Source: Candidatus Omnitrophota bacterium
GTDB lineage: Bacteria > Omnitrophota > Gorgyraeia > Gygaellales > JBFMHM01
Reading direction: 5' to 3'
DNA: 64,000 nucleotides
Assembly (NCBI GenBank): GCA_040753015.1
Contig: JBFMHM010000002.1
Location: 193,126 to 257,125 of the forward strand
Shown: piece by piece, positions 1-64,000 of the stretch
Position numbering within the stretch: the stretch's first letter is position 1
How the letters are laid out: each line of letters begins with the position of its first letter
Notes under the pieces: generated by a model
Database searches by the model: none
The model's input: the letters and a program-made list of their open reading frames with translations, nothing else
Told to the model about the DNA's origin: nothing
Position numbers and translations under genes: made by a program

Positions 1-344
1 TTATTCTTGGCATAGTCGCCTACTCCAATCAAGCAAAAAGATCATTATTAAAAATTTCAAAACAGGTTATAGAAAAATACGGGCCGGTAAGCAGAGAAAT
101 AGCTATTTTGCTTGCAAAACAAATATCGAAAATTGCAAAATCTGACATAGGTATAGGCATAACAGGAATCGCCGGGCCAACAGGTGGATCAAAATTAAAA
201 CCTGTCGGTCTTATTTTTATCGCGCTGCATTTTAATAAAAAAACCACCTGTAAAAAATTTAATTTCGTTGGCAACCGTTTAGAAATTAAGAAAAAAACTG
301 CTGATAGCGCTTTAAAACTTATTGAACAATGCCTAGCAAAATAA
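1..344 (+). CDS. CinA C-terminal domain / nicotinamide-nucleotide amidohydrolase PncC-like (5' partial, runs off window start)
   Basis: Frame 3 is open from nt 3. The translation ...ILGIVAYSNQAKRSLL...IGIGITGIAGPTGGSKLKPVGLIFIAL matches the CinA_C/PncC signature (GITGIAGPTGG). Confidence 0.65.
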   Translation, partial: ILGIVAYSNQAKRSLLKISKQVIEKYGPVSREIAILLAKQISKIAKSDIGIGITGIAGPTGGSKLKPVGLIFIALHFNKKTTCKKFNFVGNRLEIKKKTADSALKLIEQCLAK

Positions 345-901
345 GGGCTTTTATTGCTATCGAATTAGAATCTAAGGTAAAAGATAAAATTTCTCAAATT
401 CAGAATATATTACAGAAAACAAACGCTGATGCCAAATGGGTAAACCCAAAAAACATACACTTAACCTTAAAATTTTTAGGATATATTGACCAAGAAAAAA
501 GTGAAAAAATTAAACAAGTAATTGATCAAACCGCAGAAAACTTTCAAAGCTTTTCAATTGAAACATCTCAAATTGGCATATTCCCACAAAAAGGAACACC
601 GAGAGTAATTTGGATTGGAATTAAAAAAGGCAAAGAGACTTTAGAAAAAATAACCAGCAAAATAGAAGAAAAAATTGAAAAATTAGGTATCAAAAAAGAA
701 AATCGACCATTTCAAAGTCATGCCACTATTGCAAGAATTCGTAGCCCTAAAAACAAACAAATATTATTAACAGAAATCAAGCGAATAAATGAAGCTATCG
801 ACACTGAAATTCAAACCATAAGTGCCATAGCTCTATTTAGAAGTACCCTTAGTCCGTCTGGACCAACTTACAGCCTAATACACAAAGCTAAATTACAATA
901 A
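329..901 (+). CDS. thpR: RNA 2',3'-cyclic phosphodiesterase (2H phosphoesterase, LigT/ThpR family)
   Basis: 190 aa with two H-x-T/S-x motifs (HLTLKFLG and HATIAR) at the spacing expected for the 2H family. Confidence 0.7.
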   Translation: MPSKIRAFIAIELESKVKDKISQIQNILQKTNADAKWVNPKNIHLTLKFLGYIDQEKSEKIKQVIDQTAENFQSFSIETSQIGIFPQKGTPRVIWIGIKKGKETLEKITSKIEEKIEKLGIKKENRPFQSHATIARIRSPKNKQILLTEIKRINEAIDTEIQTISAIALFRSTLSPSGPTYSLIHKAKLQ

Positions 902-1645
902 CTAAAATTTATAGCTAGCTCTCAATGTTCCGCCATAAGATATAAGCTTGTTTTCCGGCCATTCATTGATAAGAGCATTCTGGAGTTTATCGTTTTTATC
1001 TTGTTTCTGATATTCCCAAAATCCGCCTAATGCAAGCATGAGCTTATCTGTAACTTTATAGCCTACTTCTAACAAAGCATCAGCAATATAGCCATTGTTG
1101 CCCTTAAAATCACCTAAAACATTGTCGTCAACGCGATTGCTAAAAATGTATGCGTATCCACCTTGGCCTGAAAGAATTAGTTTATCGGTTACTTTAAAAT
1201 CTAACAAATTTTCCATCAATATTAAGGCCTTTAATATTAGTATCATTATTTGCGTATGGGCCTATGTCTTTAATATTCCATTCTTCATTGCGGGTTTTAC
1301 TACCAAATATCCCAACCGTAAGCCCTGGAATAAAATGTTTTCCATATAAATTTTTGCATCAAAATCAATTTTTGCAAAAGCGGCACTCCAGTCACTTTCA
1401 ACAGGATATACGTCATAAGATTGTCTATAGCTCATATTCCCGCCATAGCCCTTTATACCCAATTCTAGCCTATCAAGAAATTTTCTATAAAGCGATTTTG
1501 ACACATAAGGAGCATCACAAGTTTTTGCCTCTTTAACCATCACTGCGCTACTATTTAATCCAACATCCGCAAAGCTCTTACTTAATCCCCCTAAAACAAC
1601 AAACCCAAAAACTAAAATTAAAACAAAAATTTTCCTTACCATCAC
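902..1645 (-). pseudogene. outer-membrane beta-barrel (porin/OmpW-like) gene interrupted by one in-frame TAG at 1262-1264
   Basis: ORFs 1262..1645 and 902..1246 are in the same frame and separated only by a TAG; the read-through translation is ...ILKT*AHTQIMILILK.... The upstream part has a signal peptide (MMVRKIFVLILVFGFVVLGGLSKSFA). The downstream part has alternating beta-strand-like segments and ends in the OMP-typical aromatic C-terminus ...ASYKF. Confidence 0.5.
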
Positions 1646-1714
1646 TTCCTCTATTCTTTATAAAAACATTGAACTAAGCGTTAAAATTATAATATTGCAA
1701 AATATTTGTTTCAA

Positions 1715-2200
1715 TTAATTATTTAAAAATGGCATGTTGAAAAATAATAAAATTCGTAATGCAGTATTTGCGTAAATTCCGGCTAAAATATCATCGCCCA
1801 TAATACCAAGTGAACCATGAAAACGCTCAATTTTTTTGGAAGGGTAAACTTTTAAACCATCAAAAGCTCGAAATAATATAAAACCTAAAAATGCAATATT
1901 TAAACTAAACGGTATAAATAATAAACTAACTAATTGTCCGCACAAATCATCAATAATTATTTTTTTGCAATCTTTTTTTCGAAAGATATATTCGGCTTTA
2001 CCACAATACAGAAAACCTAGGATAACTAACATAAAAGTTATCAAAAAATAAACTGCGGGATTTTTATATACTAAAGAATAAATTATAAGACCAAGAAAGC
2101 TACCAACTGTCCCAGGAAAAATTGGAAAATACCCAAAGAAAAATATAGTAGTAATAAGCCGCGTAATCATGATCTTAATATTATTTTTCGATTTTGCCAT
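1715..2200 (-). CDS. pgpA: phosphatidylglycerophosphatase A
   Basis: PgpA signature FGYFPIFPGTVGS; 161 aa membrane protein. Confidence 0.75.
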   Translation of the reverse strand: MAKSKNNIKIMITRLITTIFFFGYFPIFPGTVGSFLGLIIYSLVYKNPAVYFLITFMLVILGFLYCGKAEYIFRKKDCKKIIIDDLCGQLVSLLFIPFSLNIAFLGFILFRAFDGLKVYPSKKIERFHGSLGIMGDDILAGIYANTALRILLFFNMPFLNN

Positions 2201-2745
2201 AGATAAGATAATCCTGAAGTAAGAGTTAGAATAATTGCAATATCCATGACAATATAAATACTATAATGTATAATTGTATCAATTGAAGCATTCCATAAAG
2301 ACGCCCTTATAAGGTATTCTTTTATAATTATTGAAAGTAATATAAAAAATATCGCGGCCATTTGAGATACTGTCTTTTGCTTGCCGGCACGCGATGCCGC
2401 CAAAACTTTATTTTCAGCTAAGGCATAGGCTCTAAGTGTAGTAATAATAAATTCTCTAATAAAAATTAAAACTACCATCCAAACTTCAATTATATTTAAC
2501 TGAACAAAACTAATAAATGCACCTAACACCAATATCTTATCTGCAATAGGATCGAGAATTTTTCCTAAATTAGATACCTGGTTTCTATTCTTTGCCAGCC
2601 AGCCATCATAATAATCAGTTAAAGACGCAAGCACAAATATTATTAAAGCCGTTACTTTCGAAGCTAACCCCTGGCAAAAAAGAAAAAATATAAAAACAAA
2701 CGCTAAAACTATCCTGGAAAAAGTAATTTTATTTGCTAGCGTCAT
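2167..2745 (-). CDS. pgsA: CDP-diacylglycerol--glycerol-3-phosphate 3-phosphatidyltransferase
   Basis: CDP-alcohol phosphatidyltransferase motif D-x2-DG-x2-AR...G-x3-D-x3-D (DYYDGWLAK...LGKILDPIADK); 192 aa. Confidence 0.8.
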   Translation of the reverse strand: MTLANKITFSRIVLAFVFIFFLFCQGLASKVTALIIFVLASLTDYYDGWLAKNRNQVSNLGKILDPIADKILVLGAFISFVQLNIIEVWMVVLIFIREFIITTLRAYALAENKVLAASRAGKQKTVSQMAAIFFILLSIIIKEYLIRASLWNASIDTIIHYSIYIVMDIAIILTLTSGLSYLWQNRKIILRS

Positions 2746-3995
2746 AATAATTCTCCAGCTAAATCATATTCATAAGCATCAATAATCTTTACCTTCTTAA
2801 AAATACCTAAATTAAAAAGTGACTTTGTATCTATTATCACCTGGTTATCGACTTCTGGCGCATCAGCCTGTGTACGCGCTAAATAACCACTATGAATCTT
2901 TTCATCAATTAAAACTTCTTTTATCTGGCCAATCAAAGACTGGTTTAATTTTAATGATATATTCTTTTGCTTATTCATCAAAATATCTAAACGTTGTCTT
3001 TTAATTGAATCTTCAATATGGCCTGAAAAATTATAGGCCTGCGTACCTTCTTCTTTAGAGTATATAAAAGCTCCCAGCCGCTGGAATTTTTGCATCTCTA
3101 CAAAATTAACCAGTTCTTCAAATTCAGCGGCAGTTTCTGAAGGGAACCCAACAATGATACTTGTCCGAATAGTTAAATTCTTTATTTCATTTCTTAATTT
3201 ATCAATCAAATTGTTGATTTCTTTTTTTGTAATTTGCCTATTCATTAGTTTTAATATCCTATCATTTATATGCTGAATAGGTAAATCAATATACTTACAA
3301 ATCCTGGGTTCGGTTTTTATCAAACTAATTAACTCGTTATCGATATGCCTTGGATGAAGATAAAGCAATCGAAACCATTTAATATTCTTTGATTTTTTTA
3401 GAATTAGTTTTAAAAGAGCAGCAAGATTAATTTCATTTTTTAAATCCAACCCATAAGAAGAAATATCCTGTCCAATAATATTAAGTTCTGAGATTTTACG
3501 CCTATCAAAATATTCTACATCGGAAAGAACATCCTTTGGTTTTTGGCTCTTAAGATCACCTTTAATCTGCGGAATACAACAATAGCTACAATTATTAGAA
3601 CATCCTTCAGCGATTTTCAGATAACCAATATGTTTTGGTGTTAAACTAAACCTATTGTGATATCCTGATGAAGAAATTCGCCCAATAAAAGCATCTACTT
3701 CTTTAAATTCTTTCTCTAAAACAGCGCTGTAACGTTGAACAAGGCATCCTGCAACTATTATTTTTTTTAACTTTGCCTTTTTCTTAAGATCGATAAGATC
3801 AAGAATAGTATCAATCGATTCTTTCTTTGCATCTTCAATAAAACTACAAGTATTAACTATCGCTATATCGGCGTTTTTTAGGTCTGATACAATCCTGTAT
3901 TTCTTTTTATTTAAACCGCCGAGAATCACCTCAGAATCAACTAAGTTACGAGGGCATCCTAGGCTAATAATCCCTACGGTTATCCTAGAAATCAT
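2742..3995 (-). CDS. rimO: radical-SAM methylthiotransferase, RimO/MiaB family (likely ribosomal protein S12 methylthiotransferase)
   Basis: N-terminal MTTase domain (ISLGCPRNLVDSE), radical-SAM cysteine cluster (CSNNCSYCCIP) and C-terminal TRAM domain; 417 aa. Confidence 0.65.
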   Translation of the reverse strand: MISRITVGIISLGCPRNLVDSEVILGGLNKKKYRIVSDLKNADIAIVNTCSFIEDAKKESIDTILDLIDLKKKAKLKKIIVAGCLVQRYSAVLEKEFKEVDAFIGRISSSGYHNRFSLTPKHIGYLKIAEGCSNNCSYCCIPQIKGDLKSQKPKDVLSDVEYFDRRKISELNIIGQDISSYGLDLKNEINLAALLKLILKKSKNIKWFRLLYLHPRHIDNELISLIKTEPRICKYIDLPIQHINDRILKLMNRQITKKEINNLIDKLRNEIKNLTIRTSIIVGFPSETAAEFEELVNFVEMQKFQRLGAFIYSKEEGTQAYNFSGHIEDSIKRQRLDILMNKQKNISLKLNQSLIGQIKEVLIDEKIHSGYLARTQADAPEVDNQVIIDTKSLFNLGIFKKVKIIDAYEYDLAGELL

Positions 3996-4792
3996 TTATT
4001 AATATCTATACCGTCTTTAGTAATTAAAATTTTCTTTATTACCTGCCCCCGGCTTCCTAAAGAAGGTAATATTCTTCCGTTTAACTGTAATTCAAGGCCC
4101 CCCGCATTGCCAACAGCTAATTCTAACTTTTCTTTAGCAACCCAAACTTCGGTGTTGCCTTTTTGCAAAACATTTTGGAATACTGTCCTTCCATCGCTTT
4201 TAATCCTTAACCATGAATTTTGTTTTGCATGAATCGTAAGGCTTAGGCTACCCTTAATCGCAAAAGAAGTATTAGTTGTTTTATCTAATTGCTTAGTTTT
4301 AATAGGCGTAGAATTTCCTTGGGATCTCTGTTTTGCTTTATTTTTTTGCTGTAAAAATGAAGTTTTTTCTTTTGGTTTTACAATATTCTTTGGCCGTGCT
4401 AAAAAAAGACCTATAATTATAATCAAGGGGATTGCAAAAATTAATTTTATCCATTTTGGATTAAAATCTACCCTTTTTTTCTGTTTTTCTTGTTCTTCTT
4501 TCGGCTTATCTTTTTTAAATTTTGGTATTTCTCTATGTTGTAATTTTATAGGCTCCATTTCCTGGACTTCAGATTTTCTTGGCTGAGGGATAAAATTATT
4601 TGGATCTAAACCCAAAAATTTACAATAAATTTTCAAGAACCCTCTTAAATAAACAGGATTAATCGTATCAAATTGATTGTCTTCGATAGCCCTAAGAACT
4701 TTCTCTTGGAGTTTTGTTCCTTCTTTAAGTTGTTCGAAAGAAATGTTCTTTGATTCTCTTATTTTTTTTAACTGATTACCTATTGGTTCCAT
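3992..4792 (-). CDS. rodZ: RodZ-like cytoskeleton protein (XRE-type HTH + TM + DUF4115)
   Basis: N-terminal HTH (LKKIRESKNISFEQLKEGTKL), a central TM segment and a C-terminal RodZ_C-like region (SLSLTIHAKQNSWLRIKSDG...). Confidence 0.6.
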   Translation of the reverse strand: MEPIGNQLKKIRESKNISFEQLKEGTKLQEKVLRAIEDNQFDTINPVYLRGFLKIYCKFLGLDPNNFIPQPRKSEVQEMEPIKLQHREIPKFKKDKPKEEQEKQKKRVDFNPKWIKLIFAIPLIIIIGLFLARPKNIVKPKEKTSFLQQKNKAKQRSQGNSTPIKTKQLDKTTNTSFAIKGSLSLTIHAKQNSWLRIKSDGRTVFQNVLQKGNTEVWVAKEKLELAVGNAGGLELQLNGRILPSLGSRGQVIKKILITKDGIDINK

Positions 4793-6959
4793 TTTCTTGG
4801 CCTAAATTTAATAATGCATCTTTTTGTTCTTTTAACCACGCATCCCTATCAATAAGAATTTTGCGCGGCTTGCTGCCTTCGAATGGGCCTACAATCCCAT
4901 CGCGCTCCATTGCATCTATAAGACGAGCTGCGCGCGTATAACCTAGTCTCATGCGCCTTTGCAAAATTGATACGGACGCCTGATTGCTTTCTAAAACTGT
5001 TTTAACCGCATCATCGAATAGTTCATCTTTTTCTGAATCACCAGTAAACGAATGGCTTTCTTGTTTTAAAATTTCTTCATTAAATTGAGGCGAAGCCTGC
5101 TGTTTAATAAACTCAACAATCCTTTCTATTTCCTTATCTTTAACCAACGCCCCTTGAGCCCTAATCAGTTTTGCTTCGCCAGGCTTCAGAAATAAAAGGT
5201 CTCCGCGGCCTAAAAGTTTATCTGCTCCGTTAGAATCTAAAACTGTGCGGGAATCAACTTTAGAAGCCACCTGAAAAGAAACTCTTGCTGGAAAATTCGC
5301 TTTTATAACACCGGTAATAACATCGACTGACGGCCTCTGGGTAGCCAAAATTAAATGAATACCAACAGCTCTTGATAATTGTGCAAGGCGCGCAATTGAA
5401 GTTTCTATATGATTTGCTGCAACCGCCATAAGATCGGCTAACTCATCAATTAAAACAACAATATAATGCATTTTTTCATTTGGCTCTTTTTCATTAAAAG
5501 CTGTAATATTCCTTGCGCCGCTTGCAGCAAGCCTCCTGTATCTTTCTTCCATCTCACTAACAAGCCAAGACAACGCCGCCTGGGCCTTTTTTGCATCAGT
5601 TACAACTGGACAAATTAAATGTGGCAGGCCATTAAATGGAGCAAGCTCTACCATTTTCGGATCAACCATAATAAACTTAACATCATCTGGCGAAGCCCGA
5701 TACAGCATAGAAAGAATTAACCCGTTAACGCAAACGGTTTTGCCAGAACCAGTAGTCCCGGCAATCAAAAGATGAGGCATATCAGCTAAATCTGCAACGA
5801 GCGGTTTACCAGCAATATCCTTGCCTAAAGCAAGGCTAATTTTAGAATTAGTCTCTTGAAATTCTCTGGAACCAAGTACCTCTTTTAAATAGACTAAGCC
5901 CATCTGCGTATTTGGAACCTCAATACCTACGCGAGCTTTTCCCGGAATAGGAGCCACAATACGAACCGTCGGTGCTTTCATCGCAAGCGCTATATCATCG
6001 CTTAAAGAAACTATTCTTTGAATTTTTACCCCTGGTGCCGGCTCAAGCTCATAACGAGTAATAACTGGGCCGCGCTCAATATCAGTAACTTTAACCATCA
6101 GGTTAAAATCAGATAAAGTATCTTCTAGTATTCTCGCATTAGACTCAAGATCTTCCTTAACCTGCCTTGCTCCCACTGGCGGGGGTGATTCAAGTAAATC
6201 AATGCTTGGTAATTTATAATCACCAATTTTATGAATAACTTTCGGCTTAAAATCATCTTTCTTATTAACTTCTTTTTCTTTTAACTCTTTTGGCTGAAAA
6301 ATTTGAATTCGCGGCGGTTCTTTAATAGAAATGGGCAGAGGAGCTAAAGCCGGCTTACTCTCTTTAATACTAGGAATATTCGACTCTTTAATTTTAGGTT
6401 TTGTTCTGCGCCTAAAAAAACCTAATATTATCTGTTTGGCCATAACAATAAAATCTATGAAAATTTTTGAGAACAAAATTTCCATTACTAATATTAATGA
6501 AGCAAGCCCCAAAGACATTACTATAATATAAGCGCCTATTGTACCAAAATATTTAGTTAGGAATATTGAAATTATGCTTCCTGATGCTCCTGCGCGAGTA
6601 AATCGAGCGCTTAACGAGCTATCGCCAATCAATGAAAGAATAGCGCTTAACGAGAACAAAAGAACTAAAAATCCTATTATTTTTGCCGGACGCCACTTAA
6701 TTTCTTCATCACCGAATTTCTTCATCGACCACAAGAACAAAATAACAGTAATCAAAAAACTTGCATATCCCCAGATAAAATTAAGGCCGAAAGCAATATA
6801 AGCACCAAAAACTTTAACAAAATTTTTTGCAGGGATATTTGAATGGGATGATAATAAAGATAGGTCGGATGGCGTATAAGATATAAGGCTTAAAAAAACT
6901 AAAATCGCAAAAGCAAAAAGCAATATTGCTTTTATTTCATTTATTATCTTGGGTTTCAC
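4776..6959 (-). CDS. ftsK: DNA translocase FtsK/SpoIIIE
   Basis: N-terminal TM segments, Walker A GTTGSGKT, and a C-terminal gamma winged-helix domain (SVSILQRRMRLGYTRAARLIDAMERDGIVGP). Confidence 0.9.
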   Translation of the reverse strand: MKPKIINEIKAILLFAFAILVFLSLISYTPSDLSLLSSHSNIPAKNFVKVFGAYIAFGLNFIWGYASFLITVILFLWSMKKFGDEEIKWRPAKIIGFLVLLFSLSAILSLIGDSSLSARFTRAGASGSIISIFLTKYFGTIGAYIIVMSLGLASLILVMEILFSKIFIDFIVMAKQIILGFFRRRTKPKIKESNIPSIKESKPALAPLPISIKEPPRIQIFQPKELKEKEVNKKDDFKPKVIHKIGDYKLPSIDLLESPPPVGARQVKEDLESNARILEDTLSDFNLMVKVTDIERGPVITRYELEPAPGVKIQRIVSLSDDIALAMKAPTVRIVAPIPGKARVGIEVPNTQMGLVYLKEVLGSREFQETNSKISLALGKDIAGKPLVADLADMPHLLIAGTTGSGKTVCVNGLILSMLYRASPDDVKFIMVDPKMVELAPFNGLPHLICPVVTDAKKAQAALSWLVSEMEERYRRLAASGARNITAFNEKEPNEKMHYIVVLIDELADLMAVAANHIETSIARLAQLSRAVGIHLILATQRPSVDVITGVIKANFPARVSFQVASKVDSRTVLDSNGADKLLGRGDLLFLKPGEAKLIRAQGALVKDKEIERIVEFIKQQASPQFNEEILKQESHSFTGDSEKDELFDDAVKTVLESNQASVSILQRRMRLGYTRAARLIDAMERDGIVGPFEGSKPRKILIDRDAWLKEQKDALLNLGQENGTNR

Positions 6960-9033
6960 TGTCTACTCGTTTTTTACTAAGACGAATTTTTCCTGCATCA
7001 TCGATTTCAGTGACTTTAACCCGGACTATATCTCCAACTTTAACTACATCTTCAACATTTTTAACAAAACGATCGGCAAGCTCGGAAACATGAATTAAGC
7101 CCTCTTTATTAGGAAGTATCTCGCAAAATGCACCGAAATTCGTGACACGGGTAATTTTACCCTCATAGATTTTTCCAATTTCTGCTTCTTCCGTAAGCCC
7201 ACGCACAATAGCGACTGCTTTCTCTTGTGCCTTGGCATCATTTGAAGAAATCAATACAGAACCATCATCTTCTATATCAATCTGCACACCGGTATCCTGA
7301 ATAATTTTTCTTATTGTTTTACCCCCCGGCCCGATTAATCCACCGATTTTTTCTGGGTTAATTTTTATTGTTACAATTCTTGGAGCATAACTAGATAATT
7401 CTGTCCGCGGTAAAGATAAAGTTTGCTTCATTTTTTCTAAAATTAAAAGGCGGGCTTCTTTTGCCTGATAAAGAGCATCCTCTAATAATTTTAAACTAAT
7501 CCCCTTAATTTTTAAATCAAGCTGCACAGCGGTAACTCCGTCTTTAGTCCCGGCAACCTTAAAATCCATATCACCAAAATGATCCTCAAGGCCGCTTATA
7601 TCTGTCAAAATAACTGTCTGGTTACCATCTTTAACTAATCCAAGCGCAACACCGGCAACAGGAGCTTTTATCGGAACACCTGCATCCATCAAAGCGAGCG
7701 TTGAAGCACAAACCGTTGCCATACTTGATGAACCATTAGACTCTAGAATCTCTGATACAACCCTTACGGTATAAGGGAATTCTTCTTTTGTAGGCATAAT
7801 CGCCTTAAGCGCTTTTTCGGCTAATGCACCGTGCCCGATTTCGCGCCTACCTGGCCCACGAACAGGTTTAATCTCACCAACGCTAAATGGTGGAAAGCTG
7901 TAATGCAGCATAAATGCCTTTGTAGTTTCACCTTCAAGCGCCTCAATCATCTGTTCATCGGCGGCTGTGCCAAGCGTTGTTACAGCAAGACTTTGTGTTG
8001 CTCCTCTCGTAAACAAACTTGATCCGTGAGTCCTTGGTAAAACCCCAACTTCACAAGTAATCGGGCGGATTTCTTTTTGGCCACGGCCATCAATCCTAAT
8101 CTTCTTATCTAAGATATATTTCCTTACTTTCTCGCTCTCCGCTTCAATCAACGCAGCCTTTATGTCACAATCAGCGCACTCATCTGAAACAAATTGTGCC
8201 TCTAGTTCCTTACAAAGAACATTGAGAGCTTCCTCCCGCTCTTCCTTTTCAGAAATACTGCAAATTTCATTTAACCTATTTTCTGCGGCAACCCTAACCT
8301 GTGAAATTATCTGCGCGTTAACCTTTTTAAATATCGGTTGTATCTTCTCTTTGCCAGCATCTTTTATAAATTCTTCTTGCAACTCAATCAAATGCAAATA
8401 ATTTTTATGGCCAAATTTTATTGCATCTAAAATCACTTCCTCGCTTAACATTTTTGACCTAATTTCTAGCATACAAACTTCATCTTTTGTGCCAACAACA
8501 ACAACATCAATATCTGATTCTTGACTTTGCGCATATGTTGGATTAAGCACGAAATTACCATTAATTCTACCTACTCTTACGACCCCTAGCGGACCGCCAA
8601 AAGGAATCTCTGAAATAGACAATGCACAAGATGCACCTAGAACAGCCAAAACATCTGGGTCATTTTCTCCATCACTAGACAAAACCATTGCCATAACCTG
8701 AACTTCATTTAAAAGATCTTTTGGAAACAACGGCCTTATAGGCCTATCTATCAAACGGCTGATTAAAATTTCGTTTTCTGACGGCCTTCCTTCGCGCTTG
8801 AAATACCCCCCAGGAATTCTTCCCGCAGCGTAAGTTTTTTCTTGATATTCAACAGTTAGAGGAAAAAAATCAATGCCCTCTTTTGCCTCCTTTGAAACAC
8901 AAGCAGTAACAAGTACACATGTACCGCCATACTGGACATAAACAGCGCCACTGGACTGCTTTGCCATATGGCCAGTTTCTAATAAAAGTGTACGGCCGGC
9001 AAACTCAATTGATGCCTTTTTTTGTTTTTGCAT
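6937..9033 (-). CDS. pnp: polyribonucleotide nucleotidyltransferase (PNPase)
   Basis: 698 aa with two RNase PH domains plus KH and S1 domains (KIRLSKKRV C-terminal tail). Confidence 0.95.
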   Translation of the reverse strand: MQKQKKASIEFAGRTLLLETGHMAKQSSGAVYVQYGGTCVLVTACVSKEAKEGIDFFPLTVEYQEKTYAAGRIPGGYFKREGRPSENEILISRLIDRPIRPLFPKDLLNEVQVMAMVLSSDGENDPDVLAVLGASCALSISEIPFGGPLGVVRVGRINGNFVLNPTYAQSQESDIDVVVVGTKDEVCMLEIRSKMLSEEVILDAIKFGHKNYLHLIELQEEFIKDAGKEKIQPIFKKVNAQIISQVRVAAENRLNEICSISEKEEREEALNVLCKELEAQFVSDECADCDIKAALIEAESEKVRKYILDKKIRIDGRGQKEIRPITCEVGVLPRTHGSSLFTRGATQSLAVTTLGTAADEQMIEALEGETTKAFMLHYSFPPFSVGEIKPVRGPGRREIGHGALAEKALKAIMPTKEEFPYTVRVVSEILESNGSSSMATVCASTLALMDAGVPIKAPVAGVALGLVKDGNQTVILTDISGLEDHFGDMDFKVAGTKDGVTAVQLDLKIKGISLKLLEDALYQAKEARLLILEKMKQTLSLPRTELSSYAPRIVTIKINPEKIGGLIGPGGKTIRKIIQDTGVQIDIEDDGSVLISSNDAKAQEKAVAIVRGLTEEAEIGKIYEGKITRVTNFGAFCEILPNKEGLIHVSELADRFVKNVEDVVKVGDIVRVKVTEIDDAGKIRLSKKRVDSETQDNK

Positions 9034-9034
9034 T

Positions 9035-9310
9035 TTATAATCCTAGTTTTTTTATAAGTTCTTCGTGCTTTTTGGGTTGGGATTTCTTGAGGTAATCAAG
9101 AAGCCGTTTACGCCTGCCAACAAGCATTAGAAGCCCGCGGCGGGAGGCAAAATCTTTTTTATGAGCTTTAAAATGTTCGTTCAAATCATTAATTCTTTTC
9201 GTCAAAAGCGCAATTTGTACCGCGCTTGAACCAGTATCTTTTTCGTGAATTTTAAAATCTTTTGATATCTTTGTCTTCTCTGTCTTAGTTATTTTCTTAT
9301 TTGAAACCAC
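9035..9310 (-). CDS. rpsO: 30S ribosomal protein S15
   Basis: 91 aa; [50 protein letters not shown]; canonical rpsO-pnp adjacency. Confidence 0.9.
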
Positions 9311-9380
9311 TTCATTCCTCCATATTTAATAAATTAGTTGTTAAAAGTAATAATTAGTATATCTTTAATAGCTTTGTGCG

Positions 9381-10046
9381 TCAAGGAATATTTACTGTAA
9401 GCGGCAAAGAAATATCGCCAACGACTATTTTGCCAGCATATTTATTTGCTATTTTTTTAACCAAACCTTTCTTCATCAAACCAAACGTAATTGTCTTTTT
9501 GGCAATGATTGCATTACCTAAAGGCTTTCCTGTATCCGCATCTAAACCTGAGGGAACATCTAAAGCTAAAACTGGTATTTTACTCATATTAATAGTATTA
9601 AATAACCCCTGATAAAATTCATTAAGCCTACCCTTTAAACCAATACCAAAAATAGCATCGATAATTAAATCATATCGCTTAATTTCTTTTTTAAGCCTGG
9701 CAAAAGCATTGGCCTCTTTAATTAATCTAATTTTTTGCTTCATCTTACATAAAATTTGATAGTTTAATTTTGATTCTTGACTAAGTTCTCTATTTTTGCC
9801 TACTAAATAAACTTGAACCTTTATTCCTTTGTTTAATAAATGCCTTACAACAACAAAACCATCGCCTCCATTATTCCCATAGCCACAAAAAACTGCAGCA
9901 CGTCCGTTTTTAGGAAACATTTTTAATGCCTCTTCGCTGGCTGACCGGCCGGCATTTTCCATTAAAATTAATGCGGGTAACCCATAGCGGTTTATTACCG
10001 TAGCATCTAACTTTTTCATTTGTGATGCGCTAATAACTTTTGGCAT
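9381..10046 (-). CDS. nnrE: NAD(P)H-hydrate epimerase (YjeF N-terminal domain)
   Basis: YjeF_N motifs (ENAGRSASEE...VFCGYGNNGGDGFVVVRHL). Confidence 0.7.
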   Translation of the reverse strand: MPKVISASQMKKLDATVINRYGLPALILMENAGRSASEEALKMFPKNGRAAVFCGYGNNGGDGFVVVRHLLNKGIKVQVYLVGKNRELSQESKLNYQILCKMKQKIRLIKEANAFARLKKEIKRYDLIIDAIFGIGLKGRLNEFYQGLFNTINMSKIPVLALDVPSGLDADTGKPLGNAIIAKKTITFGLMKKGLVKKIANKYAGKIVVGDISLPLTVNIP

Positions 10047-10051
10047 AGTTT

Positions 10052-10246
10052 TTAACGGTTATTTAAATAATTCTCAATTGAGCGATCGTATGTAGCTTCG
10101 GTTTTTTCGTCAAAGTAACAAGCTGGAAGCTGGCCAACTTTTCTATGGTATGCCAAGCACTCACAACATATCCCGTGCCTTGGACATCCGCTATAAGTAC
10201 AATTACACATTTTATTATTTTTCTTTAAATTAATACATTCGCTCAT
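10052..10246 (-). CDS. small cysteine-rich protein (64 aa, 8 Cys, putative zinc-ribbon)
   Basis: MCNCTYSGCPRHGICCECLAYH; an 8-Cys/2-His cluster in about 30 residues with no TM segment. Confidence 0.4.
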   Translation of the reverse strand: MSECINLKKNNKMCNCTYSGCPRHGICCECLAYHRKVGQLPACYFDEKTEATYDRSIENYLNNR

Positions 10247-10324
10247 AGAATTTATTCTCCAATTACTTGCACAACTATTTGGCGTTCTCTGTGGACATAA
10301 TGTTTATTGCATTAATAATTATCC

Positions 10325-13222
10325 TTATTTTACGCTTGGACAAATTTGGTTATAGGCACAATATTTGCACGCCATAAAAGTAGGGTTTGCCTCAAAATCC
10401 CCCTCTCTTATTTTTATGGCGACTTCGTTAATTTTTTCTTTTGCTTCATCTATATCTTCACCGGTTTTTATATCAGAACCAATTAAGCCTGGTTCTAAAA
10501 AATGAAGCTCAACTCGTTTCGGCAATTTGCCAAAAATATTTTTATAGGCTAAACTATAAATTACAAGCTGTAAAGATTCTCTGGCTTTTTTATCAGCATC
10601 TTTTTGCGTTTTTACTTCTGATGATTTAAAATCAACAATTACAGCATCATCACCTTCTAAGTCTAGCCTATCCCACCTACCAGAAATACGATTATTTCCT
10701 AAGGCAAACGAAAAAGGTTTTTCGATAAATGCAGGAAGTTTTTGTGATGTTTTTTCATCATTAAAAAAGCGCTCAATAGCCAACTTCCCCGTTTTAAGGC
10801 GTTCCTCATAATGCTCTTTTGAAATAAACCCTTCACTCTCAAATAAACTCTCAAAAGTATTTAATAATTCTTCTCGGGATAAATTTTCACCCATTAATTT
10901 ATAAGAATAATATTTTTGTACTGCATCGTGCAAAGCCTTTCCATAAATAACTGCGTGGTGTTGCATAATTGGAATATGCAAAATATGTACATATTTATAT
11001 TTTAATGGACAAGTTGAGTAATCATCAATTTTGTAATAACTTAAATCTAAAACCTTATCATCTTTAATCCTTGTCTTCTTTAGTATGATTTTTTGTGGTT
11101 CTTTAAAACGCTCAATCATATCAATAGAAGTAGATTTTTTTGCCTTTGGCTCATCCTTAATCTCAAGTGCTTCATAAATGAATGGGCTTATCTTCCTAAC
11201 CGACTTTCCACCGCAATCAAAGCTCGAGGTAAAGTATAATTCTTTTTTTGCACGTGTCATTCCTACATAAAATAAACGCCTTTCCTCCTGTAAATGAAAC
11301 TCACCTTTTGTTTGTACATCTTTAATTAATTCCTCCGGCAATTCAAGCGTATTTTTCCTCTTTATAACAGGAAATTTTCCCTGTACCAAATCTACTAAAA
11401 ATACGGCATCAAACTCTAGCCCTTTTGCTTTATGTATTGTAAATATATTTACCGCCTGAATATCTAAATCTGCCTCGGCAGTCTCTGGATCACTACCTGC
11501 TTCAATTAATAAATCAAGATATTGCACAAAATAAAGTACTCTATCTTCTTTAGCAATATTCTCAAAATTTTGTACAAACTCAAAAAATTTTGCTAAGTTT
11601 TGAATTTTTACCTCATTCTCCAATGATTGAGTTTTTACTAGAGTTTTTAGGTATTTTGTTTCATCTAAAAAAGAATACAAAAGTCTACCTGTTGTAATCT
11701 CTATCGAGCGCTTTAAAAATTTATTAATATCACTTGTAAAATAACTTATTTTATCCCGCTTTTCATTTTCAATTACGCTATTTAATTCTTCAATAATTCC
11801 TAAATTTTCTAAAACATAAAACAGACTTCTATTTTGCCGTTTTGCATAATGCATACAACTGCTTAGAATTTTTATTGGTAATTGATAAATCGAACTAGTT
11901 GCTAAATAATATAGACTGAGTGAATCATCAATATCTGCCATAACCCTTAAGAAATTAATACAAAGGCGTATTTCTTCTTTTTGATATAGGCCGAAATTAC
12001 CGCTAAACCGCCAAGGAATATCTTGCATGTTTAGTGCGCGAATATAATTATCCGCGCTAGCATTAGACCTGACTAAAATTGCACAATCATTGTATTCGTA
12101 TTTTTTTTCTTTAACCCAGCCCTTAATTGTTTTTGCAACATAATCTGCTTCGGAAGAAATATTATCAAACTGCATATGAACTGGCGGATTGCCCTCTTTA
12201 TCAACTAGCGAAACTAAACGTTTATCAATATTGCTCTTTACTTCAAAACGTTCAGGATTATTATTTTGAATAAGTTTATAAGCAGCATCTAAAATTTTTT
12301 GGCTAGACCGATAATTTTGAACAAGGGAAATTTTTTGCGCATCTTTGTATTCTTCAATAAAATTAAACATATTACTATATGCAGCGCCGCGCCATCTATA
12401 GATGCACTGATCATCGTCACTGACGGTTGTGATATTCTTACTTTTGCCAGCTAAGAGCTTTATTAATTCAAATTGGGAAAGGTTAGTATCTTGGAATTCA
12501 TCGACTAAAATATACTTAAATTGTTCCTGGTACTTTTTTAAAACAAGTGGCCTTTTACGAAGAAGCTCTAAGGCTAAATAAAATTGATTTGCGAAATCTA
12601 ATTTTGATTCTTTTAAAAGAAGTTCTTGATATTTTTTATAACAGGCGGCGATCTCTTCTTGCGAAGATATTTTTTCTAAAACTTCACGGTCTTGGCTTTG
12701 TGCTTGTTTTAATCTTTCCACAAAATAAACATAATCATCTATGCTAATGTTTTCATCTTTTGCACGGCTAAACAGATCAAGGAGTGCCTCAATAAAACGC
12801 GTAGGATCAGATAATGGACGGTAAAATTTAAGATTAAACTCAAAAAGATGTTCACGGAAAAAAACAACCGCTTCTGGCCGGGTTAAGACTTGAAAATCCG
12901 GGCTTAAACCTAATTCTGTAGAATATTCTCTCAATATTTTGTCGCCCAAGGCATGAAAAGTTGAAATCCAAATATCCGTATAACCGTAAGGCACAAGCAT
13001 ATCAACTCTTTCTTGCATTTGGCGTGCTGCCTTATCAGTGAATGTAAGCGCCAATATTTCATTCGGCAAGGCGAGTTTTTGTTCAATCAACCAAGCAATT
13101 CTACGAGTAATTACGGTAGTTTTACCAGTTCCAGCACCAGCAATAATTAACAATGGGCCATTTTTATGGGTTACGGCTTTTATTTGTTCTTGATTCAAAT
13201 TTTCTAAAACATTATCCGGCAT
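10325..13222 (-). CDS. UvrD/PcrA-type SF1 helicase fused to a C-terminal PD-(D/E)xK (RecB/Cas4-like, Fe-S) nuclease domain; AddA-like
   Basis: Walker A GAGTGKT, motif II DEFQDT, a C-terminal nuclease with the IVDFKSS (D-x-K) motif, and a 4-Cys cluster (TCPLKY ... CKYCAYNQIC) as in AddB/Cas4 Fe-S nucleases. Confidence 0.8.
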   Translation of the reverse strand: MPDNVLENLNQEQIKAVTHKNGPLLIIAGAGTGKTTVITRRIAWLIEQKLALPNEILALTFTDKAARQMQERVDMLVPYGYTDIWISTFHALGDKILREYSTELGLSPDFQVLTRPEAVVFFREHLFEFNLKFYRPLSDPTRFIEALLDLFSRAKDENISIDDYVYFVERLKQAQSQDREVLEKISSQEEIAACYKKYQELLLKESKLDFANQFYLALELLRKRPLVLKKYQEQFKYILVDEFQDTNLSQFELIKLLAGKSKNITTVSDDDQCIYRWRGAAYSNMFNFIEEYKDAQKISLVQNYRSSQKILDAAYKLIQNNNPERFEVKSNIDKRLVSLVDKEGNPPVHMQFDNISSEADYVAKTIKGWVKEKKYEYNDCAILVRSNASADNYIRALNMQDIPWRFSGNFGLYQKEEIRLCINFLRVMADIDDSLSLYYLATSSIYQLPIKILSSCMHYAKRQNRSLFYVLENLGIIEELNSVIENEKRDKISYFTSDINKFLKRSIEITTGRLLYSFLDETKYLKTLVKTQSLENEVKIQNLAKFFEFVQNFENIAKEDRVLYFVQYLDLLIEAGSDPETAEADLDIQAVNIFTIHKAKGLEFDAVFLVDLVQGKFPVIKRKNTLELPEELIKDVQTKGEFHLQEERRLFYVGMTRAKKELYFTSSFDCGGKSVRKISPFIYEALEIKDEPKAKKSTSIDMIERFKEPQKIILKKTRIKDDKVLDLSYYKIDDYSTCPLKYKYVHILHIPIMQHHAVIYGKALHDAVQKYYSYKLMGENLSREELLNTFESLFESEGFISKEHYEERLKTGKLAIERFFNDEKTSQKLPAFIEKPFSFALGNNRISGRWDRLDLEGDDAVIVDFKSSEVKTQKDADKKARESLQLVIYSLAYKNIFGKLPKRVELHFLEPGLIGSDIKTGEDIDEAKEKINEVAIKIREGDFEANPTFMACKYCAYNQICPSVK

Positions 13223-13236
13223 ATTTTAATTATATC

Positions 13237-13264
13237 TTGACATTTTTACATTTTCAACTATACT
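13237..13264 (+). promoter_or_regulatory. sigma70-like promoter upstream of rpmB (TTGACA, 16-nt spacer, TATACT)
   Basis: TTGACA at 13237-13242 and TATACT at 13259-13264, followed by an AGGA RBS about 8 nt before the ATG at 13291. Confidence 0.4.
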
Positions 13265-13290
13265 TATAATTTATTAACCAAAGGAAAAAC

Positions 13291-13518
13291 ATGTCAAAAA
13301 GTTGCATATCTTGCGGAAAAACCTATCAAAAAGGTATGAATGTTAGCCGAAAAGGCCAATATAAAGCAAAAGGTGGTACTGGCAGTAAAATAAGCCGTAG
13401 GACAAAACGTTTCTTTTTACCAAATTTGCAACATATCAAAGCTGCAATAAACGGCGTAGTAAAGAAAGTTTATGTTTGCACCCGTTGCCTTAAAGCTAAC
13501 AAAATAAAAAAAGCCTGA
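13291..13518 (+). CDS. rpmB: 50S ribosomal protein L28
   Basis: 75 aa, MSKSCISCGK...VCTRCLKA; L28 size and the CxxC...CxxC zinc-ribbon pattern. Confidence 0.85.
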   Translation: MSKSCISCGKTYQKGMNVSRKGQYKAKGGTGSKISRRTKRFFLPNLQHIKAAINGVVKKVYVCTRCLKANKIKKA

Positions 13519-13520
13519 AT

Positions 13521-15191
13521 TCAACCCCTAAGATCTTCTAGATTCATCTGAATCTGTGGCCGACCGCCCCAATTATCTATAGATGGATAATAGGCTATAT
13601 CTATTTTTTTTGCCTCTGTTAACAAGCCTAATAAATCTTTTTTACCGAATCCCAAAACAGAGTAAGTGAACTTCCCATCAGTAACCCAGAATTTTAATGT
13701 ATCCCTGGCTAAAACAACCGGTTTTGCCTTTAACCGCAAACCATATGTCACAAACAGCGGCCTTGGATTTCCTGCGCCATATGGCGAAAAACTATCCAGC
13801 TCTTTAATCATCTTTTGATTTATATCCCCTAGATCAACCTCAGCATCAATATCAATTTGCGGTATTAAATCTGTATCTAATAACATATCTTTCGCAATGC
13901 GATTTATTGAATCTCGAAAATCGGAAATCTTTTCTCTTCTTATATCTAAACCCGCCGCATGAGCATGTCCGCCAAACCCTTCTAAATGATGGCTGCAGCC
14001 GTGCAAGGCATTCAACATATGAAATTTTTTAATCGAACGTGCGGACCCGCGACCTCTTAAATCATCTAAGGAAATAATTATTGTCGGCCGATAAAATCTC
14101 TCTGCAATACGCGATGCGATAATTCCTAAAACTCCTCTATGCCAGCCGTCTTTTGCAACAACAATTATTCTACGATCACAAAAATTAACCTCCTGTTCAA
14201 TAAGCATAAGTGCCTCTTCTAAAATTTTTGATTCAATTTTCTGGCGAGCCTGGTTATGCTTCTCTAATTCTTTAGCAATTTCTCTTGCTTGATCAGCATC
14301 ATCGGAAATTAAAAGCCTGAATGAAACTTCTGGAGAATCAATCCTCCCTGATGCATTAAGCCGCGGACCTATAATATAACTAATATAACCAGTGTTCATC
14401 TTATTTATATCGATGCGTGTTTCTTCAAACAACGCCTTAAGCCCTTCTTTTTGAGTTTCCCTTAAAAATTTAAGGCCTTCCTGCACAATAACTCTATTTT
14501 CTTCAATCAAAGGCATAACATCGCTTACCGTGCCTAAACAAACTAAATCCAGATACTCTTTTAATAGTTTATTTGTAAGAGCTTGGGCAAATTTAAATGT
14601 GACACCAACACCGGCTAGATAATCTAAATGTTTTTCTTTCAATTTCGGATTTACAATTGCAGCCGCATCTGGCAAGATCTTTAAAGGTGAGTGATGATCA
14701 ATAACAACAGTATCAATACCTGCATCCTTCAATGCTTTTATTTCATCAATATTACTTGTGCCGCAATCTAAGGTAATAACCAAATTAACATTTTTTTCTA
14801 TCGCAAATTTTACAATCTTTTTATTTAAACCATAACCATCATTGACTCGATGAGGTAAATAATGAATAACATTAAACCCTTCTTTTATGAGTAAAGACTT
14901 GAGCAAGACAACCGAAGTTATACCATCTACATCATAATCTCCAAATAAAAGTATAAGCTCGTTGCATCCTTTTGCCATTAAAACTCTCTCTACTGCCTCT
15001 TTCATACCAGCAATATCAAAAGGAGAGCTTAAATGAGAGAAATCGGATTTTAAAAATCTATTTATTTTTTCCGAAGAATCAATACCTCGATTTATCAAAA
15101 CTTGCGCGCTGATTAAAGATAAATTACATTGGAAAGCTAATTTCTTAGCTTTTTCTTGATTAGGATTTACAATATTCCATGTTTTTTGCAT
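13521..15191 (-). CDS. recJ: single-stranded-DNA-specific exonuclease RecJ
   Basis: DHH motifs (GDYDVDGITS, VIDHHS) and a DHHA1 domain; 556 aa. Confidence 0.9.
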   Translation of the reverse strand: MQKTWNIVNPNQEKAKKLAFQCNLSLISAQVLINRGIDSSEKINRFLKSDFSHLSSPFDIAGMKEAVERVLMAKGCNELILLFGDYDVDGITSVVLLKSLLIKEGFNVIHYLPHRVNDGYGLNKKIVKFAIEKNVNLVITLDCGTSNIDEIKALKDAGIDTVVIDHHSPLKILPDAAAIVNPKLKEKHLDYLAGVGVTFKFAQALTNKLLKEYLDLVCLGTVSDVMPLIEENRVIVQEGLKFLRETQKEGLKALFEETRIDINKMNTGYISYIIGPRLNASGRIDSPEVSFRLLISDDADQAREIAKELEKHNQARQKIESKILEEALMLIEQEVNFCDRRIIVVAKDGWHRGVLGIIASRIAERFYRPTIIISLDDLRGRGSARSIKKFHMLNALHGCSHHLEGFGGHAHAAGLDIRREKISDFRDSINRIAKDMLLDTDLIPQIDIDAEVDLGDINQKMIKELDSFSPYGAGNPRPLFVTYGLRLKAKPVVLARDTLKFWVTDGKFTYSVLGFGKKDLLGLLTEAKKIDIAYYPSIDNWGGRPQIQMNLEDLRG

Positions 15192-15205
15192 ATGCTAAAT
15201 AAAAA

Positions 15206-16882
15206 CTACATCTCTTCGGGAGCTGAGATATTTATCAACTTAAGTCCTGTATTTAGGACAGTTTTTGTTGCTAAGATTAAGGCAAGGCGCGCCTTGGTAA
15301 GCCCGGTATCATCAGTTAATACCTTATGCTGGTCATAAAAACGATGAAAGCTCGTTGCAAGATTTAATAAATAACCAGTTACAGGGTAAGGATCTAGAAT
15401 TTTTGTGCAAAAATCTAAAATATAAGGAAAATGAAATAAATTTTTTATGAGCAAAATTTCTTCTTCAGACTTTAATAAACTAAAATCAATTTGTTTTATA
15501 AATCTTTTATCAATTCTTAAATCTTGTGATTTTTTTAATATGCTTGCAATTCTTGCATGTGCATATTGTATATAATAAACAGGATTTTCGCTTGATTGTT
15601 TCTTAGCAAGCTCTAGGTCAAAATCTAGATGGCTTGAGACTCTTCTTGATATAAGAAAAAAATGTGAAACGTCTTTACCGACTTCATCTAATAGCTGCCG
15701 TAATGTTACATATTTGGCCTGGCGGGTTGACATTGAAACAATCTCGCCTTTATGTTTCAATGTAACAAGCTGAGCAATTAAAATAGATATGCTATCTTTA
15801 GATTTACCAAAAGCGCAAACGCTAGCAACAATCCTAGGAATATAACCATGATGATCAGGCCCCCAGATATTAATAAGCCAGTTAAAACCCCGTTTATATT
15901 TATCTTGGTGGTATGCGATATCAGGTGATAGATATGTTAAGCTACGATCACTTTTTACTAATACTCTATCTTTGTCATCACCAAAAGCACTAGATTTAAA
16001 CCATACTGCACCGTCTGAATCATAAACAAAACCTTTTTTCCTTAATTCTTTAAATGCTTTTTCAATCTTACCCGATTCTTCTAATCTTTTTTGGCTATAC
16101 CAATTATCAAATTTAATATCAAAATCTCTAAGGTCTTTTTTTATCATACCCATAATATAATCTAATCCAATTTGCATAAAATCTTCTGTCTTAGATACCT
16201 TGAGTTTATTTTCTATTATCATCCGCGCAATATCATATATATACTCACCTTGATAACCATTTTCTGGGAAAGTAACCGCCTCGCCTTTCAATTCTTTAAA
16301 CCGTAGTTCAATCGATAAACCAAGAATTTTCATTTGATTACCGAAATCATTAAGATAATATTCTTTCTTAATATTATACCCCAGAAATTCAAAAATATTG
16401 CTAAGACTGCTGCCAATAGCGGCTTGCCTTGCATGAGCTATAGAGAGTGGGCCGGTTGGATTTGCACTAACAAATTCTAATAAAATTTTTTTTGATTTAT
16501 TAATCTTGTTTGGACGGCCAAATTGATCTTTTGAAATAATAATTTCGCTTAAAATATCGCTTAAAAATCCTCTTGTCACGAAAAAATTTATAAAACCTGG
16601 CTGCGCTATTTCAATTTTTTCAATCTTCTTAGAAATAGCAGACAATTTTATCTTTTTCTCTAAATCATCTGCTATTTGACGCGCCAAAATCATAGGGGCT
16701 ATTTTTCTTACATGGCAAAATTGCATAGCAACATTTGAAGACAAATCCCCAAACTTTGAGTCTTTTGGTATCTCAAGACTTAAAGAAGCCGAATTAACTT
16801 CAATTTCTAAACTATCTAATGTCTTTTTTAATAATAAAATTAATAATTCTTTGAAATTATGACAGCTTAACTGTTTTTGCAT
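15206..16882 (-). CDS. argS: arginine--tRNA ligase
   Basis: Class I aaRS with SANPTGPLSIAHAR and a C-terminal DALR anticodon-binding domain ending ...EEM. Confidence 0.9.
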   Translation of the reverse strand: MQKQLSCHNFKELLILLLKKTLDSLEIEVNSASLSLEIPKDSKFGDLSSNVAMQFCHVRKIAPMILARQIADDLEKKIKLSAISKKIEKIEIAQPGFINFFVTRGFLSDILSEIIISKDQFGRPNKINKSKKILLEFVSANPTGPLSIAHARQAAIGSSLSNIFEFLGYNIKKEYYLNDFGNQMKILGLSIELRFKELKGEAVTFPENGYQGEYIYDIARMIIENKLKVSKTEDFMQIGLDYIMGMIKKDLRDFDIKFDNWYSQKRLEESGKIEKAFKELRKKGFVYDSDGAVWFKSSAFGDDKDRVLVKSDRSLTYLSPDIAYHQDKYKRGFNWLINIWGPDHHGYIPRIVASVCAFGKSKDSISILIAQLVTLKHKGEIVSMSTRQAKYVTLRQLLDEVGKDVSHFFLISRRVSSHLDFDLELAKKQSSENPVYYIQYAHARIASILKKSQDLRIDKRFIKQIDFSLLKSEEEILLIKNLFHFPYILDFCTKILDPYPVTGYLLNLATSFHRFYDQHKVLTDDTGLTKARLALILATKTVLNTGLKLINISAPEEM

Positions 16883-17177
16883 CAGACCAAAGCCTTTCTA
16901 AATCATAAAATTTTCTTGCCTCAGATGAAAAAATATGAACCATTATATCCATCGTATCAACGAGAAGCCAGCCGCTATCTTGCTTACCTTCTTGAGCCCT
17001 TACAGGAATATTATTTTTCTCCAATTCTTCAACTATTGAATCTGCTATTGCACGCAGCTGACGTCCAGACTCTCCTTCGACAATCACAAAATAGTCACAA
17101 AAATTAGAGATTTTTCTCATATCAAGAATTGCAGGATTCAAAGCTTTTTTATCCTTTGCTATACTTAATATAAACAT
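16857..17177 (-). CDS. rsfS: ribosomal silencing factor RsfS (Iojap)
   Basis: 106 aa; DYFVIVEGESGRQLRAIADSIVEELEK...MDIMVHIFSSEARKFYDLERLW. Confidence 0.85.
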   Translation of the reverse strand: MFILSIAKDKKALNPAILDMRKISNFCDYFVIVEGESGRQLRAIADSIVEELEKNNIPVRAQEGKQDSGWLLVDTMDIMVHIFSSEARKFYDLERLWSDAKTVKLS

Positions 17178-17223
17178 CGCCTTATGCTTAGAATCGGTTA
17201 ATTTTTTGATAGCTCGCTCCTTT

Positions 17224-18225
17224 TTAAAATTTTGATGTTTCTTCTATTTCACCAACAATCTCTTCAATTAAATCCTCTAAAGTGACCATACCACAGGTTT
17301 TATTATTTTTATCAACGACGGTTGCAATTTGAATTTTCATCCTTTGAAAATCACGAAGCAGCTCATTGACCCGTTTTTCTTGCGGAACAGAATATATTGT
17401 ATTAATTAAATCTGTAACATGAAACAACTCTTTATCTTGCAAGACATAGATTAGATCGCGAGAATGGATTACTCCTACAATATTCTCTCTTACTTGAGTA
17501 TAAACGGGAATACGCGAATAACCTTCTTCTGCGAATAATTTAATTAATTGACGGGAATCAGATTTTATATCGACGCAGATCATTTCTTCTAATGGCACCA
17601 TAACTTGAGATACCTTTGTATCGCCAAATTCAAAAATCCGATGCAGCATTTTTCTTTCTTCATCAGTCAACACTCCCTCTTCCTTACCAACTTCAATCAT
17701 TAAACGAAGCTCTTCTTCTGTAATTAGGCTAGAGCGATATGTTTGCGGCAGGCCAAAAAGCCTCAAAATAAAATTACTTATCCCTGTAAAAAATAAAATT
17801 AGCGGCCTCAGAATAAAAACAAATATTTCCATCACTGGCGAAACTGCCAAAGATACTTTTTCACTGTAACGAATAGCAAAGATCTTAGGCGTAATCTCAC
17901 AAAGTATAAGGATTACAAAAGCAACAACAATGGTCGATGTTATCACACCCACTTTTTCGCCAAAAAGTTTTATAAAAATAAATGTTGAAATTGCCGAAAT
18001 TGCAATGTTTACAAAATTATTTCCTACAAGTATTGCCGTCACTAATTTATCTGACTTCATAATTAATCTTTGGATGCTTTTTGAATGCTTAACTTGTTTA
18101 TCAATTAAATGGCGCATACGAATCTTACTTAGAGAAATAAGCGCGGTTTCCGATGCCGAGAGAAATGCCGATACAAGCATAAGCAATAAAATCAATAATA
18201 TTAAAGGCAATAAAATTGTTTCCAT
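17224..18225 (-). CDS. CNNM/DUF21 transmembrane + CBS-pair hemolysin-family (CorC/TlyC-like) protein
   Basis: N-terminal DUF21 TM region, then tandem CBS domains. Confidence 0.75.
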   Translation of the reverse strand: METILLPLILLILLLMLVSAFLSASETALISLSKIRMRHLIDKQVKHSKSIQRLIMKSDKLVTAILVGNNFVNIAISAISTFIFIKLFGEKVGVITSTIVVAFVILILCEITPKIFAIRYSEKVSLAVSPVMEIFVFILRPLILFFTGISNFILRLFGLPQTYRSSLITEEELRLMIEVGKEEGVLTDEERKMLHRIFEFGDTKVSQVMVPLEEMICVDIKSDSRQLIKLFAEEGYSRIPVYTQVRENIVGVIHSRDLIYVLQDKELFHVTDLINTIYSVPQEKRVNELLRDFQRMKIQIATVVDKNNKTCGMVTLEDLIEEIVGEIEETSKF

Positions 18226-19643
18226 TATCGTAAAACTGGTATTATTAGTTGTGCTATTTTAAAATAAATAATCAAGCCAACAACGTCAACAACACTTGTA
18301 GTAATAGGCCCGGCTAGAACTGCTGGATCAAGGCCAATTTTCTTAGAAAATAATGGCAGCGCAATACCAGTTAAAATTGCTAAAAGCACTACTGCTGTCA
18401 TTGTAAAACCAACAACTAAAGAAACTGATACATCTTGCTGCAACATTAAAGCGCGAATAAATGCAACTGAACCTACAATTACGCCCATAAATAATGCAGC
18501 CATAACTTCTAATCTCACAACTTTCCAGACATTTTTAAAATCTACGTCACCGGTTGCAAACCCGCGGATTATTGTAATTGCTGTTTGATTTCCGGCATTA
18601 CCACCAGTATCCAAAAGCATTGGAATAAAAAACGTCAAAGCAACTACTGAACTTAACGCATGTTCAAATGTTTTTAATACGGTTCCGGTTAAAAAATCAA
18701 AAGCAAGTAAAACTATAAGCCATCCAGCCCTACGTTTAATTAATTCTCTAACTGTTGTTGTTGCGTAACGAATCTCTTTACCTCCGGCGGCCTCCATCTT
18801 ACCAATTTCATAGATTTCTTTCGTTGACTCCGCCTGAATCAAATCAACAACATCATCAATTGTAATAATACCAATTAGTTGGCTTTGATCATTTACAACT
18901 GGCGCATCTAAAAGATCATATTTGCTAAATTGCCTAGCTACCTCTTTTTCTGGCATATTCATATTTATTTTAATTGATTCAACATCTTCGAATAGATCTT
19001 TAACTAACATATCAGGGGGCGCCATTATAAGTATCTGCAAACTCACACCTCCTAAAAGTTTATGCTCCTCGTCAGTAACAAATACAGAATAAATAGTTCT
19101 TTTAGCTGAATCTGCTTTTTGCTTTTCCTGAAGGACCAGGATTGCGCGGCGCGCAGTCATATCTTTTTTGAGTTCTACAAATTCTGTTGTCATAAGGCTT
19201 CCTGCTGTGCCCTTTTCGAAATTAAGCAAGATTCTCAAGTCATCAATTTCTTCTTTTTTCATTACAGAAAAAAGTTTTTTTGAAACCCTTTGAGGAAGCT
19301 CCTTAAAAAGGTTTGCCCGTTCATCAGAAGCCATATCGTTTAAGATTGGAGCAATCTCGGCATTTCCCAAATTATTTAGAAGAAACGATTGTTCTTTAAA
19401 ATTGAGGTCCTCAAATACCTCAATCGCCTTACGAATAGTCAAAAGCCTAAATAACAAAATTTTCTCTTGTGCTTCCAATTTATTCCAGTTTTCTGCGATA
19501 TCAATTGAATGGATTTTCTTAAGAATATCTTTTAACTGCAGAAAACTTTTATTTAAAAGCGCTTCTTTTATTTCCGGCAAAAATAAAGCAAAAGTATTTA
19601 TCCGGCCATTCCTATAAGTTTTGGTTTTTTCTAAGACAGGCAT
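18225..19643 (-). CDS. mgtE: magnesium transporter MgtE
   Basis: MgtE_N domain, CBS pair, and a C-terminal 5-TM MgtE channel domain (GNAGNQ). Confidence 0.85.
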   Translation of the reverse strand: MPVLEKTKTYRNGRINTFALFLPEIKEALLNKSFLQLKDILKKIHSIDIAENWNKLEAQEKILLFRLLTIRKAIEVFEDLNFKEQSFLLNNLGNAEIAPILNDMASDERANLFKELPQRVSKKLFSVMKKEEIDDLRILLNFEKGTAGSLMTTEFVELKKDMTARRAILVLQEKQKADSAKRTIYSVFVTDEEHKLLGGVSLQILIMAPPDMLVKDLFEDVESIKINMNMPEKEVARQFSKYDLLDAPVVNDQSQLIGIITIDDVVDLIQAESTKEIYEIGKMEAAGGKEIRYATTTVRELIKRRAGWLIVLLAFDFLTGTVLKTFEHALSSVVALTFFIPMLLDTGGNAGNQTAITIIRGFATGDVDFKNVWKVVRLEVMAALFMGVIVGSVAFIRALMLQQDVSVSLVVGFTMTAVVLLAILTGIALPLFSKKIGLDPAVLAGPITTSVVDVVGLIIYFKIAQLIIPVLR

Positions 19644-20905
19644 AATATTGATTGTTTAATTTTGTCTTCCTCGCTAACTTTCCCGATAAAACTCAAAGAT
19701 AGATTATCCTTTAAAAATACCGAATTTGCAAGCTCTCTTAAATTTTCGCGTTTAATCTTTGAAAGTTTAGCTATAATTTCTTTTAAAGTATATATTTTAT
19801 TTAAAGAGACAGTTTGTTCCCCAATCCAAAACATATTATCAAGCGTATCCTCTAACGACAAACTAAGCTGGCCAATAAAAAAATCTTTTGCCCGCTTAAA
19901 TTCATCGTCGGTTACTAAATCTTTTTTAATTCTATTTAGTTCTTCCAAAATTACCCTTACAGCATCGACTGTTTTGTTGTTATCAATTCCAGCGTGAACA
20001 ATGAATGCCCCGCTATCTCTAAATTTTCTAACTTGAGTGCCAATTTCATAGGCAAGGCCGCGTTTTTCTCTTACCTCGTTAAATAAACGGCTAGACATAT
20101 TTGCCCCTAAGATTATATGTAAAAGTGAAGCAATAAATTTCCTTTGGTCACAATTTGACACGGAATGAAAACCAATTGCTAAATGCCCTTGCGCAGTATC
20201 TTTGTTTAAAATGTTAAAAACCGGCGCTTTTTGTGAATTTTTAAATTCTAAAAAAGTATTCTTAGTAGATTTTTTAAAATTGCCAAAAATATCTTCAATT
20301 TTATTTACTAATTCTTTATGCTTAATTTTACCGCTTGCAGAAATTATTAAATTTGATGGAGTATAAAATGTATCTATGAAATTTTTAAGATCGCCTGAAT
20401 TTATTTTGCTTACAGTTTCAAATGTACCAGCTAAATTAAACCCTAGAGGGTGCTTTGGCCAGATAAGCTCATCCAAAAGCTCATGAACATAGGCTTGGGG
20501 CAGGTCGCGGTACATCTTTATTTCTTCTAAAATCACAAATCTTTCTTTATCAACTTCCTCTTGCTTTAAGCTTGGGCAAGTTACCATCTCGCTTAAAACA
20601 TTCAAAGCAATTTTTAAAAATTTGGAGGGAATTTTGATAAAATAGCAAGTATGCTCTTGGGCTGTCATTGCATTAAGCGCCCCTCCTACACCTTCAATTG
20701 ACTCTTTAATTTTATTACAAGAATAACTTTTTGTGCCCTTAAATACTAGGTGTTCTAAAAAATGCGCAATGCCATTATTATCTTTATTTTCATAACGGCC
20801 GCCGGCTTTAATCCAAATCCCAAGCGATACAGAATCACGCTTTGGCAGGCTATGCGTAACAACAGTTAAACCATTTTTTAAAATTGTTTTTTGATAATCC
20901 ATCAA
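19631..20905 (-). CDS. M16 family zinc peptidase (pitrilysin/insulinase-like)
   Basis: Inverted zinc motif HFLEHLVFKGT (HxxEH); 424 aa. Confidence 0.8.
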   Translation of the reverse strand: MMDYQKTILKNGLTVVTHSLPKRDSVSLGIWIKAGGRYENKDNNGIAHFLEHLVFKGTKSYSCNKIKESIEGVGGALNAMTAQEHTCYFIKIPSKFLKIALNVLSEMVTCPSLKQEEVDKERFVILEEIKMYRDLPQAYVHELLDELIWPKHPLGFNLAGTFETVSKINSGDLKNFIDTFYTPSNLIISASGKIKHKELVNKIEDIFGNFKKSTKNTFLEFKNSQKAPVFNILNKDTAQGHLAIGFHSVSNCDQRKFIASLLHIILGANMSSRLFNEVREKRGLAYEIGTQVRKFRDSGAFIVHAGIDNNKTVDAVRVILEELNRIKKDLVTDDEFKRAKDFFIGQLSLSLEDTLDNMFWIGEQTVSLNKIYTLKEIIAKLSKIKRENLRELANSVFLKDNLSLSFIGKVSEEDKIKQSILCLS

Positions 20906-21687
20906 TTAATTAAACCTTTAACAAAATTACTAACTTTTTCAATTAAGTTTTTGTTGCCGATATTTTCTTTTATTTTTTTTACAATTGCGCTTCCGACAAT
21001 TGTGCCATCGCAAAATCTAGAAACCTCTTTTACTTGTTCTTTAGTTGATACTCCAAAACCAACACATACCGGCTTTTTAGTTAACCGCTTAATCGCTTTA
21101 ATATTATCTTGCAAATCTTTTGGTAATTCTTGCCTTGCACCAGTTACGCCTGTCAAAGATACATAATAAATAAAACCAGTTGATTTACTTGCAACCATCT
21201 TTGCCCGCATATTTAAAGTTGTTGGCGTAACAAAACCAATCACATCAATTCTAGCTTTATTTGCTAGGCTGACAAAACTTTTTCCTTCATCTAGCGGCAA
21301 ATCTGGAATAATTAAACCATCGACTCCGGAATTTTTTGCTTCATTAATAAATTTTTCTATACCAAAACAAAAAATTGGATTGTAATAAGTCATAAGGCTT
21401 ATTGACATAGCTACTTCTTTTCTAATACGCTTAACCAATTTTAAAATATCAACTAAGTGAGTACCTTTTTTAAGTGCTTCAAATGATGCTTCTTGAATTA
21501 CTTGGCCATCTGCCATAGGGTCAGAAAACGGAACACCTAATTCAATAATATCTACGCCAATTTTATCAAACTCTCTAATTAGGCGTTCTGTAGTTTGTAA
21601 ATTTGGGTAACCAGCAGTAATGAATGCAATGAATGCCTTTTTATTCTGCCTTTTTAATTCCCGAAACTTTTTCTCTATACGAGTCAT
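20902..21687 (-). CDS. trpA: tryptophan synthase alpha chain
   Basis: From MTRIEKKFRELKRQNKKAFIAFITAGYP...ELGVPFSDPMADGQVIQEA it aligns with TrpA. The ORF-track start at 21750 (MPARHQ...) is an unlikely extension into the GC-rich element; the start at 21687 is preferred. Confidence 0.85.
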   Translation of the reverse strand: MTRIEKKFRELKRQNKKAFIAFITAGYPNLQTTERLIREFDKIGVDIIELGVPFSDPMADGQVIQEASFEALKKGTHLVDILKLVKRIRKEVAMSISLMTYYNPIFCFGIEKFINEAKNSGVDGLIIPDLPLDEGKSFVSLANKARIDVIGFVTPTTLNMRAKMVASKSTGFIYYVSLTGVTGARQELPKDLQDNIKAIKRLTKKPVCVGFGVSTKEQVKEVSRFCDGTIVGSAIVKKIKENIGNKNLIEKVSNFVKGLIN

Positions 21688-21734
21688 AATAAAATCATAT
21701 GGTCGAGAGAAGTTTGATATGAGCAGGACGCTTT

Positions 21735-21835
21735 GATGGCGAGCGGGCATGGTGTCCGCCGCAGGCGGACGAGCGAGCCCGAAACGCGAGCGAATCCGAC
21801 ACGCTGGGTCGGATGAGCGTTCCAGCGAATATAAA
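21735..21835. other. GC-rich (about 65% GC) hairpin-rich element, about 100 bp, between trpB and trpA; candidate structured RNA or miniature repeat
   Basis: Two perfect GC-rich hairpins, gtccgcc-gca-ggcggac and atccgac-acgctgg-gtcggat, plus repeated gagcg motifs, in a genome that is otherwise about 30% GC. Confidence 0.3.
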
Positions 21836-21853
21836 CTTCGATAAAGCCCATAA

Positions 21854-23011
21854 TCATACTTTTAGTTTTTGAGTTACGATTCCCATATCTTTGTCACCGC
21901 GGCCAGATAGACAAACAATTATAATTGAATTTTTATTTGCCTTGCGGCTTAGTTTTTTTAAATAAGCTATTGCGTGAGCTGACTCAAGCGCAGGAATTAT
22001 CCCCTCTTGCTGCGATAATAATTTAAATCCCTCTAAAGCTTCCACATCATTTATAGGAACATATTGAGCGCGTCCAATTTTTTTGTAATATGTATGTTCT
22101 GGCCCAACCCCGGGATAATCCAATCCTGCAGAAATTGAATGCGTTGCTTTAACCTGCCCAAACTTATCTTCTAAAAGCCCGGACTTTGAGCCATGCAATA
22201 CTCCAATATCACCGCCAACTAATGTTGCCGCACCCTTTGCCTCAACACCAATAAATTTTACATCTTTATCATTAAAAAATGAATGAAACAATCCCATCGC
22301 GTTGCTCCCCCCGCCCACGCAAGCAACTAAATAATCTGGAAGCCGTTTTTCTTTCTTTAAAATTTGCTGCCTTGCCTCTTTTCCAATTATCGACTGAAAA
22401 TCCCGCACAATCATCGGATAGGGATGCGGCCCAGCAACACTACCAATAATATAATATGTTGTGCGTACATTCGTAACCCAGTCGCGAATTGCCTCTGTCA
22501 TTGCATCTTTTAAAGTCTTTGAGCCAGAATTAACGCTAATTACGCGCGCTCCCAAAAGCTTCATTCGATAAACGTTAAGTTTTTGGCGTTCAATATCTTC
22601 TCGTCCCATAAAAATATCACACTCTAACCCAAATAAAGCGGCAACTGTTGCAGTTGCAACTCCGTGCTGACCAGCACCGGTTTCAGCAATCACGCGCTTT
22701 TTGCCCATTCGCTTTGCAAGTAAAACTTGGCCTAAGGTATTATTAATTTTATGCGCACCCGTATGAAGCAGATCTTCCCGCTTTAAATAAATTTTATTTA
22801 TGCCAAGCGTATCACTTAAATTTTTTGCTAGATATAATGGCGTTGGCCTACCAGCATATTCATGTAGATAATAATTTAGCTCTTGTTTAAATTTTTTATC
22901 TTTACAAGAAGCCCTGTATTCTTTTGTCAAATCATCCAAAGCAGAAATCAAAGTTTCCGGCACAAATCTCCCCCCAAACTCCCCAAAATATCCTCTTTTA
23001 TCTGGTAACAT
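21854..23011 (-). CDS. trpB: tryptophan synthase beta chain
   Basis: 385 aa; PLP-dependent TrpB motifs ([17 protein letters not shown]). Confidence 0.95.
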
Positions 23012-23629
23012 TTATAACCCTTTCGCTGCGTTGATAAATTTTTTAACTTTCTTTATATCTTTTTTGCCGGGAGAGACTTCAAGAGAGCTTGAAGCATCTA
23101 CCCAATTAGGATGCGCAACTTTAATTGCTTGTTTTACATTCTTCTCGTTAAGTCCGCCGGATAAAAATACAGGCTGCCTAAGTTTGCCTATATGCTTAAC
23201 TAATTCCCAGTTAAAATTTTTTCCAGTCCCGCCGATTTTTTTTGGCATATAGGTATCAAACATATATGCAAAGACATTATACTTTTTAATCTGCCTTGGG
23301 TCTATTTTATTCTTTATACGGAATGCCTTAATAATTTTGTAACCTTTAAATCGTTTACAAAAACTTGGCGTTTCTTTGCCATGGAATTGCAACACATCTA
23401 ATTGGCATGCCTTTGCAATTTCTTTTATTTTTTTCTCTTTTTCATCAACAAAAATACCTATCTTAACAATCGACCCTGGGATATATCGTGTTATTCCCTG
23501 ACAACCATCAGGATTAATATAACGCGGGCTTTTCTTATAAAACACAAATCCTAACGCATCACACCCAGCATCAATTGAAGCAAGCGCATCATTAACATTG
23601 GTTATTCCGCAAACCTTGACCTTTGTCAT
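23012..23629 (-). CDS. trpF: phosphoribosylanthranilate isomerase
   Basis: MTKVKVCGITNVNDALASIDAGCDALGFVF; 205 aa. Confidence 0.85.
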   Translation of the reverse strand: MTKVKVCGITNVNDALASIDAGCDALGFVFYKKSPRYINPDGCQGITRYIPGSIVKIGIFVDEKEKKIKEIAKACQLDVLQFHGKETPSFCKRFKGYKIIKAFRIKNKIDPRQIKKYNVFAYMFDTYMPKKIGGTGKNFNWELVKHIGKLRQPVFLSGGLNEKNVKQAIKVAHPNWVDASSSLEVSPGKKDIKKVKKFINAAKGL

Positions 23630-24390
23630 TGAATTATTTTTTTGATATTTTTTAAAAAACCAGCTCTTAAAAATGCCTCACCAACTAAAACTACATTTAC
23701 GCCTAATTTCCGCAGATAATCCAAATCTTTCTTTGTAGAAATACCACTTTCACTTATAATAATTTTATCTCTAGGTATGAATTTAATTAATTTTTCTGTT
23801 GTGCATAAATCAACCTTAAATGTTTTCAAATCACGATTATTTATACCAATAATCTCTGCGCCTGACTTTAATGCTTTGTTTAAGTCTCGCTTAGTATGCA
23901 CTTCAACTAATACATCAAGCCCGACATCTTTTGCAATCTTTATAAATTTTTTTAATTTATCTAAAGCTAAAATCTCGGTAATTAAAAGTACCGCATCTGC
24001 GCTAAATAATTTTGACTCATAAATTTGATATTCGTCAATAATAAAATCCTTGCGAAGCACAGGCAAACCAGAAATATCTTTTACATCCCTTAAGTACCCA
24101 ACATTGCCTTTAAAAAAATCTTTTTCCGTTAGAACTGAAATTGCTGCAGCGCCTAATTTCTTATAAACTAATGCAATTTTTTTGTGATTAAAATCTTTTA
24201 TGATTATGCCTTTTGAGGGCGATGCTTTTTTTACTTCGGCAATAATATTTAGGCCTTTTTTTGCGATTGCCTTTTTAAATAAAGGCTTTTCTTTGCCTAA
24301 ATTTCTTTTTAATTCATCTAACGTAAAACGTTTTTTTAAAAGAGCAATTTCTTCTTTCTTTTTCTTTAAAATCTTATTCAAAAAATTCAT
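23626..24390 (-). CDS. trpC: indole-3-glycerol phosphate synthase
   Basis: IAEVKKASPSKG...LRKDFIIDEYQIYESK...NNRDLKTF; 254 aa. Confidence 0.85.
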   Translation of the reverse strand: MNFLNKILKKKKEEIALLKKRFTLDELKRNLGKEKPLFKKAIAKKGLNIIAEVKKASPSKGIIIKDFNHKKIALVYKKLGAAAISVLTEKDFFKGNVGYLRDVKDISGLPVLRKDFIIDEYQIYESKLFSADAVLLITEILALDKLKKFIKIAKDVGLDVLVEVHTKRDLNKALKSGAEIIGINNRDLKTFKVDLCTTEKLIKFIPRDKIIISESGISTKKDLDYLRKLGVNVVLVGEAFLRAGFLKNIKKIIQ

Positions 24391-24397
24391 TTTTGGA

Positions 24398-25444
24398 TTA
24401 TGATAACGTAATACTTGATGTAAATTCCCTAAGCATTTCTAGTTTTTCTGCCGCCTTTCCAGAATCAATAGATTCTTTTGCTTTCTTCATGCCTTCTTCT
24501 ATCGTCAAAGCATAATCTGCGGCATAAATTGCACAACCAGCATTTAAAATAACAATGTCTCTTTTTGCTCCCTTCTTACCTGCTAACACGTCACGGACAA
24601 TTTCAACATTACTTTCAACACTTCCATCACAAAGATCGCTTAAAGACGCTTTTTTAATGCCAAATTCACTAGGTGTAATCTCAAAAGTTTTTACTTTCTT
24701 ATTTTTAACTTCTGCTACAAAAGTCTTTGTAGTTGTGGTTACTTCATCAATACCGTCCTTGCCATGTACAATAAGTGCATGCTTTGAGCCTAAATTTAAC
24801 AAAACCTCTGCCAAAGGCTTAACCCATTTATCATCATATACACCAATTAACTGATGTGCTGCGCCTGCTGGGTTTGTTAAAGGCCCTAAGATATTAAAAA
24901 TTGTCCTAATACCAATTTCCTGACGGACTGGTTGCGCGTACTTCATTGCCGGATGAAGAATTGGCGCAAATAAAAAAGCAATGCCATTTTTCTCTAAACA
25001 ATCTTCGACCTTTTCAACTGAAATATTAATATTTATCCCAAGCCCCTCCAATACATCTGCGCTTCCGCAATGGCTTGAAATAGAGCGGTTACCGTGTTTT
25101 GCAACCCTTACACCTGCTCCAGCAGCAACAAATGCACTAACCGTAGAAATATTGAATGTGCCTGAATAATCCCCGCCTGTACCACAAGTATCAAGAATTG
25201 TTTTATCTTTAGCACAGATTTTTGTAACAAACCGCCTCATAACTTGCGCAGCAGCTGTAATTTCTTCTACTGTCTCGCCTTTTACGCGAAGAGCAGTTAG
25301 AAAACAAGCAATCTGGCTAGCTGTCGCCTTCCCAGTCAAAATCTCTTCAAATATCAATTCTACTTCTTTATGGCTTAGGTCTGAATGTTCAATCAACACC
25401 GCTATTGCTTTTTTTATAGCGCTATTATTGGTTAAATTATTCAT
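24398..25444 (-). CDS. trpD: anthranilate phosphoribosyltransferase
   Basis: [36 protein letters not shown]; 348 aa. Confidence 0.9.
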
Positions 25445-26012
25445 ATTTTTTATAAGTTAAAAAGTTTTTTAGGATTTTTAATCCTTGCTTTGTTAATATT
25501 GATTCGGGATGAAACTGAACTCCCCATAAATAATATTCTTTATGTTTTAGTCCCATTATTTCGCCGTCTTTTGTTTTTGCAATTATCTCTAAATTAGAAG
25601 GCAGAGATTTTTTTTCAACAATTAACGAATGATAACGAGTTGCTTCAAAAGGATTAGGTATTCCTTTAAATATCGTTTTCTTATTATGATAAATTAAAGA
25701 TGTCTTACCGTGCATTAAATATTTTGCCCTAACAATTTTTCCTCCGAATGCCTCACCTATGCATTGATGGCCAAGGCATACACCTAAAATAGGAATAACC
25801 CCGGCAAATTTTTTTATCACATCAATTGAAATTCCTGCATCCTTGGGTTCACCCGGGCCCGGTGAAATAACTATTGCCGCAGGCCTTAATCCTTTAATAT
25901 AATTCAAAGTTAATTTATCATTCCTACGTACAACTATTTTTTGGCCAAGCTGACCAAAATATTGCACTAAATTATAAGTAAATGAATCGTAATTATCTAT
26001 TATTAAAATCAT
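25437..26012 (-). CDS. trpG: anthranilate synthase component II / aminodeoxychorismate synthase glutamine amidotransferase
   Basis: Class I GATase ([15 protein letters not shown]...GVCLGHQ...FHPE); 191 aa. Confidence 0.85.
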
Positions 26013-26815
26013 GTATAATTATTTAATTGATTATTATAATCTATCTCAATTACTCGCCCATCTTCGAACTGCAAAGATACTTTTCTTTTCAAAATATCCA
26101 CATTAATCACTTTACCCTTACCTTCTTTCGTTGTAACAGTATTTCCAATCCGCGGAAGCCCTTTAGAAAGCTCCTTATAAGCACAATGCTCATAAGAAAG
26201 ACAGCACAGAAGCCTGCCGCAAAGCCCTGATATTTTAGAAGGATTTAATGGAAGGTTTTGGTCTTTGGCCATTTTTATAGTAACGGGCTCGAAATTTTTT
26301 AAAAATTTTCTGCAGCATAATTCTCTGCCACAATAACTTACCCCTCCGAAATGCTTGGCCTCGTCTCTTACGCCAATCTGCTTTAATTCTATGCGAGCTT
26401 TAAAAACTTTAGCTAAATCTTTGACTAGATCTCTAAAATCAACTCTGTCATCCGAACTAAAATAAAATATTATTTTTGATCCGTCAAAAGAAACCTCTGC
26501 ATCGATTAGCTTCATGTTGATTTTCTTTTCAGTAACTTTTTGTACAAATATATCCTGCGCTTCTTTTAACTTCTGTCTATTATTATTTATCTCCTCTAAA
26601 TCCCTAGGGGTTGCAATCCTGACCATCTCATAAATAACATCTTCGATTTTATCTTTTAAAACTATATGCGGTTCACTTAATATCTGAGCATAATCAAAAC
26701 CCCTGTCTTCCTTAAATATCACGATATCATCTATTTTAGGAAAAATATTATCGGAAAAACTGCAATTAATAGTCTGGCTAGAATCTCTTAATCTTGCCTG
26801 TACCACCCTCTTCAT
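26009..26815 (-). CDS. PSP1 C-terminal domain protein (RicT/YaaT-like)
   Basis: Cys-rich PSP1 core ([12 protein letters not shown]...[13 protein letters not shown]); located next to holB and tmk as in Bacillus. Confidence 0.75.
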
Positions 26816-27684
26816 TTTAATATACTCCTAACTAATCTATTTTCGTTAATCCTTAAAAGTAAAACATCAAAAATTAATTTTAGATTTATATTCTGTTCAA
26901 TATTCAATGATAATTTTGCCAACTCATCAGAAATATTCAAAAGGCCGGCAAAACTAAATTGATTTTTTATATTAAGCAGTAAATCTAAATGGTCAAGATT
27001 AATTAAATCATCCTTAGGCGCATCTAAATTTAAAAATAAAATATCTCTTATCACAGATAAAACAATCATTAACGCTGCTTTAAATTCTTGTTTTTGCTCT
27101 AGGCTACCAAATCCTTTGCTTAAGTTATTATCTACAAACACTAAATTAATAACCTTATTTTTAAAATCTTTATCTTTAGATAAATTTTTTAAAGTATTAC
27201 TATCCGCTAAACCAAAATAAAATTTTTGGCAGCGAGAAATAATTGTAGGAAATATCTTTGAAAGCTTAGAGGTTGTTAAAATTATTACGGAATCCTCTAG
27301 TGGTTCTTCAAGTGTTTTTAACAGGCAATTAGCCGCATCATTAGTCAAATTATCAGCATTTCTGATAGCGAATATTTTTGTTTTTGCCTCATAAGGACGC
27401 ATATTAATAGATTTCTGTAAACTATGAATATCCGAAATTTTTATATGATCACTATTTAAACCATAGGCATGAAAATCTGGATGCATTAAGTTTTCTATTT
27501 TTTTACAATTTGAACAATTATTACAAGCGTTATAACTGCCGATCAGGCAATTTAACGACTTAGCAAGTTCTTTAATTGTAGAAAATTTTAAAGCGCCATC
27601 TGGCCCGATAAAAAGCAAACTTTGAATCGGCCGATTATTTCTAAAACTACTCAATATTAAATTTAAAATATCTCCGGAAATCAT
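26812..27684 (-). CDS. holB: DNA polymerase III delta' subunit
   Basis: AAA-like N-terminal region with a degenerate Walker A (LLFIGPDGALKFSTIKELAKSLNC) and the zinc-module cysteines CNNCSNC; conserved tmk-holB-yaaT context. Confidence 0.7.
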   Translation of the reverse strand: MISGDILNLILSSFRNNRPIQSLLFIGPDGALKFSTIKELAKSLNCLIGSYNACNNCSNCKKIENLMHPDFHAYGLNSDHIKISDIHSLQKSINMRPYEAKTKIFAIRNADNLTNDAANCLLKTLEEPLEDSVIILTTSKLSKIFPTIISRCQKFYFGLADSNTLKNLSKDKDFKNKVINLVFVDNNLSKGFGSLEQKQEFKAALMIVLSVIRDILFLNLDAPKDDLINLDHLDLLLNIKNQFSFAGLLNISDELAKLSLNIEQNINLKLIFDVLLLRINENRLVRSILK

Positions 27685-28304
27685 CTTATTTTTAGTTTAT
27701 TCTTTACAATCTCTCTTATTAATGTTTGCACTAAAAGAGGGTTTTTATCCGTTTTTATAATTTTAATCCGTTTCGGAAATTTTCTAGCTAACTTCAAATA
27801 TCCAACCCTTACTTTTTCGTGAAACTTGCAGGGTTTTTGTTCAATCCTATCCTTAATATTGCCTGCGCGCTTAAGACCAATTTCGGTATCAATATCTAAA
27901 AGTATAGTTAGATCTGGCATAAATTTTCCTACTACATATTTAGATAAAATACCGATTAACCCAGCGTCTACACCACCAGCATAACCTTGATAAACCATTG
28001 TCGCATCGATAAACCTATCACAAATAACAACATAATTTTTATTTAAATAATATTTTAATTTCTCTTCAATCAATTGATTACGCGCTGCCATATAAAGTAA
28101 TGTTTCGGTTAACGGCGTCATCTTTTTTAACTTTGGATCAAGCAATATATGCCTGATTTTTTCACTGATAATAACTCCTCCCGGCTCTCTCAAATGAATA
28201 ACTTTTAAACCTTTTGATTTTAAAAATTTTACCAAAAGATTAACCTGAGTGCTTTTTCCTGCACCCTCTGGCCCTTCAAATGTAATAAATTTACCCTTCG
28301 TCAT
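27681..28304 (-). CDS. tmk: thymidylate kinase
   Basis: FITFEGPEGAGKSTQ P-loop and a DRF/DRY motif (CDRFIDAT). Confidence 0.85.
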   Translation of the reverse strand: MTKGKFITFEGPEGAGKSTQVNLLVKFLKSKGLKVIHLREPGGVIISEKIRHILLDPKLKKMTPLTETLLYMAARNQLIEEKLKYYLNKNYVVICDRFIDATMVYQGYAGGVDAGLIGILSKYVVGKFMPDLTILLDIDTEIGLKRAGNIKDRIEQKPCKFHEKVRVGYLKLARKFPKRIKIIKTDKNPLLVQTLIREIVKNKLKIR

Positions 28305-29745
28305 TATCTACCTCAACAAAAGTAAAAGTATAACCACTGGCTGTATCAATTAAACTACCTTTATATTTAGCATCAATAGCCCTTCTAATTTCATCAGCCC
28401 GTTTAAAATCTTTATTTTTTTTCGCCTCTTCTCTCAATTTTAATTTCTCATTAAATTCTTGTGGCATGGCTTTTTCTTGCTTAATTGTTAAACCAAAAAT
28501 GTTAAAAAAAACTTCCAATTTGAGCTTGGCATATTTAAACAAATCTTCTTTATCCTGCGAAATAAATTTCGCTGATAAATCAATTAACTCAAAAATTATT
28601 GATAAAGCCTTTGGCGTATTAAAATCATCGCTTATTGCTTCAAAAAACTTATTGTCAAAATCATCGACCATTGACTTCTCTTTATCGCTAGAAGTTAGTT
28701 TTGGTTTACCCTCTTTAAGTTGCCAAAAATTTACTTTATCAAAAAACTCGTTAAATGTCTTTTTTTGTTTTTTTGCTTCTTCGATTTTTTCTTCCGTAAA
28801 ATCAACTGGATGCGAATAATGCGTAGATAAAAACAACAATTTTAATAAATCTGGGTCTCTGTATTTTGTAATAAAATCATCGACGGTAATAAAATTTCCT
28901 AAAGACTTTGCCATTTTTTGGCCATTTATTGTTAAAAGCCCATGATGTATCCAATAATTGGCAAATCTTTTACCTAAAGCTTGTGATTGCGCAAACTCAT
29001 TTTCATGGTGCGGAAAAATTAAATCTATTCCGCCGCCATGAATATCAAACTCATCACCTAATAAATCTTCGCTCATCGCCGAACACTCAATATGCCATCC
29101 TGGCCTGCCACGCCCCCAAGGGCTTTGCCAGCTAGGCTCATTTTCTTTTGCTTTTTTCCAAAGCGCAAAATCTAGAGGGTTTCTTTTATTTTCACCGACA
29201 ACAAATCTTGCCCCGCTGATCATTTTATCCAAAGATTGGTTAGAAAGCTTCCCATAATTTTTTGCTTTGGTAATATCAAAATAAACATCACCGCTAGCCT
29301 CATAAGCACTATTTTTGTCAATAAGCATCTTAATAAAACTAATCATTTTATCAATATATTCGCTTGCCTTCGGCTCAATTATATCATTAGAATCAATGCC
29401 TAAACTCTTAAGTGCGCTATGGTACGAAGCAAGGTACTTTGTTGCAACTTTTTTAAATGAAATATTCAAATCTTCGCTAGGATATTCCTTTTTTGCTTTA
29501 TCAATAATTTTATCATCAACATCTGTCACATTTCTAACAAACTTAACTTTATAACCCTTAAAACAAAGATACCGCCTTATTACATCAAAAATATAGGCAC
29601 TCCTGGCATGGCCTATATGCGGTTCATCATAAACCGTTGGCCCACAAACATACATCCTTACTTCTCTATTATTTATAGGCTCAAAAGGCATTTTCTTGCG
29701 CTCTAAAGAGTTATAAATAAAAATTTTATTCTCTTGCTTGTTCAT
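28291..29745 (-). CDS. cysS: cysteine--tRNA ligase
   Basis: HIGH (PHIGHARS) and KMSKS (KMAKSLGN) motifs, and the zinc-binding Cys ([10 protein letters not shown]). Confidence 0.9.
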
Positions 29746-30422
29746 TTATTCTCTAATTTTTCAACCCGCTTCTCTAATTCTTCGATTGTTTGTATCAATG
29801 GATCAACTATGTGGATATGATCTAAATCAATATCAATTCTTTTTCCATCCTGACGCGTTAGCCTGCCCGGAACCCCCACAACGGTTGAATTTGCCGGAAC
29901 ATCTTTAATGACAACCGCGTTTGACCCAATATAAGAATTATCGCCGATTTTAATGTTGCCCAAAACTTTTGCCCCAGCACCTATAACAATATTATTGCCT
30001 ATGGTTGGATGCCGCTTGCCCTTTTCTTTACCAGTGCCACCTAAGGTCACTCCTTGATATAAAATAACATTGTTGCCAATTATAGCCGTTTCTCCGATAA
30101 CAACACCCATGCCATGGTCAATAAAAAAACCTTTGCCAATATTTGCCCCTGGATGAATCTCAATGCCGGTTAAGAACCTAGAAACCTGGGAAATTAAACG
30201 AGGCAGCAGGGGAAGTTTCACTCTAAATAACAAATGACTAATACGATAAAGAACTAAAGCAGCTAATCCAGGATATAATAATATTATCTCAAATGAACTT
30301 TTTGCCGCGGGGTCTTTCTCTTTTGCTGCTAAAACCTCTCTCCTAAAAAATATACCTACAAACAAAACCCAAACAAAAATTAATAGAAATAAATATAAAA
30401 TTAGCGAAATAATCATACCCAC
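29742..30422 (-). CDS. cysE: serine O-acetyltransferase (short form, with a predicted N-terminal TM helix)
   Basis: Left-handed beta-helix hexapeptide repeats ([34 protein letters not shown]...) and [16 protein letters not shown]. The first 26 residues are hydrophobic. Confidence 0.8.
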
Positions 30423-30423
30423 C

Positions 30424-30915
30424 TCATTTCTTTATCAAAACAACTGCCTGAACAGCGATAGCCTTTTTCTGACCAACTGCATCAAGGCCTTCATTTGTCT
30501 TTGCTTTAATATTTACAACATTTAAATTAATATTTAATAAACTTGCTAATTTTTGGCGCATTTTTATTTTTAGGCCGCGAAGCTTTGGTTCTTCTAAAAT
30601 TATATTTAAATCGATATTTCCGATTTTATACCTTTCTTTCCTTAAAATTTTTAATGTTTCTCTAAGTAATTCTATGCTAGAAATATTTTTAAATTTTTTC
30701 TCTGTATCAGGAAAATGCTCACCAATATCTCCTTTAGCAACCGCCCCGATGATTGCATCAATAAGTGCATGCAAAACCACATCAGCATCACTATGGCCAA
30801 GAAGCCCCCTACTGCTAGGTATTTTGACACCGGCTAAAATCAGGCCTCGGCCTTTAACCAAACGGTGAATATCGTAACCAATCCCAACTCTCACCATATG
30901 CTTATCGTTTCGCAC
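30424..30915 (-). CDS. ispF: 2-C-methyl-D-erythritol 2,4-cyclodiphosphate synthase
   Basis: [10 protein letters not shown]...[19 protein letters not shown]. Confidence 0.9.
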
Positions 30916-31597
30916 TTTCTGTTTCCGATATCGCTTTTGCGATTATTAAATCTTCTGGTGTAGTAATTTTAATATTGCTATACAATCCTTTAACAACTCT
31001 AACTTTAATCCCCATCCTCTCAACTAATACCGAATCATCAGTAACAGATTTATCATAAGGCATACTATATGCCTTTAAAATTATATCCTTTTTAAAAATC
31101 TGCGGAGTTTGAATTTCCCAAATCTGCTCTCTGTCTAAAGTTTCTTCTATGATTTTTGATTTTCGATTTTTGATTTTTTTTATAGTTGCTTTAGCTGGAA
31201 CACCAACAACTGCTGCGCCAAAATTAGCAGCTGTTCTAGCACAATTAGTTACAGTTTTTTTATCAATAAATGGCCGCGCGCCATCATGAATCATAACCAA
31301 ATCACAATTTATGCATAAATGGCTTAAACCGGCCTTAACAGAATCAAATCTTTCTTTGCCTCCACAAACTATATTTTTTATTTTTTTAAAATTTGATTTT
31401 TTAATTAGGTTCCTTATAGCCGCTTGATCCTTATTTCTCGCAACTAAAATAATATGCCTAATTAAATCGAGAGATTCCAATGTTTCTAACAAATGAAATA
31501 ATGCGGGCTTTTTATTTATAACAATTAATGCTTTGGAAGTCTTTATTTTTAAACGATTGCCTTTGCCCGCGGCAACAATTATTGCGCAAAGCTGCAT
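30902..31597 (-). CDS. ispD: 2-C-methyl-D-erythritol 4-phosphate cytidylyltransferase
   Basis: AIIVAAGKGNRL; 231 aa; adjacent to ispF. Confidence 0.85.
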   Translation of the reverse strand: MQLCAIIVAAGKGNRLKIKTSKALIVINKKPALFHLLETLESLDLIRHIILVARNKDQAAIRNLIKKSNFKKIKNIVCGGKERFDSVKAGLSHLCINCDLVMIHDGARPFIDKKTVTNCARTAANFGAAVVGVPAKATIKKIKNRKSKIIEETLDREQIWEIQTPQIFKKDIILKAYSMPYDKSVTDDSVLVERMGIKVRVVKGLYSNIKITTPEDLIIAKAISETESAKR

Positions 31598-31598
31598 A

Positions 31599-32582
31599 CT
31601 ATTCTTGTTTTATTTTACCAAAAACCATTCTTCCGGCTTGAGTCTGCAAAGAAGAAGTAACAATTACTTTTACATCATGCCCTAGTAATTTTCTGGCATC
31701 TTCAATAACAACCATCGTGCCATCATCTAAATAGCCAATAGCCTGATTATGCTCTTTGCCTTCTTTAACTAGTTTTAACTGTAGAACTTCTCCGGGAAAT
31801 ACTACTGCCTTTAAGGCATTGGTTAACTCGTTAATATTAAGAATTTTTACTCCTTGAAGGCTCGCAACTCTATTTAGATTAAAATCAACCGTTAAGAGCC
31901 TGCCCCCTAAAACTTTTGCTAATTTTACCAGCTTTGCATCAACTTCTAATACTTCAGGAAAATCTTCCTCATGAATCCCTATGCCAATATGAGGATCTTT
32001 TTGTAAAGTGTGCAATATATCTAGGCCACGCCTGCCGCGCTGCCTTTTTATCGGATCAGAAGAATCAGAAATCTGCTGTAATTCTTTCAAAACAAAACGC
32101 GGAACAATAAGCTTCCCTTGAATAAAATTCGTTTTAAATAAATCAATAATCCTTCCATCAATAATAACGCTTGTATCTAATAGTATTATATCCTGGCTTT
32201 GTTCTTCACGCCTAAATCTTACATAAGGAATAATCAGGTTAAACTCGTCTTTACCGCGAAGCCCGATACTTAAACCGAGGTAACAAAATATTACAGTAAA
32301 AATTACTCTGATTAAGGCTAAAGTCCCTTCATTAATTGGCGCAAGACTAAACGCGTCTCCAACTAATTTTGCAAAGATTAATCCTAGAAAAAGCCCAAAA
32401 ACCGCACTAGATAACCCTCTTACCGAAACTCTACGCATACCAATTTCAGAAAGGATTATAATTGCACCTGCAATCGCGCCAACTAACGCACCAGCCCATT
32501 GTAAATTGCGCATTGCTCCTGTCTGAAAACCAACAATAATACTAGAAATTAAAAAAAGAATCCTTATAAAAACAATAGTCAT
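31599..32582 (-). CDS. PIN + TRAM domain membrane-anchored protein (YacL-like)
   Basis: N-terminal TM segments, a PIN domain ([14 protein letters not shown]) and a C-terminal TRAM domain; Bacillus yacL context between radA and ispD. Confidence 0.7.
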
Positions 32583-32595
32583 TTATTCCCCCTAT

Positions 32596-33957
32596 CTATA
32601 ATATATAATCAATTGCCTCTTTTAATGCTTCAACCGCTAAAATATCTAAATTAAATTTCTTATCTATATCTTTATAATTACTTTTTGGCAAAACACATCT
32701 TTTAAAACCAATCCTTTCAATCTCCTTAATCCGCGATATTATCTGATTTATAGAGCGGATTTCCCCACTTAAACCAACCTCGCCTAAAATAACTGTATCG
32801 TTACTTATCTGCTTATCTTTAAAACTCGAAACTATTGCCATTATAATTGCCAAATCACAAGCCGGATCCTCAACTTGTATACCACCAGCAATATTTACAA
32901 ATATATCTTGATTTACTAGATTTAAACCGAGCCTTTTTTCACATACCGCAACTAAAAGACTAAGCCTACTATAATCAAAACCCTGTGACTTACGTTGCGC
33001 ATAACCAAAAGAGCTTGCACAAGTAAGCGACTGAGCTTCAACTAAAATGGGGCGAGTCCCTTCAATAACACAGGTTAATACAGAGCCAGAAGCTTTTTTC
33101 GAAGCTTGAGACAAAAAAACTTCGGATGGATTCGATACCTCCTTAAGCCCAAAAGAACCCATCTCAAAAATCCCAATTTCATTAGTAGAGCCAAATCTAT
33201 TTTTTACTGCTCGTAAAATCCTGAAGTTTGTAAATCTATCTCCCTCAAAATATAATACCGTATCAACTAAATGTTCCAACACTCTTGGCCCGGCAAGCGT
33301 ACCTTCTTTAGTTACATGACCAATCAAGAATAAAGCGATATTTTTTGTTTTAGCAATCCTCGTTAGCTCGCCGGCACAAAATCTTACTTGAGAAACACTA
33401 CCTGCAGCTGATGGTACATCTTGGCTATTTATCACTTGAATTGAATCAACAATCACAATATCAAAAGATGAGTTTCTAATATAATCTAGAATTGAACCTA
33501 AGTCTGTCTGATTAACTATATAAAGCGTATTACAATTTTTTATACCAATCCTTTGAGCGCGCATTTTTGTCTGATTAACAGATTCCTCTGCGCTGACATA
33601 TAAAATTTTAAAATCTCTTGTACCTAATTTTGATGCTATCTCAAGACAAATTGTAGATTTACCGATACCAGGATCACCGCCAATCAAAACTACCGATCCA
33701 CGCACAATACCACCGCCTAAAACACGGTCTAACTCTTTATTATTAGTCGCTAAACGGTTATCATCGGCTCCATAAACTACATCCTTTAGTAGAACTGGTG
33801 TGATTTTTTCCAAAGATTCGCCTAAATTATTTTTTATAGATTGGGTAAATGCGTCTTCAACAAAAGAATTCCAATTATTGCAATCTGGACAACGTCCTAG
33901 CCAGCGCGGGCTTTGGTATCCGCAAGACTGGCAACTGAACACTGTTTTGGTCTTCAT
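32596..33957 (-). CDS. radA: DNA repair protein RadA
   Basis: N-terminal zinc finger (CQSCGYQSPRWLGRCPDCNNW), RecA-like Walker A (GGDPGIGKST), KNRFG motif and a Lon-like C-terminal domain. Confidence 0.9.
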   Translation of the reverse strand: MKTKTVFSCQSCGYQSPRWLGRCPDCNNWNSFVEDAFTQSIKNNLGESLEKITPVLLKDVVYGADDNRLATNNKELDRVLGGGIVRGSVVLIGGDPGIGKSTICLEIASKLGTRDFKILYVSAEESVNQTKMRAQRIGIKNCNTLYIVNQTDLGSILDYIRNSSFDIVIVDSIQVINSQDVPSAAGSVSQVRFCAGELTRIAKTKNIALFLIGHVTKEGTLAGPRVLEHLVDTVLYFEGDRFTNFRILRAVKNRFGSTNEIGIFEMGSFGLKEVSNPSEVFLSQASKKASGSVLTCVIEGTRPILVEAQSLTCASSFGYAQRKSQGFDYSRLSLLVAVCEKRLGLNLVNQDIFVNIAGGIQVEDPACDLAIIMAIVSSFKDKQISNDTVILGEVGLSGEIRSINQIISRIKEIERIGFKRCVLPKSNYKDIDKKFNLDILAVEALKEAIDYIL

Positions 33958-34574
33958 TTTTTATATTGTTTTTCCCAGCCTGGCGGCTTAAAGAGAAGTT
34001 TCCATGGATGGTCTTTTATATCTCGAGAAAACTCTTCGAAATTATTGTAAACACTATCGTCACTAATAAACTTACCAACGGTACCTTTGCCTTCATCAAT
34101 CTTGGTCAAAATGCTATCCATTCTCTTACCAATTCTATCCATAAGATCAGACAGCTGGCACATCGGAGCTGTATCTTGGCCACGAAGCTGGCTATTTTGA
34201 ACAACATATTCTTTAGATAAACCGGGAATTATTTCAATATATTTCTCGCCTAAAAACCCTAAGGTATTAACCCAAACATCTGAATCAACGGGTATCTTAG
34301 CATCACTCTTTACCCAAACTCCAACCTCAACAAACTGATTCTTATTTTCATCCATAATAAAATTGATCTTCCTTACCTCACCAACTAAGACACCTGCAAA
34401 CCTAACAGGGGCAAATGTCTTAACACCATTTGCATAAGAAAAAATTAATTTTAGGTTATACCCACCGTCGGTTAATCTAAAATCACTTATAAAAAAAAGG
34501 AAACAGGATAAAATAATAATACCGACCACAACAAATATCCCCACTTCTAATTCTAAATTCTTCCTGTTTATCAT
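33954..34574 (-). CDS. mlaD: MlaD-like MCE-domain protein
   Basis: N-terminal TM anchor plus an MCE domain; co-operonic with mlaE and mlaF. Confidence 0.7.
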   Translation of the reverse strand: MINRKNLELEVGIFVVVGIIILSCFLFFISDFRLTDGGYNLKLIFSYANGVKTFAPVRFAGVLVGEVRKINFIMDENKNQFVEVGVWVKSDAKIPVDSDVWVNTLGFLGEKYIEIIPGLSKEYVVQNSQLRGQDTAPMCQLSDLMDRIGKRMDSILTKIDEGKGTVGKFISDDSVYNNFEEFSRDIKDHPWKLLFKPPGWEKQYKK

Positions 34575-34602
34575 CCGTCCTCCCTCTATTTATAAAAACA
34601 AA

Positions 34603-35367
34603 TTAAAAACCATCTATTGTTTCGGTTATCGGCCCGTGCGACGAACCAGTAATAAATTGTTTTACTACGGGATGCGTAGTATTTTGAATTTCACGCGGCG
34701 TACCCTCTGCAATGATTTTACCTTTATAAAGCATTACTATTCTATCAGCAATTTTATACGCAGACACCATATCATGAGTAACAACAATTGAAGTTACCTT
34801 TAACTGATCATGCATCGATCGTATTAATTCATTAATCGAATCGGCTGTAATTGGATCAACTCCTGTTGTAGGTTCATCATAAAGAATAATTTCCGGTTTG
34901 AGGCATATTGCGCGCGCAAGTGCCGCACGTTTTCTCATGCCACCTGAAAGTTCTGATGGTAAAACATTTTGAATACCGCTTAAATCGACTAAATGAAGCG
35001 CTTCTTCAACTTTCTTATATAATTCATCCCTTGGAATGTTACTATATTCTAAATATTTGAATCCTACGTTTTCACCAACTGACAAAGAATCAAATAAAGC
35101 CCCGCCCTGAAACACTACACCAAATTTATTCCTTATTTCATTTAATTCTTTCCATGTAAGCTTTGTTATATTAACCCCATCGACAATCACCTTTGCATCT
35201 AGATTATCTGGAATAAGTAAACCAACAATATGTTTCAATAATACTGACTTTCCACAACCAGATCTTCCAATGATAACAAGCGTCTCTCCATCTTTAATTT
35301 CTAAATTTAACTTATCTAAAACTATATGATTACCAAATTTTTTAGATATATTTTCTATTTTTATCAT
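34603..35367 (-). CDS. mlaF: ABC transporter ATP-binding protein MlaF-like
   Basis: Walker A GRSGCGKS, signature LSGGM, Walker B ILYDEPT. Confidence 0.75.
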   Translation of the reverse strand: MIKIENISKKFGNHIVLDKLNLEIKDGETLVIIGRSGCGKSVLLKHIVGLLIPDNLDAKVIVDGVNITKLTWKELNEIRNKFGVVFQGGALFDSLSVGENVGFKYLEYSNIPRDELYKKVEEALHLVDLSGIQNVLPSELSGGMRKRAALARAICLKPEIILYDEPTTGVDPITADSINELIRSMHDQLKVTSIVVTHDMVSAYKIADRIVMLYKGKIIAEGTPREIQNTTHPVVKQFITGSSHGPITETIDGF

Positions 35368-35368
35368 A

Positions 35369-36151
35369 TTATTTTAGGAAATAAAATATAGCTGTAAATA
35401 TACAATCTGCAACAATAATTAAAATAAACGAATTAACTACAGATACTGTGGTTGCCCTACCTACACCTTCTGCTCCACCCTCAACTTTCATGCCATGATA
35501 ACAAGATACAATTGCAATTATAATTGCAAAAACGAAAGACTTAAGAAGGCCTGTAAAAATATCTTTATATTCTATTGCTTCTGTTACCATTTTTATATAA
35601 AAATGAGAATTTACGCCGAGTTTTTGAACACACACAAGCCAACCTCCGGCAATGCCAATTAAATCCGCATAAATTACTAGAAGCGGTACCATAAAAAATA
35701 AGGCTAGAAATCTTGGCACTACTAAATATCTAATTGGATTTGTTGCCAAAGTCTCAAGGGCATCAATTTGTTCGGAAACCTTCATTGTACCTATCTCAGC
35801 AGTAATACTTGCGCCATTACGTCCCGCAACAACAAGACTCGTTAATACCGGCCCCAACTCCCTAACTAAAGAAAGAGCAACAATATTTGCGATATAAATT
35901 TCAGAACCCATTTTTGATAACATATAGGCTGTTTGAAACGCCAAAATCATTCCTAGAAAAAACGCGACTAGCGATACTATCGGAAGACTTTCTACACCAA
36001 TAACCTTAGATTGAAATAATATACGGTCTAATTTAAACGGCCGAGAGAAAACCTGTAAGATGTTATTAAACAAAAGAACTAAAAGCCCTCCTAAATATTC
36101 TATACAAGAAAGTATTTTTGCTCCCAGATTTCCTATGCGACGTTTTATCAT
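35369..36151 (-). CDS. mlaE: ABC transporter permease MlaE-like
   Basis: 260 aa multi-TM permease of the MlaE/YrbE family; adjacent to mlaF and mlaD. Confidence 0.75.
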   Translation of the reverse strand: MIKRRIGNLGAKILSCIEYLGGLLVLLFNNILQVFSRPFKLDRILFQSKVIGVESLPIVSLVAFFLGMILAFQTAYMLSKMGSEIYIANIVALSLVRELGPVLTSLVVAGRNGASITAEIGTMKVSEQIDALETLATNPIRYLVVPRFLALFFMVPLLVIYADLIGIAGGWLVCVQKLGVNSHFYIKMVTEAIEYKDIFTGLLKSFVFAIIIAIVSCYHGMKVEGGAEGVGRATTVSVVNSFILIIVADCIFTAIFYFLK

Positions 36152-36152
36152 A

Positions 36153-38600
36153 CTATTTTTTCGCCTTCTCTACGCTAGCTTTAGTTTCAGAAAAAAATAA
36201 TTCTTCATTCTTTCGATCAACTATAATTTTTTGTCCTGACTTAAGACGGCCAGCAATTATTTCTTGGGCAAGAGGATCTTCTAAATAACGCTGAATAGTC
36301 CTTTTCAAAGGACGTGCTCCGAAAACTTGATCAAAACCCTTTTCAATCAAAAATTCTTTTGCCTGAGAAGTCAGCTCAAAATTAATATTCTGCTCTTTTA
36401 GCCTATTTAATACCTCGCCTAGTTCTATATCTAAAATCTTAAAAAGGTCTTCTTTCAGAAGCGAATGGAATACAATTATATCATCGATCCTATTCAAGAA
36501 TTCCGGTTTGAATGCTCTTTTAACCTCATCAAAAAGCTTCTCTTTCATATCCTGATAACTTACCTCTTCCTTCTGCGCCTTAAAACCAATTGAACCTTGT
36601 TGCCTTAACATTTGCGCACCAACATTAGAGGTCATAATTAAAATCGTGTTTCTAAAATCAATTTTTCTGCCAAAACTATCGGTAAGACGGCCATCTTCTA
36701 ATACTTGAAGAAGTAAATTAAACACATCCGGATGCGCCTTCTCAATTTCATCAAGAAGTATTACAGCATACGGCCTGCGCCTAATCCTTTCAGTCAGTTG
36801 GCCTCCTTCTTCATATCCTACATATCCCGGAGGAGCCCCTATTAGACGAGAAACATTAAACTTTTCCATATATTCAGACATATCAAGCTGAATTAAAGCA
36901 TTATCATCACCAAACATAAATTCCGCGATTGCGCGGGCTAAAAGAGTTTTTCCGACACCTGTTGGGCCTAAAAATACAAAAGAACCTATAGGGCGCTTTG
37001 GATCTTTAATCCCGGCACGCGATCTTCTGATCGAACGCGCAATAGCGCTTATCGCTTCTTCTTGCCCAATAACGCGTTTATGCAATTCGTCTTCGATTTT
37101 TAACAATTTTTCGCTTTCTTTTTGCTCAAGCTTTAAGATTGGAATACCTGTCCATTGTGCAACTATCTTTGCGATATCATCATCATTTACGACCGGTATA
37201 GTTTGTTCTTTTTTCTTCATCCAATTCTTATTAATATCGTCAAGCTTAACGCGCAACTCACGTTCTTTATCTCTAAATTGAGCGGCTTTCTCAAAATCTT
37301 GCGATTTAATAAACGATTCTTTTTCTTTCTTAATATTCTCCATCTCTTTCTCTAGATCCTTTATATCTGGCGGAGTAACTAAAACATTCAAACGAGAACG
37401 CGATCCTGCTTCATCTATTAAATCGATCGCCTTATCAGGTAAAAATCTACCTGTAATATAACGATCAGATAGAACCGCTGCGGCTTCCAGCGCCGAGTCA
37501 TCAAATTTAACTCTATGATGCGCCTCGTATTTATCACGGAGCCCTTTTAGAATATCAACTGTTTGGCTAACTGTTGGAGGCTCAACCATAATGGTTTGAA
37601 AACGCCTCTCAAGCGCAGCATCTTTTTCAATGTATTTGCGATATTCATCAAGAGTCGTTGCCCCTATACATTGAATCTCACCTCGTGAAAGCGATGGTTT
37701 TAAAATATTCGAAGCATCTATAGCGCCCTCTGCTGCACCTGCGCCAACCAAAGTATGCAACTCATCAATAAAAATAATTATATCTTTGGAACGTTTAAGC
37801 TCTTCCATAACAGCTTTTATACGTTCTTCAAATTGACCACGGTATTTTGTACCAGCCACCATTAAAGCTAAGTCTAAAATTACAATATGCCTATCCTTTA
37901 ATACCTCAGGTACATTACCACTAACAATTGCTTGAGCTAAGCCTTCAACAATTGCTGTTTTACCAACACCAGCCTCACCTAAAAGCACAGGATTATTTTT
38001 CGTGCGGCGGGCTAAAATCTGAATAACGCGCTCAATTTCATTTTTCCTATTTATAACCGGATCCAACTTACCTTCACTTGCAAGCTGCGTAATATCACGG
38101 CCGAATGCCTCTAGCGCAGGGTTTTTAGTTTTTCCTTTTTTAACTGCACTAAAACCCGGGGTCGCCGACCCTAAAAGTTCCATTATTTCCTCTCTGACTT
38201 TATCTAAATCTAATCCAAGATTTAAAAGCACTTGAGAAGCTACACCTTCACCTTCTCTAATTAGGCCTAAAAGTATATGCTCAGTACCAATATAATTATG
38301 GCCCAAAGCTCGCGCTTCTTCAGCAGCAAGTTCTAAAACTTTTTTTGCACGGGGGGTAAATGGTATATCGCCCATAACTTGTGTTGCCGGGCCTGGCTGG
38401 ACTAATTTTTCAATCTCCATACGAATACTTTCAAGATCAAGCCCAAGTTTTTGTAAAACCGTTGCTGCCACGCCTTCACCTTCTCTAATTAGGCCTAAAA
38501 GCATATGCTCGGTGCCAATATAATCATGATTAAAGCGGCGTGCCTCCTCTTTTGATAAAATTATTACTTTTCTTGCGCGCTCTGTAAACCTATTAAACAT
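36153..38600 (-). CDS. clpC: ATP-dependent Clp protease ATP-binding subunit ClpC
   Basis: Duplicated Clp_N repeats, two AAA+ modules (GEAGVGKT and GPTGVGKT), and a UVR motif between D1 and D2; 815 aa. Confidence 0.9.
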   Translation of the reverse strand: MFNRFTERARKVIILSKEEARRFNHDYIGTEHMLLGLIREGEGVAATVLQKLGLDLESIRMEIEKLVQPGPATQVMGDIPFTPRAKKVLELAAEEARALGHNYIGTEHILLGLIREGEGVASQVLLNLGLDLDKVREEIMELLGSATPGFSAVKKGKTKNPALEAFGRDITQLASEGKLDPVINRKNEIERVIQILARRTKNNPVLLGEAGVGKTAIVEGLAQAIVSGNVPEVLKDRHIVILDLALMVAGTKYRGQFEERIKAVMEELKRSKDIIIFIDELHTLVGAGAAEGAIDASNILKPSLSRGEIQCIGATTLDEYRKYIEKDAALERRFQTIMVEPPTVSQTVDILKGLRDKYEAHHRVKFDDSALEAAAVLSDRYITGRFLPDKAIDLIDEAGSRSRLNVLVTPPDIKDLEKEMENIKKEKESFIKSQDFEKAAQFRDKERELRVKLDDINKNWMKKKEQTIPVVNDDDIAKIVAQWTGIPILKLEQKESEKLLKIEDELHKRVIGQEEAISAIARSIRRSRAGIKDPKRPIGSFVFLGPTGVGKTLLARAIAEFMFGDDNALIQLDMSEYMEKFNVSRLIGAPPGYVGYEEGGQLTERIRRRPYAVILLDEIEKAHPDVFNLLLQVLEDGRLTDSFGRKIDFRNTILIMTSNVGAQMLRQQGSIGFKAQKEEVSYQDMKEKLFDEVKRAFKPEFLNRIDDIIVFHSLLKEDLFKILDIELGEVLNRLKEQNINFELTSQAKEFLIEKGFDQVFGARPLKRTIQRYLEDPLAQEIIAGRLKSGQKIIVDRKNEELFFSETKASVEKAKK

Positions 38601-38653
38601 CGTAATTTCCTCCCCCTTACCGTCATATATGCAATCATTTTAAATCTACGTAA

Positions 38654-39700
38654 TCACTTTAATTTTTCTCTTATTATACTTGCCCTTTTAACATCTCTCT
38701 GGCCATGATCTAAAATCCTTCCTTCGAGTTTTTGCAAATGTGCCGGCTGAATCAATATAAATAATTCATTAATTTTTACACGATCCAGATTACTAATTAT
38801 ACCAAGATCACAACCCAACCTTACCCAAGAAAGCAATTCAGTTGTTTCTTGGCTAGTAATTATATAAGCGCTCTTTAAAATACCTAGGCTTCTGCCTATC
38901 CTATCTTCTAAAAATGCTTTTTTCTGATTAATTAATAATTTACGCGCTTGCTCTTCTTGTTCAATAACTTGCCTAATAAGACCATTAAGTTTATCTATTA
39001 TACCCTCTTCATTCTGGCCTAAAGATACCTGATTAGAAATTTGAAAAAAATTCCCTTGCGCCTGTGTTCCTTCGCCATAAAGGCCTCGAGTTGTAAAACC
39101 TAATTTTGATACCGCAGATAGAATTTTATTAATCTGCATTGTAATCACAAGTGCGGGAAGATGTAACATAACTGAACCTCGCATACCAGTTCCAGTGTTA
39201 GTAGGGCATGCGGTTAAATATCCCAACTCATCAGAATAGGCAAAATTTAACTTACTAGATAATAAATCATCTATTTGATTAATTATATTCCACGCTTCAA
39301 ATAAATCAAAACCGGAACGTATTACTTGAGTTCTCAGATGGTCTTCTTCATTAATCATTATAGAAATAATTTCTTCTTGATCAACAACTATACCTTTAGA
39401 ATCAACCTTCATAGCCTGCTCGCGAGAAATAAGATGCCTCTCGATTAAAAATTGTTTGTCTAAATTATTCAGATCAGCCATTTTTAGCATTAAGGTGTTT
39501 TTTAGAAAATCAACTCTTGAAGATGCTTTAAAAACTTCTTCTAATACGCCCTGGGCCTGCTTCTTATCTGCCCACTGCGGGAATGGAATATTTTCTAGAT
39601 TTCTTGCAAGCCTAATACGGCTGGATATAACTATGTCAGAATTTGGCCCTGTGCCCTTAAGCCATTCACTTGTATGTTTGACTAAATTGTCCAAAATCAT
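38654..39700 (-). CDS. mcsB: protein arginine kinase McsB
   Basis: ATP:guanido phosphotransferase catalytic domain (CPTNTGTGMR); adjacent to mcsA and clpC. Confidence 0.85.
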   Translation of the reverse strand: MILDNLVKHTSEWLKGTGPNSDIVISSRIRLARNLENIPFPQWADKKQAQGVLEEVFKASSRVDFLKNTLMLKMADLNNLDKQFLIERHLISREQAMKVDSKGIVVDQEEIISIMINEEDHLRTQVIRSGFDLFEAWNIINQIDDLLSSKLNFAYSDELGYLTACPTNTGTGMRGSVMLHLPALVITMQINKILSAVSKLGFTTRGLYGEGTQAQGNFFQISNQVSLGQNEEGIIDKLNGLIRQVIEQEEQARKLLINQKKAFLEDRIGRSLGILKSAYIITSQETTELLSWVRLGCDLGIISNLDRVKINELFILIQPAHLQKLEGRILDHGQRDVKRASIIREKLK

Positions 39701-40230
39701 TTTTTACCCTCACCATTCTTTTTTTCCAGCTCACGAATTCTGTCACGAATTTTTGCTGCATCTTCAAAATTTTCTTTCTTGATTGCCTCTTGAAGCTGAG
39801 ATTTCAATACACCTATTTCTGATTCCCGCCTAGGTTCTCGAATAATTTTAGAAGGTTTAACTACACCATAAAGCATCTTAGGCGCCTTGCCTAAATGTTG
39901 GCTTGAACCATGGATTTTTTTTAAAAGAGGTACTAGGTATTTTCGAAAAGTATCATAACAATGACTGCAGCCAAGCCTACCAACCTTTCTAAAATCATCG
40001 TAAGAAATATGGCAAACAGGGCATTTTAATCCTAACGTATCTTTATCTGCCTTCTGCCCACCAAGCTCGGTTAATCCTGCTAAAAGATCTGCCAACCCAA
40101 ACTGCTGCTCCATCTCAATACTTTTCTTCTTTGCACAGCCCTCGCAAAGATGAAGTTCTGTCATTTGATCATCAACAATTTCAGTAAGATGGACGGTTGC
40201 TTTATCTTTCCCACAAATATCACAAAACAT
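39697..40230 (-). CDS. mcsA: McsA (UvrB/UvrC-motif activator of McsB)
   Basis: N-terminal zinc fingers (CDICGK...HLCEGCA) and a C-terminal UVR motif (LQEAIKKENFEDAAKIRDRIRELE). Confidence 0.8.
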   Translation of the reverse strand: MFCDICGKDKATVHLTEIVDDQMTELHLCEGCAKKKSIEMEQQFGLADLLAGLTELGGQKADKDTLGLKCPVCHISYDDFRKVGRLGCSHCYDTFRKYLVPLLKKIHGSSQHLGKAPKMLYGVVKPSKIIREPRRESEIGVLKSQLQEAIKKENFEDAAKIRDRIRELEKKNGEGKK

Positions 40231-41099
40231 TAATACCTTACTCCTTCTGTTTTTGTTGCCTTTTTAAATTCTTTAATCAATTTTAATGTCATCTTACCTG
40301 GGACACCTTTGCCAATAATTCTGCCGTCAACTTTAACTACAGGAATAATCTCGGCAGCTGTACCAGTTAAAAAAACCTCATCACTAATAAAAACTTCATG
40401 CCTTGTAATAACGTGCTCATGATTAATAATCTCTAACCTATCGGCTATATTCAAAACAGTGTCGCGCGTAATACCACGAAGTGTTCCCATGCATTGAGGA
40501 GGCGTAAATAATTCGCCACGTTTTACAATAAAAATATTATCCCCGGTGCATTCTGCAACATAACCCATACTATCAAGCATTATCGCTTCTTCGCACCCGG
40601 CATTCACAGCTTCAATTTTTGCTAAAACATTATTAAGATAATTAAGAGATTTAATTTGAGGATTAAGCGCCTCTGGCAAGTTGCGCACGGTCGGCACAGT
40701 AATTATTGAAAGCCCTTTATCATACATTTCTTTCGGATATAAAACTATATTATCAGCAATAATTACAATTGTTGCCCTACCTCGGCATTTACGCGGATCA
40801 AGGCCTAAATCGCCTTCACCACGTGAAACGATTACTCTAATGTAAGCATTATCTAATTTATTTGCTTTTAAGGTATAGCAAACAGCTTCAATGAATTCTT
40901 CTTTAGAAATCCCAATATTAAGCATAATTGAATGCGCAGATTCATAAAGCCTATCCACATGTTCTTTCAATTTAAATACTAGACGGTTATAACTTCTAAT
41001 TCCTTCAAAAACACCATCACCATAAAGATACCCATGATCAAAAACTGAAATCTTTGCCTCATTTTTTGAAACCAGCTTACCATTGACATAAACTAACAT
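40230..41099 (-). CDS. class IV (fold-type IV) aminotransferase, branched-chain or D-amino-acid type
   Basis: 289 aa; FDHGYLYGDGVFEGIRSY...DRLYESA; class IV PLP enzyme. Confidence 0.7.
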   Translation of the reverse strand: MLVYVNGKLVSKNEAKISVFDHGYLYGDGVFEGIRSYNRLVFKLKEHVDRLYESAHSIMLNIGISKEEFIEAVCYTLKANKLDNAYIRVIVSRGEGDLGLDPRKCRGRATIVIIADNIVLYPKEMYDKGLSIITVPTVRNLPEALNPQIKSLNYLNNVLAKIEAVNAGCEEAIMLDSMGYVAECTGDNIFIVKRGELFTPPQCMGTLRGITRDTVLNIADRLEIINHEHVITRHEVFISDEVFLTGTAAEIIPVVKVDGRIIGKGVPGKMTLKLIKEFKKATKTEGVRY

Positions 41100-41111
41100 C
41101 CCGCCTCCTAA

Positions 41112-41780
41112 CTAATTTAAGATAATACCGTCTTTAATATGGATAATCCTATCCGCAATAGATGCAACATTCGCATCATGGGTAACTATTGCTATAGTTG
41201 TGTTATTTTTCTCTTTTAATTTTAAAAGCAGCGAACAAATCTGTTTGCCGTTAACTGAATCAAGATTTCCCGTTGGTTCATCGCATAAAAGCAAATCTGG
41301 TTTGTTCATTAATGCTCGAGCTATACTAAGCCTCTGCTGCTGGCCGCCAGAAAGTTCATTCGGCCTATGATTTATACGATCAAAAAGCCCAACCAAATCT
41401 AAAAGCTCTAGTGCCCTATCTTCAATCTGTTTTTTGTTTTTTTCTCTATTTATTAATGCCGGCATAATAACATTTTCTAATGCACTAAATTCTGGCAGTA
41501 AATGATAAAACTGAAATACAAAACCAATCCTCCTATTCCTAATCGAAGAAAGCTCTACATCTGAAAGATTAGCTAAATCAGTATCTTCAAAGAATACCTG
41601 GCCTTTACTTGGTAAATCTAAACCTCCTAATAAATGCAATAAAGTTGACTTACCTGCACCTGAAGGCCCAATTATTGCAACAGCTTCATTCTTTTTTATC
41701 TCAAGATTCACATTTTTAAGAACACATAAATCTTTATTGCCAATCTTATAAATTTTATCTACGTTGTTAACTCTTAGCAT
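41112..41780 (-). CDS. lolD: ABC transporter ATP-binding protein, LolD/MacB-type
   Basis: Walker A GPSGAGKST, signature LSGGQQQR, Walker B LLLCDEPT. Confidence 0.7.
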   Translation of the reverse strand: MLRVNNVDKIYKIGNKDLCVLKNVNLEIKKNEAVAIIGPSGAGKSTLLHLLGGLDLPSKGQVFFEDTDLANLSDVELSSIRNRRIGFVFQFYHLLPEFSALENVIMPALINREKNKKQIEDRALELLDLVGLFDRINHRPNELSGGQQQRLSIARALMNKPDLLLCDEPTGNLDSVNGKQICSLLLKLKEKNNTTIAIVTHDANVASIADRIIHIKDGIILN

Positions 41781-41782
41781 AA

Positions 41783-42967
41783 TTATTCATAACGTAAGGC
41801 CTCTACTGGGTCAAGCCTTGCTGCCTTTTTAGCCGGATAAACAGTAGCAATTAATACAATAAAAATTGTTGCAATAATAATTGCGAAAATATCCGGATAA
41901 AAATTAATCTCAACCGGTAAATGGTCCAAATAATAAATATCCTTCGGTAATTTTATAAATTCATATTTCTTAAGCAAGCCACATAGAACTAAACCGCTTG
42001 AAATTCCTACAACGATACCAAAAAAACCAACTAGAAAACCTTGCAAGGTAAAAATTCGAGCAATAGATTTCTTCGTTGCGCCTAATGACTTTAGAACCCC
42101 GATATCTTTAGTTTTATCAACTACAAGAACAATCAATGTACTTATAATATTAAAACATGCTACCAGAACTATCAAAGTAAGAATAATAAACATCGTAATT
42201 TTTTCTAGTTTTAAAGCCGCAAAATAATTACGGTTTACTTCCTGCCAGCTGCGTATAATAAATTCCGGCCCAAGCAAAGTTTCAATTTTATTTTTTATAA
42301 TCTGGGCATCATAAATATTTTTAAGTCGAATAGATATTCCGCTGATTTTATTCCCGTAACCCAATAATGTTTGTGCTCTATAAAGATCAATAAAAACTAA
42401 ACTTGCGTCATACTGATACATCCCTGAACGAAAAATACCTCTGACGCTATATACATCGCTTGTTTTATTTACAGGAGAATAAAGCATTATCTTATCTGTG
42501 ATTTTAATACCTAAATCGCGCGCGAGCTCGCTCCCGACTAAAAGATCGTTTGCCGGTAAATTAAAATCCCCGGAAATCATATAATCCCTTATTTTACTAG
42601 TCTGAGCCTCTTGCTCAATACTAATACCCCTTAGAGCAATACCGATAATTCTATCCTTAGTGGAAAGAAAAAGCTGTCCGGAAACATAAGCTGACACTCC
42701 GCTTATACCTTTCAAAGAACTGATCTTACCTATCAAATCATTATAGTCCGTAATGCCAGATTCTTTTTCAATAACAATATGAGCTGTTGTACCTATAATT
42801 TTATCATGGAGCTCTTTATCGAAACCACTCATTACCCCAATCACAACAACCAAGGCCATTACGCCTATAATTATACCTAAAACCGAAATCCCACCAATCA
42901 AAGAAATAAATTTTTCTTTTCGTTTGCTAAATAAATATCTCAAACTAATACGCCATTCAAAAGACAT
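41783..42967 (-). CDS. FtsX-like permease, LolC/LolE family
   Basis: 394 aa; an N-terminal TM, a large periplasmic domain and three C-terminal TM segments; coupled to the LolD-like ATPase. Confidence 0.7.
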   Translation of the reverse strand: MSFEWRISLRYLFSKRKEKFISLIGGISVLGIIIGVMALVVVIGVMSGFDKELHDKIIGTTAHIVIEKESGITDYNDLIGKISSLKGISGVSAYVSGQLFLSTKDRIIGIALRGISIEQEAQTSKIRDYMISGDFNLPANDLLVGSELARDLGIKITDKIMLYSPVNKTSDVYSVRGIFRSGMYQYDASLVFIDLYRAQTLLGYGNKISGISIRLKNIYDAQIIKNKIETLLGPEFIIRSWQEVNRNYFAALKLEKITMFIILTLIVLVACFNIISTLIVLVVDKTKDIGVLKSLGATKKSIARIFTLQGFLVGFFGIVVGISSGLVLCGLLKKYEFIKLPKDIYYLDHLPVEINFYPDIFAIIIATIFIVLIATVYPAKKAARLDPVEALRYE

Positions 42968-42981
42968 AGTTATTTAGCAAT

Positions 42982-44421
42982 TTATGCCTCTGGACGCAAA
43001 AGCGGAAACAATATAACCTCTCTTATCGACGGCTGATTAGTCAATATCATAACTAATCTGTCGATTCCAATCCCGAGCCCGCCTGCAGGCGGCATACCAT
43101 ATTCTAACGCCTCAATAAAATCTTCATCAACATTACGATCATTATGTTCGTTATCTTCCTTTAACTCTGCTAAAAATCTTTCTTTTTGTTCAATGGGATT
43201 ATTAAGTTCTGAATAAGCATTAGCAATTTCAATTCCTCCCATAAATAATTCAAAACGTTCGCTTATATTAGGATTATCTTTTTTAGCCATAGCTAGAGGA
43301 CACAAAAAAGTGAAATAATCTGTAAAAAATGTTGGAGAAAAAAAAGACTGGGTTTGCAAATGATCTTCGACAATTTTCATTATCTGTGTCCTCGTTAGGC
43401 CTTTTTCCGCTCTACACTTTCCTTTAGCTCGTAGTTTATCCAACATAACACTTTCGGAATCATTAGCAAAAATTCTAAATTCTTCTTCAACAATCTTAGC
43501 AAAAGAAACCCGCTTCCACGGCCTAGTTAAATCAACCTCATGCCCCTGATATTCAAAAATAAGTTTTCCAAACACTTCATATGCCGCATGAGTTATTAAT
43601 TCTTCACATAACTCCATCATATCATCACAATTGTTATATGCGGCATAAACCTCGAGCATTGTAAATTCTGGGTTATGCCTTGTTGAAACCCCTTCATTTC
43701 TAAAACTTCTGTTTATCTCATAAATTTTTTCAAAACCACCAACCAAAAGTTTTTTAAGATAAAGCTCTGGTGCAATCCTTAAAAATAAATTAATATCGTA
43801 TTCGTTATGGTGTGTCGAAAACGGCCTGCCAGCTGCGCCTCCTGCTATAGGATGAAGCATGGGAGTTTCAACCTCCATAAAATTTTCAGAATCTAAAAAA
43901 GAACGGATCTTAGAAACAATTTTTGTACGCCTTAAAAATACTTCTCTAACTTCGGGGCTTGAAATTAAATCAAGATGGCGCTTTCGAAAACGAGTTTCAA
44001 CATCTTTAAGGCCATGCCATTTCTCGGGAAGCGGTTTTAGTGATTTTGAAAGCAGCTTCAGATCTTCTACTTTTATAGTAATCTCCTGGGTGTGCGTTTT
44101 AAAAAGCTCTCCACTTGCGGTTATAATATCACCAATGTCAAAAAGTGAAAAAATATTAAATTTATCTTCGCCAACAATATCTTTTTTTATATAAAGCTGT
44201 AGCTTTGCGCTAGAATCTCTTAAGTCGGCAAAAAATACTTTTCCATGACCTCTTATACTCATAAGCCTGCCGGCAACGGTTAACTTTTTACCTTCACTAA
44301 AATTATTTATAGCTTCGCCTATGTCTAAGCGCAACAATGGCTTATCACCATAAGCAATTACTCCAAGCGATTCTAATTTTTCTAGCTTTTCCCTGCGTTC
44401 TTTTAATAAATCATTTTCCAT
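42982..44421 (-). CDS. lysS: lysine--tRNA ligase (class II)
   Basis: N-terminal OB fold plus class II core motifs (FRNEG, GGIEIAN...GLGIGIDRL). Confidence 0.9.
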   Translation of the reverse strand: MENDLLKERREKLEKLESLGVIAYGDKPLLRLDIGEAINNFSEGKKLTVAGRLMSIRGHGKVFFADLRDSSAKLQLYIKKDIVGEDKFNIFSLFDIGDIITASGELFKTHTQEITIKVEDLKLLSKSLKPLPEKWHGLKDVETRFRKRHLDLISSPEVREVFLRRTKIVSKIRSFLDSENFMEVETPMLHPIAGGAAGRPFSTHHNEYDINLFLRIAPELYLKKLLVGGFEKIYEINRSFRNEGVSTRHNPEFTMLEVYAAYNNCDDMMELCEELITHAAYEVFGKLIFEYQGHEVDLTRPWKRVSFAKIVEEEFRIFANDSESVMLDKLRAKGKCRAEKGLTRTQIMKIVEDHLQTQSFFSPTFFTDYFTFLCPLAMAKKDNPNISERFELFMGGIEIANAYSELNNPIEQKERFLAELKEDNEHNDRNVDEDFIEALEYGMPPAGGLGIGIDRLVMILTNQPSIREVILFPLLRPEA

Positions 44422-44461
44422 AATTTATAAATTATATAATATAAATAAATATAAGTCAAAT

Positions 44462-44498
44462 AAAACAAAAGCTCTGGAAAATTAATCCCAGAGCTTTT
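44462..44498 (-). terminator. rho-independent terminator downstream of the GPH transporter gene (possibly bidirectional)
   Basis: Stem gctctgg / ccagagc (44471-44477 and 44487-44493) with a 9-nt loop. The minus strand then has TTTTGTTTTA and the plus strand has a TTTTT run. Confidence 0.5.
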
Positions 44499-44525
44499 TA
44501 AAAAAATACTTTAAAAAAATTTTAC

Positions 44526-45989
44526 TTAGATCTCACCCCTGCGCCCTTCAAGCTGCCTTCGGATCTCTTCGGATTTTTGTCTTGTGAGCGGAACACGCAA
44601 AACAAAAATAATTGCAACAATAAGCCCTACGACTGGTAAAGATGCAAGTGTTGCGCGAATCCAAAATATAGTCTCTGGTAATTGTATCTGACGGCTCCAA
44701 GTAAAACCCGACCATGTTAATATAAGGCCGGAAATATAATAGCCAAACGAATTGCCTAATTTAAGAATATATGAAGCACAAGAGGTAAAAGATCCTTCTC
44801 TTCTTATTCCGGTATTAAGTTCGTCGTAATCAACTATATCGGCGCCGATAGAACTATGTAGCATCCATAAAGAAGCCGCAGCCATTCCCATCAAACCAGA
44901 CGAAATTGTCTGCAGCCATTGAATTGCCGGAGTATATAAAAACCAAGAACCGCCATAACCGCATATACCTATGGCACAAGCTGTAACCGCTGCCTCGCGT
45001 TTACCAATACGATGCGACAAAGCCGCCAAAAACGGAACACCTAATACACCACCAATCATAAAAGCTAACCCCATCCAAAACTGCCAATTATCCCCCATAA
45101 TCTTATTACCGCTGGATACATAAAAAACCGTTGTATAATAACCAAGCGAACCAACCATACTTGTCCCTAAGGTAAACGCACCTCCCATAACCATCATCTG
45201 ACGAAATGGCTTACACCTAAGAGTTTCGCCTAAACCACTCCAGATAGAAATCTTTTTAGTAATTTTTACTACTATTTTTTCGTAATAACGCTCTTTGACT
45301 CTAAAGAAAATAATTATAGCAAAGATTGCCATTACTATACCTAATATTGCTGTATACACTTGCATTCCTAAAAGAGTATTTTTTTGCCCTGTCTGCGGAA
45401 GAAGAAACCAAGCAAGGTTTGTAAACCGTAAAGCATAGAAATTACCTAATTCTGAAATCTTTTGAGCTATGCTACGATAAGACATTATAGAAGTGCGTTC
45501 TTCATAGCAAGGCGACATCTCCGCGCTTAAACTATAATAGGGCACAGTAAAAGCGCTGATTATCGGTATATAAACCAAATTTGACAATAACATATACCAA
45601 AATACAACGGTTACGCCAAGAAATTTCATCTCTGACCATGACGGTGATACCAAAAATAAAATGGGCAATAATAAACCGCTTGCAATGCCAGCTATTAGAA
45701 TAAAAGGCCGGCGGCGGCCATATTTAGAACGCAGATTATCAGATAACCAACCTACTAAAGGATCGACGATAGCATCATAAACTCTGATAATCGTAAGTGC
45801 TAACCCAACTAACCACGGTTGAACACCTAAATATAAATTAAAAACTGCAAATGCAACGGATGGATATAACCAAAGGCCCCACATATCAACTGCCGTACCG
45901 AGACTATAAGCTATTTTTGTAGGCCGCGGAAGGTGATCGCGAGGAGGACATATATTTTTCTTTTCATTCGTAGCGCTATCTTCTACCAT
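44526..45989 (-). CDS. MFS transporter, glycoside-pentoside-hexuronide (GPH):cation symporter family
   Basis: GPH signature DNLRSKYGRRRPFIL; about 12 TM segments. Confidence 0.7.
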   Translation of the reverse strand: MVEDSATNEKKNICPPRDHLPRPTKIAYSLGTAVDMWGLWLYPSVAFAVFNLYLGVQPWLVGLALTIIRVYDAIVDPLVGWLSDNLRSKYGRRRPFILIAGIASGLLLPILFLVSPSWSEMKFLGVTVVFWYMLLSNLVYIPIISAFTVPYYSLSAEMSPCYEERTSIMSYRSIAQKISELGNFYALRFTNLAWFLLPQTGQKNTLLGMQVYTAILGIVMAIFAIIIFFRVKERYYEKIVVKITKKISIWSGLGETLRCKPFRQMMVMGGAFTLGTSMVGSLGYYTTVFYVSSGNKIMGDNWQFWMGLAFMIGGVLGVPFLAALSHRIGKREAAVTACAIGICGYGGSWFLYTPAIQWLQTISSGLMGMAAASLWMLHSSIGADIVDYDELNTGIRREGSFTSCASYILKLGNSFGYYISGLILTWSGFTWSRQIQLPETIFWIRATLASLPVVGLIVAIIFVLRVPLTRQKSEEIRRQLEGRRGEI

Positions 45990-46017
45990 TTTTTATTCTC
46001 CTCCCTCTTCTTTTGAA

Positions 46018-47013
46018 TTATTTTTTACGAAGGCCATGATATCTCTTGCCAGTATAGCATGCCTCAATAAGCCGCTCTAATGTTGTAGTAACAACACATT
46101 GGACTGTATCGGCACCGCCGTAATAAAGCTTAACTTCGCCGTTATTTTCAACCACAGCCCCGCAAGTAAACACAACACTTGGAGTTTGGCCCACCAGTTC
46201 ATATTGCTCTTCGGGAATCAAAATTGCTTCTTCAGCCATAGCCTTAACTTTCGCCGGGTCATTCAAATCTAGGAGACAAACACCTAATTGATAAACATAA
46301 TGCGCGCTGCATTGAGTACGCACACCATGAAAAATAGTAAGCCATCCTTCGGGTGTTCTTATAGGAACTGCCCCGGGGCCAACTTTTGTCCAGGCCCAAC
46401 GAATACCTTCCCAATTCCTAAATACGCATTCACTTTTTCCCCAGAACAATAAATCCGGAGAATAAGATATCCATACATCTCCATTACCTGCGCCTGTATT
46501 TGGCCTGTCTAAACGTGCATATAAACCATTGACTTTTTCCGGGAAAAGTACTCCGTTGCGATTATCTGGCTCCGATATAAAACCAAGCCATTCGAATTTC
46601 TTAAAATCATCTAATATTTTAACAAGGCTCAAACGGCAAGTATGGCCTGAATGTGCGGCATGAATCATATAGTAATCATTACCAATTTTTGTTACACGTG
46701 GATCATAAATCATAGATTCAGCGTATTTCCTGAATTTCGGATCTTCGTAAGGCATATCTACCGGTTTCGTCCATGGTTTAAAACTATAACCGTCTTTACT
46801 TTCAGCAATCCAAAAACGATTAAACAAAGCAGAGTTCTCAACCCGGCAAACCATTATATATTTATCGTTATGTTTAACAATGCCCGAATTAAAAACAGTT
46901 TTAATGTCATAATCGGTTGGAAAGTCTTTCCCGGTTAAAATAGGATTATTTTTATATCGTTCACATATAGGATATTTATTTGTTGTTACGCTCGTTTTTG
47001 CTTGTACTTCCAC
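46018..47013 (-). CDS. glycoside hydrolase family 130 (beta-mannoside phosphorylase-like)
   Basis: 331 aa; N-terminal RYKNNPILTGKDFP and a beta-propeller-like body typical of GH130. Confidence 0.7.
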   Translation of the reverse strand: MEVQAKTSVTTNKYPICERYKNNPILTGKDFPTDYDIKTVFNSGIVKHNDKYIMVCRVENSALFNRFWIAESKDGYSFKPWTKPVDMPYEDPKFRKYAESMIYDPRVTKIGNDYYMIHAAHSGHTCRLSLVKILDDFKKFEWLGFISEPDNRNGVLFPEKVNGLYARLDRPNTGAGNGDVWISYSPDLLFWGKSECVFRNWEGIRWAWTKVGPGAVPIRTPEGWLTIFHGVRTQCSAHYVYQLGVCLLDLNDPAKVKAMAEEAILIPEEQYELVGQTPSVVFTCGAVVENNGEVKLYYGGADTVQCVVTTTLERLIEACYTGKRYHGLRKK

Positions 47014-47162
47014 GCTTGATCTCCTCTCTTTAACTCTTTCTAAATTATTAGATAATTAATATTTTATTATTTTCAATAATACAAATAATAATCGTCAATA
47101 TATCATAGTATTTTTCTTATTGCAATACATTTTTCCAATAAAATCAATAAAATCAAATAAAA

Positions 47163-47984
47163 CTAAATGGCCATTACCGATTTTCTCAAAATTACCTTAC
47201 TATCCCTTAACAATAGCTTGATTGATTTTTTATTTTTTTCTTTTATGATCTTTACGAGATTCTCAACCCCGCGCCTACCTATATCATAAAGCGGCTGCCT
47301 AACCGTACTCAATGATATATTATCACTTGAAGCTATGGGTATATCATCAAAGCCAATTATTGATAAATCCTCTGGAATTCTTAAACCTTGCCTTTTAACT
47401 TCTTCTATAACGCCTAAAGCCATTTCATCCCCGCTAACAAAAATTGCTGTCGGAATTTTATCATATTTCTTCAATTTCTTAAATGCTCTTACACCGCTTT
47501 CTTTTGTCCAGTCGCCCGCTATTATATATCTTTTATTAATCTTAAGTTTATTTTTTCTTAATCCCTCAAGATAACCGTCTAATCTATCTTTGCCTATCTT
47601 TGCCTCAAGCTTACCGGTAACTATAGCAATATCTTTATGACCCATATTTGCTAATTTATCAATAAGCTTGACTACAGCGCCTTTATTATCTATGCCAATA
47701 CAATTATGCGGTGATTTTGAATCAAAATATTCTAAAATAATATAAGGAATTTTTAATCTTTTTGCCTTAGAAATTAAATTTTCGTTTTCGAACAAGTCTG
47801 CAAACAATACGCCATCCACTGCTTTATAATTAAATTCACTGCCTTTTTTTGAAATGTGAATCAGTAAATCCACACCTTTTTTAAAAGCCGCATCTTTGGC
47901 TCCCCTAATTTTTTCCATCGCAGAGAAGGTGCCAAACATATCTTTATAGTGATGTATTACTAAACCAATAGTATTTCTTCTCAT
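47163..47984 (-). CDS. LacI/PurR-type periplasmic-binding-fold ligand domain protein lacking the N-terminal HTH
   Basis: Starts directly with the sugar-binding core (RRNTIGLVI...IIGFDD...). No HTH_LacI is found upstream; the upstream ORF overlaps by ATGA. Confidence 0.5.
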   Translation of the reverse strand: MRRNTIGLVIHHYKDMFGTFSAMEKIRGAKDAAFKKGVDLLIHISKKGSEFNYKAVDGVLFADLFENENLISKAKRLKIPYIILEYFDSKSPHNCIGIDNKGAVVKLIDKLANMGHKDIAIVTGKLEAKIGKDRLDGYLEGLRKNKLKINKRYIIAGDWTKESGVRAFKKLKKYDKIPTAIFVSGDEMALGVIEEVKRQGLRIPEDLSIIGFDDIPIASSDNISLSTVRQPLYDIGRRGVENLVKIIKEKNKKSIKLLLRDSKVILRKSVMAI

Positions 47985-49129
47985 TTTATCCTCCCAATAA
48001 AACTACCCAGCCCCGAACCAACGCCTAAGAAAATAACCTTACCGCTCTTAATCCTGTCATCAAAATAAACATTACTAAGGCCGGCAGCAACACCATCATT
48101 TATAACAACCGGTTCTAAATCTACTAAGTTATGCCTGCAAAGCACTTTTTTAAGCTCTGCCTTAAATTGAAAATTATCGCTTAATTTAAAAAATGGCAAG
48201 TAATGCGCCGATCCTATTATACCTCCGTCTTTATCAACCTCGCCAGGGATAGACAATCCGATAAATTTAGAATAAGCTAATTTTTGAGCAGTAATTATTT
48301 TTACATTTTCTACTATTAGTTCGACAATTTTTTCTAATATCTGGCTTCTAATTTTTAAGCCAAGCGCTGCCTCTCTTTTTGAATATTTTTTCTTCGAATC
48401 TACAAATATTTTTAAATTATGCCCGCCGGGAGTCTTATTAACGATAATTGAATGCCATAGCGTTTTTAATTTACCAAGAATTTTTCTTTTTTTTGTATCA
48501 ATAACAATAAATCCTGCGCCTATTTTATCGCGCCCTAAATCAACGCCTATAACCGCTTGTATATTATTGGATTTTTCTTTAAAAACTCGCGGCAGTAAAT
48601 TTACAACCGCCCCTAGGAAACCAGATTCTTTACCGGGAAATTTTGCCTGAAAAATCTTAATATTATTCAGGCCATTTTTATTCAGGTTTTTTTTAATCGC
48701 AGAAATTAAAATCTTACCTGTATAATCTTTCGATACGCCTCCGCCAATAACTACCTTATCAATATTGCTCCAGCAATTCTTATCCTTCCTATTCCAATTC
48801 TTATAACCAAGGCCTTTGTCTAAAACAAATATACCTTCCGCCCCATTTTTTCCTAGCATAGCCAAAACATGCTTTGCAAATTTTATTTTTAAAGGGTTGC
48901 TGCTTAATAACGCCTTAGTTACAGCCATACCTCTAATTCTATTATTCTCAGAATAATCAGAAAAAATACCCTTTTTATTCTTTTTTCTATATTCAAACTC
49001 AAAATCATTTATAATTTTTTCTAAAGCCCCACCGCTAAATAATGCTTCAAAAGTTAACTCTGGATTATCTTTATCTATACCTTTAACATCCCAAACCTGC
49101 TTATTGCTTAAAATTTCAATCCGTTTCAT
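47981..49129 (-). CDS. ROK/ASKHA-fold sugar-kinase-like protein with apparently permuted motif order
   Basis: VVIGGGVS...GFLGAVVNL (normally C-terminal) sits near residue 125. VIGVDLGRDKIGAGFIVID (normally N-terminal) sits near 195. NDGVAAGLS and GVGSGLGS lie at the C-terminus. Confidence 0.4.
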   Translation of the reverse strand: MKRIEILSNKQVWDVKGIDKDNPELTFEALFSGGALEKIINDFEFEYRKKNKKGIFSDYSENNRIRGMAVTKALLSSNPLKIKFAKHVLAMLGKNGAEGIFVLDKGLGYKNWNRKDKNCWSNIDKVVIGGGVSKDYTGKILISAIKKNLNKNGLNNIKIFQAKFPGKESGFLGAVVNLLPRVFKEKSNNIQAVIGVDLGRDKIGAGFIVIDTKKRKILGKLKTLWHSIIVNKTPGGHNLKIFVDSKKKYSKREAALGLKIRSQILEKIVELIVENVKIITAQKLAYSKFIGLSIPGEVDKDGGIIGSAHYLPFFKLSDNFQFKAELKKVLCRHNLVDLEPVVINDGVAAGLSNVYFDDRIKSGKVIFLGVGSGLGSFIGRIK

Positions 49130-49784
49130 TATCTTTCATTATATTTTTAATATTTTTAAGGTTGCCAAAAATAATCAAAATATCACCACTTCTAATTGTA
49201 TCTTCTGCATGCGGCACAGTTATAATCTGATAATCTCTTCTAATTGCAAGAACAATAAAACCTTTATGCTTAAAATCTGTTTCATTCAAATGTTTATCTC
49301 TGAATAATGAATTGCCATCGACTAAAATTTCACAAACACCGAACTCCTTATTTAAAGCAAAAACTTCTTCTAATCCTATCTTACGGATATTAGTACGCCT
49401 TAATTGATTCTCGACAATGCTATGTACGATATTCATAAATCTCCTGCTTCGCGTAAAAACCAACAGCAATAATACTATAATAATAACCGCTGTTAAATGA
49501 AAAATTATAACATGCTCCCTAACAGAAATCATAAGCATACTAATAAGTGTTAAAAAACCTACTGGCCCTAGTATCATAAGCACCATTATAATTTTTCTTC
49601 TTTTCGGATGGGATACAACTGACTCTGCTTCTTGTGATGTAAAACCAGTCCCTGTTAGAGCAGAAAGCGCTTGAAATCTTGCAATTTCAATATTTAATCC
49701 GGTTAATTTCAGTGCGATTGCCGCAATCTCAACAAACAAAGCAAATAGAATTATAGTCAGGACACTTATAACTAAACCAATCAT
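49116..49784 (-). CDS. membrane protein with a C-terminal RCK_C (TrkA-C) domain; ion-channel-like
   Basis: Pore-helix-like segment ALSALTGTGF, TM segments, and a C-terminal TrkA_C beta-rich domain (GFIVLAIRRDYQIITVPHAEDTIRSGDILIIFG). Confidence 0.5.
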   Translation of the reverse strand: MIGLVISVLTIILFALFVEIAAIALKLTGLNIEIARFQALSALTGTGFTSQEAESVVSHPKRRKIIMVLMILGPVGFLTLISMLMISVREHVIIFHLTAVIIIVLLLLVFTRSRRFMNIVHSIVENQLRRTNIRKIGLEEVFALNKEFGVCEILVDGNSLFRDKHLNETDFKHKGFIVLAIRRDYQIITVPHAEDTIRSGDILIIFGNLKNIKNIMKDNETD

Positions 49785-50986
49785 TTTTCACTCCTTGCCT
49801 TATTTACTTCTACTAAAAAATTATCAAGCCGCTCTTGAGACACAATGCCTAAATCAACAATCACTTCACCTAAAAGCCTACCGGTTGCCCAATGCTTAAC
49901 CAAAGCCGCATTGAGAGACGTCTCATCAATTAACTTCGCATCCAATAATCTTTGCCCTAATGGCTTAGTTCTTTTTAATAATAAGCCTTTAACAAAATCT
50001 GATTCTGCTTCTACCCGTTTAGCCAATATATCATTATTCTCATTCAAATGCTCTTCATGCCTCCTATTAATAAGCATATTGCTCCCTTTTAATGTTTTTA
50101 GATACTTCTTAATCTCGAAAGCAATCTCTGTAAGTTCTAAAAAATTTGCAATCTGTTTTCTCTTATTATTAACTATCGCAATTGAAATAGACATTAGCGG
50201 TATTTTTTTAACTTCTCCCGACCTATCTTTTACAATGATAAAACCTTCTCTGCGATCTTTTGGCGCATAATGAAAAGGTATCAATCTATCAAATTCTTCT
50301 ATCACATATTTAGCAATCATCTTTTCATTATCCGGGTTAACTATAGCGACAAAATCATCTCCACCGATATGCCCAACAAAATCATTTTTCGACCCGAGTT
50401 TTTTTACAGCCATTGAAATTATGCGCGCTGTCTGCATAATCACGCTATCACCATACACATAGCCATATTTGTCATTAAAAGATTTAAAGTTATCAATATC
50501 TATATAAAAAAATGAGAAGAGCTGATTACTTTGAATTCTAATACTTACATTTTTTTCAACAGCCGGGCTTCCTGGCAACCGAGTTAAAGAATTTGCGAAA
50601 AATTGATAATCACCGCTTCTCTTGGCAAGCTCAATCCTTAATTCAAGATCTATAGGATCTGGCGGCTTGATTAGATAATCATCTACCCCTTGTTCAATCT
50701 CGAGCATTTTTTTTCGAGCCTGCTTCTTATCGATAAGCATAATTATCGGAATATGAGCAGTTAAAAAATCTTCTTTAAGGGTTTTACTTAGATTGAAACC
50801 ATCCATATCTTCTAATGTGTCATCTACGATTATTGCGTAAGGATGGCAAATAGTTAGCTCATTAAACGCCTCTTTGCCATTCTTGACTAACACTATTTCA
50901 TACCCCCAGCTTTTGATAGTTGCCTGGAGCGGCTGGATTAAATCCTTATCATTTAAGGCTAAAAGTATCCTCTTGTTATCTTTCAT
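49781..50986 (-). CDS. response-regulator receiver + degenerate GGDEF (GGDDF) + C-terminal MshEN-like c-di-GMP-binding domain
   Basis: REC (IIVDDTLEDMDGF...YLIKP), then the GGDEF fold (DSLTRLPG...IDIDNFKSFNDKYGYVYGDSV...GHIGGDDFVAIV). The C-terminus has two tandem MshEN-type motifs (LGQRLLDAKLIDETSLNAALVKH and RLLGEVIVDLGIVSQERLDNFLVE). Confidence 0.65.
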   Translation of the reverse strand: MKDNKRILLALNDKDLIQPLQATIKSWGYEIVLVKNGKEAFNELTICHPYAIIVDDTLEDMDGFNLSKTLKEDFLTAHIPIIMLIDKKQARKKMLEIEQGVDDYLIKPPDPIDLELRIELAKRSGDYQFFANSLTRLPGSPAVEKNVSIRIQSNQLFSFFYIDIDNFKSFNDKYGYVYGDSVIMQTARIISMAVKKLGSKNDFVGHIGGDDFVAIVNPDNEKMIAKYVIEEFDRLIPFHYAPKDRREGFIIVKDRSGEVKKIPLMSISIAIVNNKRKQIANFLELTEIAFEIKKYLKTLKGSNMLINRRHEEHLNENNDILAKRVEAESDFVKGLLLKRTKPLGQRLLDAKLIDETSLNAALVKHWATGRLLGEVIVDLGIVSQERLDNFLVEVNKARSEK

Positions 50987-52112
50987 TAAATATTTCCTGC
51001 GTTTGGCTCTTTACAACCCTTGCGATAGCAATACTTGCTGTAAGCCCCGGAGATTCAATGCCTATTAAATTAATAAAACCATCTAACCCTCTATCCTTTT
51101 CATGCTTAATTATAAAATCACGAAAACCGTCATCCGGCCCCTGTAACTTTGGGCGAATACCACTGGTATCCTCTGTCAAATCACTATCTGAAATAAACGG
51201 CAGTAGATCATGGATTGACTCATAAAATAATTTCTTTTTTCTTAAGTTTAAAGAATAATCTAAAATATTCCCAGAAATATATTCTGCGTCCGGGCCAAGG
51301 CGCACTGAACCAGCTAAATCAGGTGTTGCATGTATACCAAGATCTCTTCCTTTTATATCAGGGACAGGATAGATAAGACGGTTAATCATCCTTGATTTTT
51401 GGCTAGATAACCTAAAGTATTGCCCTTTGCAAAACTTTAATTTATATGACTCTTCTCTAATCCCGGCCATCTCAGAAATTTTATCTGAATAAAGGCCGGA
51501 ACTATTAATAACCATTCTTGTTGATATTTTAATTTTTTCTTTATCGCTGTCATTTATCTCTAATACAAAATTATTTTTTTCTCTATTAATAGAGGTTACT
51601 TGTGCATTATAGACAAACTGTACTGAATTATATTTTGCTTTTGTCTCAAGATGCTTCATCAATGAATGCGTATCAACAATTCCCGTTGAACCAGAATATA
51701 TAGCAACATCGGCTTTCAGATTAGGTTCTAATTTAATAATTTCATTTTTATCAATAAGCTTAATATCCTCGACCCCGCAAGATAATGCATGCTTAAATAA
51801 CTTCTCAAGCCTCTCAATTTCGTTGCCATCCTTTGCGGCAATCAACTTTCCAATGCGCTTATGTGCTATCCCTCCTTCCCTACATAATTCATAAATAAGC
51901 TTATTACCCTCTAAACATGTAACAGATTTTAAACTGCCCTTAGGATAGTATATACCTGCATGAATTACTTCGCTATTTCTTGAGCTGGTTTCCTGCCCAA
52001 AAGAATTGTTCTTTTCAACTACATAGATATCTTTATTATGAGAAGAGATTTCATAAGCTATAGCCAAGCCAATAACACCTGCGCCAACAATTACTATATC
52101 TACATTCTCCAT
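50976..52112 (-). CDS. lhgO: FAD-dependent oxidoreductase, L-2-hydroxyglutarate oxidase/dehydrogenase (LhgO) family
   Basis: Dinucleotide fold IVIVGAGVIGLAIA. Throughout, it follows my recollection of E. coli LhgO (SEVIHAGIYYPKGSLK, CKGQYFRL, LIYPVPD, GIHATPDLAGSVRLGPDA). Confidence 0.75.
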   Translation of the reverse strand: MENVDIVIVGAGVIGLAIAYEISSHNKDIYVVEKNNSFGQETSSRNSEVIHAGIYYPKGSLKSVTCLEGNKLIYELCREGGIAHKRIGKLIAAKDGNEIERLEKLFKHALSCGVEDIKLIDKNEIIKLEPNLKADVAIYSGSTGIVDTHSLMKHLETKAKYNSVQFVYNAQVTSINREKNNFVLEINDSDKEKIKISTRMVINSSGLYSDKISEMAGIREESYKLKFCKGQYFRLSSQKSRMINRLIYPVPDIKGRDLGIHATPDLAGSVRLGPDAEYISGNILDYSLNLRKKKLFYESIHDLLPFISDSDLTEDTSGIRPKLQGPDDGFRDFIIKHEKDRGLDGFINLIGIESPGLTASIAIARVVKSQTQEIFNER

Positions 52113-52120
52113 TATAAAAA

Positions 52121-52438
52121 TTATCTAATCCGGCTGCTTATTTCAAGTAAAGTTTTAACAAGAAAAGTTTTTATAAATATTATTAAAAGAAAAGCGATTA
52201 TCGGTGAAATATCTATACCTATCCTAAAATTAAATGGAATCATTCTTCTGATAGGAGAAAGAATCGGCTCTGTGACTGCATTTAAAAACTGAACAATTGG
52301 GTTATAAGGATCAGGGCTGACCCAGCTAATTATAGCTCGTATTAAGATAAGCCAGTAGAGGATAGTCAAAACAATATCTAGAACATTGGCAAGAGCAATT
52401 AATAAATTAGATATTATAAACATATTTATATTATACAA
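52121..52438 (-). CDS. YggT family membrane protein
   Basis: 105 aa, 2 TM, YGGT repeat (LIRAIISWVSPDPYNPIVQFL). Confidence 0.7.
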   Translation of the reverse strand: MYNINMFIISNLLIALANVLDIVLTILYWLILIRAIISWVSPDPYNPIVQFLNAVTEPILSPIRRMIPFNFRIGIDISPIIAFLLIIFIKTFLVKTLLEISSRIR

Positions 52439-52465
52439 TTATTTTAAAACAGGTCAAAATATAAA

Positions 52466-53614
52466 TCAATTTAACTGCTGAAACTTATATTTAGGAATTA
52501 ATTTAAAAATTGGGTCGAAATTTTTAGGCTGCACAATAAAAAAAATTGGCTTCAGCAATAGATTAATAAAACTATTTAAGTGCCTGCCATAAATATACAA
52601 CGGTTTTAACCTGCCGGCAAGTTGTATTTTACCGTCATAACCAGTCTGCCCTGACTGATAGATACTCAAAGAATTTTTATAGCACCATTCAATATTTAAA
52701 AAGAAGCGGTTAAAAAACAAATGGTATTTATACAGATATTCATAATCAAGGCCTAAGAATTTATCAAGGAATACTCCATATTTAACAAAACAAAGGTTAA
52801 ATCCTACAATCTTACCGCCTATCTTGTAGATAAAGAATTTTACATCATCCTTCATATTTTCTTGTATTTTAATAAAAAAATCTTTGCTTAATTTTTCAAA
52901 ATGGATAGATGAGCGTTTAAATGTCTCTAGATACAATTCATAAATTCTTTCTAATTCATTATTATCAAGTGAATTCTTTACTTCAAGCTTTAATTCTGGC
53001 AAGTCCTTGAGTTTTTTAATCTTTCTTTTTAGATCATGGCGCTTACTAGAATTTAAGCTCTTAAAGAAATCATCTATAGACGCGCCGGCAAGCCTTTGAA
53101 TCACGCAAGGGTATGCGGCAACTCTGATAGCCCCATAATCCTTTAATATATCTAAATCTTTAAATTCTTCACCAAAATCTTTAAAACCAATTGATGAAGC
53201 ATTTATCTTTCTGGTAAAATTAACCATTTCTTTATAAATTAATTCTATAAGTTCCTGTTTTCTATGCAAAAAATTTTTATCAAAACCAATATAAGCATAA
53301 TCCAAAGCGGGCGAACCGCAAATCAAGGTCCTAAAACAAAAAAAATTATTAAAAACTAATCTTATTTTATTGATATAATTTTGGACATTTTCCGGAGCGA
53401 ACAAATCAAGTTTAAAATTGAGTAAAAACAAAGGCGCGATAGATATGATTTTTTGATTTTGTATAATAAGTAAGTAATAATATTTAAACGGCCCAATATC
53501 TGACTCTTCTAATGTCTTATAAAAACCTCTTGCCTCAACTTGACTCTCAAAAAGTTTGTCAAAAATATCAGAAGGAATTTCAGAAACTGAATTCACTATT
53601 TTTGCTATACACAT
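52466..53614 (-). CDS. FemAB-like / BioF2-like tandem-GNAT acyl(aminoacyl)transferase, paralog A (tentative)
   Basis: 382 aa soluble protein, paralogous to the divergent neighbour (about 30-35% identity by eye). The segment SLNSSKRHDLKRKIKKL...IYKIGGKIVGFNLCF resembles the Acetyltransf_6/FemAB-like domain start. Confidence 0.45.
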   Translation of the reverse strand: MCIAKIVNSVSEIPSDIFDKLFESQVEARGFYKTLEESDIGPFKYYYLLIIQNQKIISIAPLFLLNFKLDLFAPENVQNYINKIRLVFNNFFCFRTLICGSPALDYAYIGFDKNFLHRKQELIELIYKEMVNFTRKINASSIGFKDFGEEFKDLDILKDYGAIRVAAYPCVIQRLAGASIDDFFKSLNSSKRHDLKRKIKKLKDLPELKLEVKNSLDNNELERIYELYLETFKRSSIHFEKLSKDFFIKIQENMKDDVKFFIYKIGGKIVGFNLCFVKYGVFLDKFLGLDYEYLYKYHLFFNRFFLNIEWCYKNSLSIYQSGQTGYDGKIQLAGRLKPLYIYGRHLNSFINLLLKPIFFIVQPKNFDPIFKLIPKYKFQQLN

Positions 53615-53677
53615 AATAAAATGTATTTTAGCATAAAAAGCTATTAAATTAATTTATATTTGTTATAATACCAAGTT

Positions 53678-54814
53678 ATGCCGAATTTAAATATAAACAT
53701 AACAGAAAATATTAATGATATCAACCCCCATATTTGGCAGAAATTGTTTGGATCTCACCCATTAAGGCAATATGGATACTACAAAAGCATTGAACAAACC
53801 CAATCTAAAAAATTTAAATTTTATTATATAAATTTTTTAAAAAATAATGAGCTTATTGCCATCGCTCCTTGTTTTATAATGAATTTTCCCATAGATTTCT
53901 CTTTAGATAAAAAATATAAAAGGATTACTAATTTTATTTCAAAAATATTCTATTATTTAATAAATATCCGCACGGTTTTTATCGGTATGCCAATGTCTTG
54001 CCAATGCGATATAGCATTTAACCCAGAATTTCAAGACAAAAATATAGTCCTTCAAGAAATTATCCCGGCTATGAAGGCTATTGCCAAAAAAGAAAATGCC
54101 TGGATGATCGCATTTAAAGATTTTCCTCGCCAATATCAATCATTTTTAAAAAACCAAAATTTTATGGAAATTGAAACTTATCCAAATGCACGGCTGGATA
54201 TAAATTTTGATTCTTTTGAAGATTACCTAAAGACATTATCTTACGCAACAAGGTATGACTTGCGCAGAAAAATGAAAACCTATGCAGGCCTTAAACCATT
54301 AACCCTAGAGATAAAAAAAGACTGCTCTGAATGCATAGATAGAATTTACCAATTATATATAAATACGGTAAATAAAAATGAGCTACACTTTGATGTAGCT
54401 AAGAAAGATTATTTTTTAAATATTGCAAAGAATATGCCTGAAGAAATCATGTATTTTATCTGGAAGCTGGATGATAAAATTGTTGCTTTCAACCAGTGTT
54501 TCTATAAAAACGATATAATGGTTGGCGATTTTATTGGTTTTGATTATAATATAGTTTATAAGTATAATCTTTACTTTGTAATATTCAGAGATAAAATAGA
54601 ATGGTGCATTAAAAATAAAATTAAAGTCCTCGATGAAGGCACATTTACGCTAGAACTAAAAAAGCGGCTAAAATTTAAATTTTATAATAATTATTTTTAT
54701 ATGAAACCTAACTTTAAATTATTTGAACCGATAGCAAGAATAATTACGCCATTTTTCGCACCATCTGATCAGGATAAACAATTAAAAATATTAAAAAGAT
54801 TTAAAAAAATATGA
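53678..54814 (+). CDS. FemAB-like / BioF2-like tandem-GNAT acyl(aminoacyl)transferase, paralog B (tentative)
   Basis: 378 aa. Aligned blocks with paralog A: KFYYI..L.IAPCF.MNF, YDLRRKMK, IYQLYINT...HFD..KK.YF, KIVAFNQCF, IEWCIKN. Confidence 0.45.
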   Translation: MPNLNINITENINDINPHIWQKLFGSHPLRQYGYYKSIEQTQSKKFKFYYINFLKNNELIAIAPCFIMNFPIDFSLDKKYKRITNFISKIFYYLINIRTVFIGMPMSCQCDIAFNPEFQDKNIVLQEIIPAMKAIAKKENAWMIAFKDFPRQYQSFLKNQNFMEIETYPNARLDINFDSFEDYLKTLSYATRYDLRRKMKTYAGLKPLTLEIKKDCSECIDRIYQLYINTVNKNELHFDVAKKDYFLNIAKNMPEEIMYFIWKLDDKIVAFNQCFYKNDIMVGDFIGFDYNIVYKYNLYFVIFRDKIEWCIKNKIKVLDEGTFTLELKKRLKFKFYNNYFYMKPNFKLFEPIARIITPFFAPSDQDKQLKILKRFKKI

Positions 54815-55215
54815 ATCGTGCTAAACATCTAACGCTAAAAATATTTTCTTTAATCGTATTGACTGATTTAATAGAAAGCTCGTCACAGTTTTTCCTAAAA
54901 AAGGGTACAATTAATTTTCCGAGTATGAGCCTAAGCAATCTATCTGAATATATACTTTTTATAAAATCGATGATCAATTCCCATTTTATTTGGCTAGGAT
55001 TTTTAATGATAACTATAAACTTCTTTTTATGGATGGTAGTATTAAATAAGGTTGATTTAAGTGTGGCATTTCCTGCTGGAAGCGCATCATTTTTATTCGT
55101 GCCTATAGCTGCTATATTTTTCTTAGGAGAACATATTGGAATCCTACGTTGGCTGGGAATGATTTTAATTATTGGCGGTGTTATATTAATTTCAAAAAGC
55201 AGTTATGATAGTTAA
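54811..55215 (+). CDS. small 4-TM DMT/EamA-like membrane protein (ArnE-like flippase subunit candidate)
   Basis: 134 aa, four hydrophobic helices, LGE motif (FFLGEHIGILRWLG); overlaps the preceding gene by 4 nt (operon). Confidence 0.5.
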   Translation: MNRAKHLTLKIFSLIVLTDLIESSSQFFLKKGTINFPSMSLSNLSEYILFIKSMINSHFIWLGFLMITINFFLWMVVLNKVDLSVAFPAGSASFLFVPIAAIFFLGEHIGILRWLGMILIIGGVILISKSSYDS

Positions 55216-55582
55216 AATTTATATATTCATATTCTTATCTGCAATTGTCAGTGCATTCGCACAAGTATGTTTCAAAAATGTGGCTGATAGATTTGAGAAT
55301 GTCGGCATACATAATCAATTCCAATTCTATAAGCAGATATTGTTAAGAAAAACTACCTGGCTTGGATTTTTATTTGTATTTTTGGATATTTTTACCTGGA
55401 CAGTAGTATTAAATTTTACCGAGCTTAGTTTCGCCTTCCCTTTCTGCAGTTTGAATTATATAATCGTTTTAGGGACATCCAAATTTGTCCTAAAAGAAAA
55501 AGTTTCCTTAAAAAGGTTATTAGGCACGCTTCTAATTATGGCGGGAATTATCCTCGTCGGCCTAACCCACAACAGCCACTAA
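55205..55582 (+). CDS. small 4-TM DMT/EamA-like membrane protein (ArnF-like flippase subunit candidate)
   Basis: 125 aa, four helices; paired with the preceding ORF as in the ArnE/ArnF heterodimeric small-transporter arrangement. Confidence 0.5.
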   Translation: MIVKIYIFIFLSAIVSAFAQVCFKNVADRFENVGIHNQFQFYKQILLRKTTWLGFLFVFLDIFTWTVVLNFTELSFAFPFCSLNYIIVLGTSKFVLKEKVSLKRLLGTLLIMAGIILVGLTHNSH

Positions 55583-55631
55583 TTTTTTCGTTAGGCTAAA
55601 CTCATATTTCAACTATATGAAATTGTATACC

Positions 55632-56486
55632 TTATATCTTCTCTAAAATCACATTAAATCGTTCAAAGACTTTATCCAAGTTGAAACTCTCACCTATCCT
55701 AATAACTGGTATCAATTCTGTTTCCGTCTGTTTGCGAAGTAAATATAAAGTTTCTTGATCTAAGCCAAAGTTTTTGTTGTAATTACCATTATAATTCTCA
55801 TCTTCGAGTTTCTTCTTAAAAATACCAAGAAAATGCTTATCATTAAAATCAAACTTAGCCTCCGATATAAACCACAAATCATAGTAATCACGGATTGCCA
55901 CATCTCTTCTTGTAATTGCAGCTTTAAGCTTCTCTGCAACAGCCTCATTCAACGAAAGCGACAATATCTTATTTTGGGGTATCAAATTCTCGCCTGTAAA
56001 AGGATCTTTGTAAAAATGCGTAACTATATTATGCACGGGCTTATCAATAGGGGTTTGCCTAAGCGATATCTCTAATTTAATATTTTCGTCCTTGCCGGTA
56101 ATAAATGACGGATATGATATATAAAACACATATTGCGTAGAATTATTAAATCCCTTTCCCTGCGGTATTTCGCTTTTTAAATCTAATAGCTTCAACAATC
56201 CTGGCATCTTTTTCCTTATAGGCGTAATCGCACGGGACCGCTTAGAACGAATTTCAAGGCTATCTGGACTGTAGTATGTAAAATCGATATCCTCGCTTAA
56301 CCTATGATAGTTAAGATGGATCTTATTTAAAAGCGTACCGCCTTTAAAAACTATTTTTTCGCTCAGATGAGATTCAATAGAATTCAAAATAAGCGTCAAA
56401 TAATAATCCTTTTCAACCATCTCAAGCCGAAATTTATGTTTCTGCGCGATGACAGGAATTATTTGTTCTAGTCTTACTTTATCCAT
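55632..56486 (-). CDS. nucleotidyltransferase AbiEii/AbiGii toxin family protein (type IV TA toxin, DUF1814)
   Basis: N-terminal KDYYLTLIL...IVFKGGTLLNKIHLNYHRLSEDIDFTY, characteristic of AbiEii; 284 aa. Confidence 0.7.
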   Translation of the reverse strand: MDKVRLEQIIPVIAQKHKFRLEMVEKDYYLTLILNSIESHLSEKIVFKGGTLLNKIHLNYHRLSEDIDFTYYSPDSLEIRSKRSRAITPIRKKMPGLLKLLDLKSEIPQGKGFNNSTQYVFYISYPSFITGKDENIKLEISLRQTPIDKPVHNIVTHFYKDPFTGENLIPQNKILSLSLNEAVAEKLKAAITRRDVAIRDYYDLWFISEAKFDFNDKHFLGIFKKKLEDENYNGNYNKNFGLDQETLYLLRKQTETELIPVIRIGESFNLDKVFERFNVILEKI

Positions 56487-57252
56487 TAATAATTATTCTC
56501 CAGGTATTATTAATCTCGCCTTTATTTGACACACTATTATACAAAGGAGTATATCCTTTTTCTCCTACGTCAATCTTGCTCAATAACTTTTTATCAGCTC
56601 CTAGTTTTTCCAAGAAAAAACCCGCGCGCCTGCGAACCCTTAAGACGGGGTATTTAGTTAGATATTCAACGAATAACGATATATTAAGTTTAGTGAGCTG
56701 ATCTTTCAAAATGATAAAAGCTTTTCTTATATCATAAAATTCAAAAACATCTATCATCGCGCGTTCTTTTGTCGGAAAAACAACCTCCTCACTCTTTATT
56801 TTGCGTGTTTCCAAGCCAAAAAACCGGTTGGGCAATACCTTAATCAATTTATATCTAACGCCCAGAAATGTCTTACGTATTGAATACCTGTCATTAACTA
56901 CTTGAATCATCTGGGCAATTTGATCAGTAAAACCGTAGGAATTAAAAACAGTGGCGTAACCGATATAATAATTGGCTTTTCTTGCTAAAGCCTTCGCGAT
57001 TAAATATTCATTCCCTGCCCAAAGGCCACTAGGAGCCTTCATTGGAATAAAAAGATAGATGTTCTTAATAATTTTCTTTAATCTGCCTTTTTCTAACAGC
57101 TTCTTTATTAAGTATGCCGCCAGCTTTTTATTCTTACAAAAAAAGATAATTTCCTGCTTGGTATAAATCTCTTTTCCATAGAACTCTAACCGCGTTATTA
57201 GTTCCACTTCCTTGGTAGAAAGTGTCTTTTGTATCGTTATTTTTCTTTTCAC
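56479..57252 (-). CDS. AbiEi-like antitoxin / transcriptional regulator (type IV TA antitoxin)
   Basis: 257 aa immediately upstream of AbiEii and overlapping it by 8 nt. N-terminal winged-HTH-like segment (LSTKEVELITRLEFYGKEIYTKQEIIFFC). Confidence 0.55.
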   Translation of the reverse strand: MKRKITIQKTLSTKEVELITRLEFYGKEIYTKQEIIFFCKNKKLAAYLIKKLLEKGRLKKIIKNIYLFIPMKAPSGLWAGNEYLIAKALARKANYYIGYATVFNSYGFTDQIAQMIQVVNDRYSIRKTFLGVRYKLIKVLPNRFFGLETRKIKSEEVVFPTKERAMIDVFEFYDIRKAFIILKDQLTKLNISLFVEYLTKYPVLRVRRRAGFFLEKLGADKKLLSKIDVGEKGYTPLYNSVSNKGEINNTWRIIING

Positions 57253-57290
57253 ATTTAACCCCTTTGAGTGCTTTTTGATGAATAGAAGAT

Positions 57291-57319
57291 AATATACTCT
57301 GTTGTTACATCCTTGTCAA
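57291..57319 (-). promoter_or_regulatory. sigma70-like promoter for the abiEi-abiEii operon (TTGACA, 17-nt spacer, TATATT)
   Basis: Minus strand reads TTGACA (57314-57319) then 17 nt then TATATT (57291-57296); an AAAGGGG RBS lies 6 nt before the ATG at 57252. Confidence 0.35.
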
Positions 57320-57361
57320 TAAAAATCTATATCCATAAATAGAAAATGCAGATTAATATAA

Positions 57362-60300
57362 CTATGAAACGAGGGTAATTTGAATTAGTGATAAATCAAT
57401 GCCGCCGTGAGCGGCTTCTGTAGGGGCAGGCTCCTGTGTCCGCCCAGAAGGCCTAGGATATTGCATAGCTAATTCTCCTATATCTTCTATGGTTATATTT
57501 GGCGAAAGATTTGCGCTTTGGGTCAATGCCAAAGCCCGGTTAGCCAGCCAATGAAAACCTCTTACTCTATGATTAGGCAATAGTTGCGCAAGGCCTAAGC
57601 GCAAATCATCATCTAGCCCAATGCAATATAAGTCTTGCCCGCGTATTTGCGCAAATTCATGCCCAAACTCTGTTAATCTTTCGGAATCAATAATATTCGA
57701 TGAACCAGTAATACTTTTAGTTCTTTGGCTGTATCTTTGGTTTTCCGCATCATCATAAAATTCAAGATTTATTTGAGTTGTGTCTTGGCCTGCAAAACTA
57801 GCCCGCGCCTTATTCCATCGAGCCAAAACCCGAGGTATAATTACTTTGGCTAAACCCATTAAATTTAAACTAGTCTTATGCGGCAAAGTTACCTTTTCTG
57901 AAACAATACTGCCGTCAGGCAGGACAAATATTAATCTATTTAAACAGTAATGATAATTACTTCTACCAACACATCTATTTTTAAATTGCACTAATATTGA
58001 GTTTATAAAAGAGTGTATCCAAGGCTCAAAATTATCTTGGCTGCCTAAAGAACGAAAATCTAAAAGTAAGCTTATACCGTCTTCGTATTCTTCTTGATAC
58101 TCTTTGACGGCTGGTGGTTTATCCGGGCTTTGCCTGGCTGTTTTTTTCCAGTCAATGTCTCTTGGTGAATCGCCGTATTGATAGTGTCTTGACTGATGAT
58201 ATTCGCTGCCTCGGCCAGATCTTCTGCCGCTTTTGCCGCTGAGCCGTAAATGTCCATTTGTCACCGGAGGAATAACCTTTGTTCCTCTCGATAAACCTTG
58301 TTCTATTTTTTGCGCAAGGCTTAAGCTATCACCTACGCTTACCAAAGAACCAGATTGAGCGCGTTGTTGACTTTGGCTGTCAAAACTTTTAATTATCGCT
58401 TCAAGCCGGCTATAAGCTTGTTTTGGTGCAGTAATATCTCCACTGCTAATTTCTTCAACAAGGCTGCGAATTTGTTTATTCATTTTTTGCCTTTGACGAT
58501 GTTCTAACTTACTGCGCACAAGTAAAAGGCTAACTGCAGGAATTAAACTTAAAAGCCGTCTTGCTAATTTTGGGTTTGCTTCTTTGGGAGACTCTAAAGC
58601 AATTGCTCGTACGCAATCAAATATTACTCTTTCTCTGCCTTGTAACCGTTTACGCAAATTTTCAATACGGCCTTGCTCCTCGTTACTTAATTCTTTATTA
58701 GCCAACATTAATTCTGCAAGCAGCTTTCTTGCATTACCTAACTCACCGCCAAACCAAGGGTTATCCTGCCAAATTTTATTAATTACATCATTTGCGCTAG
58801 CACCCAAAATTAAATCTTTACGCCTTAGATAATCTGACATAAAACTTAAGGCAAAATGCAGCAAGCCAATAAGAAATAGTAAAAATAGGCCGTCTTGGTT
58901 TGCCTCTTTCCAAAATTCAACCCATAAAGAATCAATAGTTTTTTGGCCAGAAAATTCTGGCCCTAAAATTTCGTTTAGTTTATCATTAATTGCTTGCCAT
59001 TCTCTTAGGCTAGCCTCTTTATTTGCCGCTTCTACTGGACTAAGCGAACGAATTTTGCAAGCCTCTGCGTTTGCTTGTAAAAGCTTTATTGCTTTAAATA
59101 ATGTATCGGAGCGCGTATCAGCGCTTAACTCAACATCAAACGCAAAGCCGCTAGAACCCGTCCTTGTTTCTAAATATCTATGCAAACCCTGGAATATTCT
59201 CTCCAAATCACCTTGGCTTAAATTTGCATCAGGGCTGTCTAGGCCAACGACAAAAAGTTTTCTCTCTGCTTCTTTAAGCGCGTCTTCATATGGCCCAACA
59301 TTCCCAGTTTGAGGAACAAGTGAATTTAATTGCTCAATTGCTTTTCTTGCCTCTTGGTTATAATAATAGGCAGGATAAACACTTGTGGTTATACCAAACT
59401 TTTCTCTTTGGCTTGCCTCATAAACATCAAACATCTCTCGAATTTTTTCCTGGCCTAAACGATGTAAAATTGTTTTTGATCTTTCGCTATTTATAGTAAC
59501 TAGTTGAATTAAAATTTCAAGGCCTATCCTATGCTTACTAAAAAAATGTATCAAGTTTACTATTTCGTCATTTGTTAAAGCACCATTTACAGCATCTACA
59601 AAAAACTCAAGATTTCTATCAATTATCTCCACTGTGCGGTCAAAATCAAAATATTTTAAATTATCACTTTTAAGCATATCTTTTAAAATAAAAACGATAT
59701 AAGCGCTGCTTGCCTCGTCTTCTCCTAATTTCTCTTTTAAAATTTTATCAAGATTTTCCCATCTTAAATCAAAACGATCTTTCCTAATATCAGTTTCAAA
59801 GTTATCCACAACGCCATACCTACCTGCAACTGCCTGGCGAAAATTATGCCAGTGGCCCTCTCCTGCTACCATGCTCGTAGATTCGCCATTACTATGATAG
59901 CTAATACGTTCAATCCATTCCCTCTTTGCCTGATAGCTTTTTGCATCCATGTTCCCATTAAAACTATTATCGGCCAAAGGCCCAAAAAATCGATAACTTT
60001 GATTTGCTTGGCCTTCATTTTCAACAGTAGCCGCAATCCATTTATCTTTATTGAAAAATTTAAAAAATACTAATTTATTGCTCGCAAAAATAACAGCAAG
60101 ATTAGATACGCCTTCAAAAATAGATATGCCTAAATCATTAATACCGTTTTTATCAATTTTTAGAATTCTCATACTAGTATATGGTATTTGGACAACTTTA
60201 TTAGAAATACGTATTTCTTCTCCAACTATAGCAACTAACTTGCCTTGTTCAGTAGAAATTTGCACACTTTTATAACTATCGGTTGGCTCTTTAACAGATG

Positions 60301-63300
60301 GCCCAAACAATTGATAGCCGCCACCAAGAATTGGCGATAAAACAGCAAGCCAAGTGCCGTCAGCGACAGCATATACCTCTAAGTACTCACTATATTCTGC
60401 ATTAATGTATGAACCGGCAGCAGGGCCGATTAATTTATATTTACCATTACCAAGTTCAATAGCAGCAACCCATGTTTCATCAGGAAAAACAAATAATGAG
60501 GTGATCTCTTTATATCTTGCTTCTGTTAATTTAACTTTTTCTGCAATTAAGCCAACAAAGCTATATTCAGGATTAGGATCATTATCGCTTATTCGATGTT
60601 CAACTACAGCCAACCATCCACCGCTAGGTGTAATTCTAATATCTTTAATTCCGCTAAATCTCTGATCACTAAGTCCTGCTTTTTCTGCCAAAGGCCCGAT
60701 AAAGCCCAGCCTATTGAATTGATATTCTTTGCCCTCATTATATCTAACTACAGCCAGCCAATTATCCGGCATTGCACTAGAATATAATGCTATATTTAAA
60801 AACCCTTGTCCGCGGTATTGCTCGGTACCTTCGCCAAATAAATAAACTTTATTATCGCTTTTTACGGCAACTCTACCTTGATTATAGGTATGTATCTTTG
60901 TTTGTTCTCCAATTTTAATCTTTCTTCCTGTAATCAAGTCAACCACATAACCATCTTCTATAACTAAATCATTTAATACAGCATTCCTTCCGGAATGAGG
61001 AATATCATAGGGCTCAAACAATTCCCAACATTCTTCTCCCGAATCATCTCCGGACAATAATTTCTCAGATGATGGAACAAAACTAGATGGGACAAAATCA
61101 TCGGATAAAAATAATGTTTGCGTTGGTTTTTTTTCGTTTTTAAAATTATTAATAAATTTCATCACAACTTGTTTTGCTTCAGTTGTATCAATATCGGGAA
61201 ATTGCCTTTCTACCTCAGCAATAACTCCAAACAAATAATTGCCAAATGCCATAAGCTGGTATTTATCTTTAATATTGGTTAGCGCTAAAGGAATGTTTGT
61301 TTCAATTAGGCGCAATGCCTGCTCTCTGGTCAATTTAGTAGTATGTAAAATTCTAAGCCTCTTTGAATAAAAAGCATTCAGCAGCTTATAATATTTTTCT
61401 TTTGGCATATTAACCCCATTAGCCCGATCTTTTTCAATTTCAAACTCAAGCTCAAGGCCTTCTAAGATAGCAGCTAAATTTATTTTAATTTGTTCAGCGC
61501 GTGCCTTGATAAAATCAAATTCCTTTTGCCAATCCTCATCAGTTACACCTTGCTTTCCGTATAGAGGCGATGCATTCTCGCTAAAGGCTACTGACTCACC
61601 AACTCCTTCTTCTGTCCAAATCCAAGAATGCCTTATACCATTCACATTACCAGATGGTTCTGATCTATAGCCTGAATGTACCTCAGCCTTAATATCCAAC
61701 TCGCTTAATAAAATCGCATCGACAACTGCGAAACCATCGCATTGCATAGCATAATTTTCAAACATACTTTTTAATGCATTACCAGCTGGTTTTAGATTTG
61801 GGTTAGTCGAATAATAAAACAATTTCAATATTTTTTCTTTGACCTTTTTTCTTTGCTCAAGCGGTAATGATTTTGCTTTTTCTAAAATTCTCTTAATTTC
61901 CGGCGGTAAGCTATCACCAACATTATTTCCGACGATCTCAAAAGGTTTTATCTCTGGTAATTCGCCTGTTTGAGCCTTACGCACGCCAATTCTTACTGCG
62001 CCGGTATCAGCACTTGTATGTAAGTGCCATATTTTATTTGCGCGGTCAAAATAAACTCTTACATCATCAACTTTATTCTCGGTTTGTATATCAGCAATAA
62101 CATAACCTGAAGGAACCAATAACCTATTTGGTTGAGGAGACATAACAACCCATTTTTCCGCTTTACCGCTCAATCGCCAGTGAATTACATCTGGGGAACT
62201 GGGAATTTTTACTCCTAAAATAGGGTCTATTTTAGAAAAACTTACCTGTAAAAGATATTCCATACCTCCGCCTTCAACTTGAGCAAAAACATCCCCTGAG
62301 ATATCTTGATTAGCTGATCCCATGCCAATATTTTCTGGTGATAAATTCTTAGTTAATTCTTGAGGAACAACTTTTTTATCTTTTAGTTCTAGCTGAGTAA
62401 CATCTGTTGTTTTTGAATCTAAAGGCTCAACTTTATGCCAGGTTTTTGGTTTAGGTACTTCTTGGGTTTGTGGAACTATTAGCTCATAAGGCTTTACTTG
62501 TGCCTGCAATTCTTGAAAACCCTTATCACGCTCTTGCCTTAATTGTTCTTCTTCTACGCGTAATTGCTTAAGCTTCTCCCTCTTTTCTTTAAGCTCTCTT
62601 TGTTTTTCTTCCTCTTCGACTTTGTCTAAATCTTTTGCTTGTGCCAAAATAAAATTAAAATTTGTTAATTCAGCGATTAATTTATCGCTATCTTGTTTAG
62701 AATCATCTTCTTCTTGGCTTATGGTGGTTTGTTGTAGAGACGCATTGCTATGCGTCTCTACTTGAGTAATTATATTTTTTTGCACATCATTAGAATCAGA
62801 AATTGCATTTACCACTCCAAACAAAGAGCCTGCACCTAAAAATGCGGCTAAGGTAAAAACCAACCCTCGACGAACAGAATACCGCCTTTGTATACGCCGA
62901 AAGTCTCTACCTACATTATGCTCTATTGCACCTTGAGCGCGGGGAGTTTGCCTTATTACACTGGTTACAGGTACGCCATATTGGCCTGGCTTAAGCATAG
63001 CACCTTCAGCTAATATATCAGCCTGTTGCCTGACTGCGGCATTTCTTAAGCTTTTGTCGCCGGTTGAACTTTCAAATCCAAACGCTATAGCTTGTTCCAA
63101 TGCAGCTCGTTCTTCTGAATTTGGTTCTGCGCCGGTAAAAACTTCTGAATGCGTAACCCGCTCAAACAAATCTTTAAGATGCCATAAACTTTGCGTTCGG
63201 TTAACATTTAAACGTTCTTTAACAAACTTATTTAGCGCTTCTTTTTTACGCGCTTGACTAATTTCATCACTTGATAATTTAGCTATTTCTCCTTGGCGCT

Positions 63301-64000
63301 TTATAATTTCTTTCACATCATCACTTGCAGCTTGCTTCTGCGCTTGCCATTTTTGCATAACAGCCGCTGCTTGTAAATGCAAGACTTCGTATTCTTTTTT
63401 ATTTTTTGGCTCAAAAATACCTTTAGCTTTGATATATACTCGTGGCCAAATTAAGTAAGCATAAACAATTAACCAGTCTGATATGCTTTGATGAACCTTT
63501 TCTAATTCTTCCAAATATTTTTCTAAAACACTATATGCCTTTGAGTTTGCTTCAACATGTTTCATTGCAGCCTTAACTTGACTTACAATTTCCTGGTATT
63601 GTTTCGTAGCTTTATCTAGGGCTAACCAAGGGTCCTCTTGACTACAAGCTGTTTTATACGCCTCTTCCATCTTGCTCATACGCCTAATTAATGCGCGAAA
63701 TCGCCATCTTTCTATCGCCCTCTTTACCCTTAAATAAAGTTCTCTTGTATCCTGCCACATTAATTGTAAATTTGTGCTTCCGTCTGGTCTTAAGTAGGTT
63801 TTATAGTCTCGCTTACACAGATAAGCTAATAACAAAATCACCGGATTCACCCCTGAGCCAACAAAAGTAACCCCCTCATCCCCTACGCCTTGGTCGGCAA
63901 TGGTGGGGGCAGGAGTATTGTCTTCATCGCTAACCTCCATTCCTGTTGCCATTAAAGCTGTAAAAACGTACAACGCCTTTACTATCTCGGTTAAAGGAAG
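57362..64000 (-). CDS. giant multidomain membrane protein (more than 2212 aa, 5' end beyond window): TM - coiled coil - transglutaminase-like core - tandem WG-like repeats - TM - DUF58 (vWA-like, MoxR-associated) domain
   Basis: The frame stays open to nt 64000; the ORF-track M at 63973 is a TTG inside the frame. TGase-like Cys/His core YAMQCDGFAVVDAILL...GIRHSWIWTEEG (about 61574-62263). Six to seven degenerate ~45-aa repeats, Y-x-F-x-GP...W-L/V-A-A/V-V (59879-60856). TM helices at about 62801-62869 and 58838-58894. DUF58 signature RGSEYHQSRHYQYGDSPRDIDWKKTARQS...VKEYQEEYEDGISLLLDF (58145-58183 within 57524-58276). Confidence 0.7.
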   Translation of the reverse strand, partial: LPLTEIVKALYVFTALMATGMEVSDEDNTPAPTIADQGVGDEGVTFVGSGVNPVILLLAYLCKRDYKTYLRPDGSTNLQLMWQDTRELYLRVKRAIERWRFRALIRRMSKMEEAYKTACSQEDPWLALDKATKQYQEIVSQVKAAMKHVEANSKAYSVLEKYLEELEKVHQSISDWLIVYAYLIWPRVYIKAKGIFEPKNKKEYEVLHLQAAAVMQKWQAQKQAASDDVKEIIKRQGEIAKLSSDEISQARKKEALNKFVKERLNVNRTQSLWHLKDLFERVTHSEVFTGAEPNSEERAALEQAIAFGFESSTGDKSLRNAAVRQQADILAEGAMLKPGQYGVPVTSVIRQTPRAQGAIEHNVGRDFRRIQRRYSVRRGLVFTLAAFLGAGSLFGVVNAISDSNDVQKNIITQVETHSNASLQQTTISQEEDDSKQDSDKLIAELTNFNFILAQAKDLDKVEEEEKQRELKEKREKLKQLRVEEEQLRQERDKGFQELQAQVKPYELIVPQTQEVPKPKTWHKVEPLDSKTTDVTQLELKDKKVVPQELTKNLSPENIGMGSANQDISGDVFAQVEGGGMEYLLQVSFSKIDPILGVKIPSSPDVIHWRLSGKAEKWVVMSPQPNRLLVPSGYVIADIQTENKVDDVRVYFDRANKIWHLHTSADTGAVRIGVRKAQTGELPEIKPFEIVGNNVGDSLPPEIKRILEKAKSLPLEQRKKVKEKILKLFYYSTNPNLKPAGNALKSMFENYAMQCDGFAVVDAILLSELDIKAEVHSGYRSEPSGNVNGIRHSWIWTEEGVGESVAFSENASPLYGKQGVTDEDWQKEFDFIKARAEQIKINLAAILEGLELEFEIEKDRANGVNMPKEKYYKLLNAFYSKRLRILHTTKLTREQALRLIETNIPLALTNIKDKYQLMAFGNYLFGVIAEVERQFPDIDTTEAKQVVMKFINNFKNEKKPTQTLFLSDDFVPSSFVPSSEKLLSGDDSGEECWELFEPYDIPHSGRNAVLNDLVIEDGYVVDLITGRKIKIGEQTKIHTYNQGRVAVKSDNKVYLFGEGTEQYRGQGFLNIALYSSAMPDNWLAVVRYNEGKEYQFNRLGFIGPLAEKAGLSDQRFSGIKDIRITPSGGWLAVVEHRISDNDPNPEYSFVGLIAEKVKLTEARYKEITSLFVFPDETWVAAIELGNGKYKLIGPAAGSYINAEYSEYLEVYAVADGTWLAVLSPILGGGYQLFGPSVKEPTDSYKSVQISTEQGKLVAIVGEEIRISNKVVQIPYTSMRILKIDKNGINDLGISIFEGVSNLAVIFASNKLVFFKFFNKDKWIAATVENEGQANQSYRFFGPLADNSFNGNMDAKSYQAKREWIERISYHSNGESTSMVAGEGHWHNFRQAVAGRYGVVDNFETDIRKDRFDLRWENLDKILKEKLGEDEASSAYIVFILKDMLKSDNLKYFDFDRTVEIIDRNLEFFVDAVNGALTNDEIVNLIHFFSKHRIGLEILIQLVTINSERSKTILHRLGQEKIREMFDVYEASQREKFGITTSVYPAYYYNQEARKAIEQLNSLVPQTGNVGPYEDALKEAERKLFVVGLDSPDANLSQGDLERIFQGLHRYLETRTGSSGFAFDVELSADTRSDTLFKAIKLLQANAEACKIRSLSPVEAANKEASLREWQAINDKLNEILGPEFSGQKTIDSLWVEFWKEANQDGLFLLFLIGLLHFALSFMSDYLRRKDLILGASANDVINKIWQDNPWFGGELGNARKLLAELMLANKELSNEEQGRIENLRKRLQGRERVIFDCVRAIALESPKEANPKLARRLLSLIPAVSLLLVRSKLEHRQRQKMNKQIRSLVEEISSGDITAPKQAYSRLEAIIKSFDSQSQQRAQSGSLVSVGDSLSLAQKIEQGLSRGTKVIPPVTNGHLRLSGKSGRRSGRGSEYHQSRHYQYGDSPRDIDWKKTARQSPDKPPAVKEYQEEYEDGISLLLDFRSLGSQDNFEPWIHSFINSILVQFKNRCVGRSNYHYCLNRLIFVLPDGSIVSEKVTLPHKTSLNLMGLAKVIIPRVLARWNKARASFAGQDTTQINLEFYDDAENQRYSQRTKSITGSSNIIDSERLTEFGHEFAQIRGQDLYCIGLDDDLRLGLAQLLPNHRVRGFHWLANRALALTQSANLSPNITIEDIGELAMQYPRPSGRTQEPAPTEAAHGGIDLSLIQITLVS

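Follow-up and report, generated by a model that had tools for sequence, protein, structure and literature searches.

What might two divergently transcribed tandem-GNAT transferases be doing beside a pair of miniature membrane transporters? The question was raised by a four-gene block within a 64-kb stretch of DNA (the window, meaning that stretch as a whole). The initial annotation had described two soluble paralogs of ~380 aa, divergent across a 63-bp AT-rich spacer, with the plus-strand copy overlapping first a 134-aa and then a 125-aa EamA-like gene. This layout was recovered in every particular (Table 1), and the genes are called Fem(-), Fem(+), Eam1 and Eam2 below. Extended -10-like elements, one per strand, were read from the spacer sequence at ~8-10 nt from the start codons and are putative; a consensus promoter scan requiring both hexamers gave no match within the spacer.

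Table 1. Positions of the block, its junctions and its immediate neighbors within the window
Feature	Position	Strand	Details
DAO-family FAD oxidoreductase	50976-52112	-	Pfam DAO 200.8 bits; after YggT
YggT	52121-52438	-	Pfam YGGT 82.5 bits; directly downstream of Fem(-)
Promoter-like site	52457-52430		Consensus scan; between Fem(-) and YggT
Fem(-) ORF	52466-53614	-	382 aa, ORF listing
Divergent spacer	53615-53677		63 bp, AT-rich
Extended -10-like element		-	TGCTAAAAT; ~10 nt 5' of Fem(-) ATG at 53614
Extended -10-like element	53661-53669	+	TGTTATAAT; 5' of Fem(+) ATG at 53678
Fem(+) ORF	53678-54814	+	378 aa, ORF listing
Fem(+)/Eam1 overlap	54811-54814	+	ATGA
Eam1 ORF	54811-55215	+	134 aa, ORF listing
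Eam1/Eam2 overlap	55205-55215	+	11 nt
Eam2 ORF	55205-55582	+	125 aa, ORF listing

The YggT and DAO oxidoreductase genes are possibly co-transcribed with Fem(-). They lie outside the widely conserved unit, and the Fem(-)-YggT-DAO order was shared only with the closest relative (L001). The toxin-antitoxin system and giant gene reported near the block were confirmed from the ORF listing and profile searches as an AbiEii/AbiEi pair and a 2203-aa ORF. Given that the upstream side consisted of ordinary housekeeping genes (ClpB-like, class II aaRS, MacB/FtsX permease, MFS, GH130, ROK, REC-GGDEF, DAO and YggT), the earlier description of the region as accessory-looking holds for the downstream flank only.

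Fem(-) and Fem(+) are paralogs, with 33% identity over 359 aa (E 3e-60), and neither contains a hydrophobic or transmembrane segment. Their FemAB-like tandem-GNAT assignment was upheld, and no unrelated fold was returned by profile searches. PF04339 FemAB_like (COG3146, former DUF482; gathering cutoff 27 bits) was passed by Fem(-) at 55.5 bits and Fem(+) at 66.6 bits and was matched by all 42 aligned Fem relatives. PF13480 Acetyltransf_6 (BioF2-like GNAT; cutoff 22 bits) was likewise passed, over the C-terminal GNAT lobe at residues ~190-322, with 43.4 bits for Fem(-) and 41.9 bits for Fem(+). The PF04339 alignment spanned residues 12-322 of Fem(+) and only 118-325 of Fem(-), and these modest scores and the partial Fem(-) alignment denote a divergent branch of PF04339. 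Neither PF02388 FemAB nor LPG_synthase_C/DUF2156 was matched in Pfam by the two proteins or their aligned relatives. The PF04339/COG3146 family, which includes the plant member At2g23390, is uncharacterized: the single prediction tested for it was invalidated, and no functional studies of the family or of the module were found in the literature.

In the alignment, Fem(-) keeps the conserved polar residues of the family (E27, D284, Y319, Y326 and K329), and Fem(+) is changed at positions where other members show 99-100% conservation (E30R, D283G, Y318L and Y325L). Homologs that are linked to DegT/AT3 modules and operonic with Eam genes also scored higher with Fem(-) (238-251 bits) than with Fem(+) (192-226 bits). 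Fem(-) is thus placed by its sequence in the "module-type" subfamily; Fem(+) is classed as a derived copy with predicted translational coupling to Eam1, and it might be non-catalytic with several near-invariant residues gone. The two are assigned to the two deepest subfamilies and are not the outcome of a recent local duplication; in other genomes each subfamily usually shares an operon with an Eam pair of its own.

Eam1 and Eam2 are also paralogs (33% identity, E 1e-18). Both passed PF00892 EamA (cutoff 28.2 bits), at 37.4 and 29.6 bits, by matching the C-terminal half of the model, and transmembrane prediction agreed with the earlier reading of multi-TM, 4-TM EamA/SMR-like half-transporters. 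The proposed resemblance to ArnE/ArnF stood only in part. These were the best curated NCBIfam families for Eam1 (ArnF 43.7, ArnE 39.4 bits) and Eam2 (ArnE 42.0, ArnF 36.2 bits), as they were for 61/61 Eam1 and 47/47 Eam2 family members, but the equivalog cutoffs (ArnF 99, ArnE 92 bits) were missed widely by scores of 36-44 bits, less than half of what is required. The best ArnE/ArnF E-value among the 108 Eam family members was 2e-13. The AF2 model of Eam1 (pLDDT 78.8) comprised four long helices and one short, with Gdx/EmrE as top fold matches and SLC35 next. Neither window protein had PF00893 Multi_Drug_Res among its Pfam matches at E ≤ 1, and NCBIfam SMR matches were weak only.

Lysine and arginine were biased toward the termini in 54/61 members of the Eam1 family (figure +2.1) and toward loops 1 and 3 in 47/47 members of the Eam2 family (figure -6.9). 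The window Eam1 is neutral in this respect, and the window Eam2 carries nine such residues on the loop side and none on the termini side. Opposite Lys/Arg bias is what marks paired SMRs as antiparallel (PMC9574504), and by this criterion it indicates that Eam1 and Eam2 would form an antiparallel heterodimer. At the family level, the Eam1 termini are predicted to be cytoplasmic and Eam2 to take the opposite orientation.

The association of enzyme and transporter was examined in relatives, where the initial annotation had proposed synteny as a test. Among 72 Fem family genes located away from contig edges, Eam1 and Eam2 directly adjoined Fem on the same strand in 53, with Eam1 always before Eam2. 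Natural GNAT-EamA fusions, in either Fem-EamA or EamA-Fem order, numbered 11 among the best 150 family representatives, and profile scoring classified the fused EamA domain as Eam1-type in nine of them. Eam2 remains a separate gene 3' of the Fem-Eam1 fusion genes; one such fusion was present on six contigs, again with a separate Eam2 gene behind it. The termini-positive bias of Eam1 agrees with the fusion of a cytoplasmic enzyme to its termini. The GNAT, Eam1 and Eam2 genes are a strongly conserved unit. None of the three outcomes that the initial annotation had named as refuting (an unrelated fold, failed TM and EamA predictions, lack of synteny) was observed.

Based upon these comparisons, the block most likely encodes a transferase pair and a two-subunit mini-transporter that would attach a chemical group to a membrane lipid and flip the product across the inner membrane to its outer face. 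Both cytoplasmic, basic enzymes would dock on Eam1 at the inner face of the membrane and transfer the group to the polar head (an amine or hydroxyl) of a membrane-embedded lipid. The group would be an aminoacyl from aminoacyl-tRNA, slightly favored over an acyl from acyl-ACP. The antiparallel heterodimer would subsequently flip the modified lipid to the periplasmic leaflet, from where it would travel on to the cell surface or outer membrane. The paralogous enzymes may perform two different or successive transfers, with Fem(-) as the presumed canonical enzyme and Fem(+) as a derived copy of altered specificity. The core of this proposal, a lipid head-group transferase with a dedicated flippase and whichever donor, is considered probable; the full reading with an aminoacyl-tRNA donor, a split MprF-like system for lipid modification and flipping, is advanced tentatively, at a little less than an even chance.

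The choice of donor was guided by fold and remote homology. The AF2 model of Fem(+) (pLDDT 90.9) has two GNAT lobes, and its best PDB fold matches were FemX, the Sbb17/Sba18 aminoacyl-tRNA peptide synthases and MprF synthase domains (Foldseek against FemX structures 1xf8, 1ne9 and 7z6a: E 1e-11, TM 0.55-0.63). The CoA-dependent tandem GNATs VipF, 2wpw and NMT received fold scores similar to those of the aminoacyl-tRNA enzymes. Remote profile matches recurring among the 42 Fem members were limited to ATE_C (10/42), FemX (5/42) and PEP-CTERM FemAB (5/42), and those to aminoacyl-tRNA transferases were weak (E 1e-4 at best). A conserved CoA P-loop motif was absent across the aligned members, all of which are basic (pI 8.1-9.7). 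The aminoacyl-tRNA donor is preferred because of the FemX, Sbb17/Sba18 and MprF fold matches, the remote ATE_C and FemX matches, the absent P-loop and the basic pI; acyl-ACP is equally compatible with the gene context.

With W. viridescens FemX as the best single fold match and weak FemX profile matches besides, the paralogs could instead be attaching amino acids to a stem peptide, that of UDP-MurNAc-pentapeptide or lipid II, particularly as the FemX/A/B paralogs as a rule act one after another. Such peptidoglycan branching is extremely unlikely, however. The FemX NCBIfam equivalog (cutoff 500) gave 14.5 bits for Fem(-) and no match for Fem(+), and no peptidoglycan genes were present in any neighborhood examined, where the contexts were those of lipid or amine metabolism. 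Since lipid II is already served by a flippase of its own, this reading would leave unexplained why an ArnE/F-like transporter is dedicated to the enzyme and in places even fused to it.

The gene neighborhoods of relatives bear on the acceptor. The four-gene block is no accessory peculiarity but a compact, reduced form of a cross-phylum module that extends from Omnitrophota to Agrobacterium and Rhizobium, and within the 64-kb window none of the head-group or lipid genes seen in the modules of relatives was found. The larger module, carried by cultured Agrobacterium fabrum and Rhizobium acidisoli among others, includes a HAD-IB phosphatase, a class-III aminotransferase, an arginase-fold protein and an α/β-hydrolase (ABH). 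Variable additions were an ACP, a ketosynthase (KS), a fatty-acid desaturase, a CFA-synthase-family enzyme, outer-membrane barrels and MacB/DevC-TolC exporters. Desaturase and CFA-synthase-family genes lie inside the Rhizobium operon, with MipA adjoining, the Agrobacterium locus has a TolC-MacB-type exporter, and the Nostoc locus has a desaturase, an acyl-ACP dehydrogenase and DevB/DevC. Together with the ACP- and KS-bearing loci of L001, L088, L094 and the L077 clade described below, these place Fem and Eam in a lipid setting in independent lineages, which supports the membrane-lipid reading. Further Fem fusions were ABH-Fem, Fem-arginase-fold, MipA-Fem and α-oxoamine-synthase-Fem. The general part of the earlier proposal, that a cytoplasmic-face modification precedes flipping, thereby gained strong new support from the enzyme-transporter fusions and the lipid-gene contexts.

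The same contexts would accommodate a different chemistry, in which Fem is an acyl-ACP/acyl-CoA-dependent N-acyltransferase building an amino-lipid, comparable to OlsB/OlsA or the bacterial ceramide synthase bCerS, and Eam1/Eam2 serves as flippase for the completed lipid. In relatives the head-group amine would then come from the HAD phosphatase, the aminotransferase and the arginase-fold enzyme, and the α/β-hydrolase or second Fem would add or trim a second chain. Dedicated ACP and KS genes do occur beside Fem: as SDR/FAD-oxidase/KS/KS/DH/ACP/GDSL genes adjoining a matching four-gene Fem/Eam unit in L001, as ACP and KS near Fem in L088, in an ABH/Fem-Eam/MipA/ACP/KS/desaturase arrangement in L094, and as an FAS/plsX locus with a second KS-DH-ACP-KR-KS set in the L077 clade. 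A PilZ-Aminotran_1_2 (α-oxoamine-synthase-like)-Fem fusion in one relative suggests that an amine is made and then N-acylated. The ABH, even fused to Fem, is the commonest partner after Eam (32 loci). In addition, bCerS (CCNA_01212 / BF9343_4218) is a TM-less, peripheral, cytoplasmic-face N-acyltransferase acting on a lipid amine, for which a flippase is still to be identified (PMC11087976). The JGI and COG label for the family, "predicted N-acyltransferase", points the same way but is an automated prediction only. In NCBIfam and Pfam, however, Fem showed no recurrent similarity to acyl-CoA/acyl-ACP GNAT families and no OlsB-like or ceramide-synthase matches; the recurrent remote matches were all to aminoacyl-tRNA transferases, and the top fold matches were aminoacyl-tRNA enzymes. 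On balance, N-acylation is judged unlikely, though a serious contender. Against the aminoacyl-tRNA donor, the dedicated ACP/KS genes next to Fem suit an acyl donor at least as well, and so does the α-oxoamine-synthase fusion.

The head-group enzymes could also be read as those of a small-molecule pathway, in which a soluble cationic metabolite, such as a polyamine or a derivative of arginine or ornithine, would receive an amino acid or acyl group through the action of Fem. Arginase-fold proteins and class-III aminotransferases are classic polyamine or arginine enzymes, and the class-III aminotransferase of relatives best matched the acetylornithine/ornithine aminotransferase family. In TM1, the helix that carries the central glutamate of SMR proteins, Eam1 has the acidic residues D19, which is near-invariant, and E22; the window Eam2 has no acidic residue there. 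With the Eam1 fold closest to Gdx/EmrE, the paired subunits might export the conjugate as MdtJI exports spermidine, and MdtIJ is among the paired SMRs of opposite topology (PMC9574504). Against this, SMR drug/polyamine models (MdtI/J, EbrA/B) matched at most 6/61 Eam1 and 2/47 Eam2 members, compared with 100% for ArnE/F, and a soluble product would hardly explain the enzyme-transporter fusion, the ACP/KS/desaturase/CFA-synthase-family genes, the barrels or the MacB/DevC-type exporters. A soluble product is accordingly rated improbable. The arginase-fold and aminotransferase partners and Eam1 D19 would nonetheless suit a small cationic substrate and count against the preferred reading, as do the neutral charge bias of the window Eam1, the lack of head-group and lipid genes in the window and the lost near-invariant residues of Fem(+).

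The undecaprenyl-phosphate-aminosugar picture offered at the outset was not supported. It would have Fem N-modify an undecaprenyl-phosphate-linked amino sugar that an ArnE/ArnF-type heterodimer flips, leading to decoration of lipid A or another envelope glycan. Beyond ArnE/ArnF being the best curated match for every Eam member, a DegT-family aminotransferase (the ArnB family) lies divergent from Fem in ~26 loci, L088 has a gene of the ArnD family (Polysacc_deac_1), and PagL-like barrels occur in several loci. Yet the Eam scores fall far under the equivalog cutoffs, and the DegT-like protein matched sugar aminotransferase models over its N-terminal half only (≤97 bits vs cutoffs of 375-650). 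Alphaproteobacterial versions of the module lack DegT and have lipid acyl-chain enzymes instead. No ArnC-type GT2 or ArnT-type GT-C was found among the annotated recurrent neighbor clusters of ~85 loci (one cluster set judged by eye from N-terminal sequences), where the contexts (ACP, KS, desaturase and CFA-synthase family) pointed to acyl-chain lipid chemistry, and no arnBCADT-type operon partners (ArnC GT2, ArnT GT-C) were found within the 64-kb window. An Arn-like route is therefore regarded as very unlikely.

The preferred reading, lipid head-group transfer followed by flipping, would have consequences beyond this locus. It is possible, if somewhat doubtful, that tandem GNATs of PF04339/COG3146 and an antiparallel half-EamA heterodimer resembling ArnE/F jointly constitute an unrecognized cross-phylum class of lipid head-group synthase-flippase. 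Its product would be a lipid of the membrane or outer membrane, bearing an amine or amino acid, that has yet to be described. If true, the problem that MprF solves would have been solved a second time from independently assembled parts, with the full module tailoring the head group via arginase-fold, class-III aminotransferase and HAD-phosphatase enzymes, possibly from arginine. It would also provide a first function for the orphan PF04339/COG3146 family, plant At2g23390 included, and extend the lipid flippases of SMR/DMT type to a new class of substrate.

Among known systems, MprF shares the combination, predicted here for Fem, of a cytoplasmic-face tandem-GNAT transferase with a membrane translocator for its lipid product. 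Its synthase domains rank with the best fold matches of Fem(+), and its single polypeptide is paralleled by Fem-EamA fusions in several lineages. It differs in that Fem belongs to PF04339/PF13480 without LPG_synthase_C/DUF2156, in that the Fem translocator is a 4-TM SMR/EamA-type heterodimer whereas MprF has an N-terminal multi-TM domain, and in that the window has separate enzyme and transporter genes and two enzyme paralogs. ArnE/ArnF are likewise two adjacent paralogous 4-TM EamA/SMR-like subunits of ~110-135 aa encoded in a biosynthetic operon for envelope lipid modification (as proposed for Eam), but no ArnA/C/D/T partners were seen with Eam1/Eam2, the Eam context is acyl-lipid rather than polyprenyl-sugar chemistry, and the AF2 model of Eam1 has its extra short helix between TM1 and TM2. 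FemX/FemABX, ATE1 and L/F-transferase have in common with Fem the tandem-GNAT fold, the absence of a CoA P-loop and weak recurrent profile similarity, and paralogs working in succession are a familiar theme among them; sequence identity is only ~10% at the TM-scores given above, and Fem lacks a peptidoglycan or protein-substrate context. The bCerS, Spt and dedicated ACP system is similar by description, with ACP genes near Fem and the α-oxoamine-synthase-Fem fusion in one relative, but nothing that corresponds to the Eam pairing has been described for it (PMC11087976); the two-step acylation that the N-acylation reading would assign to the block resembles aminolipid synthesis by OlsB/OlsA (PMC12971839). 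Finally, the paired SMRs EbrAB and MdtIJ share adjacent genes, opposite Lys/Arg bias, the antiparallel 4-TM heterodimer predicted for Eam and the Gdx/EmrE fold matches, whereas the window Eam proteins are Pfam EamA members of a family in which SMR models match few proteins, and the Eam pair shares an operon with a biosynthetic enzyme or is fused to one.

All four open reading frames (ORFs) of the unit were recovered with exactly the positions and lengths of the initial annotation, together with its 63-bp spacer, ATGA overlap and 11-nt overlap. The two large ORFs, Fem(-) and Fem(+), were paralogous as had been claimed (33% identity, E 3e-60), and both matched the Pfam models PF04339 FemAB_like (55.5 and 66.6 bits) and PF13480 Acetyltransf_6. 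The two small ORFs, Eam1 and Eam2, were likewise paralogous (33% identity, E 1e-18), and both matched PF00892 EamA as predicted. Features of the window and the boundaries of relatives' loci are collected in the table.

Features of the window and of loci in relatives that carry Fem-family genes
Feature	Sequence	Position	Strand	Description
Plus-strand ORF	window	329-901	+	
Class II aminoacyl-tRNA synthetase	window	42982-44421	-	479 aa; tRNA-synt_2 and OB anticodon domain; Lys/Asn/Asp type
Low-GC segment	window	52001-56000		GC 0.28-0.31 over the four-gene unit versus 0.33-0.39 in flanks (2-kb windows)
Promoter-like site	window	52430-52457	-	TTGACC-16-TATAAT, 11/12; between Fem(-) and YggT
Fem(-)	window	52466-53614	-	tandem-GNAT paralog
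Divergent spacer	window	53615-53677		
Fem(+)	window	53678-54814	+	tandem-GNAT paralog
Eam1	window	54811-55215	+	4-TM EamA half-transporter
Eam2	window	55205-55582	+	4-TM EamA half-transporter
Toxin-antitoxin pair	window	55632-57252	-	type IV; convergent with Eam2
AbiEii nucleotidyltransferase toxin	window	within 55632-57252	-	284 aa; Pfam 104.7 bits
AbiEi-like antitoxin	window		-	257 aa; weak NCBIfam match (22.9 bits); overlapped by AbiEii, upstream of toxin
Giant ORF	window	57362-63973	-	2203 aa; sole Pfam match a short DUF58 segment (residues 1927-1973); start at most 30 nt from window end, so true start uncertain
Second FAS-like set	L077	5557-12846		solo Fem and α/β-hydrolase in the middle
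P0157 locus	L090	3887-11307		PilZ-aminotransferase-Fem fusion
Nostoc sp. C052 plasmid pC052_E	L097	1-11074		Fem-containing cluster

The setting had been described as accessory-looking, which was only partly borne out. The AbiEii/AbiEi pair and the giant ORF do lie downstream, but the upstream neighbors are housekeeping genes. An accessory-island gene set was rejected, since the same four genes are found in synteny, together with YggT and DAO, in L001, the locus of the closest relative (53-58% identity to the window for Fem and 72-73% for Eam), and the unit is phylum-wide. The low GC of the unit could come from the composition of its proteins (membrane-embedded, Lys-rich) or from a history of its own. 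The minus strand carries nearly all genes of the window (1-64000), and GC skew stays negative over the whole stretch; among sizeable plus-strand genes, just those of the Fem(+)-Eam1-Eam2 operon and an ORF near the window start have no longer minus-strand ORF over them. The class II aminoacyl-tRNA synthetase located approximately 8 kb from the unit is probably a housekeeping enzyme; dedicated LysRS paralogs serve some MprF-type systems (PMC2922099).

Within the divergent spacer, an extended -10-like motif (plus strand TGTTATAAT, minus strand TGCTAAAAT) lies roughly 8-10 nt from the ATG of each gene, and no Shine-Dalgarno sequence is visible there before either gene. Together these sequence features suggest that the transcripts of both Fem genes are nearly leaderless. 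The best promoter-like site of the region overlaps the annotated TTG start of YggT, so YggT may begin at a downstream ATG under its own promoter. The promoter scan returned 32 promoter-like sites where 23 were expected and is uninformative in such AT-rich DNA, as is the terminator scan, in which no terminator was found after Eam2.

A scan of species-representative genomes yielded 80 loci, mostly from Omnitrophota, with a few labelled Thermodesulfobacteriota, Deltaproteobacteria or Planctomycetales, and gene order was mapped with HMMs made from the first contexts. The expected conservation of Fem with an Eam pair was found: Eam1 and Eam2 were directly adjacent and on the same strand for 53 of the 72 Fem genes away from contig edges. 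The order was Fem-Eam1-Eam2 in 36 of these and Eam1-Eam2-Fem in 17, with Eam1 always preceding Eam2. Three mapped loci (L012, L017 and L021) have a PhoU/DUF47-like gene and the gene of a PiT-type phosphate transporter (identified by eye from N-terminal sequences only) upstream of the cassette, in L012 and L021 immediately before Eam1, and a link to phosphate status is possible.

The Fem family was divided into two deep subfamilies by a tree and by bit-score comparison. Fem(-) groups with homologs that form an operon with an Eam pair and are bordered by a recurrent module (DegT-like PLP enzyme, α/β-hydrolase, arginase-fold protein, class-III aminotransferase and HAD-IB phosphatase), while Fem(+) groups with the Eam1-Eam2-Fem type that occurs without this module. 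The divergent pair is therefore an old duplication; a recent tandem duplication was rejected because the copies are nearer to different deep subfamilies. The window thus combines one member of each subfamily with a single Eam pair, an arrangement that is the same in L001 and similar in L019, and both copies are found at separate loci in several MAGs. None of the extra module genes was found within the 64-kb window. The Fem(+) lineage carries E30R, D283G/A, Y318L/F and Y325L/F at positions 99-100% conserved elsewhere, whereas Fem(-) retains the conserved residues.

Natural fusions connect the two protein types directly. A PF04339/COG3146 profile search of 1.84 billion representatives returned 926 clusters at E<=1e-30; among the best 150 of these, ten carry an EamA domain C-terminal to Fem and one carries it on the N-terminal side, and the fused EamA domain scores as Eam1-type in 9/11. 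One Fem-EamA fusion, present on six contigs, is followed with a 4-nt overlap by a separate Eam2-type gene and then by arginase-fold, aminotransferase, HAD and α/β-hydrolase genes. Single fusions among the best 150 join Fem to an α/β-hydrolase (P0177), to an arginase-fold protein (P0227), to a C-terminal DUF4118 membrane domain (P0105), and to preceding PilZ and α-oxoamine-synthase-like Aminotran_1_2 domains (P0157, 933 aa); a MipA-Fem fusion (P0277) came from a separate homology search. The PilZ domain of P0157 hints at c-di-GMP control, and the genes adjoining that of P0157 encode a FadL/Toluene_X outer-membrane channel and an amine-oxidase-like FAD enzyme. In P0222, Fem carries a type IV pilin-like N_methyl tail that may be a gene-calling artefact.

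The proposed likeness of the small proteins to ArnE/ArnF stood in part. ArnF and ArnE were the best NCBIfam matches of Eam1 and Eam2 (36-44 bits against cutoffs of 92-99) and the best curated families for every one of the 61 Eam1-type and 47 Eam2-type relatives, with SMR drug/polyamine models matching at most 6 Eam-type relatives; no relative nears the equivalog cutoffs, however, so ArnE/ArnF are the closest known kind and not the family itself. An AF2 model of Eam1, built from 16 sequences (pLDDT 78.8), has helices at residues 7-33, 44-56 (short), 58-80, 83-105 and 111-133, and its only sensible fold matches, with weak E-values, were Gdx/EmrE and SLC35 transporters. Orientation was assessed from the Lys/Arg bias between the termini side and loops 1 and 3, with TM boundaries set explicitly, opposite bias being the criterion for paired SMRs (reviewed in PMC9574504). 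In Eam1-type proteins the termini side holds the excess (mean +2.1; 54/61 positive), and in Eam2-type proteins loops 1 and 3 hold a far larger one (mean -6.9; 47/47 negative). These opposite biases imply opposite orientations and indicate a predicted antiparallel Eam1/Eam2 heterodimer, a prediction drawn from the family since Eam1 of the window is itself charge-neutral. The fusions agree with the Eam1 bias, as a cytoplasmic enzyme is fusable only to a four-TM subunit with cytoplasmic termini. Whatever the donor, we consider it likely that cytoplasmic Fem enzymes would dock on Eam1, at its cytoplasmic termini, and alter a membrane lipid at its head group, and that Eam1/Eam2 would then flip the modified lipid.

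Gene contexts in relatives bear on the nature of the product, as lineages independent of one another have lipid genes in the company of Fem. In the L077 clade, a solo Fem gene with an α/β-hydrolase gene lies in a plsX-fabH-fabD-fabG locus, next to the gene of an amine-oxidase-like FAD enzyme and to another set of fatty-acid-synthesis-type genes (KS, FabA-like DH, ACP, KR and KS). This second set, with Fem and the hydrolase in the middle, is shared by several Omnitrophota MAGs (also L049, L056, L074 and L072) and looks like an uncharacterized lipid pathway; the FAD enzyme of these loci is amine-oxidase/phytoene-desaturase-like. In L001, genes for an SDR, FAD-oxidase, KS, KS, DH, ACP and GDSL lipase directly follow Eam2 (the AbiEii/AbiEi pair of the window takes the place of the SDR to ACP genes). 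Polysaccharide deacetylase, aminotransferase, HAD, α/β-hydrolase, ACP and KS genes occur in L088, and L094 (67% GC) is a string of overlapping genes for an α/β-hydrolase, Fem-Eam fusion, MipA, ACP, KS and fatty-acid desaturase.

By homology search, close relatives of the fused forms were alphaproteobacterial (Caulobacter, Phenylobacterium, Agrobacterium, Rhizobium and Pararhizobium), and a plasmid tblastn returned 48 records. On pAt of Agrobacterium fabrum 1D132, where the locus tags run from At1D132_RS24490 to RS24460, the order is HAD-IB, class-III aminotransferase, arginase-family, EamA, α/β-hydrolase, GNAT and EamA, followed by TolC, ABC permease, ABC ATPase and adaptor. Every module component there was matched by the Omnitrophota-derived HMMs (Fem 268 bits, aminotransferase 665, arginase-fold 190, α/β-hydrolase 133, HAD 131 and EamA genes 48-65). 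The Rhizobium acidisoli string, which spans CO657_RS30995 to RS31035 in strain FH23, additionally holds a fatty-acid desaturase and a cyclopropane-fatty-acyl-phospholipid-synthase (CFA-synthase)-family gene, and MipA/OmpV adjoins it. The Nostoc Fem context contains desaturase, class-III aminotransferase, GNAT, acyl-ACP dehydrogenase, glycosyltransferase and DevB/DevC genes; also present are a nitric-oxide-synthase oxygenase, SDR, SRPBCC protein and formyltransferase, and the gene set resembles a cluster for a glycolipid or a natural product.

The acyl chains of membrane lipids are the substrates of desaturases and CFA-synthase-family enzymes, and MacB/DevC-type pumps are known to handle lipidic substrates. 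In view of these contexts, the product is far more probably a lipid than a soluble compound. Export of a small cationic metabolite, which would suit the acidic residue in TM1 of Eam1 as well as partners of the arginase-fold and aminotransferase types, is improbable. The undecaprenyl-phosphate-linked sugar route of the initial annotation fared worse, as no recurrent ArnC- or ArnT-type glycosyltransferase was present among the annotated neighbor clusters of Fem loci; this argues against such a route and makes an Arn-like function very unlikely.

The Fem enzymes themselves bear on the donor. A confident AlphaFold model of Fem(+) (pLDDT 90.9) has two GNAT lobes, and its top PDB fold matches were W. 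viridescens FemX (E 1e-11), Sbb17/Sba18 (peptide synthases that depend on aminoacyl-tRNA) and the synthase domains of MprF; tandem GNATs that depend on CoA (VipF, 2wpw and N-myristoyltransferase) rank just below. That Fem would branch peptidoglycan is nonetheless highly improbable. By sequence, no PDB chain was detectable for Fem(+) using phmmer, and the profile-search matches Nop56 and aIF2α (E at least 0.004) were rejected as chance and treated as noise. No conserved copy of the [QR]xxGx[GA] CoA loop was found in the Fem family, whose members are uniformly basic (pI 8.1-9.7 in every member), and the only recurring remote profile matches were ATE_C (10/42), FemX (5/42) and PEP-CTERM FemAB (5/42). 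Fem, MprF, ATE and L/F-transferase are related aa-tRNA-using GNAT ligases (PMC2922099); a 2011 prediction of PF04339/COG3146 as a 'pterin-dependent enzyme' did not survive testing (PMC3223725).

Because of this fold and remote homology, an aminoacyl-tRNA donor for lipid modification and flipping is slightly favored, and is put forward tentatively. N-acylation by Fem from acyl-ACP, by analogy with the aminolipid N-acyltransferase OlsB (PMC12971839) or bacterial ceramide synthase (PMC11087976), would suit the ACP/KS contexts and the α-oxoamine-synthase fusion equally well, but fold and remote homology point away from it, and we regard it as the rather doubtful option.

In the literature searched, no function was described for PF04339/COG3146 (DUF482, FemAB-like), the Fem-Eam pairing or the Agrobacterium/Rhizobium operon, in keeping with the first impression that the arrangement is not a described system. 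No functional study was found on ArnE/ArnF with GNAT or on Omnitrophota lipids, and the GNAT and arginase genes mentioned in a Rhizobium transcriptome paper are unrelated ones. Conserved adjacency, natural fusions and topology tie an orphan enzyme family of 926 clusters to a dedicated mini-flippase. The module is widespread, fusion-supported and open to testing in cultured bacteria, since it is carried on plasmids of genetically tractable Agrobacterium/Rhizobium strains, in which knock-outs can be combined with lipidomics. Should the product turn out to be an envelope lipid of cationic or zwitterionic character, effects on outer-membrane charge, antimicrobial-peptide resistance and plant-microbe interaction would be conceivable.

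To our knowledge, few cases are known of how new non-phospholipid or modified lipids cross the inner membrane (e.g., MprF, ArnE/F and MsbA). According to one recent paper, the flippase of bacterial sphingolipids has yet to be identified (PMC11087976). The Fem-EamA fusions have the architecture of MprF, a translocator with a tandem GNAT. The logic of a transferase with a dedicated flippase is already known and is shared with MprF and Arn, while the parts of the Fem-Eam module and their combination differ from both.

Follow-up and report, generated by a model that had tools for sequence, protein, structure and literature searches.

The reading frame at one end of the DNA analysed here, a 64,000-nt window from a contig of an uncultured Omnitrophota bacterium, raises the question of how transglutaminase-like, repeat and DUF58 modules are combined in one polypeptide and what such a protein might do. 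The minus-strand frame runs uninterrupted from 64000 to a stop at 57362-57364, giving 2212 codons that are open at the window edge, in line with the first-pass annotation of an ORF of more than 2200 residues continuing past the window. The true start that was sought beyond this edge is supplied by the deposited protein P0001 (2710 aa), which is 100% identical to the window-encoded part by sequence comparison and extends 498 residues N-terminal of it. The window holds the C-terminal 2212 residues, and P0001 residue numbers equal window residue n+498. P0001 comes from a Candidatus Omnitrophota MAG, where its annotation names only a DUF58 domain; the gene is real and encodes a membrane protein of 2710 residues (Table 1).

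Table 1. Features of the P0001 gene within the window, from the N-terminal to the C-terminal side.
Feature	Window position (nt)	Strand	P0001 residues	Remarks
Giant gene, window part	57362..64000	-	499-2710	plus stop 57362-57364; verified by translation
Helix h0	63947..64000	-	498/499-516	ALPLTEIVKALYVFTALMA; moderately hydrophobic, hydropathy 1.49
53-residue module	63713..63871	-	542-594	hydrophobic core 546-562, hydropathy 1.84
K/R-rich region	62867..63712	-	595-876	mostly helical; predicted cytoplasmic
TM1	62810..62866	-	877-895	GLVFTLAAFLGAGSLFGVV; window residues 379-397; hydropathy 2.03
Acidic linker with coiled coil	62291..62809	-		between TM1 and TgpA-like domain
TgpA-like domain	61568..62290	-	1069-1309	beta-sandwich, then transglutaminase-like / papain-like core
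Proposed catalytic residues	61739-61741; 61628-61630; 61595-61597	-	Cys1252; His1289; Glu1300	
Helical 'mid' region	60968..61567	-	1310-1509	conserved in family, no known relative
Beta-propeller-like repeat region	59945..60967	-	1510-1850	
Second helical region	58895..59944	-	1851-2200	conserved in family, no known relative
TM2	58835..58891	-	2202-2220	GLFLLFLIGLLHFALSFMS, then DYLRRKD; window residues 1704-1722; hydropathy 2.13
Helical linker	58235..58834	-	2221-2420	conserved; predicted cytoplasmic
DUF58-type domain	57515..58234	-	2421-2660	motif SRHYQYGDSPRDIDWKKTAR at nt 58055-58195
C-terminal tail	57365..57406	-		GGIDLSLIQITLVS; motif scan and tail alignment

P0001 represents a previously undescribed giant-protein family with predicted function only. 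Its architecture had been called unusual: it fuses partners that other bacteria encode in separate genes beside a MoxR ATPase gene. It is not a one-off, since its conserved core recurs, in the same module order, in roughly 15-25 further proteins of 2100-7700 aa from other assemblies. All family members with a named source are Omnitrophota, and at least one genome encodes two paralogues. The N- and C-terminal extensions of the relatives are variable and mutually unrelated. Two reports on Omnitrophota giant proteins (bioRxiv 10.1101/2023.11.21.568195, 10.64898/2026.06.07.730766) describe a similarly very long, multi-domain, TM-anchored build in the same phylum; however, those proteins reach at least 30,000 aa, far more than P0001, whose family has its own conserved core, and neither report mentions DUF58, transglutaminase or MoxR.

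The transglutaminase-like core had been placed near window residues 620-800. Pfam Transglut_core matched residues 711-793, in agreement with this position, although its score of 14.8 bits (E 0.035) lies below the cut-off of 23, and a family profile searched against the PDB found no transglutaminase by sequence. The top solved-structure match to the region was the periplasmic domain of TgpA, the membrane transglutaminase of a MoxR-DUF58-transglutaminase operon (PMC3507681; PMC3495828), supporting the link to such operons drawn at first pass. In the family alignments Cys1252 and His1289 never vary, and the position of the canonical Asp is occupied by an acidic residue. When checked for an intact Cys-His-Asp triad, the domain retained Cys and His, while the third putative catalytic residue is Glu; we propose Cys1252-His1289-Glu1300 as a candidate catalytic triad.

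Two helical regions flank the repeats. The 'mid' region contains the motifs YY..L, YQLMA.GHF and W.L.EP, which are conserved columns in two family alignments (A1/A2), and was modelled with helices at model residues 280-415 (pLDDT 55-73). The second gave segment phmmer matches in relatives with E down to 4e-21 and is colinear with P0003 by BLASTP. Between them, the motif ..W(L/V/I)A(V/A)(V/I/L)..(Y/F)x(F/L)xGP recurs in five clear blades, at P0001 residues 1579, 1627, 1675, 1715 and 1819, and about two degenerate ones, matching the 6-7 tandem WLAVV/YxFxGP repeats counted originally. The composite motif was observed four times, and none of 2000 shuffles gave any match. As to whether the repeats form a propeller or a solenoid, the structural model suggests a beta-propeller of roughly 7 blades. 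The 'WG-like' label is not supported: no WG_beta_rep match was found, and the sole hint of a known repeat family came from one relative, which matched PD40 weakly.

A DUF58 domain, expected near window residues 1900-2150, was matched by Pfam at 1936-1982 with 28.9 bits (28.9-30.9 across searches; cut-off 23.4), the match spanning only the N-terminal motif (profile positions 1-44 of 216), and DUF58 matches were obtained in 12 of 15 family members. The transglutaminase-like core at 711-793 precedes it in the same chain, which is the reverse of the operon order, as had been pointed out. The model of this region is alpha/beta and its best Foldseek matches were vWA domains including NorD, though non-significant (best E 0.17); sequence matches support assignment of the C-terminal module as a DUF58 domain, with a vWA-like fold not established. 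The preceding linker is confined to the giant family and related proteins of ~1150 aa (segment E down to 1e-30) and was modelled as helical (pLDDT 65-90).

The membrane helices were arranged differently than first described. The coiled coil EEEKQRELKEKREKLKQLRVEEEQLRQ (EEEKQRELKEK...), located by string search at P0001 961-987 (window residues 463-489, nt 62534-62614), and TM1 precede the transglutaminase-like domain; neither lies in the segment separating that domain from DUF58. A pair of strong flanking TM helices does exist, but it brackets the whole transglutaminase, repeat and helical block. The sequence RRIQRRYSVRR lies directly N-terminal of TM1; relatives have a TM helix at the equivalent place, with the N-side usually richer in K/R, and a basic cluster immediately follows TM2 in 13 of 15 aligned relatives. 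From these flanks we infer that the chain is cytoplasmic before TM1 and again after TM2, and the acidic linker with its coiled coil is predicted to be an extracytoplasmic stalk. P0001 has no signal peptide. Most relatives have an N-terminal signal peptide with TM1 and TM2 as their only TM helices, so that the charge-based topology is contradicted by one membrane crossing.

N-terminal of TM1, P0001 differs from the rest of the family. Its head, invisible in the window, is a SidJ-like kinase-fold domain that alters the picture of P0001 as a family member: residues 108-393 align with the kinase-like domain of the Legionella calmodulin-dependent glutamylases SidJ and SdjA (E 6e-27; PDB 7mir, 6plm, 6k4k, 7ppo). 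The six SidJ catalytic residues K367, E381, H492, N534, D542 and D545, with roles described in PMC6858067, correspond to K133, E147, H267, N311, D319 and D322 of P0001, all conserved. In contrast to SidJ, a Dot/Icm effector, this head belongs to a giant membrane protein whose host is an environmental bacterium, free-living or epibiotic, with no IQ calmodulin-binding motif found in P0001 and no known SidE-type target. Segment searches found no counterpart of the head in other members of the giant family. The only other protein carrying it, P0146, also conserves the h0 segment, which we propose to be the first arm of a membrane hairpin. The 53-residue module that follows has no K/R before its hydrophobic core and four after it (KRDYKTYLR after the helix), and is proposed to span the membrane as a helix whose C-terminal end faces the cytoplasm. 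The K/R-rich region gave weak segment phmmer matches to the equivalent region of P0004, P0007, P0019, P0021, P0024 and P0047.

For comparison with known systems, the partners of TgpA (PA2873) in Pseudomonas aeruginosa are PA2875, a MoxR-type ATPase, and PA2874, a DUF58 protein. tgpA is co-transcribed with both, and its transglutaminase domain is reported to be periplasmic and active in vitro (PMC3507681). As in TgpA, P0001 has the catalytic Cys and His in a domain between TM helices with a functional tie to a DUF58 module. Several differences were found. First, identity is only 14-17%, and neither a DUF3488-type N-terminal multi-TM block nor DUF4129 was detected in P0001. Second, DUF58 is a separate upstream gene in the TgpA system, whereas it lies downstream in the same chain in P0001, which has ~1000 extra predicted extracytoplasmic residues (helical regions and propeller). 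Third, P0001 has no adjacent MoxR: no signature motif occurs in the 64,000-nt window, as had been reported, Pfam assigns other identities to ten mid-size window ORFs and to the ten ORFs closest to the gene, and no MoxR was found within 10 kb at five other family loci. The gene association MoxR-vWA-TGL is described as strict (PMC3495828), and in bifidobacteria a kinase gene joins the cluster (pkb2-fn3-aaa_atp-duf58-tgm, PFNA; PMC6803598), its kinase and beta-rich FN3 binding protein paralleling the kinase-fold head and propeller of P0001. However, both systems consist of separate genes and include the ATPase, and the PFNA kinase is a Hanks-type Ser/Thr kinase rather than SidJ type.

Our leading explanation, to which we give an even chance, is that P0001 is a single-chain, greatly expanded cytoplasmic-membrane version of the DUF58 and TgpA pair of the widespread MoxR-DUF58(vWA)-TgpA/YebA operon. 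TM1 and TM2 would bracket ~1300 extracytoplasmic residues, comprising in order the stalk, the TgpA-type beta-sandwich and transglutaminase-like core, a helical region, the ~7-bladed propeller and a second helical region, with the helical linker, the DUF58 (vWA-like) domain and a short 'GGIDL' tail on the cytoplasmic side past TM2. We infer enzymatic activity, substrates and coupling across the membrane as follows: the Cys-His enzyme may cross-link or cleave envelope proteins or peptides held by the propeller, while DUF58 would be the module for docking or control in the cytoplasm, the role suggested for the separate DUF58 protein of TgpA. It could partner with some other cytoplasmic protein or with a MoxR-type ATPase whose gene lies elsewhere. 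In P0001 alone, the head (AMPylase/glutamylase type) would be cytoplasmic, joined via the membrane hairpin, and probably modifies a cytoplasmic target or P0001 itself. Adhesion, crosslinking or envelope remodelling by the predicted extracytoplasmic part is plausible. The leading explanation is weakened by the subthreshold Transglut_core match, the partial DUF58 profile coverage, the non-significant vWA matches, the lack of a nearby MoxR, the conflict between signal peptides and the charge-based topology, and Glu in place of Asp as third catalytic residue.

An alternative that we consider unlikely has a predatory or parasitic Omnitrophota cell exporting the protein as a weapon or for attachment. 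The core would then be a delivery or anchoring scaffold, the 'TM' helices would enter the membrane of the target, and the variable heads and tails, in P0001 a SidJ-like enzyme, would be effectors acting on or in prey. Predation has been proposed for Omnitrophota giant proteins (bioRxiv 10.1101/2023.11.21.568195). The typical signal peptide of most relatives, their unrelated extensions, the paralogues within one genome and a head whose only characterised relatives are Legionella effectors are consistent with export, and the parity conflict of signal peptide and two TM helices vanishes if the protein is not bound by the rules that usually hold for the inner membrane. However, P0001 lacks the signal peptide and the IQ motif, positive-inside flanks occur consistently at TM2 across the family and at TM1 in most members, and neighbouring genes are housekeeping, with no secretion-system or immunity-like genes seen. 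DUF58 domains, moreover, are known as cytoplasmic partners of MoxR systems.

We likewise doubt that P0001 serves a MoxR-type degradation system as its membrane-proximal protease, a mechanism put forward for MoxR-vWA-TGL associations (Zhang and Aravind 2012; PMC3495828), in which a TGL peptidase would act on substrates recruited by the fused vWA/DUF58 and unfolded by MoxR encoded elsewhere, all on the same membrane side. The papain-like Cys-His arrangement agrees with a peptidase, and fusion of TGL and DUF58 is what a physical complex would lead one to expect. The YebA-type TGL domain was placed in a cytoplasmic loop, on the side of MoxR and the vWA protein (PMC3495828), which speaks against our leading explanation and would not fit a TM helix between TGL and DUF58. 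Against the protease reading, TGL and DUF58 are separated by the strong helix TM2 and should sit on opposite sides. MoxR is also missing near the gene at all six family loci with flanking sequence, and the activity of TgpA in vitro was that of a transglutaminase, not proteolysis (PMC3507681). Finally, although the source is a metagenome-assembled genome with no read coverage to check against, an assembly chimera or read-through joining separate transglutaminase, repeat and DUF58 genes is extremely improbable and effectively refuted, because the other giant proteins keep the same module order (more than 15, from independent assemblies, including one 2.17 Mb contig), a homologue is colinear at 24% identity, and the 6.6 kb frame has no interruption and even base composition throughout.

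Many relatives carry a 'GGIDL(N/T)P... P.I..I.P' tail domain, as does P0002, a protein of 1586 aa encoded on the same contig; the C-terminal tail of P0001 is a shorter version of this domain. P0002, otherwise unrelated, also carries a module with 81% identity (43/53, BLASTP) to P0001 542-594.

The giant gene at the edge of the window is best read as encoding, in Omnitrophota, a single-chain and expanded variant of the DUF58 and TgpA pair, TgpA being the membrane transglutaminase of Pseudomonas aeruginosa. One minus-strand frame was open for 2212 codons, from the window edge at 64000 to a stop at 57362-57364, with even composition throughout (GC 0.36-0.39). A database search showed that the entire window part of this ORF is 100% identical to a deposited 2710-aa protein from a 260-kb contig (P0001; NCBI title 'MAG: DUF58 domain-containing protein [Candidatus Omnitrophota bacterium]'), so that the gene extends 498 codons past the window, as the first-pass annotation had expected of an ORF running past the edge. 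The source of these upstream codons is the deposited protein only, and residues are numbered here as in P0001 (window residue n+498, checked by translation) unless stated to be window residues. In a PADLOC scan the giant protein matched no defence system.

Both modules that had been recognized by eye were placed by Pfam at the positions first proposed, although with very different support. The DUF58 module (PF01882, window residues 1936-1982) scored 28.9 bits against a cut-off of 23.4, and 28.2-30.9 bits over all scans, which upheld its assignment though the match is confined to profile positions 1-44 of 216. DUF58 was also matched in 12 of 15 family members (best E 3e-12), and the P0001 motif SRHYQYGDSPRDIDWKKTAR aligned residue by residue with DUF58 proteins of the classical type, about 430-490 aa long, with which it has the form R.Y..GD..R.IDW...AR in common. 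A model of residues 2186-2710 (pLDDT 68.9) showed strands and helices alternating as in a vWA-like domain. The best PDB matches of this model in Foldseek were vWA domains from collagen VI, integrin I and NorD, a vWA protein that partners the MoxR-class ATPase NorQ; all had E values of 0.17 or worse, and a vWA fold is therefore consistent with the model but not proven. The missing DxSxS MIDAS motif was dropped as a peculiarity of this DUF58 module because it is likewise missing from classical DUF58 proteins ('LDCGRRM').

The transglutaminase module, at window residues 711-793, stayed below the Pfam cut-off of 23 bits (Transglut_core, PF01841: 14.8 bits, E 0.035; over all scans 14.8-15.9 bits, E 0.016-0.04) and was matched in just 2 of 11 relatives, even at E about 0.015. 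A search of PDB sequences with the transglutaminase-core family profile returned nothing relevant. Since the call was weak by sequence alone, we collected relatives by an exhaustive HMMER search with the C-terminal 1200 residues of P0001, which gave 116 matches, 39 of them with E <= 1e-10. Across 17 aligned sequences of this region, an 'FYYxTNP' motif, Cys1252 and His1289 were invariant or nearly so; the Cys and His were invariant in the family alignments A1-A3, and a single relative in the regional alignment (P0017) lacked both. Of the Cys-His-Asp triad that had been proposed as a check, the Cys and His are conserved; the candidate third residue is Glu1300, which lies 11 positions past the His and in most relatives has an E or D as its counterpart ('IEEAT', canonical 'YDPT').

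When residues 1040-1880 were modelled with AlphaFold2 from 11 sequences, 1069-1340 (pLDDT 75-92) came out as a beta-sandwich leading into an alpha/beta core with the papain-like/transglutaminase fold, and Foldseek agreed on a transglutaminase-like domain (E 2e-7, probability 1.00), the best solved structure being the periplasmic domain of TgpA. The predicted fold, the structural match and the conserved Cys, His and acidic residues together identify the module, at the level of the model, as a TgpA-type transglutaminase-like domain that includes TgpA's accessory beta-sandwich and is too divergent for the Pfam profile. Whereas the TgpA family is built as DUF3488 - Transglut_core - DUF4129, neither the N-terminal multi-TM block DUF3488 nor the C-terminal DUF4129 had a Pfam match in P0001, where the domain is instead flanked by single TM helices.

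Between the two modules lie five clear repeat units with the pattern '..W(L/V/I)A(V/A)..(Y/F)x(F/L)xGP', starting at 1579, 1627, 1675, 1715 and 1819, with about two degenerate units interspersed among them. The tandem WLAVV/YxFxGP repeats originally described are real, the composite motif occurring 4 times in P0001 and 0 times in 2000 shuffles, but their 'WG-like' label did not hold, as WG_beta_rep had no Pfam match; PD40 was matched in a single relative (E 0.068). Structure prediction, which had been proposed as the check for a beta-propeller, returned an all-beta region (pLDDT 70-89 at model residues 490-700) with the tandem 4-stranded blades of a propeller fold, matching the 7-bladed propellers of LGI1 EPTP, acylaminoacyl-peptidase and the trilobed protease.

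Hydropathy identified two strong TM helices, TM1 (877-895) and TM2 (2202-2220), a further hydrophobic segment at 542-560 and a weaker one at 498-516. The first-pass annotation had placed the first TM helix and a coiled coil in the spacer between the transglutaminase-like domain and DUF58; with the coiled coil at 961-987, both are upstream of the transglutaminase-like domain, and this part of the proposed architecture was wrong. Basic flanks were found before TM1 (RRIQRRYSVRR), after TM2 (RRK) and after 542-560 (KRDYK). The cluster behind TM2 was kept in 13 of 15 aligned relatives, and relatives have a TM helix at the TM1 position with K/R usually more numerous on its N-side. By the positive-inside rule, these flanks place residues 896-2201 outside the cytoplasmic membrane, where they would form a coiled-coil stalk, then the TgpA-like domain and, after it, the propeller with one helical region on either side, with the helical linker, DUF58 and the tail on the cytoplasmic side. 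The predicted topology agrees with the reported periplasmic position of the TgpA domain (PMC3507681). Most relatives (P0004, P0007, P0012, P0014 and others) conflict with it: they start with a signal peptide and possess just two strong TM helices, in sum one crossing fewer than their K/R flanks imply. P0001 has no signal peptide and carries an extra hairpin (498-516 and 542-560), which resolves the crossing count.

The N-terminal part of P0001, within residues 1-498 and thus, on the minus strand, encoded beyond nt 64000 outside the window, carries a head of a different kind. Residues 108-393 matched the kinase-like domain in structures of SidJ, the calmodulin-dependent glutamylase of Legionella (E 6e-27, 97 bits over 110-393), and the head is a SidJ-like kinase-fold domain of the glutamylase/AMPylase type. 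All six catalytic and migrated-pocket residues of SidJ with importance known from mutagenesis (PMC6858067) are kept, K367, E381, H492, N534, D542 and D545 corresponding to K133, E147, H267, N311, D319 and D322 of P0001. SidJ-type glutamylases have a C-terminal IQ motif for activation by calmodulin, whereas no IQxxxR calmodulin-binding motif occurs anywhere in P0001. The head was absent from every other family member in a segment comparison, and the sole relative of it found by search was a 636-aa protein (P0146) on a 3.4-kb contig. SidJ homologues beyond Legionella have already been noted (PMC6858067); the head widens the known range of the glutamylase fold past effectors of intracellular pathogens.

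An effector-type head, the signal peptides of relatives and variable ends (the segments preceding the core and following DUF58 differ among members) would fit an exported weapon directed at prey. This reading was considered, but it is at odds with P0001 itself, which has no signal peptide, with the charge flanks and with a housekeeping gene context: the called genes within 10 kb of the relatives P0003, P0004 and P0007 were unrelated housekeeping genes.

No AAA_3 match was found among these called genes, and the four MoxR signature motifs occurred neither in the 64-kb window nor in the nine fetched loci (L001-L009). With twenty window ORFs having other identities or no Pfam match, the earlier remark that no MoxR ATPase is visible in the window stood. 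The sequences scanned thus lacked the adjacent MoxR (AAA_3) gene of the MoxR-vWA/DUF58-TGL operon, and both modules lie on one polypeptide in P0001 and in 13 relatives matching both segments. A MoxR protease acting on the same side of the membrane, also considered, fits poorly with the missing MoxR and with TM2 lying between the transglutaminase-like and DUF58 modules.

Several observations describe the family. First, segment-wise comparison revealed a shared order of K/R-rich helical region, TgpA-like domain, 'mid' helices, repeats, helical region, TM2 with linker, and DUF58 in about 15-25 proteins that are 2100-7700 aa long and come from independent assemblies (among them P0004, P0006, P0007, P0010-P0012, P0014, P0015, P0017, P0019, P0032 and P0098), and P0003, 24% identical to P0001, is likewise colinear. 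An assembly chimera, raised as a possibility at the outset, is refuted by this conservation across independent assemblies, in keeping with the uninterrupted frame and even composition. Second, all source-named members were Omnitrophota; one 2.1-kb contig in a locus scan was labelled Planctomycetia. The scans with A3, the narrow core alignment, returned 2 genome loci and 3 metagenome loci only, because the back-translated pattern is strict. Third, the 2.17-Mb contig Ga0315338_1000003 held two giant-family paralogues (L007 and L008) about 230 kb apart, demonstrating that the family is not single-copy; the first 16 kb of L008 had no listed long ORF, as would be expected if a giant ORF extended past the start of the locus. 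Lastly, DUF58 was the sole Pfam family above cut-off in five whole giant relatives and in eight proteins of about 1150 aa, which have only the linker and DUF58 part in common with the family.

The nearest known counterpart is the MoxR-vWA(DUF58)-YebA/TgpA operon, which is very common in bacteria and archaea. Its three genes keep strictly together across both groups, and how it works is so far a matter of conjecture (PMC3495828; PMC3507681). In P. aeruginosa the transglutaminase of the operon is essential (PMC3507681), and the bifidobacterial cluster additionally has a kinase and an FN3 protein (PMC6803598). The modules themselves and their genomic association are already known; what is new is that they are fused, that the giant conserved core includes a propeller, that a neighbouring MoxR is lacking in the sequences scanned and that a SidJ-like head is present. 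Two papers on Omnitrophota giant genes make no mention of DUF58, transglutaminase or MoxR (bioRxiv 10.1101/2023.11.21.568195; 10.64898/2026.06.07.730766), and the family forms a recognisable conserved class among largely unannotated Omnitrophota giant proteins.

In the single-chain variant, one TM helix would tether an outward-facing Cys-His enzyme and a propeller to a DUF58 module in the cytoplasm; P0001, alone in the family, would add a cytoplasmic SidJ-type head. The enzyme would cross-link or cleave envelope substrates, perhaps with coupling across the membrane. A natural TgpA-like/DUF58 fusion over a single TM helix argues for one membrane-spanning complex with DUF58 on the cytoplasmic face, and is a testable constraint on competing models, notably one with all three components on the same side. 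Omnitrophota are ultra-small and possibly predatory or epibiotic. We consider it improbable that the family is a MoxR-independent, self-contained trans-envelope machine specific to this phylum, in which the cytoplasmic side (DUF58, the 'GGIDL' tail and, here, an active SidJ-type AMPylase/glutamylase) governs an outward transglutaminase-like enzyme and propeller remodelling or attacking the cell's own or a host envelope. If true, it would be the first case of a SidJ-fold enzyme that forms part of a bacterial membrane protein instead of being injected into a eukaryote, and direct evidence that DUF58 and TgpA-type transglutaminases are one physical unit across the membrane.

Features in and downstream of the giant gene (window coordinates)
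Feature	Position	Strand	Remark
53-residue TM-containing module	63713-63871	-	81% identical in P0001 and P0002
C-terminal tail	57365-57406	-	'GGIDLS..QIT' form, common to P0001 and P0002
AbiEi antitoxin	56479-57252	-	PADLOC E 3e-41; directly downstream of giant gene
AbiEii nucleotidyltransferase toxin	55632-56486	-	Pfam E 9e-30
EamA half-transporter genes, adjacent pair	54811-55215 and 55205-55582
FemAB-like/GNAT acyltransferase	53678-54814	+	diverges from 52466-53614 gene
FemAB-like/GNAT acyltransferase	52466-53614	-	diverges from 53678-54814 gene
ATP:guanido phosphotransferase, McsB-like	38654-39700	-
815-aa ORF, two AAA+ Walker A motifs	36153-38600	-	adjoins McsB-like gene

Two segments of P0001 recur in P0002, an otherwise unrelated signal-peptide protein of 1586 aa on the same contig. 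The C-terminal tail, 'GGIDL(N/T)P... P.I..I.P' in many family members and two short DUF58 proteins, is shortened in P0001 to GGIDLSLIQITLVS and in P0002 to GGIDLSQVQITIIG. A profile search with the tail returned only short proteins, mostly on short contigs and probably fragments. The tail may be a sorting or recognition tag.

Downstream, the giant gene is followed by the AbiEi/AbiEii pair, whose genes overlap by 8 nt, then by the EamA and FemAB-like genes in a low-GC stretch, and then by housekeeping genes. The window GC minimum (0.28-0.31 at 52-56 kb vs about 0.35 elsewhere) falls in this stretch (52466-55582), which holds the sole sizeable plus-strand genes of the window's second half and may be an acquired island. 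Scans of the 64-kb window for tRNAs and Rfam families gave no match. Further downstream, the 815-aa ORF is probably ClpC-like, and its arrangement with the neighbouring gene (36153-39700) resembles the McsB-ClpC pair for degradation by protein-arginine phosphorylation, known mainly from Firmicutes. The minus strand carries 49 of the 51 window ORFs of at least 150 aa and GC skew is negative in all 2-kb bins, so that the window appears to lie inside one replichore with a strong gene-strand bias.
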